From Haplodiscus bocki (Eukaryota), in the NCBI GenBank assembly GCA_965655095.1, contig OZ296655.1, forward strand, positions 70,432,001 to 70,496,000: DNA of 64,000 bases, given 5' to 3'. A model generated the notes under the pieces. That model had not been told where the DNA came from, did not search any database, and saw only the letters and a list, made by a program, of their open reading frames with translations. Of the stretch, positions 1 through 64,000 are shown in pieces. The number at the start of each line of letters is the position of its first letter. Within the stretch, counting starts at the first letter, position 1. Made by a program: the position numbers and the translations under genes.

Positions 1-3000
1 CATTGATAATCAAACGAATTTTGTTTTTTTTTATGGAGATCTGTCGGAAGTAGGGAGAATGTTGCTGTCGTGTGGGAATGGAAAAAGATTGAAAAAAGTC
101 AGTATCGAGTGAAATCATCTACCACAAAACCCAATGACTATGCACAAGATTGAAAAATGATGCGTATTGGAAACTTCAGACTTTGAAAGTCCTATTGAAC
201 TTGATTTAACTTATTTTCTGCTTCAAGAATTCATGAATTTATGAGAGAGGATTCACTGTCAGAATCCAATTTGGGAGGTTAACGAGGATGCTTGGATGAA
301 AATTCTTTGGAGTACTGTGTGCTGATAAAGTCCTGAGATGTTTATTTTTAGATTAAAATGATATATCACTTTCTGTCAATACCGAAGCAGAAAATCCGGA
401 GTTTTGGAAGGAGAGTGAATTGATGGTGACCTTGATGTATTAGAGTGAGGTGACTTGATCGAACAATAAAAGGATCAAGTTTATGAGAACCACATGGTAA
501 ATTCCGAGTGTGAAATGGCATTTATAATGAATTACAGGCCAAGTACTGGAAGAAGAACCATTGGCATTTGGATGGACTGATTTTTCTGGATTTAGTGTGA
601 ATGAACTTACGGAATCAAGGTCTTCACTGAAACTGTTTGGAATTTTTGAACTGCAAAAGTTTCTAATATTATGGGAAAAATTTCAAGTGCTTGAATAAAT
701 TGAAAAATTTGGGGTAAACCAAATTAAAATCAAATCTCTGCCTGAATAGAGGTTTAAGCTTCTGAAATGGTCTAAGTTGATGGTTTTGAAGCTATCGTTT
801 TCATATCAGGTCGATACCTGGCATCAAGATATGGGTTACTGGTTTGATGAATTGAAGGTTATGAGCTGAACTAGGAGACGACTGGTCTGACGAAGATTGA
901 GGCTCAATCACTTCAACGATCATAAGTGAAAGCAAACACACACAAGCGGTGCTCTTGGAAAATTGAAGCCAGACTAGACTTAGCTTCATAAAATGGAGTA
1001 ATATTGCACATGTTGAATATCAGAAAGTTTAGGATCCGTTATGAAAAAGGTATAAAAAAGGGAATAAATGAGGGGTTTCGTATTCGAATTGAGAGGCATA
1101 CGAGTGAGGTTGTGTTTAGTATCAGCGTTGGTAAGGCGTACGTACAGATTAGTTTTTGCTATTTAAACAATTTTGACATTCGCTTAAAGCATCTTCAAGG
1201 GTCGATATTTTGTTTCTTTTGGAAATCGTGTCAGTTGGCTTTGAGAACATTTTAATTTCTGGGAGATTTTTCAATATATCTTCAAGATTGAAAAAAATTG
1301 ATTGATGGGAACTTTTTTACATACGCTACTTTCATGAATTTTCTGATTACTGACTTCTTTATGGTTTGTAGTTTTTTGTTGGAAGAATTTGTTGGATTAG
1401 GCTGAGGTAGTAGGGCAATTTTTTAGATAAATGATGGGTTTTTCTGAAGAATATGGTACTCACTGTGTATTACGGCGCTCTCGAGAGATAGTTTCACTTT
1501 TGATGAAAGCTTTCGATTGACAACAAAAATTCGTTCGTTTGCTTCCAAAGAACCGATACCAAAGAGTCTCAATTTTTCGAAAAAAGAACAGCCATATTCT
1601 CAAAAGAGAAGTTTCAGGTGTCAGAGACAAATAATTTAGACATTCACTGATTGAAGTTTTGTATGAAAACCGTGCTGTGCTGAACATGCAAAAAGTTGAG
1701 AGAGTAACCAATTTTCAAAGATTATCAAACTGCTTGCTGGCCACCACTAACGATTGGAACTCTTCAATCAAGGTCTCGACCAACAGTTTGGTACTTGTAG
1801 AGTTATACTATTTAAGAAAATTTTCGTTTTTGACTTCCCCAGAGGAAACTTGAAAGGCCGTAAAACTCAAAGTTTGCGTTTAGTTTTGCCTTCTGTCGCC
1901 GTCTTAGGTCATTTTTCTCCCATACTAAAGACTCCGTCTACCTGATAGAGTTATCAATGAACACCATGAAACTTGAGATGGAACCTACTTTGAATATCTT
2001 CGACTTCTTTTTTTACATCCAGAACATCAAGACTCAAAAAAGTTAATCAATGAAAATACCAAAGGTTACTCTCAACTATCCAAGTCACAATACTTCAAAT
2101 AGGTCGACTTGATTTCCTCCATCAACGTCTTGATCGATGGCATTCCTTTTTGAAGAATTCATTCTATTGGGAGTTTCAAGATTCCAATCCTTGCAATGGA
2201 AACCCAATATATAAAAATCTTAAGCTTCTCATAGTAACACTTCGGCGAGAAAAGTGTAGAAACACTGAAAAAGAGGAAAAAAGTCACAGATTACTGTTTC
2301 CATTCAAATTTGGACTCAGTTTCTAGCATGGGTAACCTCTACATTCCTTCACTCTTGTCTGAGTCAACAATAGTCTTTGTTTAATCACCGACTCTTGCAT
2401 GGGGTTTTTCATTGGCGTATATTGCCAGAGTGTGCAATCAGTTTTGATTCTCCAGACTTTCAAAGTTATCCTAAAGTAGACTTTCACTTGCCTCAGATCC
2501 AAAAAATTGGGTTTCCTCCATCAAGGTCTCAATCAACATGGTGCTACCTTCAGAATGCTAACCGATCACCAAAGTTTTGGCTTCAATCCGAAAATCGGAC
2601 CTGTGTATTAACTTTAAAAAGGATGTTTCTGTTGGTAAGTTAATACTACAAAGAAACTTCGACAGAGAAAAACACAGGCCTTTCCTAACTTGCTTGACTT
2701 GAGGTTAATTCCTTGATTTGGCGCACGCTATCGATATCTCAGATTCCTCAGTAGTTCTCTTGAGAAAACAACTATTCTCTACTTGGTTAATACTTCAACT
2801 CTAGATTTTTGTCTAGATCATAAACATTCATTAAAAGTCATAAATGAAAAGATACACAGAGTTACATTTTGTCCGATGATATTTCAGGAGCTTCTTTTCA
2901 AAATTGTGTACGTATTACATCCGATGGGTTTCAAATTCAACAATCAAATTTCAAGGCTTGTTCATAAAATGGTAGCACGTTGAAGTGGGTTTTCAGTTTT

Positions 3001-3874
3001 ATATTTTATCATGGTCTCGTCGAAGTCTTTTTTTCTCAGTGAAGTCTCTTAGTTGTAATTAGGTTCATTTCTTCATAATCTTTCCTTTTTACAGGAGATT
3101 TCAATAAGTTCGACTCGTTTTCTCAGTTAAATCTTAAGGGTTTGATCGTTAATTTTAGGTGCGAATCAATCATAAATAAACAACTATCAATTATCAATCG
3201 GAACTGATTGATTTCAGTATCTTGGTCGTTTCACTTTCTTTTGGAAATTTCATAGGTTATATTTCTTTGGGGGTTGATGACGTATCAAGACATAATTACA
3301 TGTCAGTGTGAAATGTAGTTCAACTTTTCTGTCAGGCAGCGTTGCAAAACGAAAAGTTCAGACTTTTCCCTCACGAAGTAATCAGTCAGAACTATCTTTT
3401 CTTTGTTGTTCACTGTGCTTTCTTTATTCACTGTGCTTTCGTTGCCGGAAAAAGTTTAAAATTTTTCTAGTAGGCGTGAAGAAAAGTGGACAACTTGACT
3501 AGTTGAAACTTGAAAATGTGAAAACTTGCGGGAATTTCAATTTCATATTGAAATCTTCAGAAGTTGGGTCATTAAGATTTTTCATCGAAATTGAATCAGC
3601 TTCAGACAGTTGGTTCATAAAATTTCAGAAATTTTGTTCATATTTCGTCAGTGTTACTCAGATTTCAGAGGGTATATTAGAGAAGTTCTCAGATTAAAAA
3701 AATTTTCGTCTGGACAAATATTAATTTTGTATTTATTCATTTGACTTGATTTAAACATGAATTTAAAAAAAAATTTTTAAAGAGAAAGGATTTTGGACGT
3801 AAGAAATTACGGGCGGGGGGGGGCAATGCATTTAGGATTACACAGGCAGCACTTCTAGGTGCTGAGCAATTTAT

Positions 3875-4453
3875 TGTAATATAAAGAGATTATCAGAAAA
3901 TTACAACTGGAACAATAACAATTGTGTGTTTAGCAAAAATCGATTTGAGATTATATGGAGGGCTTTATAAGATAGAAGAGTTCTTGTGAAAAGAGTCTCT
4001 GAAAAATGTCCAAAACATTCGTATGTGAACCAATTTGCTTGGGTCAGTTTCAAAGTAATGCGTGTCCAATTTTGCTTGCATGGGAGCAATAATTTGGCTG
4101 ACGCATAATGAAGAAGTGTGAGAAGAACATTTATTCAGCCAAGTGGATACACTGTGCGCATTGGCAGATATTTGTGGGTGAGAAATCGTCGTTTTCAGGA
4201 AAACAGCAAGAATGACAGTAACATCTATTCCAAGGAAATATGATACATCAATTTGTGCGAGAACAAAAGCCCGAAAATGCAGAACCAACAAGTGCCAAGC
4301 ATAACCAGCAGAGCCATGGGCCAGAAGTCCAGAAATCCAGAAAGCCAGAAATCCAAAAATCCAGGAATCCAGTGACATGTCATGTTCAGCCAGGGAGGAG
4401 GAAGCAGTGAGCCATTGAGACAGTGAGCCAAACAGTCAGTGGAGTAGGTTACA
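3875..4453 (-). repeat. Putative LTR (579 bp)
   Basis: Terminal inverted repeat TGTAA...TTACA (plus strand tgtaat at 3875, gttaca ending 4453), an internal 8-bp tandem repeat, and minus-strand AATAAA near 4130. No partner LTR or TSD in the window. Confidence 0.55.
4321..4372. repeat. 8-bp minisatellite (CCAGAAAT) x6.5 inside the putative LTR
   Basis: ccagaagt ccagaaat ccagaaag ccagaaat ccaaaaat ccaggaat ccag, read directly. Confidence 0.95.
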
Positions 4454-4642
4454 CGGAAATGAATTAAGCTTTGCTTTTGTCAGAGGTATGTTTATGAATT
4501 AGTAGTATAAATGTTTTCTTGAAGTTTTCAGACGGTTTGTTCCTAAATTCTTAGAATTTATGTTCTATGAAGTGACAAAGTTCGGGTTCATCAAATTTCA
4601 GTTTCTCAAAGTTCTGTGAGGAATAAATATAGACAGATTTTT

Positions 4643-7320
4643 TTATTGAGTCATTTTATTTTTCCGACTGAGATTTATGAAATATTGAGTAAAGGACTTT
4701 TTTGTAGATTTGTTTTTCTGTGCAGATTCACACTTAGGATGGGGAATCACAAGGTAGGTATGAAGACGAACATGGATAAGTTTAGGCTTTATTAGAGGAG
4801 GGCTTTTGTGTGGAACGGTTGCAGAACAAGAAGCGAGATAATCAAAAGATGCATACCTGACTTGCAAAATTTCAATTTTTGCAGAGTATTCATCGTCAGC
4901 ATCAAACCTCAAAGAGGAATAGTAAGCTGTAGATTTGTTAATGAACTTTTCAAGATTGCCGAAATATCAATGGGGGGCGAAGAAATTTTGCTTCGAGGAG
5001 AGTTCAGATTCAGGGGAATGATTGAAGTCAGTTTGAGTGAAGACATTAATGACATGTTTCAAAAATTTTCCACCATCATGATTAATTTGATCGAGAAATT
5101 TGACAAGTGAATGATTGTGATTTAGAAAGTGAAATAACAGACTGTTGATTACAGTGTCAGCGTCAGTCCGGTCATTCAGTTGAGGAGAGAAGAGCTGCAA
5201 GAGATGAACATGGAATCGAAGGCAGTTTGATGTACTGAAAGGTGTCTCTTCACAATCATCTGGGGTATTGTTTCAGCACTTGAAGAGCCTTGTTGAGGAA
5301 GACTCGAAGAGCAGCAATTTGATACTGTTTTCTGAACTTTGAAGATTTGGCAGTTTGGTGTGACAGTCAGGCGAAGACGTATACATAGTTGTAGGTGGAG
5401 GTGAGAAATATGTTTCTAAACCTAAAAAGTTAGTTAGAAAAATAAAATTTAGAAATTTTTGAAACTCTGCCGTTTTTGAGATCACAATGAATCACACATT
5501 ATTAATTTTACAAAACTTTAAAGATTTTTTTCTGGAGTAGAACAATTTTTTTCAGGTGAATGAAATAATATCTGTTACAGAAAGTTGTTTTTGTGTTACT
5601 TAAAGAAAAGCTTTTCAATAATGAAATGTTTTCAGTGTCAAATTTTTGAAGGAAGCTCAATCCTGAAAACTCAATTCGGTAAAGTAACAGCTGATTGCAG
5701 TCCACTAGAAGAGTGTTGCATAGTTTTCAGACTCAATTGGAAAATTGCACAAGAGAAATACGCAGCGTGATATCCGTGAAGAACTTTCTTCAGAATATCA
5801 ATGTTACATAAATCAGATTGATCAGCTCGGTAAGGCTCAAATAATTCCTCTTTTTGCAGGATAAGATCAAACATTTTTGAAATTTAGTTGATTGATCATT
5901 ACCTTTTTCAGCTTGAGAAATATTTTCACGATCTCTTTCACAAGAGGTATCTTGAGTTTAAGAGACAGATTAAGCATTTCTATGTACATTATGATGTCAA
6001 GATTGCTTTTTCGAAAAAAAACAGCTCATTGAGCAGTCAGAAAGGGAAGTTTTAATTGATTACTGTTGCGAAGCAAGAGTAATATATATTTTCAGAGCTT
6101 TAGCGTTCAGTGGGTGGTCGGAGACTACTGACAAATGTGATTACGGTTTAGCAACTGTGGTTGGATTGAAATCAAGATCATCATGTGCAGATTCAATGGA
6201 AATTTTACCTTCCTGAGTAGTAGTCAGAGGTTTTTCAGGAAAGTTTATTAGGATAAATAAAAAATATTGTCTCAAAGGATCACATTTTCGCAGTCAATCA
6301 ATTGTACTTGTTGATTTCAGATTATAAAAGGAATGGAGTGAAAATGCAGAGGTAAAGTTTTTTTGAAAGATGAATTCTTTTGCAGAATTGGAAGGAAGAT
6401 TGTTCCGAAAACGTTCACATGTCACAAGAGGGACAAGTTTTTTTATTCATAGATTGGAAATTCGGATTTGAATCATCAGCATGCAGATCAAATACAGAAG
6501 GTTGTGGGAAAATCTTTTGCAGTGGAATTTATTTTTCATTATCCGCAGTCCAGTACTCATATAGATTTTTTAGCTTTGACGCCTACGAAATGTAAGGATC
6601 ATTAAAGTGATTTGGATTTCCATGAAAGTTATACGGTGTTGAAACCATATATATTCATGTCGGTTGAGGTTTATATTGAAAATTTTCAGTTGATAACTGA
6701 GATGTTAGGGAATCATCTCCAATTAAACCAGTTTTCTACGATAGTTTCAGATTAGGAGGCATAACATTTGAAGTTAAACTTGCGGAATGGGTTAAAATTT
6801 TGTATTTCCTCTTTGGGTTTTTGTCGAATCATGATCAGCATTTTTTTTGCGGAGGTTCTGAATCACTTTTAACAGTGGAAGGAACACAACTAGAGGTTTT
6901 TTTTTGGAAATCTGTTTCCTTCAAAGATTCGTTAGAAACATGTAAAGAGTTCTTAACTTCAATGAAAGGTGTCGTATTTTGAGAAAGATCAGAAAGCGAG
7001 CTTTGTGACGAAAAAGTTTCTTTGTAATCATTAGGTACAGTAATAACCAGGGCTTGATTTTCACAATCAGTGAAAGGACGGGAAGCTTCCAAAATTATTT
7101 CGGGGGTACTCATATTGAGAAAAGCTCGACTTTTACTTACGATTGGAAATCAAGAGATGAATTGTAACAAATTGATGGAATTAGTGGTCAGTGGGAATTG
7201 ACTGATTGAAATATCAGATCAATTTTCAGGAAGGAGATATTACAGAAAGAATAAAAACTTGTTGCAAATCACAAAGTGTTTAGCAAACAAATTGATCAGA
7301 GAAATTAAATTGAGAGTTTT
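4643..7320 (-). pseudogene. Fragmented unknown ORF region 3' of env, probably an accessory ORF of element A
   Basis: Consecutive same-strand protein-like fragments (6835-7113, 5273-5485, 4967-5200, 4643-4912) with the same strand composition as the element. No recognisable domain. Confidence 0.4.
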
Positions 7321-7384
7321 TAACTCAGTGTTTTTGAATAAGAAATTGATTCAAAGATGGGTAGAGAAAGAACGAAGATCAACA

Positions 7385-8100
7385 AACCGGTGTGTAAAGT
7401 ATTAAATTTGGTTACAGTGAATGACATTTGTTTATTTTCAATCTGGACTTGAAAATTCAGTTGATCAAAGTTTGTAAAAGGGCCGTTATAAGAATATTGA
7501 TTCAGTTCAGCGCTTTCTGCGCCATTAAGATTTCGGATAACATTCCCACAATCATTGGGGTCCGGTTCTTTTGATAATGGAATGGATTTAGTATGCCGAT
7601 CCAAAAGATCATGTCTATACTAATTGGTATGTGGACATTGAGCACAAAAGACTCTATTGTTTTGAACAGTTGCAGAAGAGCGAAAAGTTGTACGTCTTTT
7701 TGCTCTAGCCCGAACAAAAACAGTAGCAAAAGTCCTAGTAGATTCTTTTTCAGACGGAGCTTGAGTACAATTATGTGATCGAATTAATCTAAATTGTTTC
7801 AGTTTGTATGGATTAGAAAAATAAGAAAGAGTGGCTAGGAGTTTATTAACCCGAGGATCATCAAGTTGTATTGAATTTCCAGAAAAGATTGCATCGGCAA
7901 GCTTCAGTAATGAGGAATTTAATATAACAGAGAACAGAATCATAGATCCACAGTGAACAAAATCATAGGTTTCAGGAAGTGGTTTTGTATTTCAGACCAG
8001 ATAAAGGGTTGTAAAATGTTATACTTCCTCCTTGGAGACAAAGTAGAGGTTAGTCCGTGGAAGTATATTTTGAACTAGTCACAACAAACGGACTAGGAGA
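7385..8100 (-). pseudogene. Truncated env-like gene, N-terminal part of a putative class III (chuvirus/Monjiviricetes-like) fusion glycoprotein
   Basis: Lies just downstream of pol. ORFs 7620-7943 and 7320-7604 read SYFS-x7-FRLIRSHNC-x29-S-x10-C-...-DPNDCGNVIRNLNG. SYFS is one substitution per codon from FDCS, and FRSS one substitution from FRCS. Confidence 0.55.
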
Positions 8101-8639
8101 AGTTTGATGTTTAACTTGAGTTGAGGTTGGATTTGCATGAGGAGTTAATCCAATGATTTTTAACGTTACATCAAACTTGATGATTCAGTTTTAGTTTGAA
8201 TTCTTCCATTCGGCTCTCGATTAGGAGTTTTAGTAGAATTTTGCAGACTATTGTTTTTTCGGTTTACAGGAAGAATGTGACATCTCAAATCTTGTCAGGG
8301 ATGATTCATTATATGGTTATGAAATCTCAGTGTAAAATGATATAGATCTCTTGTAGGAGGTCCTGAACTTTTGTCTTGCCGTTGATATGGAAGATCAGCC
8401 CTGTTAATTGCGATCAGGGAAGACACTGAGTTTTAGTTTTCAATTAGATGAGTAGATCTTGGATATGAGTGAACAGGGAATGAAATTTCAATACGAGCAG
8501 AAGAACCAATGAAAGAGGAAAGTCAGAAAAAAATGAGGGAATAGTTTCAGAAGTAAATGAACAAGATTGTGCGTGTTGACGCGATAAATCAGACATTGAA
8601 CTCGATTTTGAAAAAATACGAGAAGAAGACAATGTTTGT

Positions 8640-11600
8640 ATTGGTCTTGGTCTCAAATTATAGGAATGAGCTATTCTTTCGGAGGAGGCTGGTATTATAT
8701 TCTTTCATGAATCTTTAGATTTACAAATCAGAAAACCATCTGAGGAAGAGGTAGAATAAAAACTTGAAGATAATTTTGCAAAAAACTTGGAAAATATTTC
8801 AGTACTAATATCAGAAGCAGTTTTAAGATCAGGTAGATTGTTCACCAATTTTGTTTTGCTGAGCGGAGGTGTCTGGTGTATCACAAAAAATAGCGTCAAC
8901 TGACTTTCGATGTTTGGAAGATTTTGATTTTTTAGCTACAGTTTTAGTAAGAGGTGAAGGTGTTGATGGAAATGGAGAGGAACTATATCAGCAGGATTCA
9001 GGATATGAATAGTTTTAGGAATGATAGCCGGAGTGATAGCCCTAACCACCGGTGTCGGTGATAGAGGAGGTCTATGAACAGTTACAGTAGAAGTAATTAA
9101 TTTCTCAGAGGAGGAATTAATTTTCCTCAGAATTGTTTGAAGTTTGTACATTGGATCCAGTATCTATAAAAATGGAGTTTATTTTCCAAATTGATGGAAC
9201 AGAGGGTATATAAAAATTTTTAATCTGAATCTGGAGATGAGATTCTTTCCAGACTAAATAGCAGAGTCTTAAAAGTGAAAGACGGGAGATATAACCTATG
9301 AAGAACAAGAAAAAGAAGTTTTTGAAAGTTTCCATAGACACACCAGTGGCAACTCTTTTCAACTTGATTCAATGTCGATGAGCAACTTTCTTCAATTCAA
9401 TATTCTTGAAAATGATTCTTTCTCCGCCGAGGAAGGTCGAATGAAAAGTCAAATTTTTTTTCTTGGTAGTGGTCGTAGCTCATTTTTGGTTCAAGTATTT
9501 CATTTGGAAGCTTGTAATTGTTTGGAATGCAGAGAAGAATTTCACCGAAAGACGTAGGTGAGTCCTGAAAATGTCAATAACGGGAAGATCGAAAGTTTCC
9601 GGAAATTTGTTGAAAGATTGAAATCTTGGCAATCGTGGTCTATAAATTATTAGTTGAGAATCAGAGTTTGACCTTGAAAGATGATAATTAATATCATTTA
9701 ACTTTGCAGATATAAGGAAATCATTATCAGAAGGTAATTGATTGGTCATCATCATAATTAGAGAATGGGTCGTTATCAATAACGTTATGATCAAATTCTG
9801 AATTGAAATGTCAAATGAAGTATGAAGATCATTTTGATTCATGTTTGATGTATCAGAGTCATGAAAAAGTTCAGAATATATTTGATTTTATAATTGGATG
9901 TGAGGAAAGAGTAAAGGTTCTTTAGGAGAATATCAAATCAGTTGATTTCGACTTGTTTGAAAGGATTTTCCATCCTTTGTCACAAGTTCATACAAAACTT
10001 CCGTAGGCTTGTTAATAGTTTTGAAAGGACCTTTTTGAACAGGTTTCAGTTTCTCCGAAAGTTGAAAGTTGAACAAATGAATACAGTGGTAATGTTTTTT
10101 TTTCAAAATGGGGCGTTTTTCGCAACATTTTTGCACGGGAATTTGTTTTGTTCACTGCGTATTGATATATTTTAGCAAAATATTTGAAGCACTGCTGTTT
10201 CAACAGTAGAAATTGGTTTCAACAAGAAGCTATGAAACAACGGATATAAATGAATTGATTGATAATGAGATTGAGGAGGCAATTCAGGAAAGTAATTTCC
10301 TGTACATTCACGGAATTGATTTCGAGAAAGACTTAGTTGGAAATTCAGTGGAAGTTGTGGTTGCCTATGAAAAACTATTTCTTATTCTTATGGGGAAACA
10401 TGCCGATGTGATAGTGGTTGAGTAGTATGTGCTTATTCAAAGAAATGTACTCGAATGGACCAGTTTTCAGCGGTTTCATGCAGAAACATTCTCGGTTGTT
10501 TTCCAAAATTTTTAGTTGATACTTCAAAAAATCCATTTGCCTAAAGATTATCTGAAAGTTTTGGAGAATGACGAATATGAAACAGAGTACAACAATTCGC
10601 CATTTCAGAATTAAGATATTCAGTTCCTGGTCCCGAAAACAGATACTGCGGTGGATCAATTGTTGAAAATCAGCGCTGAAATATTGAGTTTACAGCGTAA
10701 TGAGCAATATTTTTTTGAGTGAGTACAGTCACATGGTAATTGCTAAAATGATCGACAATTACACGAATTTACTGATTTGTTTCAGAAGCAGGATTTAGTG
10801 AACCTTTAGTGGCCATAGAGATACTATCGTAAAGAGTTTGACAGCTTCGATAATGGTATGATTGCAGCTTGGTTTTGTTTCAAATTATTGTTTTTACGCA
10901 TTGGGCAATCAATACAGTCGTGGATAATATTTGATAGTTTTTTTTGCAGAAATGGAGTATCATATTATAGATCAGATTTTTTTTGTGCATTATGCAAACC
11001 AGCATGAGAATATTCTTGGATTTTTTTTAATGCAGATTGAAACAGTGTCAGCGATAAGCACAAGCGAGACTTGTGAGACGGAAAATTATCATGAGTTTAC
11101 TGTGGGAAAGTGTCATTATTTTTCAGTGGTAAAGTTTTAATAGTTATCAATTCAGTCTGCTCATCAAAGTACAGATTTGGAAATATTCGATCGTATTCCA
11201 ACCAAATTGGACTAGCAGTTATTAGAGTTGTTTTTTTTTCAAAAAGACGAGAATATTTAGTCATCCATTTATTTAGAAACTTGCGTACAGGATGTCTTTT
11301 TTGATATATCAGCATTGTTTCAATTTTAACTAAAGTATTAGGAGGTGAAAAAAAATCTTTAAGTTTAGATGCCTACTTGAAGAATGATGGATCAAGGATT
11401 GAATTGACTAATGATTGTTCATTTACAGATTAATGTTTTTCATGTATAGCTTGCGGTTGTAAACTTTCAGTTCCAGAGTCATTACTTTTTTAAGAAACAA
11501 GATGGATTATCAATCAATGATAAATCAGGGGAAAAAGGATCATCATTTTGTCATATCATTTTCTCAGTAGGATCATCTTTATCAGTGATATGGTAATCTT

Positions 11601-14400
11601 TCAGAATTGCAGACTGTTGTAATAAAGTTTTAGTATTTCTTAAATTATTTCTTCATATTGAATTTGGAAGAGTTTAACAGTTTCAAAAAAAATTGCATCG
11701 AATAATTTAATTATGATCTTCCATCATTTTTTGTTAATACGAATGGAGAACTGATATTTCCTAAAAACAGCTAAAACAGGATGACAATCATCCTTTTTCA
11801 AGGAGGTACAATTTCACGTTTGACCAAAAAAAAGTACATGCTCGGTTCGGTTATCAGATTTCAGTGTTGCAAAATGAATTTGCAAAAGCAATTGTTTGTG
11901 TTTTGTTTGATTCATTTGCAGTTCCTTTTGAGTAAAAGAACGGCTCAACATATCAGCTACAGAAAACTTTTTCCCTTTCTTATAAGAAAGACAAAACTTT
12001 TGCAGTTTTAGCTAATTGCATTTGCGCAGTGTAAAATAGTAGAGAAAGGTTTCCTTTCTTGGTAAAACACGTAAGAATTGGTGTATGATCATTTAAAACG
12101 AAGGTGAAAAGATTAGAGCCATTGATTTTTTTTGAGAATTTTCAGTGAATATACCAATCCATTTAGTTCACAATATGTAGTACAGAGTTTTTGTTCATTA
12201 GTTGAAAAATTTCGACAATTATACGAAATATTATCCAGTTTTCTTTTATCTTTCATTTGGATTAAGGCACACCCTATACCAGTTCTATACACTGAAAAGA
12301 ATCTACAGTAATAAAAAATGGATGGTTTGTATTGGTTACTGACAGAGTAACTTCGTTTCCAATTGATGATTTAATTTGTTGAAACAGTGCTTTTAGTTCC
12401 TCATTTCAGTGAAAATTAATATTATGAGGAAGCAAATCATACAGTGGCTCCATTTTAACATGAAGTTTGTCAAAAAACTTGGCATAGAAGTTTTTTCAGC
12501 CAATGGGCCTGATTAGTTCAGATTTTGTTTCCGGAGAAGGAATTTTTTCAATTTCAGCCTTTTCGGAATAAATTGGTTTAATTGTATTGAAACAAAATTC
12601 ATGACCAAGATACTTTACAGTCAATAGCCTGAAAGAAAGTTTCTCATGACCTAACTTCAGATTTTATGTTTTAGCGATATCAAGAAGTTGTTTGATTAGT
12701 TGCAGCTTATGCTCAGAAATTGGCATGAGCCAAACATCATGAGTAAAAATCAGTGCAGATACTTGACTGATCAAATGTTTGAAAAACAGAGATATTTGTT
12801 GTGTAAAAAAGTTTGGAAGGTTTTTAAGACCATTAAATCTTCTAATGAAAGCGAGAAGTTTATCATCAGATGGAAATCCAATTAGTTTGATGGTTTCCTC
12901 ATCTAATGTAGCAAGTGCATATGCAGACAGAAGTTCAGTTGCACAATGAAAATTTCTTTTTGCCTTAGCAAGCTGTGTTACCTAAGGTTCCAGTGGCCAG
13001 GGTTCAGATGAATGATCAGTGTTTGAGTTGAGATGTTTAGCATCCAATGCAAAATCTGTAGTCTTTTTTTATGACAATCAATGTCTCCAGAAAAGTAGTT
13101 CCATAATTTAGTTCTTCATAAACCAATTGGTTTTTTTAATCCATTTTTTGTAAAGCATTCAAAAAAACTTTCAGTTTGTCCTGGTAACATATAGAAGTTT
13201 AGCAGGTCTTTGTGTTTGCAATTTGGTATCAGGTTTTAATCTAATCGGAAAAGGAGTAGATTTTTTCCGACATCAGTACTATGTTTAGCAAAACAGTGTT
13301 TATTTTCGACAACAGCTTTGCAGAGTTGTTTTTATTCTGAATCAATAAGATCAGAGTATTGACAATGAAATTTCTTCCGATTTTGTTAATTTTTTTTAGA
13401 GTATGTAAATGTGGAAATATTCGTGGAGCAGTTTTTTGAGACGGTTGTACATTGCAGACTGTGTTGTATAGTTTTGGATTTTTATACATATCAATATGGT
13501 TAGCTTCGAATTAAATGTTTGTTCGTGTCATATCTTGTTAATGAACAATACTCTGTTCGGTTACCTCAGGGGATGGTAGAGATGAAATACCGAATGAATC
13601 AGAGTATTTATAACATTAAATCTATATTGAGGTGCTTTAACAGTGGTAGTATGAATTTCTATACCCTTTATTAATCCCGTTGGAATGTAGCCATGTACAT
13701 CGTATTTTTTGAAATTAATACTGAGGACTATTTTTCGGAATTCTTCGATAACATTACCGCAAAGGAAAAACATCGTTTCACTTTTGACAGACAAGGAGTT
13801 TGAGGCATTTTAGCTAAAAAAGTCTCATGATTCTCAGTTTTAAGCAGTGAATCTTTGGTATTTTTCAAAGAAAAGTGTAAATTTTGCACAGTATTGAGTT
13901 TGAAATATGTTGGCTTTTTTGATTTTTTTTGGTAAAAAAATCAAAAGAAGGGAAACTTCCATTAAATCAGTGTGGTAAAAAAAACATTTGTAGATTGATC
14001 ATTGATTGAATGTTTGAAGTTAATGGTGAAAGCTTGACAATCAATATTTTTGCACGTATTTCTGAGCGAATGGCGTTCCGAGAGTATAATATCTAATATC
14101 AGCTACAGCGAAAAGCATGATGAAAAATTGTGATTTTTTTCTATTGATTAGAAACAAGTTACAGAAATATATTGTTTATTTGCAACTTGCGTTTCGTTTC
14201 CAACAGTCAAGGTTTTTGATGTATCATGTTGATCTTGAGTACAAACAAGGAACATTCGAGTGATCAACATATAGATTGCATAATTTGGGACCCAAACAGA
14301 TGCACGGCTATCAAAAAAGGAAGCGATCCCCAGGTTTGAAGTTAAGTTTGAATCGGTTACGCTTTGAGACAGAATATACAGGTTTTAAAACCAACTTGTT
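8640..14400 (-). pseudogene. pol: pol polyprotein pseudogene, copy 1 (protease, RT, RNase H, integrase, GPY/F, low-complexity tail)
   Basis: Protease FFDSRAS (from LDSGAS) at ~14298-14318. RT: PWPLEP ~13000, SAYAHATLDEETIKL ~12900, GLKNLPNFF ~12820, degenerate YxDD (IFTHDVWLM) ~12733-12750. RNase H: TVDS..GCALIQ..ISYNCRNFSTNEQKLCTTYCEL ~12150-12310, ADMLSR ~11950. IN: IHDCIDC ~10920, IVDHFS ~10755, GTEYLN ~10625. GPY/F KLKPVQKGPF at 9933-10070; YNLRP tail ~8655. Confidence 0.9.
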
Positions 14401-16106
14401 GGAGTTATGGCAAATGTCATTTGAGTGATATACATATTAATTTGAAAATTGTCTTTCGATTTGGAAAAATTTTCATTGTAGTTGTCATAATGTTCAGATG
14501 ATTTTGGATTAACAATTTTAGCAGATCTTCTACAAGCAGACGCAGATAGTGAACATATTCTTGATGGAGGTCGGTATAAAGAATCATACCTTCTAAAGCA
14601 CTGTCGATTTTTAGAGTTGGATCTGGAAAAAGAACGATAATAATTTTTTAGGTTTTTTTCTGAAGGAAAAGTAGTGAGGAGATCTAGAATATGTTCGTTG
14701 TTAGTAAAAAAGTGTACCTTGAACGTGATGCACTTCCATCAGAATTAGATTCTCCTTTGCGATAATGATATCGAGAACAAGAATTTTCAATTGATTGACG
14801 TGAAATTGAAGGTGATCGAAAACGAAAGTTTCGATTTGGAGAATGTCATTTTCTTGAAATTGAACGGATTCTTGAATCATAACTGTTGCGTAAATAATAT
14901 TTTACTAGATAAGATGCAGGTTGTTCCTTTCGATGAATTTGATTCTGGTACGCTCTAAAGTTTTGAGTACAGGATTTATCAGGTGATCTCGATCGAGAAT
15001 AAGTATTCCGTTTTCTTTCTTCATCTTTGCGTTCTTTGCGGAAAAAATGAATTAGAGTGATTGGAGTTTTGACAATAACTACAGTAATTCGAAAATTGTC
15101 GTTTATTCCTTATATTTGGATCAGTTGTTTGTTCAAACATGATTTCGGTATTCGGATCATGAATTTCAGTGGAAAAATTATGAGATTCCCGTTTTGATGT
15201 TACATTATCAATTTCAGTGGTTGATCAAGACCTTTTCTCTTCGTTTTATCTTCAGCATCAACAAATGTAACCACTGTGTGAAATGGAATGGATGGTTCCA
15301 TAACAGCCGATGTATGCTGGACCTACAGTTTATGAGAGAAGTCTTTCAAAATTTCGGGTAAACCTCGAGTGAAAAACTCTTTATATTTGAGGCTATTAGT
15401 TGCAGCCGAATCACTATGCCAGCTTTTTTCAAGTAATTGGTGATCTTTCAAATCTTATTGACGTACGTTTTCAACTTCTTTTTTCGTTAAAACTTGAGCG
15501 TCAACTTGTACGTAATATACAATTTTCTTTGGAAAAAGTTGTTTTTCGAATGCAGATACAAAGGCACACCAGTTATTTTTCTATCTCTTGGGAATTGGCA
15601 AAAAAATCTCGAAGCGATTCTACATAAAGAAAAATGTACATATGCCTTTTGTGCCAATGTTTAATAGCTACAGGAGCGAGTAGTTGTTTTCCCATAGTAA
15701 AAATCATGTGTGCATCATTTTGATGTAATTGTTTTTCGGGAGTATATTGATGGTGAAGTCCATCAGAAGTTTTCAGCAATTTCTTCAATGAGACAAAAAG
15801 TACAGTATAGTTTTGTATAATCGCAAGAGAAAGGTTTATTGGACTCACAAAGGAAGATGATGAAGGTAAAGTTGCAGAGAGACCCATATTAGGTACTGTG
15901 TGTGGTTGGTATAACGTTTGACATGGATCTGCCGTGACATTTAATTTAGTATTTGTTTGAAATGGAATATTGTTGGTACTACTCAATGAGTGAGTATCAG
16001 GGATATTCAGCAAAGACAAAGGGGATCCTGAAAAAGTGGGAACAGTTGTAGTTATTGAGTTCAGCATAAATGTTTGATCATTTGATGTGTTTGAATGATT
16101 TGTCAC
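14400..16106 (-). pseudogene. gag: gag pseudogene, copy 1
   Basis: Directly upstream of the protease. Capsid-like segment (SDGLHHQYTPEKQLHQNDAHMIFTMG; FFTRGLPEILKDF), degenerate zinc knuckle C-S-Y-C-Q-N-S-N-H-S-N-S-F-F (CX2CX4HX4[C>F]) at ~15042-15083, then an Arg/Ser-rich tail. Confidence 0.8.
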
Positions 16107-19100
16107 AGTGTTGTTATTCTGCTTATAGCTAAGATTATCAGTAAAAGGATTTCACATTGGTATGTATCTTTCAACTCTATTACATTGAGAAAATGTTATT
16201 ATTGCAGTGATTTGAAATTCAAATTGATGAGAAGTTGCACCAAAAGAAATATCTAGCGATGTAAACTTTTCAGATGATTTTGGATCTTTTCGAAAATCAG
16301 CATTGCTTCCAGCAGTTTCTATAGGACCTTGCAATAGATTGTAATACCGGGGGTCAGAGTCGGACTAGTTGGAATTGAGATTGCAGTAACTTCAGTAGGA
16401 GATAAATTTTCAGTGATTTTAGTACTGTTTATATTTGGATTAAGAAAAACAGAAGTTGTTTGTGTTTGAGGTTGGAAACCAGTACTAGTAGTTTTTTGCT
16501 TTTTGAGCACTCGTTTTTTCAGCAATCATTGATTGAGTTGAAAACATCTCATCAATTTGGTGATCAATAGGTCTATATTGGGCAAAAATTCTAAATGGGA
16601 AAGAAATTCAGTATTGATTTGAAGTAGGTTAAGATACTTCGAATGAACATTTTCAGTTTTATTAAAGACCGGATGTATTTCATATTCAGTGGAATAGTTT
16701 GAAGACTTCTAAAAACAGCTGCAATCTGAAGTACTCCAGATAAGTCGGTAATTGAATCGCAAGAACTTCCTCAAATACAGAGAAGAAAGTTTATTTTGTG
16801 GTTTTGTTACACTGTCTACAACAGTTATTTGGGAGAAAAATGTACACTGAAAAGCATTTTTTGAGCTAAAAAATAGCTCAATAGCCAATGGTGAGGATCA
16901 TTGAGTCTTTCATTTTTTTTCCACTTCAGTAGTGTCAAAGTGGTGTTGTTTATTACGAAATTCATCAATAACCGAGGAAACAACAACAGATTGTTCTGTT
17001 AATTCATTAGTTTCTATCTTCTTGCAGTTTATTCAGTATATTTAAGGATACATCCTGAATTGGCAGATAAACATCTCACAGATTTTTGTCCACGAAAATC
17101 TTCAATTGTTGATGTTTTTTTATTAGGTGAGAAACTACAGTGAAAGCTACAACAGCAAAACTTTATTCTTAAGTATTTTAATGTTCATAAAATAGACGAG
17201 AATCATGGTGTGCTCTAATTAGAGGAATTGAATAAATGTCGTTACAGTGTTTTTCAGATGGCAGAGACTTTTTTGGTTGTTTATTTTGCTCAGATGATTG
17301 CTCAGATGAGAGAACTTCAGTGAAATGTTGCTGCTATTCTGCAGAGGAGTTTTGTATTTGTCCAGTAAGTATCTCAGACACGAAGAATTCTGGGATTTGC
17401 AAAGGAAATGTTTGTGTATATAAATTTGAGTTTCTATTCGGTTCCACAGACGTTTCACTTTGCGGAGTATCAATGTTTTCTCAGTTTGGTTCTTCTTATC
17501 ATCATTCTCATTTTCAGATAAAGTTTTTGAGTGTGAAGTAACAGTCTGGTGTCTACTGGACAATCTTTTTTATTTTTTCCAGAGGAGTTGAAGGTATTTG
17601 AATCCAAAACGTTTCAGTAATCAGTATAAGAATCGTTATATCAAATTTCTGTGGGAAACCAAATGATTGAGGTTTCAAAATGTTGTATATTCTTATTAAA
17701 ATCCAACGGCCAAGAATGGAAAAGAAATTTACGTGAATGGATAAAAGATTACTTATTTAAAAAGTTGCGTGCAACCAAAATGGTTGTTAGCAAATTGCGA
17801 AAAACGTTTCGAGCTGCGGTGAACCAAAATTTTTTTTAGCAGAATTCCAATGAAGTTTTCAATGTGAAAAATTTTAGTCTTTACGGTCGGAGAATGATAA
17901 GCGAATGTACTTTAAAGACAGAGCTTGGGAATTTCTGAACAATCAATAATTGCGCACAATGACTAATTTAAACCGATCGCAGGATTATATTTTTCCGTTT
18001 TACAAGATGAGAGAACTTCGATAGGTAGAACGGAGTTCAGTACTATCTAAAAACTTTCTTAGTTGACAAACAAGTCTTCACTACGTTTTTTGCAGTCAGC
18101 TCAGTATTCGGCAACTAAAAATTCCAAAGACACTTTGGAAAGGAAATTGATTGTTCTGAAATTAAACGTTACGGGTTAGAAAAGGAAAAAAAAGGGAGCC
18201 ACAGGGTAAGAAACTTTCTACAGGGAAAGTTTTTACAACATAAAAGATAGGATCCTGGCAACAGTAAACTTATGAGGAAATAAATAATTCCGAGAAATAG
18301 AATTTACTTGATCGGAAGATGCCATTGAAAATTGCTAATATTATTTTTACAGACATTAGAGTATAAACTGTAAAGAAAAGTTTCAGTGCGTTGCTCGAAA
18401 GAATTTTCAAAAGGGAAACTGATTGATTACAGAGTTGAAAGAGGAAAATTGTCACAGATATTGGAACAAAAGATTTTGTCGATGTTAACAACATAATGGT
18501 AATCAAAAAGTGAAAGGAAGGCGAAAAGGAATGGCAAAATTGACTCCTGTCCTAACGTCAGAAATTTTTGACCTCTTGGTCTAGTTTGCGATGCTAGAAT
18601 GGAATGGTATCAGGGTCTGGGCGGGATTCAGTTACTAAGAATGACAGTCAACGATCATGTAGAAAGATGGCCGAGTTTATAGTCGAAACGACATTGGAAG
18701 TTTGAAGTCCAAACGACTGGAAGTTTAGGGTTGAAACGACTGTAGAAAATGAAGAACTTTTTGTTGATTAATTGAAATTTTTTATAAAGTGACGTCTGAA
18801 AATTGAAGAAAAACAAAAGAAAGGAGATGCAAAAGAAGAAGGAATAAAAAGGTTTGTTGAGAGAGAAGGTAGGGAATTTTGACGAGGATAAAATTTCACT
18901 GTTATCGCACCAAATTTTATTAACTTTAATATGATGTTTGCGTTGTAAAGTTAATACTACAAAGACACTTTGACAGAGAAATACACAGGCCCTCCCTAAC
19001 TTGCTTGACTTGAGTTCATTTTCTTGACTTGGTGTATGCTAACGATATCTCAGATTTCTCAGTAGTTCTCTTGAGAAAACAACTATTCTCTACTTGGTTA

Positions 19101-19215
19101 ATACTTCAACTCTCGATTTATATCTAGATCAGAAGCATTCATACAGTCATAAGTGAAAAGATTTACAGAGTTACATTGTGTCTAATGGTATTCCAGGAAA
19201 ATCGTTTTAAAAAAC

Positions 19216-22200
19216 AATATCAGAAGCAGTTTTAAGATCAGGTAGATTGTTCACCAATTTTGTTTTGCTGAGCGGAGGTGTCTGGTGTATCACAAAAAAT
19301 AGCGTCAACTGACTTTCGATGTTTGGAAGATTTTGATTTTTTAGCTACAGTTTTAGTAAGAGGTGAAGGTGTTGATGGAAATGGAGAGGAACTATATCAG
19401 CAGGATTCAGGATATGAATAGTTTTAGGAATGATAGCCGGAGTGATAGCCCTAACCACCGGTGTCGGTGATAGAGGAGGTCTATGAACAGTTACAGTAGA
19501 AGTAATTAATTTCTCAGAGGAGGAATTAATTTTCCTCAGAATTGTTTGAAGTTTGTACATTGGATCCAGTATCTATAAAAATGGAGTTTATTTTCCAAAT
19601 TGATGGAACAGAGGGTATATAAAAATTTTTAATCTGAATCTGGAGATGAGATTCTTTCCAGACTAAATAGCAGAGTCTTAAAAGTGAAAGACGGGAGATA
19701 TAACCTATGAAGAACAAGAAAAAGAAGTTTTTGAAAGTTTCCATAGACACACCAGTGGCAACTCTTTTCAACTTGATTCAATGTCGATGAGCAACTTTCT
19801 TCAATTCAATATTCTTGAAAATGATTCTTTCTCCGCCGAGGAAGGTCGAATGAAAAGTCAAATTTTTTTTCTTGGTAGTGGTCGTAGCTCATTTTTGGTT
19901 CAAGTATTTCATTTGGAAGCTTGTAATTGTTTGAAATGCAGAGAAGAATTTCACCGAAAGACGTAGGTGAGTCCTGAAAATGTCAATAACGGGAAGATCG
20001 AAAGTTTCCGGAAATTTGTTGAAAGATTGAAATCTTGGCAATCGTGGTCTATAAATTATTAGTTGAGAATCAGAGTTTGACCTTGAAAGATGATAATTAA
20101 TATCATTTAACTTTGCAGATATAAGGAAATCATTATCAGAAGGTAATTGATTGGTCATCATCATAATTAGAGAATGGGTCGTTATCAATAACGTTATGAT
20201 CAAATTCTGAATTGAAATGTCAAATGAAGTATGAAGATCATTTTGATTCATGTTTGATGTATCAGAGTCATGAAAAAGTTCAGAATATATTTGATTTTAT
20301 AATTGGATGTGAGGAAAGAGTAAAGGTTCTTTAGGAGAATATCAAATCAGTTGATTTCGACTTGTTTGAAAGGATTTTCCATCCTTTGTCACAAGTTCAT
20401 ACAAAACTTCCGTAGGCTTGTTAATAGTTTTGAAAGGACCTTTTTGAACAGGTTTCAGTTTCTCCGAAAGTTGAAAGTTGAACAAATGAATACAGTGGTA
20501 ATGTTTTTTTTTTTCAAAATGGGGCGTTTTTCGCAACATTTTTGCACGGGAATTTGTTTTGTTCACTGCGTATTGATATATTTTAGCAAAATATTTGAAG
20601 CACTGCTGTTTCAACAGTAGAAATTGGTTTCAACAAGAAGCTATGAAACAACGGATATAAATGAATTGATTGATAATGAGATTGAGGAGGCAATTCAGGA
20701 AAGTAATTTCCTGTACATTCACGGAATTGATTTCGAGAAAGACTTAGTTGGAAATTCAGTGGAAGTTGTGGTTGCCTATGAAAAACTATTTCTTATTCTT
20801 ATGGGGAAACATGCCGATGTGATAGTGGTTGAGTAGTATGTGCTTATTCAAAGAAATGTACTCGAATGGACCAGTTTTCAGCGGTTTCATGCAGAAACAT
20901 TCTCGGTTGTTTTCCAAAATTTTTAGTTGATACTTCAAAAAATCCATTTGCCTAAAGATTATCTGAAAGTTTTGGAGAATGACGAATATGAAACAGAGTA
21001 CAACAATTCGCCATTTCAGAATTAAGATATTCAGTTCCTGGTCCCGAAAACAGATACTGCGGTGGATCAATTGTTGAAAATCAGCGCTGAAATATTGAGT
21101 TTACAGCGTAATGAGCAATATTTTTTTGAGTGAGTACAGTCACATGGTAATTGCTAAAATGATCGACAATTACACGAATTTACTGATTTGTTTCAGAAGC
21201 AGGATTTATTGAACCTTTAGTGGCCATAGAGATACTATCGTAAAGAGTTTGACAGCTTCGATAATGGTATGATTGCAGCTTGGTTTTGTTTCAAATTATT
21301 GTTTTTACGCATTGGGCAATCAATACAGTCGTGGATAATATTTGATAGTTTTTTTTGCAGAAATGGAGTATCATATTATAGATCAGATTTTTTTTGTGCA
21401 TTATGCAAACCAGCATGAGAATATTCTTGGATTTTTTTAAATGCAGATTGAAACAGTGTCAGCGATAAGCACAAGCGAGACTTGTGAGACGGAAAATTAT
21501 CATGAGTTTACTGTGGGAAAGTGTCATTATTTTTCAGTGGTAAAGTTTTAATAGTTATCAATTCAGTCTGCTCATCAAAGTACAGATTTGGAAATATTCG
21601 ATCGTATTCCAACCAAATTGGACTAGCAGTTATTAGAGTTGTTTTTTTTTCAAAAAGACGAGAATATTTAGTCATCCATTTATTTAGAAACTTGCGTACA
21701 GGATGTCTTTTTTGATATATCAGCATTGTTTCAATTTTAACTAAAGTATTAGGAGGTGAAAAAAAATCTTTAAGTTTAGATGCCTACTTGAAGAATGATG
21801 GATCAAGGATTGAATTGACTAATGATTGTTCATTTACAGATTAATGTTTTTCATGTATAGCTTGCGGTTGTAAACTTTCAGTTCCAGAGTCATTACTTTT
21901 TTAAGAAACAAGATGGATTATCAATCAATGATAAATCAGGGGAAAAAGGATCATCATTTTGTCATATCATTTTCTCAGTAGGATCATCTTTATCAGTGAT
22001 ATGGTAATCTTTCAGAATTGCAGACTGTTGTAATAAAGTTTTGGTATTTCTTAAATTATTTCTTCATAATGAATTTGGAAGAGTTTAACAGTTTCAAAAA
22101 AAATTGCATCGAATAATTTAATTATGATCTTCCATCATTTTTTGTTAATACGAATGGAGAACTGATATTTCCTAAAAACAGCTAAAACAGGATGACAATC

Positions 22201-24814
22201 ATCCTTTTTCAAGGAGGTACAATTTCACGTTTGACCAAAAAAAAGTACATGCTCGGTTCGGTTATCAGATTTCAGTGTTGCAAAATGAATTTGCAAAAGC
22301 AATTGTTTGTGTTTTGTTTGATTCATTTGCAGTTCCTTTTGAGTAAAAGAACGGCTCAACATATCAGCTACAGAAAACTTTTTCCCTTTCTTATAAGAAA
22401 GACAAAACTTTTGCAGTTTCAGCTAATTGCATTTGCGCAGTGTAAAATAGTAGAGAAAGGTTTCCTTTCTTGGTAAAACACGTAAGAATTGGTGTATGAT
22501 CATTTAAAACGAAGGTGAAAAGATTAGAGCCATTGATTTTTTTTTGAGAATTTTCAGTGAATATACCAATCCATTTAGTTCACAATATGTAGTACAGAGT
22601 TTTTGTTCATTAGTTGAAAAATTTCGACAATTATACGAAATATTATCCAGTTTTCTTTTATCTTTCATTTGGATTAAGGCACACCCTATACCAGTTCTAT
22701 ACACTGAAAAGAATCTACAGTAATAAAAAATGGATGGTTTGTATTGGTTACTGACAGAGTAACTTCGTTTCCAATTGATGATTTAATTTGTTGAAACAGT
22801 GCTTTTAGTTCCTCATTTCAGTGAAAATTAATATTATGAGGAAGCAAATCATACAGTGGCTCCATTTTAACATGAAGTTTGTCAAAAAACTTGGCATAGA
22901 AGTTTTTTCAGCCAATGGGCCTGATTAGTTCAGATTTTGTTTCCGGAGAAGGAATTTTTTCAATTTCAGCCTTTTCGGAATAAATTGGTTTAATTGTATT
23001 GAAACAAAATTCATGACCAAGATACTTTACAGTCAATAGCCTGAAAGAAAGTTTCTCATGACCTAACTTCAGATTTTATGTTTTAGCGATATCAAGAAGT
23101 TGTTTGATTAGTTGCAGCTTATGCTCAGATATTGGCATGAGCCAAACATCATGAGTAAAAATCAGTGCAGATACTTGACTGATCAAATGTTTGAAAAACA
23201 GAGATATTTGTTGTGTAAAAAAGTTTGGAAGGTTTTTAAGACCATTAAATCTTCTAATGAAAGCGAGAAGTTTATCATCAGATGGAAATCCAATTAGTTT
23301 GATGGTTTCCTCATCTAATGTAGCAAGTGCATATGCAGACAGAAGTTCAGTTGCACAATGAAAATTTCTTTTTGCCTTAGCAAGCTGTGTTACCTAAGGT
23401 TCCAGTGGCCAGGGTTCAGATGAATGATCAGTGTTTGAGTTGAGATGTTTAGCATCCAATGCAAAATCTGTAGTCTTTTTTTATGACAATCAATGTCTCC
23501 AGAAAAGTAGTTCCATAATTTAGTTCTTCATAAACCAATTGGTTTTTTTAATCCATTTTTTGTAAAGCATTCAAAAAAACTTTCAGTTTGTCCTGGTAAC
23601 ATATAGAAGTTTAGCAGGTCTTTGTGTTTGCAATTTGGTATCAGGTTTTAATCTAATCGGAAAAGGAGTAGATTTTTTCCGACATCAGTACTATGTTTAG
23701 CAAAACAGTGTTTATTTTCGACAACAGCTTTGCAGAGTTGTTTTTATTCTGAATCAATAAGATCAGAGTATTGACAATGAAATTTCTTCCGATTTTGTTA
23801 ATTTTTTTTTAGAGTATGTAAATGTGGAAATATTCGTGGAGCAGTTTTTTGAGACGGTTGTACATTGCAGACTGTGTTGTATAGTTTTGGATTTTTATAC
23901 ATATCAATATGGTTAGCTCCGAATTAAATGTTTGTTCGTGTCATATCTTGTTAATGAACAATACTCTGTTCGGTTACCTCAGGGGATGGTAGAGATGAAA
24001 TACCGAATGAATCAGAGTATTTATATCATTAAATCTATATTGAGGTGCTTTAACAGTGGTAGTATGAATTTCTATACCCTTTATTAATCCCGTTGGAATG
24101 TAGCCATGTACATCGTATTTTTTGAAATTAATACTGAGGACTATTTTTCGGAATTCTTCGATAACATTACCGCAAAGGAAAAACATCGTTTCAATTTTGA
24201 CAGACAAGGAGTTTGAGGCATTTTAGCTAAAAAAGTCTCATGATTCTCAGTTTTAAGCAGTGAATCTTTGGTATTTTTCAAAAAAAAGTGTAAATTTTTC
24301 ACAGTATTGAGTTTGAAATATGTTGGCTTTTTTGATTTTTTTTGGTAAAAAAATCAAAAGAAGGGAAACTTCCATTAAATCAGTGTGGTAAAAAAAAACA
24401 TTTGTAGATTGATCATTGATTGAATGTTTGAAGTTAATGGTGAAAGCTTGACAATCAATATTTTTGCACGTATTTCTGAGCGAATGGCGTTCCGAGAGTA
24501 TAATATCTAATATCAGCTACAGCGAAAAGCATGATGAAAAATTGTGATTTTTTTCTATTGATTAGAAACAAGTTACAGAAATATATTGTTTATTTGCAAC
24601 TTGCGTTTCGTTTCCAACAGTCAAGGTTTTTGATGTATCATGTTGATCTTGAGTACAAACAAGGAACATTCGAGTGATCAACATATAGATTGCATAATTT
24701 GGGACCCAAACAGATGCACGGCTATCAAAAAAGGAAGCGATCTCCAGGCTTGAAGTTAAGTTTGAATCGGTTACGCTTTGAGACAGAATATACAGGTTTT
24801 AAAACCAACTTGTT
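19216..24814 (-). pseudogene. pol: pol pseudogene, copy 2
   Basis: Near-identical duplicate of 8807-14400 carrying the same lesions (protease motif ~24712-24732, RNase H fragment 22504-22704, GPY/F ~20342-20480). Confidence 0.9.
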
Positions 24815-26520
24815 GGAGTTATGGCAAATGTCATTTGAGTGATATACATATTAATTTGAAAATTGTCTTTCGATTTGGAAAAATTTTCATTGTAGTTGTC
24901 ATAATGTTCAGATGATTTTGGATTAACAATTTTAGCAGATCTTCTACAAGCAGACGCAGATAGTGAACATATTCTTGATGGAGGTCGGTATAAAGAATCA
25001 TACCTTCTAAAGCACTGTCGATTTTTAGAGTTGGATCTGGAAAAAGAACGATAATAATTTTTTAGGTTTTTTTCTGAAGGAAAAGTAGTGAGGAGATCTA
25101 GAATATGTTCGTTGTTAGTAAAAAAGTGTACCTTGAACGTGATGCACTTCCATCAGAATTAGATTCTCCTTTGCGATAATGATATCGAGAACAAGAATTT
25201 TCAATTGATTGACGTGAAATTGAAGGTGATCGAAAACGAAAGTTTCGATTTGGAGAATGTCATTTTCTTGAAATTGAACGGATTCTTGAATCATAACTGT
25301 TGCGTAAATAATATTTTACTAGATAAGATGCAGGTTGTTCCTTTCGATGAATTTGATTCTGGTACGCTCTAAAGTTTTGAGTACAGGATTTATCAGGTGA
25401 TCTCGATCGAGAATAAGTATTCCGTTTTCTTTCTTCATCTTTGCGTTCTTTGCGGAAAAAATGAATTAGAGTGATTGGAGTTTTGACAATAACTACAGTA
25501 ATTCGAAAATTGTCGTTTATTCCTTATATTTGGATCAGTTGTTTGTTCAAACATGATTTCGGTATTCGGATCATGAATTTCAGTGGAAAAATTATGAGAT
25601 TCCCGTTTTGATGTTACATTATCAATTTCAGTGGTTGATCAAGACCTTTTCTCTTCGTTTTATCTTCAGCATCAACAAATGTAACCACTGTGTGAAATGG
25701 AATGGATGGTTCCATAACAGCCGATGTATGCTGGACCTACAGTTTATGAGAGAAGTCTTTCAAAATTTCGGGTAAACCTCGAGTGAAAAACTCTTTATAT
25801 TTGAGGCTATTAGTTGCAGCCGAATCACTATGCCAGCTTTTTTCAAGTAATTGGTGATCTTTCAAATCTTATTGACGTACGTTTTCAACTTCTTTTTTCG
25901 TTAAAACTTGAGCGTCAACTTGTACGTAATATACAATTTTCTTTGGAAAAAGTTGTTTTTCGAATGCAGATACAAAGGCACACCAGTTATTTTTCTAACT
26001 CTTGGGAATTGGCAAAAAAATCTCGAAGCGATTCTACATAAAGAAAAATGTACATATGCCTTTTGTGCCAATGTTTAATAGCTACAGGAGGGAGTAGTTG
26101 TTTTCCCATAGTAAAAATCATGTGTGCATCATTTTGATGTAATTGTTTTTCGGGAGTATATTGATGGTGAAGTCCATCAGAAGTTTTCACCGATTTCTTC
26201 AATGAGACAAAAAGTACAGTATAGTTTTGTATAATCGCAAGAGAAAGGTTTATTGGACTCACAAAGGAAGATGATGAAGGTAAAGTTGCAGAGAGACCCA
26301 TATTAGGTACTGTGTGTGGTTGGTATAACGTTTGACATGGATCTGCCGTGACATTTAATTTAGTATTTGGTTGAAATGGAATATTGTTGGTACTACTCAA
26401 TGAGTGAGTATCAGGGATATTCAGCAAAGACAAAGGGGATCCTGAAAAAGTGGGAACAGTTGTAGTTATTGAGTTCAGCATAAATGTTTGATCATTTGAT
26501 GTGTTTGAATGATTTGTCAC
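24814..26520 (-). pseudogene. gag: gag pseudogene, copy 2
   Basis: Duplicate of 14400-16106 (ORF 25987-26520 matches 15573-16106). Confidence 0.8.
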
Positions 26521-26635
26521 AGTGTTGTTATTCTGCTTATAGCTAAGATTATCAGTAAAAGGATCTCACATTGGTATGTATCTTTCAACTCTATTACATT
26601 GAGAAAATGTTAATATTGCAGTGATTTGAAATTCA

Positions 26636-29600
26636 AATTGATGAGAAGTTGCACCAAAAGAAATATCTAGCGATGTAAACTTTTCAGATGATTTTGGATC
26701 TTTTCGAAAATCAGCATTGCTTCCAGCAGTTTCTTTAGGACCTTGCAATAGATTGTAATACCGGGGGTCAGAGTCGGACTAGTTGGAATTGAGATTGCAG
26801 TAACTTCAGTAGGAGATAAATTTTCAGTGATTTTAGTACTGTTTATATTTGGATTAAGAAAAACAGAAGTTGTTTGTGTTTGAGGTTGGAAACCAGTACT
26901 AGTAGTTTTTTGCTTTTTGAGCACTCGTTTTTTCAGCAATCATTGATTGAGTTGAAAACATCTCATCAATTTGGTGATCAATAGGTCTATATTGGGCAAA
27001 AATTCTAAATGGGAAAGAAATTCAGTATTGATTTGAAGTAGGTTAAGATACTTCGAATGAACATTTTCAGTTTTATTAAAGACCGGATGTATTTCATATT
27101 CAGTGGAATAGTTTGAAGACTTCTAAAAACAGCTGCAATCTGAAGTACTCCAGATAAGTCGGTAATTGAATCGCAAGAACTTCCTCAAATACAGAGAAGA
27201 AAGTTTATTTTGTGGTTTTGTTACACTGTCTACAACAGTTATTTGGGAGAAAAATGTACACTGAAAAGCATTTTTTGAGCTAAAAAATAGCTCAATAGCC
27301 AATGGTGAGGATCATTGAGTCTTTCATTTTTTTTCCACTTCAGTAGTGTCAAAGTGGTGTTGTTTATTACGAAATTCATCAATAACCGAGGAAACAACAA
27401 CAGATTGTTCTGTTAATTCATTAGTTTCTATCTTCTTGCAGTTTATTCAGTATATTTAAGGATACATCCTGAATTGGTAGATAAACATCTCACAGATTTT
27501 TGTCCACGAAAATCTTCAATTGTTGATGTTTTTTTATTAGGTGAGAAACTACAGTGAAAGCTACAACAGCAAAACTTTATTCTTAAGTATTTTAATGTTC
27601 ATAAAATAGACGAGAATCATGGTGTGCTCTAATTAGAGGAATTGAATAAATGTCGTTACAGTGTTTTTCAGATGGCAGAGACTTTTTTGGTTGTTTATTT
27701 TGCTCAGATGATTGCTCAGATGAGAGAACTTCAGTGAAATGTTGCTGCTATTCTGCAGAGGAGTTTTGTATTTGTCCAGTAAGTATCTCAGACACGAAGA
27801 ATTCTGGGATTTGCAAAGGAAATGTTTGTGTATATAAATTTGAGTTTCTATTCGGTTCCACAGACGTTTCACTTTGCGGAGTATCAATGTTTTCTCAGTT
27901 TGGTTCTTCTTATCATCATTCTCATTTTCAGATAAAGTTTTTGAGTGTGAAGTAACAGTCTGGTGTCTACTGGACAATCTTTTTTATTTTTTCTAGAGGA
28001 GTTGAAGGTATTTGAATCCAAAACGTTTCAGTAATCAGTATAAGAATCGTTATATCAAATTTCTGTGGGAAACCAAATGATTGAGGTTTCAAAATGTTGT
28101 ATATTCTTATTAAAATCCAACGGCCAAGAATGGAAAAGAAATTTACGTGAATGGATAAAAGATTACTTATTTAAAAAGTTGCGTGCAACCAAAATGGTTG
28201 TTAGCAAATTGCGAAAAACGTTTCGAGCTGCGGTCAACCAAAATCTTTTTTAGCAGAATTCCAATGAAGTTTTCAATGTGAAAAATTTTAGTCTTTACGG
28301 TCGGAGAATGATAAGCGAATGTACTTTAAAGACAGAGCTTGGGAATTTCTGAACAATCAATAATTGCGCACAATGACTAAATTAAACCGATCGCAGGATT
28401 ATATTTTTCCGTTTTACAAGATGAGAGAACTTCGATAGGTAGAACGGAGTTCAGTACTATCTAAAAACTTTCTTAGTTGACAAACAAGTCTTCACTACGT
28501 TTTTTGCAGTCAGCTCAGTATTCGGCAACTAAAAATTCCAAAGACACTTTGGAAAGGAAATTGATTGTTCTGAAATTAAACGTTACGGGTTAGAAAAGGA
28601 AAAAAAAGGGAGCCACAGGGTAAGAAACTTTCTACAGGGAAAGTTTTTACAACATAAAAGATAGGATCCTGGCAACAGTAAACTTATGAGGAAATAAATA
28701 ATTCCGAGAAATAGAATTTACTTGATCGGAAGATGCCATTGAAAATTGCTAATATTATTTTTACAGACATTAGAGTATAAACTGTAAAGAAAAGTTTCAG
28801 TGCGTTGCTCGAAAGAATTTTCAAAAGGGAAACTGATTGATTACAGAGTTGAAAGAGGAAAATTGTCACAGATATTGGAACAAAAGATTTTGTCGATGTT
28901 AACAACATAATGGTAATCAAAAAGTGAAAGGAAGGCGAAAAGGAATGGCAAAATTGACTCCTGTCCTAACGTCAGAAATTTTTGACCTCTTGGTCTAGTT
29001 TGCGATGCTAGAATGGAATGGTATCAGGGTCTGGGCGGGATTCAGTTACTAAGAATGACAGTCAACGATCATGTAGAAAGATGGCCGAGTTTATAGTCGA
29101 AACGACATTGGAAGTTTGAAGTCCAAACGACTGGAAGTTTAGGGTTGAAACGACTGTAGAAAATGAAGAACTTTTTGTTGATTAATTGAAATTTTTTATA
29201 AAGTGACGTCTGAAAATTGAAGAAAAACAAAAGAAAGGAGATGCAAAAGAAGAAGGAATAAAAAGGTTTGTTGAGAGAGAAGGTAGGGAATTTTGACGAG
29301 GATAAAATTTCACTGTTATCGCACCAAATTTTATTAACTTTAATATGATGTTTGCGTTGTAAAGTTAATACTACAAAGACACTTTGACAGAGAAATACAC
29401 AGGCCCTCCCTAACTTGCTTGACTTGAGTTCATTTTCTTGACTTGGTGTATGCTAACGATATCTCAGATTTCTCAGTAGTTCTCTTGAGAAAACAACTAT
29501 TCTCTACTTGGTTAATACTTCAACTCTCGATTTATATCTAGATCAGAAGCATTCATACAGTCATAAGTGAAAAGATTTACAGAGTTACATTGTGTCTAAT

Positions 29601-32600
29601 GGTATTCCAGGAAAATCGTTTTAAAAAGTGTTGGTATTACACCTGCTAGATCAAAAATGCTAAAGTAGGCATACTGATTTTTTCTGCGGTAGACTGTTTT
29701 TTTTAAACAAAAAAATTGGCGGGATTTCATCGATCAGTGTATCAATTGTTGAGAAGTTGTACCAATTGAAGTATCTTGCGATCTAAACCTTTCAGATGAT
29801 TTTGGATCATTACGAAAATCAGAATTGCTTCGAGCAGTTTCTGTAGGACGTTGCAACAGTATTGTAATACCGGGGATCAGAGTAGGTCTGGTGGGAATTG
29901 AGATTGCAGTAACTTCAGTAGGAGATATACATTCAGTGGTTTCAGTACTGTTTATATTTGGACTAAGAATAACAGAATTTGTTTGTGTTTGAGGTTGGAA
30001 ACCAGTACTAGTATTTTTTGCTTCTTGAGCACTCGTTTTTTCAGCAATCATTGATTGAGTTGAAAGTATCTCATCAGTTTGGTGATCGATAGGTCTATAT
30101 TGGGCAAAGACTCTAATTGGGAAAGAAATTCAGTATTGATTTGAAGTAGGTTAAGATACTTCGAATGAACATTTTCATTTTTCTTAGAGACCGGTTGTAT
30201 TTCATATTCAGTGGAATAGTTTGAAAAATTCTAAAAACAGCTGCAGTCTGAAGTATTCCAGATAAGTCGGTAATTGAATCGCAAGAACTTCCTCAAATAC
30301 AGAGAAGAAAGTTTATTTTGTGGTTTTGTTACACTGTCTACAACAGTTATTTGGGAGAAAAATGTACACTGAAAAGCATTTTTTGAGCTAAAAAATAGCT
30401 CAATAGCCAATGGTGAGGATCATTGAGTCTTTCATTTTTTTTCCACTTCAGTAGTGTCAAAGTGGTGTTGTTTATTACGAAATTCATCAATAACCGAGGA
30501 AACAACAACAGATTGTTCTGTTAATTCATTAGTTTCTATCTTCTTGCAGTTTATTCAGTATATTTAAGGATACATCCTGAATTGGTAGATAAACTTCTCA
30601 CAGATTTTTGTCCACGAAAATGTTCAATTGTTGATGTTTTTTTATTAGGTGAGAAACTACAGTGAAAGCTACAACAGCAAAACTTTATTCTCAAGTATTT
30701 TAATGTTCATAAAATAGACGAGAATCATGGTGTGCTCTAATTAGAGGAATTGAATAAATGTCGTTACAGTGTTTTCCAGATGGCAGAGACTTTTTTGGTT
30801 GTTTATTTTGCTCAGATGATTGCTCAGATGAGAGAACTTCAGTGAATTGTTGCTACTATTCTGCAGAGGAGTTTTGTTTTTGTCCAGTAAGTATCTCAGA
30901 ATAGAAGATAATTGGGATTTGCAAACGAAATGGTTGTGTATATATTTTTGACTTTCTATTCGGTTCCACAGACGTTTCACGTTGCGGAGATTCCAGATTT
31001 TCTCAGTTTGGTTCTTCTTATCATCATTCTCATTTTCAGATAAATTTTTCGAGTGTGAAGTAACAGTTTGGTGTCTACTGAACAATCTTTAGTTTTTTTA
31101 TCCAGAGGAGTTGAAAAAATTTGAATCCAAAAGATTTCAGTTTTCAGTCTAAGAATTGTTAAAGCAACCTTTTGCCGAAAACTAATCGAATGAAGTTTCA
31201 AAAGGTTGTATATTTACCTTAAATTCCAACAGCCATGAATAGAAAAGAAACTTACGATGAATGGATAAAATATTACTCAATTAAAAGGTTGTGTTCAACC
31301 AAAATGGTTGTTAGCAAATTGGGAAAAATGTTTCAAACTGTGTTCAACCATAAAAATTCTAGCAGAATTCCAATAAAATCATCCATAAGAAAATTTTATT
31401 TTTACGGTAGGAGAATGACAAGCGAATGTACTTTTAGGACAGGGCTTGGGATTTTCTGAAAAATCAACATTTGCGCACAATGTCTAATTAAAACCGATCG
31501 CAGGATTATATTTTTCCGTTTTACAAGATGAGAGAACTTCGATAGGTAGAACGGAGTTCAGTACTATCCGAAAACTCTCCTAAATGACAAACGAGTCTTC
31601 ACTACGTTTTTTGCAGTCAGCTCAGTATTCTGCAACTAAAATTTCCAAAGACACTTTGGAAAGGAAATTTATTGTTCTGAAATTAAACGTTACGGGTTAG
31701 AAAAGGAAAAATAGGGAGCCACAGGGTAAGAAACCTTCTACAGGAAAAGTTTTTACAACATAAAAGCTAAGATCCTGGCAACAGTAAACTTATGTGAAAA
31801 CAAACAATTCCGAGAAATAGAATTTAATTGATCGGAAGATGCCATTGAAATTTGGTAATAAATTTTTTTACAGATTTTACAGTATAAACTGTAAAGAAAA
31901 GATTCAGAGCGTTGCTTAAAAGAATTTTCAAAAGGGAAACTGATTGATTACAGACTTGAAAGAGCAAAATTGTCACAGATATTGGAACAAAAAATTTTGT
32001 CGATGTTAACAACATAATGGTAATCAAAAAGTGAAACGAAGGCGAAAAGGAAAGGCAAAATTGACTCCTGTCCTAACGTCAGAAATTTTTGACTTCTTGG
32101 TCTAGTTTGCAATGCTAGAATGGAATGGTATCAGGGTCTCGGCGGGATTCAGTTACTAAGAATGACCGTCAACGATCATGTAGAAAATGGCTGAGTTTAT
32201 AGTCGAAACGACATTGGAAGTTTGAAGTCCAAACGACTGGAAGTTTAGAGCTGAAACGACTGTAGAAAATGAAGAACTTTCTGTTGATTAATTGAAATTT
32301 TTTATAAAGTAACGTCTGAAAAATGAAGGAAAACAAGAGAAAGGAGATGCAGAAGAAGAAAGATTAAAAAGGTTTGTTGAGAGAGAAGGTAGAGAATTTT
32401 GACGAGGATAAAATTTCACTTTTATCGCACAAAATTTTATTAACTTTAATATGATGTTTGCGTTGTAAAGCTAATACTACAAAGACACTTTGACAGAGAA
32501 AAACACAGGCCCTCTCTAACTTGCTTGACTTGAGTTCATTTTCTTGACTTGGTGTATGCTAACGATATCTCAGATTTCTCAGTAGTTCTCTTGAGAAAAC

Positions 32601-35600
32601 AACTATTCTCTACTTGGTTAATACTTCAACTCTCGATTTATATCTAGATCAGAAGCATTCATACAGTCATAAATGACAAGATTTACAGAGTTACATTGTG
32701 TCTAATGGTATTCCAGGAAAATCTTTTTAAAAAGTGTTGGTATTACACCTGCTAGATCAAAAATGCTAAAATAGGCATACTGATTTTTTCTGCGGTAGAC
32801 TGTTTCTTCTTTTAAACAAAAAAATTGGCGGGATTTCATCGATCAGTGTATCAATTGTTGAGAAGTTGTACCAACTGAAGTATCTTGCGATCTAAACTTT
32901 TCAGATGATTTTGGATCATTACGAAAATCGGAATTGCTTCGAGCAGTTTCTGTAGGACGTTCCAACAGTATTGTAATACCGGAGATCAGAGTAGGTCTGG
33001 TGGTAATTGAGGTTGCAGTAACTTCAGTAGGAGATATACTTTCAGTGGTTTCAGTACTGTTTATATTTGGACCAAGAATTACAAAATTTGTTTGTGTTTG
33101 AGGTTGTAAACCAGTACTAGTATTTTTTTGCTTCTTGATTACTCGCTTTTTCAGCAATCATTGATTGAGTTGAAAGTATCTCATCAATTTGGTGATCAAT
33201 AGGTCTATATTGGGCAGAAGCTCTAATTGGGAAAGAAATTCAGTATTGATTTGAAGTAGGTTAAGATACTTCGAATGAACACTTTCAGTTTTAATAGAGA
33301 CCGGTTGTATTTCATTTTCAGTGGAATAATTTGAAGAATTCTAAAAACAGCTGCAGTCTGAAGTATTCCAGATAGGTCGGTAATTGAATCGCAAGAAGTT
33401 CTTCAAAAACAGAGAAGAAAGTTTATATTGTGCTTTTTTTACACTGTCTACAACAGTTATTTGGGAAAAAAATGTACACTGAAAAGCATTTTTTGAGCTA
33501 AATAGTCCTATACCCAGTGGTGAGGATCATTGAGTCTTTCAATTTTATCCACTTCAGTAGTGTCAAATTGGTGTTGTTCATTACGAAATTCATCAATAAC
33601 CGAGGAAACAACAACAGATTGTTCTGTTAATTCCTTAGTTTCTAACTTCTTGCAGTTTATTCAGTATATTTAAGTATACATCCTGAATTGGTAGATAAAA
33701 GTCTCACAGATTTCTTGTCTACGAAAAGATTCAATTGTTGATGTTTTTAATTGGGTGAGAAACTACAGTGGAAGCTACAACAGCAAAACCTCATTCACAA
33801 GTATTTTATTGTTCAAAAAAGAGCCGAGAATCATGGTGTTTTCTAATTAGAGGAATTGAATAAATAAAGTTACAGTGTTTTTGAAAAGCCAGAGTTTTTT
33901 TTTGGTTTCTATAGTAGTTTCATTGCTCAGATGAGAAAACTTCACTGAATTTTTGCTACTATTCTGCAGAGGAGTTTTGTTTTTGTCCAGTAAGTATCTC
34001 AGAATAGAAGATAATTGGGATTTGCAAACGAAATGGTTGTGTATATATATTTGAGTTTCTATTCGGTTCCACAGACGTTTCACTTTGCGGAGATTCAAGG
34101 TTTTCTCAGTTTGGTTCTTCTTATCATCATTCTCATTTTCAGATAAAGTTTTCGAGTGTGAAGTAACAGTTTGGTGTCTACTGAACAATCTTTCATTTTT
34201 TTTCCAGAGGAGTTGAAAAAATTTGAATCCAAAAGATTTCAGTATTCAGTCTAAGAATTGTTAAAGCAACTTTTTGTCGAAAACTAATTGAACGAACTTT
34301 CAAAAGGTTGTATATTTACATTAAATTCCAACAGCCTTGAATGCAAAAGAAAATTACGATGAATGGATAAAATATTACTCAATTAAAAGGTTGTGTTCAA
34401 CCAGAATGGTTGTTAGCAAATTGAGAAAAATGTTTCGAACTGTGGTCAACCATAAAAATTCTAGCAGAATTCCAATAAAATCTTCCATGTGAAAAGTTTA
34501 ATTTTACGGTAGGAGAATGACAAGCGAATGTACTTTTAGGACAGAGCTTGGGAATTTCTGAAAAAACAACATTTGCGCACAATGTCTAATTAAAACCGAT
34601 GGCAGGATTAAGTTTTTCCGTTTTACAAGATGAGAGAACTTCGATAGGTAGAACGGAGTTCAGTACTATCTAAAAACACTCTTAGTTGACAAACAAGTCT
34701 TCACTACGTTTTTTGCAGTCAGCTCAGTATTCCGCAACTAAAAATTCCAAAGACACTTTGGAAAGGAAATTTATTGTTCTAAATATAAACGTTACGGGTT
34801 AGAAAAGGAAAAATAGGGAGCCACAGGGTAAGAAACCTTCTACAGGGAAAGTTCTTACAACATAAAAGATAGGATCCTGGCAACAGTAAATTTATGTGGA
34901 AATAAATAATTCCGAGAAATAGAATTTACTTGATCGGAAGATGCCATTGAATTTTGCTAATAATTTTTTTTTCAGATCTTACAGTATAAACTGTAAAGAA
35001 AAGATTCAGAGCGTTGTTTAAAAGAATTTTCAAAAAGGAAACTGATTGATTACAAAGTTGAAAGAGGAAATTTGGCACAGATAATGCAACAAAAAAATTT
35101 GTCGATGTTAACAACATAATGGTAATCAAAAAGTGAAAGGAAGGCGAAAAGGATTGGCAAAATTGACTCCTGTCCTAATGTCAGAAATTTTTGACCTCTT
35201 GGTCTAGTTTGCGATGCTAGAATGGAATGGTATCAGGGTCTGAGCGGGATTCAGTTACTAAGAATGACAGTCAACGATCATGTAGAAAAGGGCTGAGTTT
35301 ATAGTCAAAACGACATTGGAAGTTTGAAGTCCAAACGACTGGAAGTTTAGAGTTGAAACGACTGTAGTAAATGAAGAACTTTCTGTTGATTAATTGAAGT
35401 TTTTTATAAAGTAACGTCTGAAAATTGAAGAAAAACAAGAGAAAGTAGATGCAGAAGAAGAAGGAATAAAAAGGTTTGTTGAGAGAGAAGGTAGAGAATT
35501 TTGACGAGGATAAAATTTCACTGTTATCGCACCAAATTTTTGTAACTTTAAAATGATGTTTGCGTTGTAAAGTTGATACTACAAAGACACTTTGACAGAG

Positions 35601-38600
35601 AAATACACAGGCCCTCCCTAACTTGCTTGACTTGAGTTCACTTTCTTAACTTGGTGTATGCTAACGATATCTCAGATTTCTCAGTAGTTCTCTTGAGGAA
35701 ACAACTATTCTCTACTTGGTTCAACTCTCGATTTATATCTAGATCAGAAGCATTCATACAGTCATGAATGCAAAGATTTACAGAGTTACATTGTGTCTAG
35801 TGGTATTCCAGGAAATTCTTTCTAAAAAGTGTTGGTATTACACCTGCTAGATCGAAAATGCTAAAGTAGGCATACTGATTTTTCCTGCGGTAGACTGTTT
35901 CTTTTTTTAAACAAAAAAATTGGCGGGATTCTATCGATCAGTGTATTAATTGTTGAGAAGTTGTACCAATTGAAGTATCTTGCGATCTAAACTTTTCAGA
36001 TGATTTTGGATCATTACGAAAACCAGAATTGCTTCGAGCAGTTTCTGTAGGACGTTGCAACAGTATTGTAATACCGGGGATATAGAGCAGGTCTGGTGGG
36101 AATTGAGACTGCAGTAACTTCAGTAGGAGATATACTTTCAGTGGTTTCAGTACTGTTTATATTTGGACCAAGAATTACAAAGTTTGTTTGTGTTTGAGGT
36201 TGGAAACCAGTACTAGTATTTTTTTGCTTCTTGATTACTCGCTTTTTCAGCAATCATTGATTGAGTTGAAAGTATCTCATCAATTTGGTGATCAATAGGT
36301 CTGTATTGGGCAGAAGCTCTAATTGGGAAAGAAATTCAGTATTGATTTGAAATAGGTTAAGATACTTCGAATGAACACTTTCAGTTTTAATAGAGACCGG
36401 TTGTATTTCATTTTCAGTGGAATAGTTTGAAGAATTCTAAAAACAGCTGCAATCTGAAGTATTCCAGATAGGTCGGTAATTGAATCGCAAGAAGTTCTTC
36501 AAAAACAGAGAAGAAAGTTTATTTTGTGCTTTTGTTACACTGTCTACAACAGTTATTTGGGAAAAAAATGTACACTGAAAAGCAATTTTTGAGCTAATTA
36601 GTCCTATACCCAGTAGTGAGGATCATTGAGTCTTTCAATTTTATCCACTTCAGTAGTGTCAAAATGGTGTTGTTTATTACGAATTTCATCAATAACCGAG
36701 GAAACAACAACAGATTGTTCTCTTAATTCCTTAGTTTCTAACTTCTTGCAGTTTATTCAGTATATTTAAGTATACATCCTGAATTGGTAGATAAAAGTCT
36801 CACAGATTTCTTGTCTACGAAAAGATTCAATTGTTGATGTTTTTAATTGAGTGAGAAACTACAGTGAAAGCTACAACAGCAAAACCTCATTCACAAGTAT
36901 TTTATTGTTCAAAAAAGAGCCGAGAATCATGTTGTTCTCTAATTAGAGGAATTGAATGAATAAAGTTACAGTGTTTTTGAAAAGCCAGAGTCTTTTTTGG
37001 TTTCTATAGTAGTTTCATTGCTCAGATGAGAAAACTTCACTGAATTGTTGCTACTATTCTGCAGAGGAGTTTTGTTTTTGTCCAGTAAGTATCTCAGATA
37101 GAAGATAATTGGGATTTGCAAAGGAATTGGTTGTGTATATAAATTTGAGTTTCTCTCCGGTTCCACAGATGTTTCACTTTGCGAAGATTCAGTACTTTCT
37201 CAGTTTGGTTCTTCTTGTCATCAATCTCATTTTCAGATAGAGTTTTTGAGCGTGAAGTAACAGTTTGGTGTCTACTGAACAATCTTTTATATATTTTCCT
37301 GAGGAGTTTAAAATAATTGAACCCAAAAGATTTCAGTAATCAGTATAAGGATTGTTAGGTCAACCTTTTGCCGAAAACTAAAAGAATGAAGTTTCAAAAG
37401 GTTGTATATTTACATTAAATTCCAACAGCCATGAATGGAAAAAGAAAATTACGATGAATGGATAAAAAATTACTCAATTAAAAGGTTGTGTTCAACCAAA
37501 ATGGTTGTTAGCAAATTGGGAAAAATGTTTCGAACTGTGGTCAACCATAAAAATTCTAGCGGAATTCCAATAAAATGTTCCATGTGAAAATTTTATTTTT
37601 ACGGTAGGAGAATGACAAGCGAATGTACTTTTAGGACAGAGCTTGGGAATTTCTGAAATATCAACATTTGCGCACAATGTCTAATTGAAACCGATCGCAG
37701 GATTATATTTTTCCGTTTTACAAGATGAGAGAACTTCGATAGGTAGAACGGAGTTCAGTACTATCTATAAACTCTCTTAGTTGACAAATAAGTCTTCACT
37801 ACGTTTTTGCAGTCAGCTCAGTAGTCCGCAACTAAAAATTCCAAAGACGCTCTGGAAGGGAAATTTATTGTTCTGAGTTTAAGTGTTACGGGTTAGAAAA
37901 CGAAAAATGGGCAGCCATAGAGTAGGAAACCTTCTACAAGGAAAGTTTTTACAACATAGGAGATTAGATCCTGGCAACAGTAAACTTATGTGGAAATAAA
38001 AAATTCCGAGAAATAGAATTTACTTGATCGGAAGATGCCATTGAATTTTGCTAACAAAATTTTTTACAGATCTTACAGTATCAATTGTAAAGAAAAGATT
38101 CAGTGCGATGCTTAATAGAATTTTCAAAAGGTAAACTGATTGCTTACAGAGTTGAAAGAAGAAAAATGTCACAGATATTGGAACAAAAAATTTTGTTGAT
38201 GTTAACAACATAATGGTAAACAAAAAGTGAGAAGAAGGCGAAAAGGAATGGCAAAGATGATTCCTGTCCTAACATCAGAAATTTTTGAACTCTTGGTCTA
38301 GTTTGCGATGCTAAAATGGAATAGTTTTAGGGTCTGGGCGGGATTCAGTTACTAAGAATGACAGTCAACGAACATGTACAAAGATGGCCGAGTTTATAGT
38401 CGAAACGACATTGGAACTTTGAAGTCCAAACGACTTGAAGTTTAGAGTTGAAACAACTGTAGAAAGTGAAGAAACTTTTGTTGAATAATTGAAATTTTTT
38501 ATAAAGTAACGTCTGAAAAATGAAGGAAAACAAGAGAAAGGAGATGCAGAAGAAGAAAGATTAAAAAGGTTTGTTGAGAGAGAAGGTAGAGAAGTTTGAC

Positions 38601-41600
38601 GAGGGTAAAATTTCACTGTTATCGCACCAAATTTTTGAAACTTTAAAATGATGTTTGCGTTGTAAAGTTGATACTACAAAGACACTTTGACAGAGAAATA
38701 TACAGGCCCTCCCTAACTTGTTTGACTTGAGTTCATTTTCTTGACTTGGTGTATGCTAACGATATCTCAGATTTCTCAGCAGTTCTCTTGAGAAAACAAC
38801 TATTCTCTACTTGGTTAATACTTCAACTCTCGATTTATATCTAGATCAGAAGCATTCATACAGTCAAAAATGAAAAGATTTACAGAGTTACATTGTGTCT
38901 AGTGGTATTCCAGGAAATTCTTTTTAAAAAGTGTTGGTATTACACCTGCTAGATCGAAAATGCTAAAGTAGGCATACTGATTTTTTCTGCGGTAGACTGT
39001 TTCTTCTTTTAAACAAAAAAATTGGCGGGATTTCATCGATCAGTGTATCAATTGTTGAGAAGTTGTACCAACTGAAGTATCTTGCGATCTAAACTTTTCA
39101 GATGATTTTGGATCATTACGAAAATCGGAATTGCTTCGAGCAGTTTCTGTAGGACGTTGCAACAGTATTGTAATACCGGAGATCAGAGTAGGTCTGGTGG
39201 GAATTGAGGTTGCAGTAACTTCAGTAGGAGATATACTTTCAGTGGTTTCAGTACTGTTTATATTTGGACCAAGAATTACAAAGTTTGTTTGTGTTTGAGG
39301 TTGGAAACCAGTACTAGTATTTTTTTGCTTCTTGATTACTCGCTTTTTCAGCAATCATTGATTGAGTTGAAAGTATCTCATCAATTTGGTGATCAATAGG
39401 TCTGTATTGGGCAAAAACTCTAATTGGGAAAAAAATTCAGTATTGATTTGAAGTTGGTTAAGATACTTCGAATGAACATTTTCAGTTTTATTAAAGACCG
39501 CTTGTATTTGATCTTCAGTGGAATAGTTTCAAGAATTCTAAAAAGAGCTGCAATCTGAAGTATTCCAGACAAGTCGGTAATTGAATCGCAAGAACTTCCT
39601 CAAATACAGAGAAGAAAGTTTATTCTGTGGTTTTGTTACACTGTCTACAACAGTTGTTTGGGAAAAAATGTACACTGAAAAGCATTTTTTGAGCTAAAAA
39701 ATAGTTCAATAGCCAATGGCGAGGATCATTGAGTCTTTCCTTTTTCTTCCACTTCAGTAGTGTCAAAGTGGTGTTGTTTATTACGAAATTCATCAATATC
39801 CGAGGAAACAACAACAGATTGTTCTCCTAATTCATTAGTTTCTATCTTTTTGCAGTGTATTCAGTATATTTAAGTATACAACCTGAATTGGTAGATAAAT
39901 ATCTCACAGATTTCTGGTCTACGAAAAGATTCATCTGTTGATGTTTTTAATTGGGTGAGAAACTACAGTGAAAGCTACAACAGCAAAACTTCATTCACAA
40001 GTATTTTATCGTTCATAAAAGAGACGAGAATCATGGTGTTCTCTAACTAGAGGAATTGAATAAATAAAGTTACAGTGTTTTCGAAAAGCCGGAGTCTTTT
40101 TTGGTTTTCTATAGTAGTTTGATTGCTCAGATGAGAAAACTTCAGTGAATTTTTGCTGCTATTCTGCAGAGAAGTTTTGTTTTTGTCCTGTAAGTATCTC
40201 AGAATAAAAGATAATTGGGATTTGCAAACGAAATGGTTGTGTATATATATTTGAGTTTCTATTCGGTTCCACAGACGTTTCACTTTGCGGAGATTCAAGG
40301 TCTTCTCAGTTTGGTTCTTCTTATCATCATTCTCATTTTCAGATAAATCTTTCGAGTGTGAAGTAACAGTTTGGTATCTACTGAACAATCTTTTGTTTTT
40401 TTTTCCAGAGGATCTGAAAAAACTTGAATCCAAAAGATTTCAGTATTCAGTCTAAGAATTGTTAAAGCAACTTTTTGTCGAAAACTAATTGAATGAAGTT
40501 TCAAAAGGTTGTATATTTACATTAAATTCCAACAGGCGTGAATGGAAAAAAAATACGATGAATGGATAAAATTTTACTCATTTGAAAGGTTGTGTTCAAC
40601 CAAAATGGTTGTTAACAAATTGGGAAAAATGTTTCGAACTGTGGTCAACCAAAAAAATTCAAACAGAATTCCAATAAAGTCTTCCATGTGAAAATTTTAT
40701 TTTTACGGTAGGAGAATGACAAGCGAATGCACTTTTAGGACAGAGCTTGGAAATTTCTGAAAAATCAACATTTGCGCACAATGTCCAAATAAAATCGATC
40801 GCAGGATTTTATTTTTCCGTTTTACAAGATGAGAGAACTTCGATAGGTAGAACGGAGTTCAGTACTATCTATAAACTCTCTTAGTTGACAAATAAGTCTT
40901 CACTACGTTTTTGCAGTCAGCTCAGTAGTCCGCAACTAAAAATTCCAAAGACGCTCTGGAAGGGAAATTTATTGTTCTGAGTTTAAGTGTTACGGGTTAG
41001 AAAACGAAAAATGGGCAGCCATAGAGTAGGAAACCTTCTACAAGGAAAGTTTTTACAACATAGGAGATTAGATCCTGGCAACAGTAAACTTATGTGGAAA
41101 TAAAAAATTCCGAGAAATAGAATTTACTTGATCGGAAGATGCCATTGAATTTTGCTAACAAAATTTTTTACAGATCTTACAGTATCAATTGTAAAGAAAA
41201 GATTCAGTGCGATGCTTAATAGAATTTTCAAAAGGTAAACTGATTGCTTACAGAGTTGAAAGAAGAAAAATGTCACAGATATTGGAACAAAAAATTTTGT
41301 TGATGTTAACAACATAATGGTAAACAAAAAGTGAGAAGAAGGCGAAAAGGAATGGCAAAGATGATTCCTGACCTAACATCAGAAATTTTTGAACTCTTGG
41401 TCTAGTTTGCGATGCTAAAATGGAATAGTTTCAGGGTCTGGGCGGGATTCAGTTACTAAGAATGACAGTCAACGAACATGTAGAAAGATGGCCGAGTTTA
41501 GAGTCAAAACGACATTGGATGTTTGACGTCCAAACGACTGGAAGTTTAAAATTGAAACGACTGTAGAAAATGAAGAACTTTTTGTTGATTTATTGAATTT

Positions 41601-44600
41601 TTCCAAAAGAGAGGTCTGAAAAGTGAAGAAAAACCAGAGAAAGGAGATGCAGGAGAAGAAGGAATAAAAACGGTTGCGGAGATATGAGGTAGATAAATTT
41701 GACGAGGATGAAATTTCACTGATATCGCACAAAAATTTACTATTTTTAAAAAAGATGTTTGTGTTGTTAAGTTAATAGTATAAAGAGACAATGACAGAGA
41801 AATACACAGGTCTTTCCCAACTTGCTTGAATTGAGGTTATTTTCTTGACTTGGTGTATGCTAACGATATCTCAGATTTCTCAGTAGTTTTCTTGAGAAAA
41901 CAACTATTCTCTACTTGGTTATTACTTCAACTCTCGATTTATAAATAGATCATAAGCATTCATAAAGTCATAAATGAAAAGATTTACAGCGTTACATTGT
42001 GTCTAATAGTATTCCAGGAACTTATTTTAAAAAAAGTGTTGGTATTACACCTGCTAGATCGAAAATGCTAAAACAAGCATACAGATTTTTTCTGCGGTAG
42101 ACTGTTTCTGTTTTTAGTCAAAAAATTGGCGGGATTTTATCGGTCAGGGTATCAATTGATGAGAATTTGTACCAATTGAATTATCTTGCGATCTAAACTT
42201 TCTGTAGGACCTTGCAATAGTATTGTAATACCAGGAATCAGAGTAGGTCTGGTGGGAATTGAGATTGCAGTAACTTCAGTAGGAGATATGTTTTCAGTGG
42301 TTTCACTACTGTTTATATTTGGACTAAGAATAACAGAAGTTGTTTGTGTTTGAGGTTTGAAACCAGTACTAGTGTTTTTTTCGCTTCTTGGGCACTCGTT
42401 TTTTCAGCAATGATTGATTGAGTTGAAAGTATCTCATCAATTTTGTGATCAACAGGTCTAAATTGGGCAAAAGTTCTAATTGGGAAAGAAATTCATTATT
42501 GATTTGAAGTAGGTTAAGATACTTCGAACGAACATTTTCAGTTCTATTAAAGACCGGTTGTATTTCTTATTCAGTGGAATAGTTTGAAGAACTCTAAAAA
42601 CAGCTGCAATCTGAAGTATTCCAGATAAGTCGGTCTTTGAATCGCAAGAACTTCTTCAAAAACAGAGAAGAAAGTTTATTTTGTGGTTTTGTTACACTGT
42701 CTACAACAGTTATTTGGGAAAAAATGTACACTGAAAAGCAATTTTTGAGCTAAAACATAGTTCTGTAGCCAGTGGTGTGGATCATTGAGTCTTTTAATTT
42801 TATCCACTTCAATAGTGTCAAAGTGGTGTTGTTTTTTACGAAACTCATCAATAACCGAGGAAACAACAACAGATTGTTCTCTTAATTCTTTAGTTTCTAT
42901 CTTCTTGCAGTTTATTCAGTTTGTTTAAGTATACATCCTGAATTGGTAGATAAATATCTCACAGATTTCTTGTCTACGAAAAGATTCAATTGTTGATGTT
43001 TTTAATTGGGTGAGAAACTACAGTGAAAGCTACAACAGCAAAACTTTGTTCACAAGTATTTTAATATTCATAAAAGAGACGAGAATCATGGTGTTCTCTA
43101 ATTAGAGGAATTGAATAAATAACGTTACAGTGTTTTTGAAAAGGCAGAGTCTTTTCTGGTTTCTATAGTATTTTGATTGCTCAGATGAGAAAACTTCAGT
43201 GAATTGTTGCTGCTATTCTGCAGAGGAGTTTTGCTTTTGTCCAGTAATTATCTCAGAAAAGAAGAATTTTGGGATTTGCAAAGGAATTGGTTGTGTATAT
43301 AAATTTGAGTTTCTCTCCGGTTCCACAGATGTTTCACTTTGTGAAGATTCAGTACTTTCTCAGTTTGGTTCTTCTTGTCATCAATCTCATTTTCAGATAG
43401 AGTTTTTGAGCGTGAAGTAACAGTTTGGTGTCTACTGAACAATCTTTAATATATTTTCCTGAGGAGTTTAAAATATTTGAACCCAAAAGATTTCAGTAAT
43501 CAGTATAAGGATTGTTAGGTCAACCTTTTGCCGAAAACTAAAAGAATGAAGTTTCAAAATGTTGTATATTTATATTAAATTCCAACATCCAAGAATGGAA
43601 AGGAAAATTACGATGAATGGATAAAATATTACTCATTCAAAAAGTTGTGTTCAACCAAAATGGTTGTTAGAAAATTGGGAAAAATGTTTCGAATTGCGGT
43701 CAAGCCAAATACTTCTAGCAGAATTCCAATAAAGTTGTCCAAGTTAAATTTTTTTACGGTGGGAGAATGACAAGCAAATGTACTTTTAGGACAGAGATTG
43801 GGAATTCCTGAACAATCAACATTTGCGCACAATGTCCAAATAAAATCGATCGCAGGATTTTATTTTTCCGTTTTACAAGATGAGAGAACTTCGATAGGTA
43901 GAACGGAGTTCAGTACTATCTAAAAACTCTCTTAGTTGACAAATAAATCTTCACTACGTTTTTTGCAGTCAGCTCAGTATTCCGCAACTAAAAACTCCAA
44001 AGACACTTTGGAAAGGAAATTTTTTGTTCTGAAATTAAACGTTACGGGTTAGAAAAGGAAAAATAGGGAGCCACAGGGTAAGAAACCTTCTACAGGGAAA
44101 GTTTTTACATCATAAAAGATAAGATCCTGGCAACAGTAAACTTATGTGGAAACAAATATTTCCGAGAGATAGAATTTACTTGATAGGAAGATGCCAATGT
44201 ATTTTGCTAATGAAATTTTTTACAGATATTACAGTATAAACTGTAAAGAAAAGATTCAGTGCGATGCTTAATAGAATTTTCAAAAGGGAAACTGATTGAT
44301 TACAGAGTTGAAAAAAGAAAATTTTCACAGGTATTGCAACAAAAAATTTTGTTGATGTTAACAACATAATGGTAAACAAAAACTGAAAAGAAGGCAAAAA
44401 GAATGGCAAACATGATTGCTGTCCTAACATCAGAAAATTTTGACCTCTTGGTCTAGTTTGCGATGCTAGAATGGAATAGTTTCAGGGTCTGGGCGTGATT
44501 CAGTTACTAAGAATGACAGTCAACGAACATGTACAAAGATGGCCGAGTTTATAGTCGAAACGACATTGGAACTTTGAAGTCCAAACGACTTGAAGTTTAG

Positions 44601-45213
44601 AGTTGAAACAACTGTAGAAAGTGAAGAAACTTTTGTTGAATAATTGAATTTTTTTAAAAAAGAGACGTCTGAAAATTGAAGAAAAACCAGAGAAAGCAGA
44701 TGCAGAAGAAGAAGTAATAAAGAGGGTTGTTGGGAGAGAAGGTTAAGAATTTTGACGAGGATGAAATTTCACTGTTATCGCACCAAATTTTATTAACTTT
44801 TAAAAAGATGTTGGTGTTGTTAAGTTAATACTACATAGAGACATTCTCAGAGAAATACACAGGCCTTTCCTAACTTGCTTGACTTGAGGTTTTTTCCTTG
44901 ACTTGGTGTATGCTAACGATATCTCAGGTTTCTCAGCAGTTCTCTTGAGAAAACAGCTTTTCTCTACTTGGTTAATACTTCAACTCTCGCTTTATATCTA
45001 GATCATAAGCATTCATAAAGTCATAAATGAAAAGATTTACAGAGTTACATTTTGTCTAATGGTATTCCAGGAACTTCTTTTAAAAAAATTGTTGGTATTA
45101 CACCTGCTAGATCAAAAATGCTAAAGTAAGCATACTGATTTTTTCTGCGGTAGGTTGTTTCGTTTTTTCAGTCAAAAAATTGGCTGGATTTTATCGATCA
45201 GTGTATCAATTGA
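26636..45213 (-). repeat. Tandem array of six ~3.1-kb units derived from the pre-gag region of element A (a seventh, partial unit lies at 16222-19214)
   Basis: Unit starts (aattg) at 26636, 29744, 32853, 35948, 39050 and 42154, ending at 45213; lengths 3108, 3109, 3095, 3102, 3104 and 3054 bp. Paralogous ORF fragments recur in each unit (SRHQTVTS..., TIMLLTST..., STGFQPQTQT...). Roughly 85-95% identity by eye. Confidence 0.97.
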
Positions 45214-46849
45214 CAAACTTTTGTTTGTAAATGAAAAAAGCAGATAAAAGTATTGGTCTTTCTTTCCCGCTTTTGAGGCGTGATAAGTCACATCAGTCGA
45301 AAACTGCAACTACTAATGATATTTATCCAACCCTTCAGCGTGTTTCCGAAAACGAAACAGCTTTTTACTTTTCAAAAGATCTTTTTCTTTGAAAAAGAAG
45401 ATTTCTAGTTTTAAAAGGTTAATCCCTTAATAGAAGATCGGTTTCAGATGGTACATAGTAAAAAAGTTAAGTTGAAGAAGCCAAAGGAGCGAACAGTACC
45501 GATTTCCTGCTATATGATAATCAATCGTTACCTTAACCAGAAGCTGGATCGTCCCATCAACTTCATAAACAATATGGCAGATTCGTAAACGTACATTCAT
45601 TTAAACAATTAAGGTTTCTAATCCCGGCACTTAAACCAAACATGGATATAAGTCTAGAAGTTGCCATTAGTTTTGAATTTTCTGAATTCGTCTAAAACAA
45701 AGTGCTGGGTTTGCTGCAAAAACAACCCGATCAACAAACAGCAATAATTAAGAGTTTTCGTACTTTTGTTGGATGGTAAACTACCACGGCCAAAATTCTA
45801 TCAAAAAAATTCATTTTCTACCGACGCCTATTGACGCTCTACCTCAAATTCCTAAAAAGTAACGGTTTCATTAGTTCCATCAAGTTCCCGTTTATTGCAT
45901 TGCACTTGAAAGGAATAAAAAGTTGAAACTTTTATCATCTTCAGTTCTATTTTTCAAAATGTAATCGATTGGAATTCTAGCTTTTTCCGTTCTGGCAAAG
46001 GAAACAGATTGGTCGAAAACGCCAACAAAGGGAATCACTAAAGGTTTTCTGCGGTACTCGAGCTCAGTAGTTGTCAGAGTTAACGGCGTAATCCTTCGAT
46101 CATTATCTGACATAACCGTTTTCCAACTTATCAAGAATTTTGTTTCACAAACTATTGATTTGGCTCGTTACATTGGGACCTTAAAAAGCGAAAAAAAAGA
46201 AAAACTGCGATTAGTATCACAAACTCTCATTTTTTTCACTTTCTCGCAAAATCAGCGTTTGCATTCGTTGCATCATGATCTCTATTAATTTCGACCTAAC
46301 TGTGGAAGATTAACTTTTCAGAAAGCCTTTGAGTTTACCCCATACATGTCAATACTGCTCGATTGAGCTTTTTATAAAAGGGAAAGAGTCATGTTTTATC
46401 GTGAAAATGATCTGAGCTTTCGCCGTCATCATCAGGTGAATTTCTGCAATCAAGTTGCTAATCACTAATTTTGTAACCCTTATAAGTATGCTGGAAAGAA
46501 CATTCCTTGCCTTTTATTGTTCCTTTGGAAGATCAATTGGCTGAAAGTACCCAAGGATGCATCAATCCTTATTCATGAGGTTATCAGGTTGGGAAATTTT
46601 GATTCTGTTTCTTACATTGTGTTCTGCGTTGACCGAAACAGCCAAAATATGCAGTTTCTGCTGACTATTTTCCACATTTGGAAATTTTTTGAAATTTCGG
46701 GAAATTGACGATTTTTTATCCCCAATGAGGGTATCAGTCCACTTTCCGCATCTGCAAAGAAAGAATCACTCGGAAATTCTACTATTATCCATTCAAATTC
46801 TGCATGACAATCCTGCTAGAACAAACTTGCCAAAAAAGTAAGAAATATT

Positions 46850-47252
46850 TGTCGTGGCCAACTTCTGGGCCAGATTTTTGCGTAATCCGGCTGCAGAAGA
46901 TGCCTGCTTCAGGACGAGGATCACTCTGGGAGTCGTCCTCATTCTTTCCCTGATTTTCCACGTTTGTGTTCCGGAATGTTCCCGGAACGGTTCCGGAGTG
47001 CGTCCGTATCTGTGGGTTCAAGAGAAATTCGTCTAATTTAGACAGAGCACCCAAAATGCGGGACTCTGTCCTGCTGAACTGCTGGGACAATTTTTTAGTG
47101 ACTCTGCCTTTGATCTCCTCAGAAACTTGTGTAATATATTCCTCGTTAATTCTAGGAACGGACGTGTTTCGTGACTGGCCGTTCCTAGAATGTTCCTCTT
47201 GTGTTTTTCTTGTAACGGCTGCCAACTTTCCTTTGTTTCTCAATGTTTCCAT
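46850..47252 (-). pseudogene. N-terminal gag-like fragment of a second LTR retroelement family (element C), truncated near 46850
   Basis: ATG-initiated METLRNKGKLAAV...EEYITQVSEEIKGRVTKKLSQQFSRTESRILGALSKLDEFLLNPQ begins 80 bp after an LTR-like unit; composition changes abruptly after GPEVGHD. The gag assignment rests on position and my recollection of similar repeat proteins. Confidence 0.55.
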
Positions 47253-47331
47253 TTTTTTGCCGGGAAATTGCTACGCAGTTATGAAGACTGATATAGTTTT
47301 TTTGTAAATCAACTTGAGATTAAAACAAATA

Positions 47332-47648
47332 TGTGATTCTTTAGAATAAACAACTAGTCACAATCAGTACAGTCAACTGATATTCAAAGTGATATTAAGT
47401 ATTTCCCCCTTTTAGTACTTTCATTTCTTTTATTTATACCTTTTCCTTGGCGGGTGAAAGTACAAAGTAAAGAAAAGAACTTTAATCATAATAAAAACAA
47501 AGGAAATATACCGACTCAGGCGGGAATTAAACATCTTTCCGTCCATTTCTTCATTTAGAGACCGCGTCTTTTCCATCTTCCGACGGAAAATCTACGGGTC
47601 TGATCAGTCGGAAATGGATATCAAAGTGCTTATTCCCGCGCCGACACA
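47332..47648 (-). repeat. Putative 5' LTR of element C (317 bp)
   Basis: TGTG...CACA termini; minus-strand TATAAATA at 47431-47438; lies immediately upstream of the gag-like ORF. Confidence 0.5.
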
Positions 47649-48479
47649 ATAAAGATTGACATAAATAAATGATCAGAAAGATTTTCCATAAGAGCAAAGT
47701 ATTGAAAAATGCACCAAAATTAAGTAAAATATACTAAAATAATAAAAAAAGTCATACTTACATGCTTTGAAAACCTATTGCATCGATTTAATCCACTTTC
47801 GGAACGAAACTAGGCTTTTCCTTAGTCCGTTCCTCGTTAATACAGGCTGGTTACTCATTTTGGAGAAAGTGTTCTGGAACGACTACGTAGCCGCTTGTAG
47901 CACTGCTCGCCGCAGTGCTACTGAGAAGAATGAAATAGTTGGCTACGTAACCGTTCCGTGTTCGTCCAAATTGACACAGCATGAAAGCACAGCGGATTGT
48001 TTGAAAGTTTAGTAACGTCACCAGATCGGTTGCGACGGAACGCGTACGGAACAAATATTCATTCCCAACCTAGAATAGCTACTAGGCAGGTACGTGTCCG
48101 CTCCGTAACAGTTCCGTCCCAATCTGGATGAGTACACGAGGGCGCTAAGTATAGAATACGTAGAATTTACATGAACATTTATTAGGGAGCGATACGTATT
48201 TGATACGTATCAACTACATGTAAAGGCGTTGATATATTACTGCAATATTATTATATGAATGGAAATAGAAAAGTCTTAAGTTTTGATACCGTTTCTTCTC
48301 ATTTTCAGACAATCCAGGGATGTCCTTTTCTTTCTTTATGCACGTAGGCTTCGCGGATATACTGCAAAAATGTTGTTTTTCCGCGATATTCAAACTCATT
48401 TCGCTCCATAATTATAGGGTGGACATCTTCGATTATAATCTCACTCTATAAGTTTTTATGTTAGAAAGTATTGCACAAA

Positions 48480-49002
48480 TACAATTTTGGTTTCTCTCGC
48501 AACACCGGAGTCGTGAAATCTAAAATATGTCAAGAGTCAATTGCTAACCAGTTTCCACGAATTTCAAACTGCTTATCATCGTTAGTTAACTGCTGATCTA
48601 CTTGCAAACGGAAATTGGGACAAAACATCATCGATTTTTTTTGTCGCATTAAGTCTCATAGGTCGGAAAGGCCAAAAACACAATTAGTTTTGGCATTTCT
48701 CGACATTTTTGCTGATACTTTCCAGCAAAAACCAGCTTGCCATCTCCAATTAAAATCTCAATCGGAAAAGTCTACTCATTGAAAGTTTTTCAATTAGACT
48801 CCCATTGTTTTTAATCAATCAAACCTACTGGATTTTTTACATCAAGGTCTCAATCGAAGTTGCAGTAAAATTAGAAATATAGATTCACTGACAGGTTCGA
48901 GCTCTCAAAAAGTTCAACGGCAAAGTTTCCCTTCAGGGCGAAAATTTAGAAAAAGCAGTTTGTCTAGACGCATGAACGATATTGATGCATTAGTTGCTTT
49001 TT
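48480..49002 (+). pseudogene. Decayed 5' extension of the helicase-like gene, containing a degenerate Walker A
   Basis: cgc aac acc gga gtc gtg aaa tct (48498-48521) = RNTGVVKS, two substitutions from GNTGVGKS. The same frame is open at 48798-49001 and would join the long ORF with one extra T in the T5 run at 48998-49002. Stops and further shifts lie in between. Confidence 0.55.
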
Positions 49003-49015
49003 GAGTGGTGTTAAA

Positions 49016-51208
49016 ATGAATGTTTTTATTTTAGCTGACCGTACTGCGTTGAATTATCTGTTAGACCTTGCACCTTCTGATGATGAAAGAAACACAAATC
49101 TTTTCGAAGAGACGTTTCAAGGAATCCATTTTATTCTGTGTGATGAAAATCGAGTACAATCTGCGAAACCTCTTCTGAAAAAAATTACAGGCAACCACCA
49201 TTGTGTGCTGTTTATGTCGCAGCTTTTGGATGATGATGTATATGTCTTCCCAGATTTTGAAGTCATGCATTTGGATGCTTGCCTTCGCTCAACTGGTCAA
49301 CTTGCTACGTTCGCCAACGATTGTGTGAAATTATTGAGGCCTGATTATTACTCCACCATCCCTAGCCGGAGTTTTGAAGGCGAAAGAGTTGACATCAAGT
49401 TCACGGGTGAAACGGGAAACAAAATATCCTTCATCGACTTATGTGTGAGAACAATTGTCGAATATGCCCAAAAAATGCATGATGTTGAATTTCTCCCAGT
49501 TGCCAATTTTTTGGAAGCAGAAAATGCTCGTCTGATAAAAGAAAAATTGGAAAAAATGAACTGCATTTGTTCCTTCGATGAAATGCCCGCTGCATTTGAA
49601 GACCAAAACTCATCTGATAGTCGTTCTGTGAAACCGCCGGTCATTCTTTTCATCGATCCGGTGGAGTACGAAGTTTGCGAATTTCCAGTGGTTCTGGTTT
49701 TGATGGTTAAATTAATATATGGAACAGGAATCAAGAAGAGTAGTTCTTTTAGTTTTTCGACTGCTGTAACAAGAGCATCGTTGAAATTAGTAATTGTTGC
49801 TGATGACTCTTCACTACTTGACGATGAAGACTTGAAGCTATGTCTGGAAAAGAAACGGATTGATTTCATAGAAATAACATTAGAAGTGATTGAGTATAAT
49901 AGGAGCGCCAAACCTACATTTCTTTTCGTCGGGAGATGTCCGGATGTCGAACATTTTAGGCGAGAATTGAATCCACCTCAAATGTATCTGCCAGATGTTG
50001 AAGGAATTTCCTGCTATGTCGGTTGCTTCTCAAGATTTCTTCACATCGATGACGTTTACTTGGAATCAGATCTAGAGAAACTAAATGATTTTGGAATCAA
50101 ATTTATTACTAACTGGCGTAAGTCTATTGAATGTGAATGGCATCAACTTTACCACATGGCCTCTAATATTTGCATGGAAAATTTCCAGAAAAAGACACCT
50201 GATGTATTTGAAGTACATGAGGCTGCGTTCAATTTCGATGAACAAAAGCACAGAAGAAAGGTACTTTTAGCATTTCTCAAGCAACAGTCGGGAGAATCAG
50301 ACACTGAAATTCCGTGTTTCACTTCTTTTGACTCAAAACCACAGACCTTGCCTGAATTAGACACTGAGTGGTTGAAATGGAAATTAAAAGCAACTGAACT
50401 GTTCAGAATAAAAATAACAACATTGGCTCAGGCGCTCTATCATAGAAGCATCCTACTGCTCGAGAGGGAGCGTGAAAATAATATTCAGCAGGGAAACTTA
50501 CACGACGCCTTGAAATCCATACGAGAAATAGCAAAAATGTACACAAACATATCGAAGATTCATTTGGAAGAAGCGGATGGCTTCTACGATGGGAAAGTTG
50601 AGCCAGGTGTTGACTTTTGGGGAGCTATACGGACAGCTTTTAACGCCACAATGCAAAGCATAATGTGGGATCCATGTTGGTCACGCAGCTATGAACAGAT
50701 GAATGCTATTGTCGAAAAACTGAAAAGCCCTTTCTACTCTAGTTCGCCTGATTCATGTGATTCACAATTCGATCACAGAGGAGAAGAATTTTCTAAATTT
50801 CTAAACAAAAACTTTTCTGTTTTCTCCCATGAAACCAATTTTCTAAACGAATTGGATGAACTATATGTCTCAATTGAGCTTTGCCGAAAAACTTCTGAAG
50901 AAAAAAGTGATGCACAATTACCCCTACGAAGCACAATTTCTTCCAAAGCATCGACTTTGTCTCAAGAAAGCTTGGAACTTATTCAACTGCGTGACGTACA
51001 GCGTGGTTCAGATTTTAAGGTTATGCGGAGTGATTTTGAACTTCTGATGAACCAGGCCAGATTTCTTTTTGAAATTTCTGTGCGACTGACAATGATATCT
51101 TCCAAGTATAGCTTCCCGACAAAATCTCCCGAAGAAGCGCTTCCTTCTGCTCTGAACAAATTGGAAGAAGTTGTTAGCCGGATTAGAGAACTCGGATTTT
51201 TGGTGTGA
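49016..51208 (+). CDS. 730-aa intronless ORF: SF1 (Schlafen/UvrD-C-like) helicase-core domain plus C-terminal TPR-like helices
   Basis: Only long ORF in the window (first ATG 49016; open from 48986). Ordered motifs: Walker B HFILCDE, motif IV LDACLRSTGQL, motif V YEVCEFPVVLV (cf. GLEF), motif VI TAVTRASLKLVIV. TPR-like segments: ATELFRIKITTLAQALYHRSILL, AKMYTNISKIHL, SIMWDPCWSRSYEQM. Confidence 0.75.
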   Translation: MNVFILADRTALNYLLDLAPSDDERNTNLFEETFQGIHFILCDENRVQSAKPLLKKITGNHHCVLFMSQLLDDDVYVFPDFEVMHLDACLRSTGQLATFANDCVKLLRPDYYSTIPSRSFEGERVDIKFTGETGNKISFIDLCVRTIVEYAQKMHDVEFLPVANFLEAENARLIKEKLEKMNCICSFDEMPAAFEDQNSSDSRSVKPPVILFIDPVEYEVCEFPVVLVLMVKLIYGTGIKKSSSFSFSTAVTRASLKLVIVADDSSLLDDEDLKLCLEKKRIDFIEITLEVIEYNRSAKPTFLFVGRCPDVEHFRRELNPPQMYLPDVEGISCYVGCFSRFLHIDDVYLESDLEKLNDFGIKFITNWRKSIECEWHQLYHMASNICMENFQKKTPDVFEVHEAAFNFDEQKHRRKVLLAFLKQQSGESDTEIPCFTSFDSKPQTLPELDTEWLKWKLKATELFRIKITTLAQALYHRSILLLERERENNIQQGNLHDALKSIREIAKMYTNISKIHLEEADGFYDGKVEPGVDFWGAIRTAFNATMQSIMWDPCWSRSYEQMNAIVEKLKSPFYSSSPDSCDSQFDHRGEEFSKFLNKNFSVFSHETNFLNELDELYVSIELCRKTSEEKSDAQLPLRSTISSKASTLSQESLELIQLRDVQRGSDFKVMRSDFELLMNQARFLFEISVRLTMISSKYSFPTKSPEEALPSALNKLEEVVSRIRELGFLV

Positions 51209-52435
51209 CATCTTGGGTTGGAAGTCATTGAGATGCTACCATCGACGGCAAGTACCCAAAATTGAATTCATACAAATCATGCTCATTTCGCAAGTGTGTC
51301 TTCACTCATGACCGATCTGCAACTTGCACCCCATTTTAACATTTTCTAGTCCCTGCTAATTTTTTTTACTTTTTTCGAGAAGCGTCTTTATTGTATGTTA
51401 CTAGAAGGCTACAAACAAATACAGAAATTGGTCCAATCATCATCATTCTTTACCTTTCCCAAATAATGGAGAAAACGTTGATGTTACTCGACCAACCCAA
51501 TGAATTTTTTTCTGAATTTAAATTGTCTTGATCTTTTCCATCAACTGAATCTGAATATTATGTTTTGAAATCAATTAGCTTGTTCGTTTGATAATTGATT
51601 AAATACGTTTGAAAATTAGGTTCCAAATACTACTGATTGATGGAATTTTCAATTAACTTCTGAGATATTTCTTGTTCTTTTGGAGGCAACAACTCAGAGA
51701 TCAAGTAATCGCAAAAATGTTAATTGAGAATTTATGAACAAAAGCAGCAGTGAGAATAATTTTCTTCCGAAATGATTTCAGCTACGGAAAACATGTGAAA
51801 ATCGAAAATTTCGAAGAAAATCGCTTGAAAGAAAGTTTTATATGGTTCAGTAGAAGATAGTATCGCATAACTAAACAAAGACAGACTTTTACAGGATAAC
51901 AGTCTCAAAAACATCTGACTTGAAACGAGCAATTTGCAAACTGAAGTAGCTCCAAGTCTGTTGCATGGGACAAGCTGTCATGCCAGCATGATTGAATTGT
52001 AATGTTTATGAGCATAGAATGTCATATTGTATAATGTATTACTCTGTTTATTATCATCTAATAAATACGCAATTTCTGCAGTTAAAAAACTGGATACTGG
52101 TTTGAAAACCAAAGCGCCTGAATTTTTCATCCCAAATTTATTCAAAAAACCAACTTTGTAATCTTGAATGAAAACTGTGCTGTTATAACGCACGTGAAGC
52201 AATGAGAGTACGTTAGGCAAAAACTCTTCAATCGCGAAACTTCGACCTCATTGAACGGAATTGAATCAGTTTCTTTGCTAACAGTGCTAAAAGTGTGATG
52301 GATGACTGATTTATAAAACGGTATATCTTTCGTATTATTTGAACCTCGCGTTAACTAAGCAACAGTGAATGATGCCTAACACGATATTATAAACCCTTTC
52401 TGAAACGGGTGTCTAACGATAGATTGACATCTCGG

Positions 52436-53066
52436 TGTAACCTTTGTGATATTAGATATAAAAACAATTTGAATTTATAGTGACCCTATTGACTCGTACA
52501 ACAGTGCTGTCAAAAAAGTTTATTATTGTGATTGGCGATGGGTCAATCACCTTGCTGTAGAATTTCGTAACTTTATGAACCAAAATGCAACGCAAAATGG
52601 TTTTATTTGTTCGTGAAGAACAGATGTGAGATGCATTTCCCAACCATGAATCAAAAACCTGATCACGTGACTGACTTGAGTGACCAATTAGTGCGAGTGA
52701 TTGGATACAAGTAACGGGGAAAGTTTTTTAAAACTAGCTACTGTCAACACATACTCACACACACGCACACACGCATACATATGCAATGATATCTCTAGCA
52801 CGAACAGTCTACATCACCCTCAGCAAAAAGCTCAAAATCAATCAATACTCACTCTGTCAAAGTTTACTCATCAATCTTTGTAGTCCAATACTTCAACCAC
52901 ACTTCCACAACGGCATATTAACCAACAACCTCACTTTTACCGTCACAGCGTATGAAAAAAGTTGTTAGCACTGAGGGTGGGGACTTGAACAGCAGCCACA
53001 ACATTGACTGAAAATATACTTTCAATTACTCACCAGAGAAAGTGTCATAACGGAAATGAGATTACA
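52436..53066. repeat. Possible solo LTR / interspersed repeat
   Basis: TGTAAC at 52436 and ATTACA ending 53066 enclose a CACGTG, CCAAT/ATTGG motifs and a CA-rich tract. No TSD, so support is weak. Confidence 0.25.
52747..52785. repeat. Imperfect (CA)n microsatellite
   Basis: acacatactcacacacacgcacacacgcatacatatgca. Confidence 0.85.
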
Positions 53067-54289
53067 GTAGTCCAGTACAAATAGTGAAGATACTTGATCT
53101 TTTGGAGCAACAAGCTTTCTTTCTGGTAGCTGTTATCTGACACAAGCAAATTTGCAACTGATATTGAATGAGAGATATGTATGCTTCCAATTTGAAGGCT
53201 TTGGTTTTTTCGGTGAAGTCAAAGCCACGTCACTGGAATCAGAATTCTTTTTTTTTGCTGTTGAATACGCTACAGTGGCCAAAAAATTTTGTTCTTTTGA
53301 TTGGACAATCTATTTTTTCAGAAAAATTTAGTTTCAACTCTTTTTGTAAGTTCCTTTATTTTTTTGTCTGCTAAACTTCTTTTGGCGTTTTGAGTTTCCT
53401 TCGGAAAATGTCGACAAGTCTGTCCGGAAGAGCAATTTTAATGAACCTTGCGTGCATAGAGAAAATTTGTAGTGTTCATACGAAAAACAGAAGCCACCCT
53501 AGCAAGCGTGCTATTACTATTAAGTTATTATAAAAGGACAAAACTGGTTCTTATTTTTTTTTGAAAATTCGCTCACAACATTGCAAATTCCAGAATGAAA
53601 ATTTTTACAAAATTATGAAATCTTCCATGGAGTCTTGGATTTCAGCGTTTGTGGAGCTCAAAGGATTTCAATGGAAGATATAGTGGTAAACGGCTCCACA
53701 TTGTACGTCGTACTACATGGAATACCGAAAAGTTGACACGACGCTCTCGATTGTTAAGATTCCACGTTCTCTTCAGTGGAACGAGCCTCACCTTTCTCGT
53801 TATGTGGCCTCACTGACTGGATTAACAAGTAGAAATGTGTTGAAAGTGGGGCCACAATCGCGTTCATCCTCCTATCAATATCACTGGAAGCCATTCTACG
53901 ACCAATTGTTTGTGAGCGTATACTTTCCTCTCCATCACCAAGTGGTTCATCCAGTTAGTGGACATCACCAACTTCGAGGAACTGTGCAGTTGGTGTCCTG
54001 TTCTCTTCTGAAATGTTGGTCCTGCGTCTAGTAATTTGATATCAGAGAGAAGAAAATAGTAGCTATATTTGAACTTAAACTGGTTTTAGTTTAGAGTATA
54101 AGGGTTTTTGGTAAAGAAATGTTGTACGTTTTTACAGAATAACAATCATAAAAGTCATGATTGACGTACTGGTACATCGGGTGGGTGACTTGTAATTTCA
54201 ATGACTGGTTATTGCATGTGTTCACCTCGTTTGGAGTTCCAATTATGTGAAATTAGATTGGGTCACGTGATCACTTTGTCATCTGCTGA

Positions 54290-56280
54290 ATCGCATACAC
54301 TTTGTAGGTTCAATCAATACAGCATCTGACTTTCTCACCAGAGTGGAACTCAAAGTTACCGTGAAATTATGCTCAAAAACCCGGAAGATGTAAAAACAAC
54401 ATATTCAGGTGAAAACGTCTTCGTCGGATGTTGCAGTTGAAAAAGAGTACTTCTTCACTTAAGAAAATAATGGAAAAGAGATCAAATAACAGACGCTTCA
54501 AATGAAAGAAGGAACTCGGAACATTGCCGTAGAATGTTTAGCAAACGATGAACCCTTTTCAAGGAATACAAGTATCAAGGAATTATTAAAGATCGACGGA
54601 AACAGTGGGTCATACTCCATCAATGGAATCAAAGCGAATGCACCCATACGTTGATCTACTGATGAAGAAACCCAATTTCAAACTACCCTCTTTGCCAGAT
54701 GATGAGGTGCTCTTATCAAAAGAAACAATTCAAGTGTTACAAAGTGAACCAAAGCCGCACCGTCATCAAAGATGGACTACTGCTTTGGAAGGAATACAGA
54801 GAAAGTGGTAGTTGCAAAAACTAGCAAGTGATCATTTCGAAAGATTTCGTGATTGAGGTGCTACGGACCCTGCACAGAGATTTTGGAAAGCATCACGCTA
54901 TCAACAAAACAATATTTGCATACAGACAAAATTTCTGTTGCACGAACAAGGCACAGTTGATCGGAAAGTCGGTCATGCCATATAAAAAATGTATCAGGAA
55001 ACCCCTAATCGACAACAGATTCACCCGCTCACCATTTCAAAACCCACCTGAATACGTAACAGGATCTGGATACGCCTTGTAGATTGATTTAGTATGAAAC
55101 TAAAACCATCAGGTGACTATGCAAAACATTGTTAAAGCCATGGAAGTGTTCTCCAGACGCTTGTCTGCCGGCCCAACAACGAGATGCTAAAACAAGTGCC
55201 AATGTCGAAATTGACATCACAATTAAGCAATCACACTTGCCGTAGACAATCTTTCTTCACAAGGAAATGCCTTTGCATTCCAAGTGAACAAAGAAGTAGC
55301 TGATGTTCTCGGAATTACCCTAGAGCTTGCCAACACCAAGCACGCGGAGACGCTTGAAAAGCTCGAAAGAACGCCTGCCTGAATCAAAACAGCACTGAAG
55401 ATTGACACAAACGAAAGTCAATCAACGTGGCAAAAGCGCATCAACATTGCAGTCCTAAATCGCAAAAAGTCTTACCACACTATCATTGGGTGCGAATCTA
55501 CCGGGGTATTCCACGGACGCATTCTGTACAACGTCCCAGACTTTAAGATCTGCTTTCCTCCACAGAAAAACACCTGTTTTGTCAAACTCAAAAAATGGTC
55601 GAGTTGTCCGTGATCAAAAGTGAAATAGGTTTTCAAGACCTTCGTAAGGACTCAATGCACACCTACATCAAGTACAAAGCGTACTACCACAAAAAAAACA
55701 AATGCTTCAAAACTGACAGAACGGCAAAATGTTTACGTCTTGCAGTTGAAAGCAGACCATCAAGTAGGAAAATTTCTCTTCAAAGAATTTCGATGGGTTG
55801 GTCCTTAGCTCGTTAAAAAGGCTCAATCAAATAACAAATGTCTGTCGCGCAAATTTGGAAGGGATAGGAAACAAGTCCTTCATCGCCTGAGACCACGACC
55901 GTTCATACTCATACTCAACGTAAAAACCACGTCACAAGAATGGAAACTTCGCCGTGAGATGATCGATAAACACAAGGATTTGTACGTCAGAGCATGGGAG
56001 TCCGAACATTCAAAGTTTTTTTCGGCAACGATCAAGATGAACCCGACTTGCTTGTTTCACCCATTGTTACTGTATGATGTGACCTGAAGAATGGCAAAAC
56101 GTCTACCATTCCGAACACCATACGAGAAAGTTGCCCAGGTACTCTTCCACAAGCAGACGGACAACATGACACAAGGGATACGGATTATATCACCAGCAAT
56201 ACGCCGGGATAAGAATTTGGAGCATATTACCCTTAGTTCCACCATCCCTGGGGGTACAAAAATGACCTACGACAGTACCG
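54290..56280 (+). pseudogene. pol: Ty3/gypsy pol remnant: end of RNase H, integrase and GPY/F
   Basis: ASDFLTR at 54322; HHCC region EVLRTLHRDFGKHHAINKT...PYKKC (54828-55082); IDLV...MEVFSR ~55085-55160; FRWVGP at 55788. Heavily frameshifted; RT and gag are absent. Confidence 0.85.
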
Positions 56281-56399
56281 CGAGCTCAACAGTAAGTACG
56301 CTGAGAGACACTGACAGTTATTAATCTCAAAAAACCTCTCCCAGTATACCCTAGGATGTTCTACGGAGCACCTCCGGAGACCACTCCGAGAAATTCGCC

Positions 56400-59300
56400 A
56401 ATCCGTTTCGGAGACATTAAGAAACACCTAATTTTATGGCTAGTATTATGAGGACAATTTCTGGCAGGAAACTACCTTTGTACTCAACTTCATCAACTAT
56501 ATCAAAGAATTAGTCTAATTTTTTACTTGGAGCTACTTAACACAATACGCAAAATGGAATATATGTACCAAAATCTTTAGCCTGAGTAATCGACGCAACT
56601 TTTCAAAGATTAGAGAAGCACGGTGATCGCGACTGATTTTGCTAGTCCCGGCTCTCCTTGAACTTTTTTGTATAGAACAGATTTAAAACTAGGATCCTCC
56701 CCCAAACTGACGCAGATACAAGGAGTGGCAGATGGACTGTCCGCCAAAAAAACTTCATTTTGGTGAAAAGGGGAAAAATAGTTCTTCCTCTATTTCTTCT
56801 TTTTGTCAGCATTGGGGTACCACGGTTTTCAGGAGGAACTAGATCGCGTGGTTTGTCCGATTTCAATGGAACATCCCAAACCTCAACAACTTTGGAGGTG
56901 TGCACCCATGATCTGACATTGGGTTCATCGACGGCAGAAGAGGCTAAAATTTATGGTCCGAATACGACCTCACTGTGACACCTAGCGTTCTTGCGAGGAA
57001 CAAGAAAAAACTTCCCGGCAGCGTTTCAGATCAGCGAAATTCTCAGAACTGGAACGACCTCAAACACTCTCACAAGGATGAATTTTTGAGCGCTTACAGA
57101 CGCCGCCAGCAGAGGCAACATGTAGTATTCAACATGGTGATCCCAAATTAGGAGAACAAACTCAACTAAGGGAAAGGAGGGCTGCTGACGAAGTCCTGTA
57201 TGGAGGCAACTCCAGAGAAAACTTCCTGAGAAGCAATTCCCACTCAGTCCAGGTTGATGATCAACGGACAAGAAGTACTGTTCGTTCCTTGCACTATAAT
57301 ACCACTTAGCTGGAAAATCTAAAATACAAAAAACAATAACTTCAAAGCTTCCATACGCCTAATCAAAATTACAAGTAATTCTTTCGCGTTACAGGTTCCG
57401 TCAAGAACGAAATCCATTTTGAGAGGTACAGAACGAGAAGATGTGACCAACATCTGGACACTTTCTCATGGACTGCTGCTTCAGCGTTCTCTGCTCTTTC
57501 ACAAAAGATTTATAATCAGCCTGGAATGACTCAACAAGGTATGTCTTCATGCAAGCGTTCTTCAGAATCCAATCACGAAGCTGCCCGAACGGGTAGAACG
57601 CGGAGTAGTCACTGCCGCGAATGATGATCGCGGGGCGGAAACAACTCGAGGCCTGAAAAATGAGGGATCGTGCGACAAAAGTTGACTGCGCATTTTACGG
57701 ACAGGACCTTGAAGGAACCAATGGCAGTTCTAGTGGAGCTCGTACTTCAAATAGTAGCTGCTGACTTTTTCAAGTGCTGCTAAAATACGAAGAGCACGGA
57801 AATTTCTTTCTTTTTTTGAGGGAAAGCAAAATGATTAGGCGACATGCATTTCAGCCATTTTCGAAATACTGGCAGCGAGCGACTGGTCTTCAATTTTTGG
57901 AGGAGATACTAGACGAAGCGAAACAACTCTCCAGCGGCACCATTAATGTAATGCTGCTTCCCGGCGTCGAATTCCACAATGTTGTATCTGACTGAAATTT
58001 TGAATTACCAATGAGGAAGAAACTAGGAGCAGTACATAAACTTTGTTAGATTTAGTCGGAACTGCCAACGCAAACCAGCTGGAAACTAGGAGTGTTACGG
58101 AGTTTCGCCGAGTTTGCCCCAAGAAAATTGGACCAATTGAGGATTAAACAAAGAGTACTCCTAGAAGGTTGCCAGTTCACTCCAAGCTCACCAAGAAAAA
58201 ATGAGGAACAGACTCGGAATGCTACATGAAATCTCCTATCTCCTAGGCTCCATAGGCCAATGGGGTAGAACAGAAAATAAATACAGAACACCACCCGAAC
58301 CCCCCCCCCCCCCCAAAAAATGACCAGTAGCAAAATGAGGTAAAAACCAGTATGGATAAGAGAATTTCACGGAAACTCCCGAACCACATGCACAAGACAC
58401 AAGAACTGATTACTGGATAACGAAAACAAGGAACACATTTCTAGGATCAGACTGATGAAAAAAATACATTCGCGCCATTCGATTGACTTAAAGGTAACCA
58501 ACAGTTCGTTTCTTCTAAACAGACAAAGTCAGTGAGAAGACAAATGACAAACGGAAGTCAACAAATCAAACTGATAGAATTCAGCACAAAACTCTCCAAT
58601 GCCCTTTTCCCTGTGTTTTTCGAGTAAAACATTATCAGCCGCCAAACTCCCACAATGTTGGCTACCACTTGGGCCATTCCCGGCATAGACATTGCTCAAG
58701 TGATCACAACTTTTCTCAGGGCTGTTCGCGCAATCATCAAATCCCTGTTCTCAGCCCCTCCAGACGTGTCATCAAAAACTCGGTCAACGAGAATGCATTT
58801 AGGGACCCAAATACAGATGATGAAGATTTCTGAAGGCCGCCTTCAAGGAGATGGAGTTTCAAAATATGGCAATCATTGGATTGCTGCTGGTCCCACTGCC
58901 AAGGTAGGCTGAATAGATCTGCCTGAGCAGACTGCAGCTTCAATTTTCGGGACCAGTTTAACAATTGCGACCACAGAACTGAGGATTTGAGCCATTATGG
59001 CAAACTCACTGGTCGCATCGATGGCAAACATTTCAGCAACAGCCATATTGGCACGCCGGAAAGTTTTGACCTTCCGAGTACACAAAAACTCCCACGACTG
59101 GTTACCTCGCTCTTCAAATTCGATGCCTTAGCAGTTTTGTATTTTCCAGAGCATGGCACAGGATAAGGGGAAACGTTCTTTTCACGTTGATTGACTAAAA
59201 ACGGACAAGTAAAGACTAAAGTCATCTTGGAGCTACTACGGGTATGTTCGGGAATTAACCAGCACTTCGTCTCGTGACCAGGCAACGTCCAAGTCTACTC

Positions 59301-61070
59301 GGATAGCAGTTGGCGTGAACTGGCTCCAAAGCTTCTCCACAAGCTCGTAAGTGCCCAAGAGCCGATGAATTTCCATGACGGAGGACATTCTCGCAAGAAC
59401 TGAGAGATTGGATTGGGACGCATCACCTTCCTAGACCAACACGTCTTCTGTAAGCACACGTTCACGATCGCGCTTCACTAGCAGAGCCATTAAGTTGGCG
59501 AAGTTCGAAGCCATCTGTCCTTGTCGCCGAAGTTCTTTGTCTGAAAACGTTTTGCTCTCAAAATCAAGTACCCCAAACAGGAGTCTCCGGCCTCAAGCTC
59601 TGATCGCGCGACAAATGACGGGCACACTAAAATTATCGAAGGTCTCGTACGGCCGATGCGCCAGCATAGCAATATAATTCCAAGAGATCCCTTAAAAAAT
59701 TGTTTTGGCTTGTCAGCAGAATCAGTTGTCCCAGAAACGATGAAGCGCCTCAATTCGTCATTCTTATAGGCCTTCCCCATCTTGTATGTATTCTTTTTCA
59801 AGACTTTCCGTCACCCAAGGCTCCCAAGATACTCATCTGCAATTGTGTCTGAGGTCCTTTTCACACGCTTGGCACCACTGACAAATTTATACAGTTATCC
59901 ACTGACAACTCTGACCCAATTTATCCAGCATTTCGTTCAACTCTGCCAATTTAAGAAAATTATTGTACATCTCGAATAGGATGCTCCCTTCTGGATACGG
60001 AAAGATACTTAGAGATCTTCAGAGGTTCAAGTAACTCTGACTTCTCCTGTTCAAAGACAGACCGGCAAAGGACACTAAATAGTGACAACTGTCATTATTC
60101 GCAGTTGCGGTCGAATCTGCAGCAAATTGGTGTAAAACAAGAAAACATGATGCAATGAGGATCAAAAGAGGAAACACACTGAAATTTTCCACAAATGAAC
60201 AAAAACATTGCCCCAAACAGAAGCTTTTTCCACTAAATGCGGCTTCAATCAGCATTGCGACAGAGGGTCTCTGTCCGTTGGAAAACAGCCTTTGCAGAGT
60301 GGAAATAGGCACCTTCTCGCTGCTGCTTTCTTTCTCCGGACCTGGCTCTCAAATCTGATTTTCGAATTCGGTTGATAAATTTTCATGTTAAGATCGCATT
60401 GGCATGTCTAAATCACGGGTTATGCAAGGACGTTAGAAAAGCCTGTGTCCAAGTTGACGGAGCAACTCTTCTTATGTGATGATAATCAGCTCCTGAGACT
60501 ATCCATGAGGCTGCCTTTCCTCGAAGCAACCTTTGGCACCTCATCCTCAGAAGAGGTCACTTTACCAAATTCAAAATCTGAACCCAGGCCAAGGTAACAC
60601 TCCACACGATGAGCGGGCTCTTTCAGAAAATTGTGCAATAAAAACGAATGCCCTCATGATGCAATCTTCATCCTACAGTGCACACGAACAAAACTATCAT
60701 ATCAAAGGATATATAGTGGCAAATATGTGATTCTTTGCAAGAAAAGCTAAAGCAGATTGAAGATGGGACACAAAAATGTACACAAGGGAAGGTCAGAGGT
60801 ATTGACAGCCCCATCCCAGTCCTGAAAGAAAACAAGGAACACAGCTTCTTTTCCTTCCTCACGTATCCTTTCGGGACGGAAGTCTTGGCGTCAATACACG
60901 CCCGAACTTAAACCAAACTGTTTCAATGGGAACTTTCTCCGGAAACGCTGTTCTCTCCTCTTATTCTGCACTCCTCTCAATCTTCTCCAGGTGAACAGCA
61001 AGTGAGCTAAAGGAAACCACTGACTGGCCAGCTCCAGCATTATAGACGACAAAAAGACCCTGAGGTGGGC
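56400..61070 (+). mobile_element. Probable long, degenerate 3' region of the plus-strand gypsy element
   Basis: Contiguous with the integrase remnant, more GC-rich than the flanks, A/C-rich plus strand, and protein-like fragments (58655-58912, ~59000-59980). No recognisable domain. Confidence 0.35.
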
Positions 61071-64000
61071 TGATATCTTCCTCAATAACAAGAATCTCCT
61101 CAGATTTGACTGAGATTCCGATATGTAATTAGAAGAACGTGGTTATAAAACTCTGGATTTTTTTATTACTTTATTCAATAACCTGTTATTTATTTCATTT
61201 CTGATGAGGTTGTCTGTCAGCAATGAAGTCAGAGTAAGATTTCAAGGACACGCTGAGGGGCGAAGCTGAAAAATTCCCTAGTTGAAATTATAAGTTCTTT
61301 GATTTGCTTACATACACTTACCTTTAGATCATACCGACTTTCATATATGATTATTCAATTTTATCGTATACCGCGGAAGTTAAAAAAACCCTCCTTAAAG
61401 GAAAACGGATCACAGTTTCTGTAGTAATTCAGCCACTTGATCGGCTCAGTCGTTTCAATTCAGAGGCTCCTAATAAAATTAAAATTTCTTGAGAAATGAT
61501 TAGAATCAATCCCTCTTATTCTTTGTCGAGAGATTCTAACGTCTTCTACGGTGCGCAGCCGTCAGAGAAGCAAAGCCCAATCAGACCAAACATCCCGGAT
61601 TATTTGAACTTCACACAGCTGTCGACGGAAATGCAAAGCAATTTATGACGTTTTCAACCTCGGCATCTCCGTTGCTGCGAACTGTCACAATCGAGTCGCA
61701 CTCCAACAAACCAACAATCCCTAACGGTTATGCAATACAAGTTTCGATTTTTTCCACGGAGCCCAACAGACCTGGATATGACACTCAATCCAATCAATAA
61801 GGATGACGCCAATATAACTGCTACCCACAACGGAGACGGAAACATATACTCCTGCAAAAAAATACAGACTTTTATCTCCAGAACCTGTTGGCATCTTTGT
61901 GATTTCAACGCCATCTATGACGATGAGTATGGTGGACATATGCAAGTCGAAGTTGCATATGGCCACGTTTTATTTCGATGAGTCGAAGAGAATTTCCTTC
62001 CCACTGAGCCCTGCAAAACGAAAGCCTCTTCCAAGAAAGCAAAAGAAAGATGATAGTGGAATTGTCCTTTCCAGAGAAAAGAGCCCAATTCTGCAAAGAG
62101 GAGCTGGCAGGAGAAAAGGGCAACTAAGTGCATCAGTGAAAACAAGGGAGAGAGCAAGAAAGAATAAACTTCATACGCTAAGGTTTTCTCAATTTTTCCA
62201 AGTAACTTAGCCGTATTTTTTACATATTCACAAACCAGACTGATTTAGGCTAGGGCGAAACGGTTATGGAACAAACGGCGATTCACAGAGCTTCCTAATT
62301 TAAAATTTGCTTCTTTCCTATCATCTTTTCTGGAACTTCTTTTTTCAAGTCTTATTCAACTGTTTTCTGTGCTAAAGTTCAATCAAACTGACGCTGGCAT
62401 TTTTTTAAAGTAGTGCTACTGAATAAAAGGATTAAAAACTCCCAGGTTGTAATTGGTTCCGTAGGTGTTCGGTCTGTACTAGTCTGATGACGTCGTAGCG
62501 ATTCTAACCACTAAATTTTGCCGTAAAACTATACTGAATACGTAGTGAATCCGTATTCACACCTCTTTTGCGTTCAATCTGGATGACTTGACTGCCGCTA
62601 CTGGTAATTACAGAAATTCTCCAGACCTTTTCAGTAACTACTTATCTGAATGAGGAGTGAAATTAGTCTTGCTACTAGTTTCGCCTCATTTCTGAGGACA
62701 AGCTGCTGTTGAACAATGAATGCAATAAACTTCACATATCATGATTATTCTGGGTTTCGGTATTATTTAAACTTTTCAAATTTTTCAGGACTGTTTTAAT
62801 TTTTTACATTCCCCATTGAAAAATGATTTTGTATTTGTAAACCCGGTTTTGGTGCGGGAAAAACACCTTAATGTCCATTTCCGGTGGTTTAGGCCGTCCA
62901 TTTTTTGTTGAGAAAACGAGAGGATGCGTCCGTTGAAGGAGAATAAAATCATGATGAGGTGGTCAATTCCAGCCAGAGTCGGCATTCCTGCTTTGATGCT
63001 GTAATTACTGAAATCATTGATAAACAGCACTTCAAGCTGACGCCCATTAGACTTTGCACAAGTTCATTCTAATTCTCGGGACCCACGCTTAATTTCAGGC
63101 TCTCATCTCTCCATCAACTAATTAACGACACCTTAGCGAAATCTTTCCCAACTGCGTGCTCTCGTCCAAAAGTTCCACACAGGAGATTCTCGCTCGAGAT
63201 GAACGGCATCGAGGATTGGAAAAAAACTCCAAAAGCAATTTTTCGCACGTAATGAAGTTTTTGAAAAAAAAAACAAAATTTGATGAAAATCCATTTTTTC
63301 TAAGCGCGTTTTAAATCTAATCGACCAAGTTTTTTTAGATAAACACCATTATAATCTTCTAAAAATTCCAAGAACATTTCTTTTTGACTACTTTCGGCCA
63401 AAATAATGTTTAAAAAACACAATTTCTGCGATGTTATTCATGCCAAGTGTCAACTTTTTTTGAGTGTAGTCGAATTAGTTTTAAATCATGACTATACAAA
63501 AATACCTTTTCTAAAGGAAATCTTTCGCCGATATCACTCTTTTAGATGAAAAAATATCAATCCCATTCACAATGATTAACTAATTTGGAACTGTTATCTC
63601 TTAATCGCAGTTTGACTGTGTTTAGTATAGTTTCCATGTAATGATCCAGTAGGCCTTCAATGCTCATCGCATATCCTGTTTGAGCCAAGGAGTGTTAAGT
63701 TGTACCTGATGCTTCAAACATGGTAGAACTATGGAAATTAACCAACAAGCTTTTTTTGGAGAGAAATTGCCTTTGTCTGTAGCTGTCGCACCACACCTGT
63801 GGAGCCAGTGGACAAGAGCTGCTGGGGAAAAAAGATAATCTTCAGATTATTAAAAGTTTAATTAGAACTGAATGAAAACCATAAACTTCACTCTTATGGA
63901 AACCTCAATTTTTTAATGTTGCAGATCCGTGATATATACGGATCAACTTACAAGACTGATCCGGACAGGGACTGAACCCTATGGAACGAACATGTTTTCA

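Follow-up and report, generated by a model that had tools for sequence, protein, structure and literature searches.

A dead Ty3/gypsy provirus in Haplodiscus bocki that probably carried a gB-type envelope gene

A decayed reading frame downstream of a Ty3/gypsy pol gene in the genome of Haplodiscus bocki raises the question of whether a gypsy element has carried the fusion glycoprotein of a negative-strand RNA virus as its envelope and, if so, how it came by that gene. The window analysed here is a 64,000-nucleotide stretch of contig OZ296655.1 (positions 70,432,001 to 70,496,000, assembly GCA_965655095.1). Working from the letters alone, the original prediction read the frame as the remnant of a class III, chuvirus-like env, captured independently by a gypsy lineage. 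Elements with a gypsy body and an HSV/gB-type env have been described across animals as 'ancient errantiviruses' (Chary & Hayashi, eLife 2026, PMC13524379); in the portions of that paper available, the list of surveyed groups does not include Xenacoelomorpha. A literature search for gypsy or retrotransposon envelopes in acoels returned no relevant paper and one unrelated one. The reading favoured here, with a probability of about 0.82, is that the insertion is a dead copy of an old Ty3/gypsy provirus bearing a gB-type env.

Structure of the provirus

Self-comparison and inspection of the flanks identified a single element in the window, read from right to left on the minus strand in the order LTR-gag-pol-env-ORF4-ORF5-LTR. 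Its features, in window coordinates, are as follows.

2600..2603: 4-bp target-site duplication; the same four bases occur at 45103-45106, beside the outermost 5' LTR
2604..2919, minus strand: 3' LTR of about 315 bp, TG..CA
4600..5418, minus strand: ORF5, about 270 codons, sense, broken in the window copy; 816 nt without a common stop
5640..7139, minus strand: ORF4, about 500 codons, sense, broken in the window copy; 1509 nt without a stop common to half of the copies
7376..7377: deletion junction, about 2.2 kb lost; the alignment to a segmental duplicate (L039/L042) jumps by 2155 nt
7377..7943, minus strand: env remnant, about the first 190 codons; aligned to P0082, an intact relative, with 48% identity across 188 aa
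7944..8620 (approximate), minus strand: pol-env spacer, conserved among copies; the end of pol was placed by the tail of P0160, an intact pol relative
9894..11429, minus strand: integrase region of pol (H2C2, core, SH3/GPY-type tail), broken; located by tblastn of P0160
11995..13266, minus strand: reverse transcriptase and gypsy-type RNase H, broken
13570..14450, minus strand: protease and pre-RT region of pol, broken; mapped by intact relatives
14942..15610, minus strand: gag remnant (capsid and zinc-knuckle region), similar to intact relatives with Retrotrans_gag
18895..18912, minus strand: PBS-like motif, TGG-initiated, 3 nt after the 5' LTR and common to copies
18916..19213, minus strand: the 5' LTR copy closest to gag, which lost its first bases at the junction of the duplication; identity with the 3' LTR 86%
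19216..29627, minus strand: tandem duplicate of 8807-19213 at 99.7% (LTR, gag and most of pol; no env)
29628..45212, minus strand: tandem array of ~3.1 kb units, each with about 110 bp of flank, a 5' LTR and the leader
44791-45102, minus strand: outermost 5' LTR

The element thus has direct LTRs with TG..CA ends, a short target duplication and a PBS-like motif after the 5' LTR, as members of the Metaviridae do. A clear purine tract before the 3' LTR was not found at 2920-2935 of the window or in sister copies (four copies inspected), and plus-strand priming may be unusual in the family. The LTR-to-LTR span of sister copies is about 19-21 kb.

The 5' end of the provirus was amplified after insertion (8807-45212). 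The ~3.1 kb tandem units of flank, LTR and leader are 88-93% alike; the 10.4 kb duplicate, at 99.7%, may represent either a very recent event or an effect of assembly. In one study, all 30 bins of the interval 4400-19290 are covered by DNA contigs, and depth over the 10.4 kb duplication was mixed, at about 2-3.5 times in X2 and X3 and about 1 in X1. None of the listed DNA pieces of that study was seen to bridge the 7376 junction.

Two further frames lie beyond the outermost 5' LTR. An unbroken 740-codon frame at 48986-51208 (plus strand), outside the element, gave weak Pfam matches, and a 161-codon frame at 46785-47270 (minus strand) resembles what we take to be an ORF repeated very commonly in the genomes of acoel flatworms.

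The envelope remnant, its relatives and its origin

The frame containing the predicted motif runs from 7943 to 7386 on the minus strand. Its spacing pattern, S-x7-F-x-L-x5-C-x29-x-x10-C, occurred once in the six frames of the window and a mean of 0 times in 20 base shuffles. An ORF remnant on the same strand directly after pol had been predicted; the strand was correct, whereas env starts about 650-700 nt past the end of pol, and 7944-8100 belongs to the spacer. The hydrophobic stretch reported ahead of the motif begins at 7943 and resembles the start of a signal peptide. One in-frame stop interrupts the remnant.

Two conserved cysteine positions have decayed in the window copy, and the prediction had restored both by assuming single substitutions. 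Among natural copies aligned there, drawn from 43 loci after same-place duplicates had been removed, 33 of 41 have cysteine at one position and 31 of 39 at the other, against a mean retention of 54% at non-Cys positions. Every intact relative aligned has both cysteines, and the restoration is thereby vindicated. Similarity of sister copies to the window env ends at 7376/7377, and a jump of similar size to that in the segmental duplicate was seen in alignments against other copies. Compared with sister copies, the deletion removed about three quarters of env, everything after approximately codon 190, including the central helix, the crown and the membrane anchor.

The segmental duplicate is an inverted copy of the window insertion and lies about 0.5 Mb away on the same contig (L041/L039/L042, 70.97-71.00 Mb). 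It has the same flanks and target duplication, is 86-90% identical, and still has the part of env that is deleted in the window; L039 spans the transmembrane region.

The env remnant alone matched no Pfam family and, used as a query, was too decayed to find a database protein among 469 candidates; its identity therefore rests on sister copies and intact relatives. All 150 scored places among 608 candidates matched the env piece, giving at least 150 copies. One of these copies, L025 (776 residues, translated in one frame with X at stops), matched PF24664, Monjiviricetes_fusion, with 28.5 bits against a cut-off of 27, and two others matched it below the cut-off. This profile was built on Monjiviricetes glycoproteins. 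A search with the L025 env recovered 35 proteins in other assemblies, including unbroken proteins 876-923 residues long, whose clusters number up to 1758 members. A wider search, at E 0.001, gave 1407 representatives, the full-length relatives having identities of 23-32%. Intact env relatives from other assemblies matched PF24664 at E 1e-23 to 3e-27 (83-96 bits), with P0082 itself at 4e-26, and the window remnant aligned to P0082 at E 2e-51. The clusters of intact relatives had 1758, 603 and 424 members for env and 1183 and 285 for pol. A sequence search of the PDB with the L025 env and a scan of viral contigs with P0082 each gave no match.

An AlphaFold2 model was made of P0082, the intact relative, and not of the window remnant (57 sequences, mean pLDDT 60, pTM 0.40). 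It has a helix at the N-terminus, long beta domains, a central helix of 45 residues and, near 691-741, membrane helices. Model and hydropathy together place hydrophobic helices at residues ~17-36 and ~691-741, although the hydropathy of these signal and anchor segments is modest, with 19-residue means of 1.5-1.7. At least 20 of the 41 residues of the anchor region are present in 25 of 43 loci, many of the others being cut by locus ends. The fuller copies and P0082 therefore bear out the expected signal-peptide-like start and C-terminal membrane helices, with the ectodomain between them as in HSV/gB-type errantiviruses.

When the P0082 model was compared with the PDB by Foldseek, all 36 listed matches were herpesvirus gB (best E 3e-11). 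Against BFVD, the best listed matches were glycoproteins of chu-like, xinmo- and qin-related viruses at E about 1e-29 to 1e-24 (2e-29 for the best) and 12-14% identity. A VIA structure search listed gB or rhabdovirus G as its best 9 matches (Z 8.1-5.9, rmsd 3.4-13 A over 83-420 residues), and an Atlas result at lead level (0.88) agreed with the fold searches. TM-scores were low (0.2-0.4); with the moderate quality of the model, they support the fold class alone and not the details of the model. The predicted P0082 monomer has the class III domain architecture of HSV/gB-type errantivirus envelopes. The class of the family's env is secure: it is a class III glycoprotein of the chuvirus-G/herpes-gB type and a predicted fusogen, which upholds the chuvirus-like call.

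The likeness to viral glycoproteins is nonetheless a distant one. The family shares with the G proteins of Jingchuvirales, Xinmoviridae and qin-related viruses a PF24664 match above cut-off and the best predicted-structure matches; it differs from them in its 12-14% identity, in its LTR retroelement carrier and in the long Pro/Ser/Thr-rich cytoplasmic tail of intact relatives. Herpesvirus gB and rhabdovirus G are the best matches among solved structures, at 8-13% identity and with no match at the sequence level.

A scan of metagenome contigs found eight loci with env relatives at 23-31%, one of which reached far enough upstream to show pol. L061 (positions 463-12095), from a metagenome record, is an intact gag-pol-env element of ~13 kb that has two more ORFs behind env and encodes its integrase in a second frame. 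The RT of L061 shows 45% identity to that of P0160, compared with 26-28% for the other gypsy family of the genome, and branches as its sister (SH-aLRT 99); the env of L061 shows 27% identity. An RT at 45% and an env at 27% indicate that the pairing of env with pol is old and not a fresh capture in the recent ancestry of the host. The env has likely stayed with this pol lineage through deep divergence, from long before the host species arose, to judge from these comparisons.

Independent capture, as originally proposed, was not borne out: the nearest viral structures are only 12-14% identical, and the one distant env relative whose upstream context was visible sits in a sister gypsy element. 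An older version of the proposal would have the ancestor of this gypsy clade, comprising the family and L061, acquire env from a negative-strand RNA virus of the chu-like kind, in an event distinct from that of the other HSV/gB-type gypsy elements. Chu-like G proteins are the best viral-model matches, far above herpes gB, PF24664 is itself a Monjiviricetes glycoprotein profile, and the RT is divergent from that of the other gypsy family tested. Several acquisitions are allowed for in the available text of PMC13524379, and for the four motifs of the env clade only one row was found in the env table of that paper, within the supplementary material available. Zero counts in a motif search of those supplements, whose cells were covered to 400 characters, do not imply absence from the paper. 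Against such an ancestral capture, 12-14% identity to any viral model is too low to name a donor or a direction of transfer, an insect HSV/gB row in the available tables of PMC13524379 has the same Cys spacing, and env and RT diverge together between the family and L061. We regard a separate capture of this kind as unlikely; it is partly compatible with the preferred reading of a dead copy of an old gB-type provirus.

The gypsy pol and its linkage to env

Pieces of the copies matched RT_RNaseH_2, RT_RNaseH, rve and SH3_Tf2-1 in gypsy order, and full-length pol relatives, 52-54% identical to the RT of one copy, had the same domain set. The order PR-RT-RH-IN, with a gypsy-type RNase H and integrase tail, is that of the Metaviridae. 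Searched against the PDB, intact P0160 matched Ty3 at 3e-48, a caulimovirus at 9e-25 and foamy virus at 1e-17. A quick RT tree of 31 rows, confined to the window family, its relatives, one other gypsy family of the genome and BEL elements, grouped the window RT with its intact relatives and joined these to the other gypsy family, to the exclusion of BEL. On this evidence the RT groups with gypsy RTs. The Ty3/gypsy assignment of the carrier was upheld by the domain set, the preference for Ty3 and the tree, the RT-placement check proposed with the prediction having given Ty3 as the best match and gypsy over BEL among those rows.

Long inserts separate protease from RT and RNase H from integrase (window 13300-14200 and 10900-11900; P0160). 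They are present in L061 as well and had no Pfam match.

It is very improbable that the carrier is instead a BEL/Pao element of the Anakin type or a foamy-like retrovirus. Capture of chuvirus G has been described for BEL/Pao (PMC10084718 and PMC12440569, in the parts available), the degraded window RT matched foamy virus (1.3e-4) nearly as well as Ty3 (1.9e-5), and the best PDB matches of the integrase core were foamy, with no stand-alone gypsy integrase among the matches listed. However, Peptidase_A17 and its associated BEL-specific Pfam families were not found in two full-length pols, the BEL RTs of this genome fall far outside in the RT tree, and the RNase H is gypsy-type and directly follows RT. 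The intact RT-RH favours Ty3 by 31 orders of magnitude in P0160 and by 9 in L061. Neither BEL-type pol domains nor a BEL RT were thus found, and the carrier is read as a gypsy element.

The two genes were found together across the genome, as had been anticipated. Twenty places with 10 kb of sequence were fetched, chosen mostly for long open env frames; all 20 aligned to the window over env and spacer, and 19 also over pol further upstream, one of these 19 being the segmental duplicate of the window insertion. That env is a free endogenous chuvirus glycoprotein fragment adjoining a gypsy remnant, in the manner of the chuvirus glycoprotein fossils described beside fragmentary gypsy elements of arthropods without clear capture (PMC10084718, in its available part), can practically be discounted, since env is collinear with pol in 19 of 20 copies, is enclosed by a single LTR pair wherever both LTRs of a copy were seen, and has the same order in L061. 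The intact P0082-type env and P0160-type pol are assumed to share one element.

The preferred reading places the window insertion close to several known elements. It resembles those of PMC13524379, as set out in the available text, in that a gypsy gag-pol precedes a class III env equipped with a signal peptide, Cys bridges and a C-terminal anchor, and in that env co-diverges with pol. It differs from the intact elements collected there in that the copies here are all dead, have two extra frames and an unusual RT motif, and are 19-21 kb long. Anakin (Dezordi et al. 2020, PMC7642597), as described in the available parts of PMC10084718 and PMC12440569, is likewise an LTR retroelement with a chuvirus-like glycoprotein as env, chuvirus-derived in that case, but with a BEL/Pao pol where this family has a gypsy pol. 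Dezordi et al. 2023 (PMC10084718), in the accessible part, saw no clear instance of a gypsy element capturing chuvirus G, which is the state of knowledge behind the original prediction. The Tor elements of Oikopleura (Henriet et al. 2015, PMC4402516) are, according to the part available, marine-invertebrate gypsy elements whose env is also set apart from pol by a spacer, and a membrane glycoprotein was demonstrated in cells for Tor; the Tor env is set apart from the present one by its description. The env of Tor3b/4b has other conserved motifs, and the neighbours of Tor4b are F-type in the available part of PMC13524379.

History of the family and its extra frames

In the 3' region, any two copies have about 65% identity (300 pairs, range 43-78%); the figure for LTR pairs is 80-86%. 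A search with an intact relative gave 8613 first-look candidates; no intact env was found among the 51 scored env candidates, and no intact set of gag, pol and env in this genome as sampled (0/51). As far as sampled, the family appears to have expanded in one old burst and then died. Other gypsy families of this genome, and BEL/Pao families, are young, their open frames running to 1560-1750 codons in the former and up to ~2100 codons in the latter (L069-L106). One copy is interrupted by protease-like and capsid-like antisense frames, 150-288 codons long, that resemble a virus-like or Maverick-type insertion (L048, downstream of L027).

About 4.5 kb between env and the 3' LTR is conserved among copies. 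Stops common to half or more of 25 aligned copies were mapped, and env was recovered as a positive control. Sense frames were open for 1509 nt (7139-5640) and 816 nt (5418-4600), and no antisense frame exceeded 381 nt. The ORF4 piece matched 150 of 150 scored places among 1034 candidates. From the open frames, ORF4 and ORF5 are probably protein genes. Profile and structure searches gave no credible Pfam or PDB match for either, the ORF4 model was unusable (pLDDT 41), and comparison of ORF4 and ORF5 with each other and with the extra ORFs of L061 gave hhalign probabilities under 1% and no tblastn match. The two extra ORFs of L061 are mutual paralogues, with 35% identity across 188 aa and coiled-coil ends. 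An antisense spliced gene in the 3' region was considered and rejected, the excess of TTTCAG on the plus strand being found in env and pol as well and antisense frames being short. An ADP-ribosyltransferase match over 40 residues in two of seven ORF5 pieces, below cut-off, was treated as chance.

The life of the old gB-type provirus can be sketched on the pattern of better-known elements. Reverse transcription would be primed by a tRNA and followed by integration with a 4-bp target duplication. Env would be made from a message of its own, either spliced or internally promoted, enter the ER by its signal peptide and be anchored by its C-terminal helices. Trimers on budding particles would then fuse with target cells, and particles made in the soma would enter germ cells, soma to germline being the most likely route. 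Drosophila errantiviruses enter germ cells from the soma with an unrelated env, and by analogy the present element may formerly have been infectious. The window copy subsequently lost most of its env and had its 5' end tandemly amplified.

A bolder reading is that the family belongs to a deep-branching, undescribed lineage of invertebrate endogenous retroviruses, organised like a complex retrovirus, whose gypsy gag and pol would be joined by a class III env acquired separately and by two conserved accessory genes. Such a lineage would be extinct here and intact in the hundreds of near-identical envs of other marine-animal assemblies, probably in a phylum outside the published survey. We hold this to be possible, but doubtful.

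The class of element is already described; the new detail is the two extra sense frames after env. Passages on extra genes after env were not found in the portions of PMC13524379 available, in which the means by which gB-type retroelements enter cells or evade host silencing are called unknown. If ORF4 and ORF5 are accessory factors, they would offer a handle on those two processes. A PF24664 tree that includes this clade would bear on the direction of fusogen transfer, from chu-like viruses to retroelements or the reverse. The window copy is one more dead example of its kind, and the finding serves as a pointer to the intact relatives that exist elsewhere.
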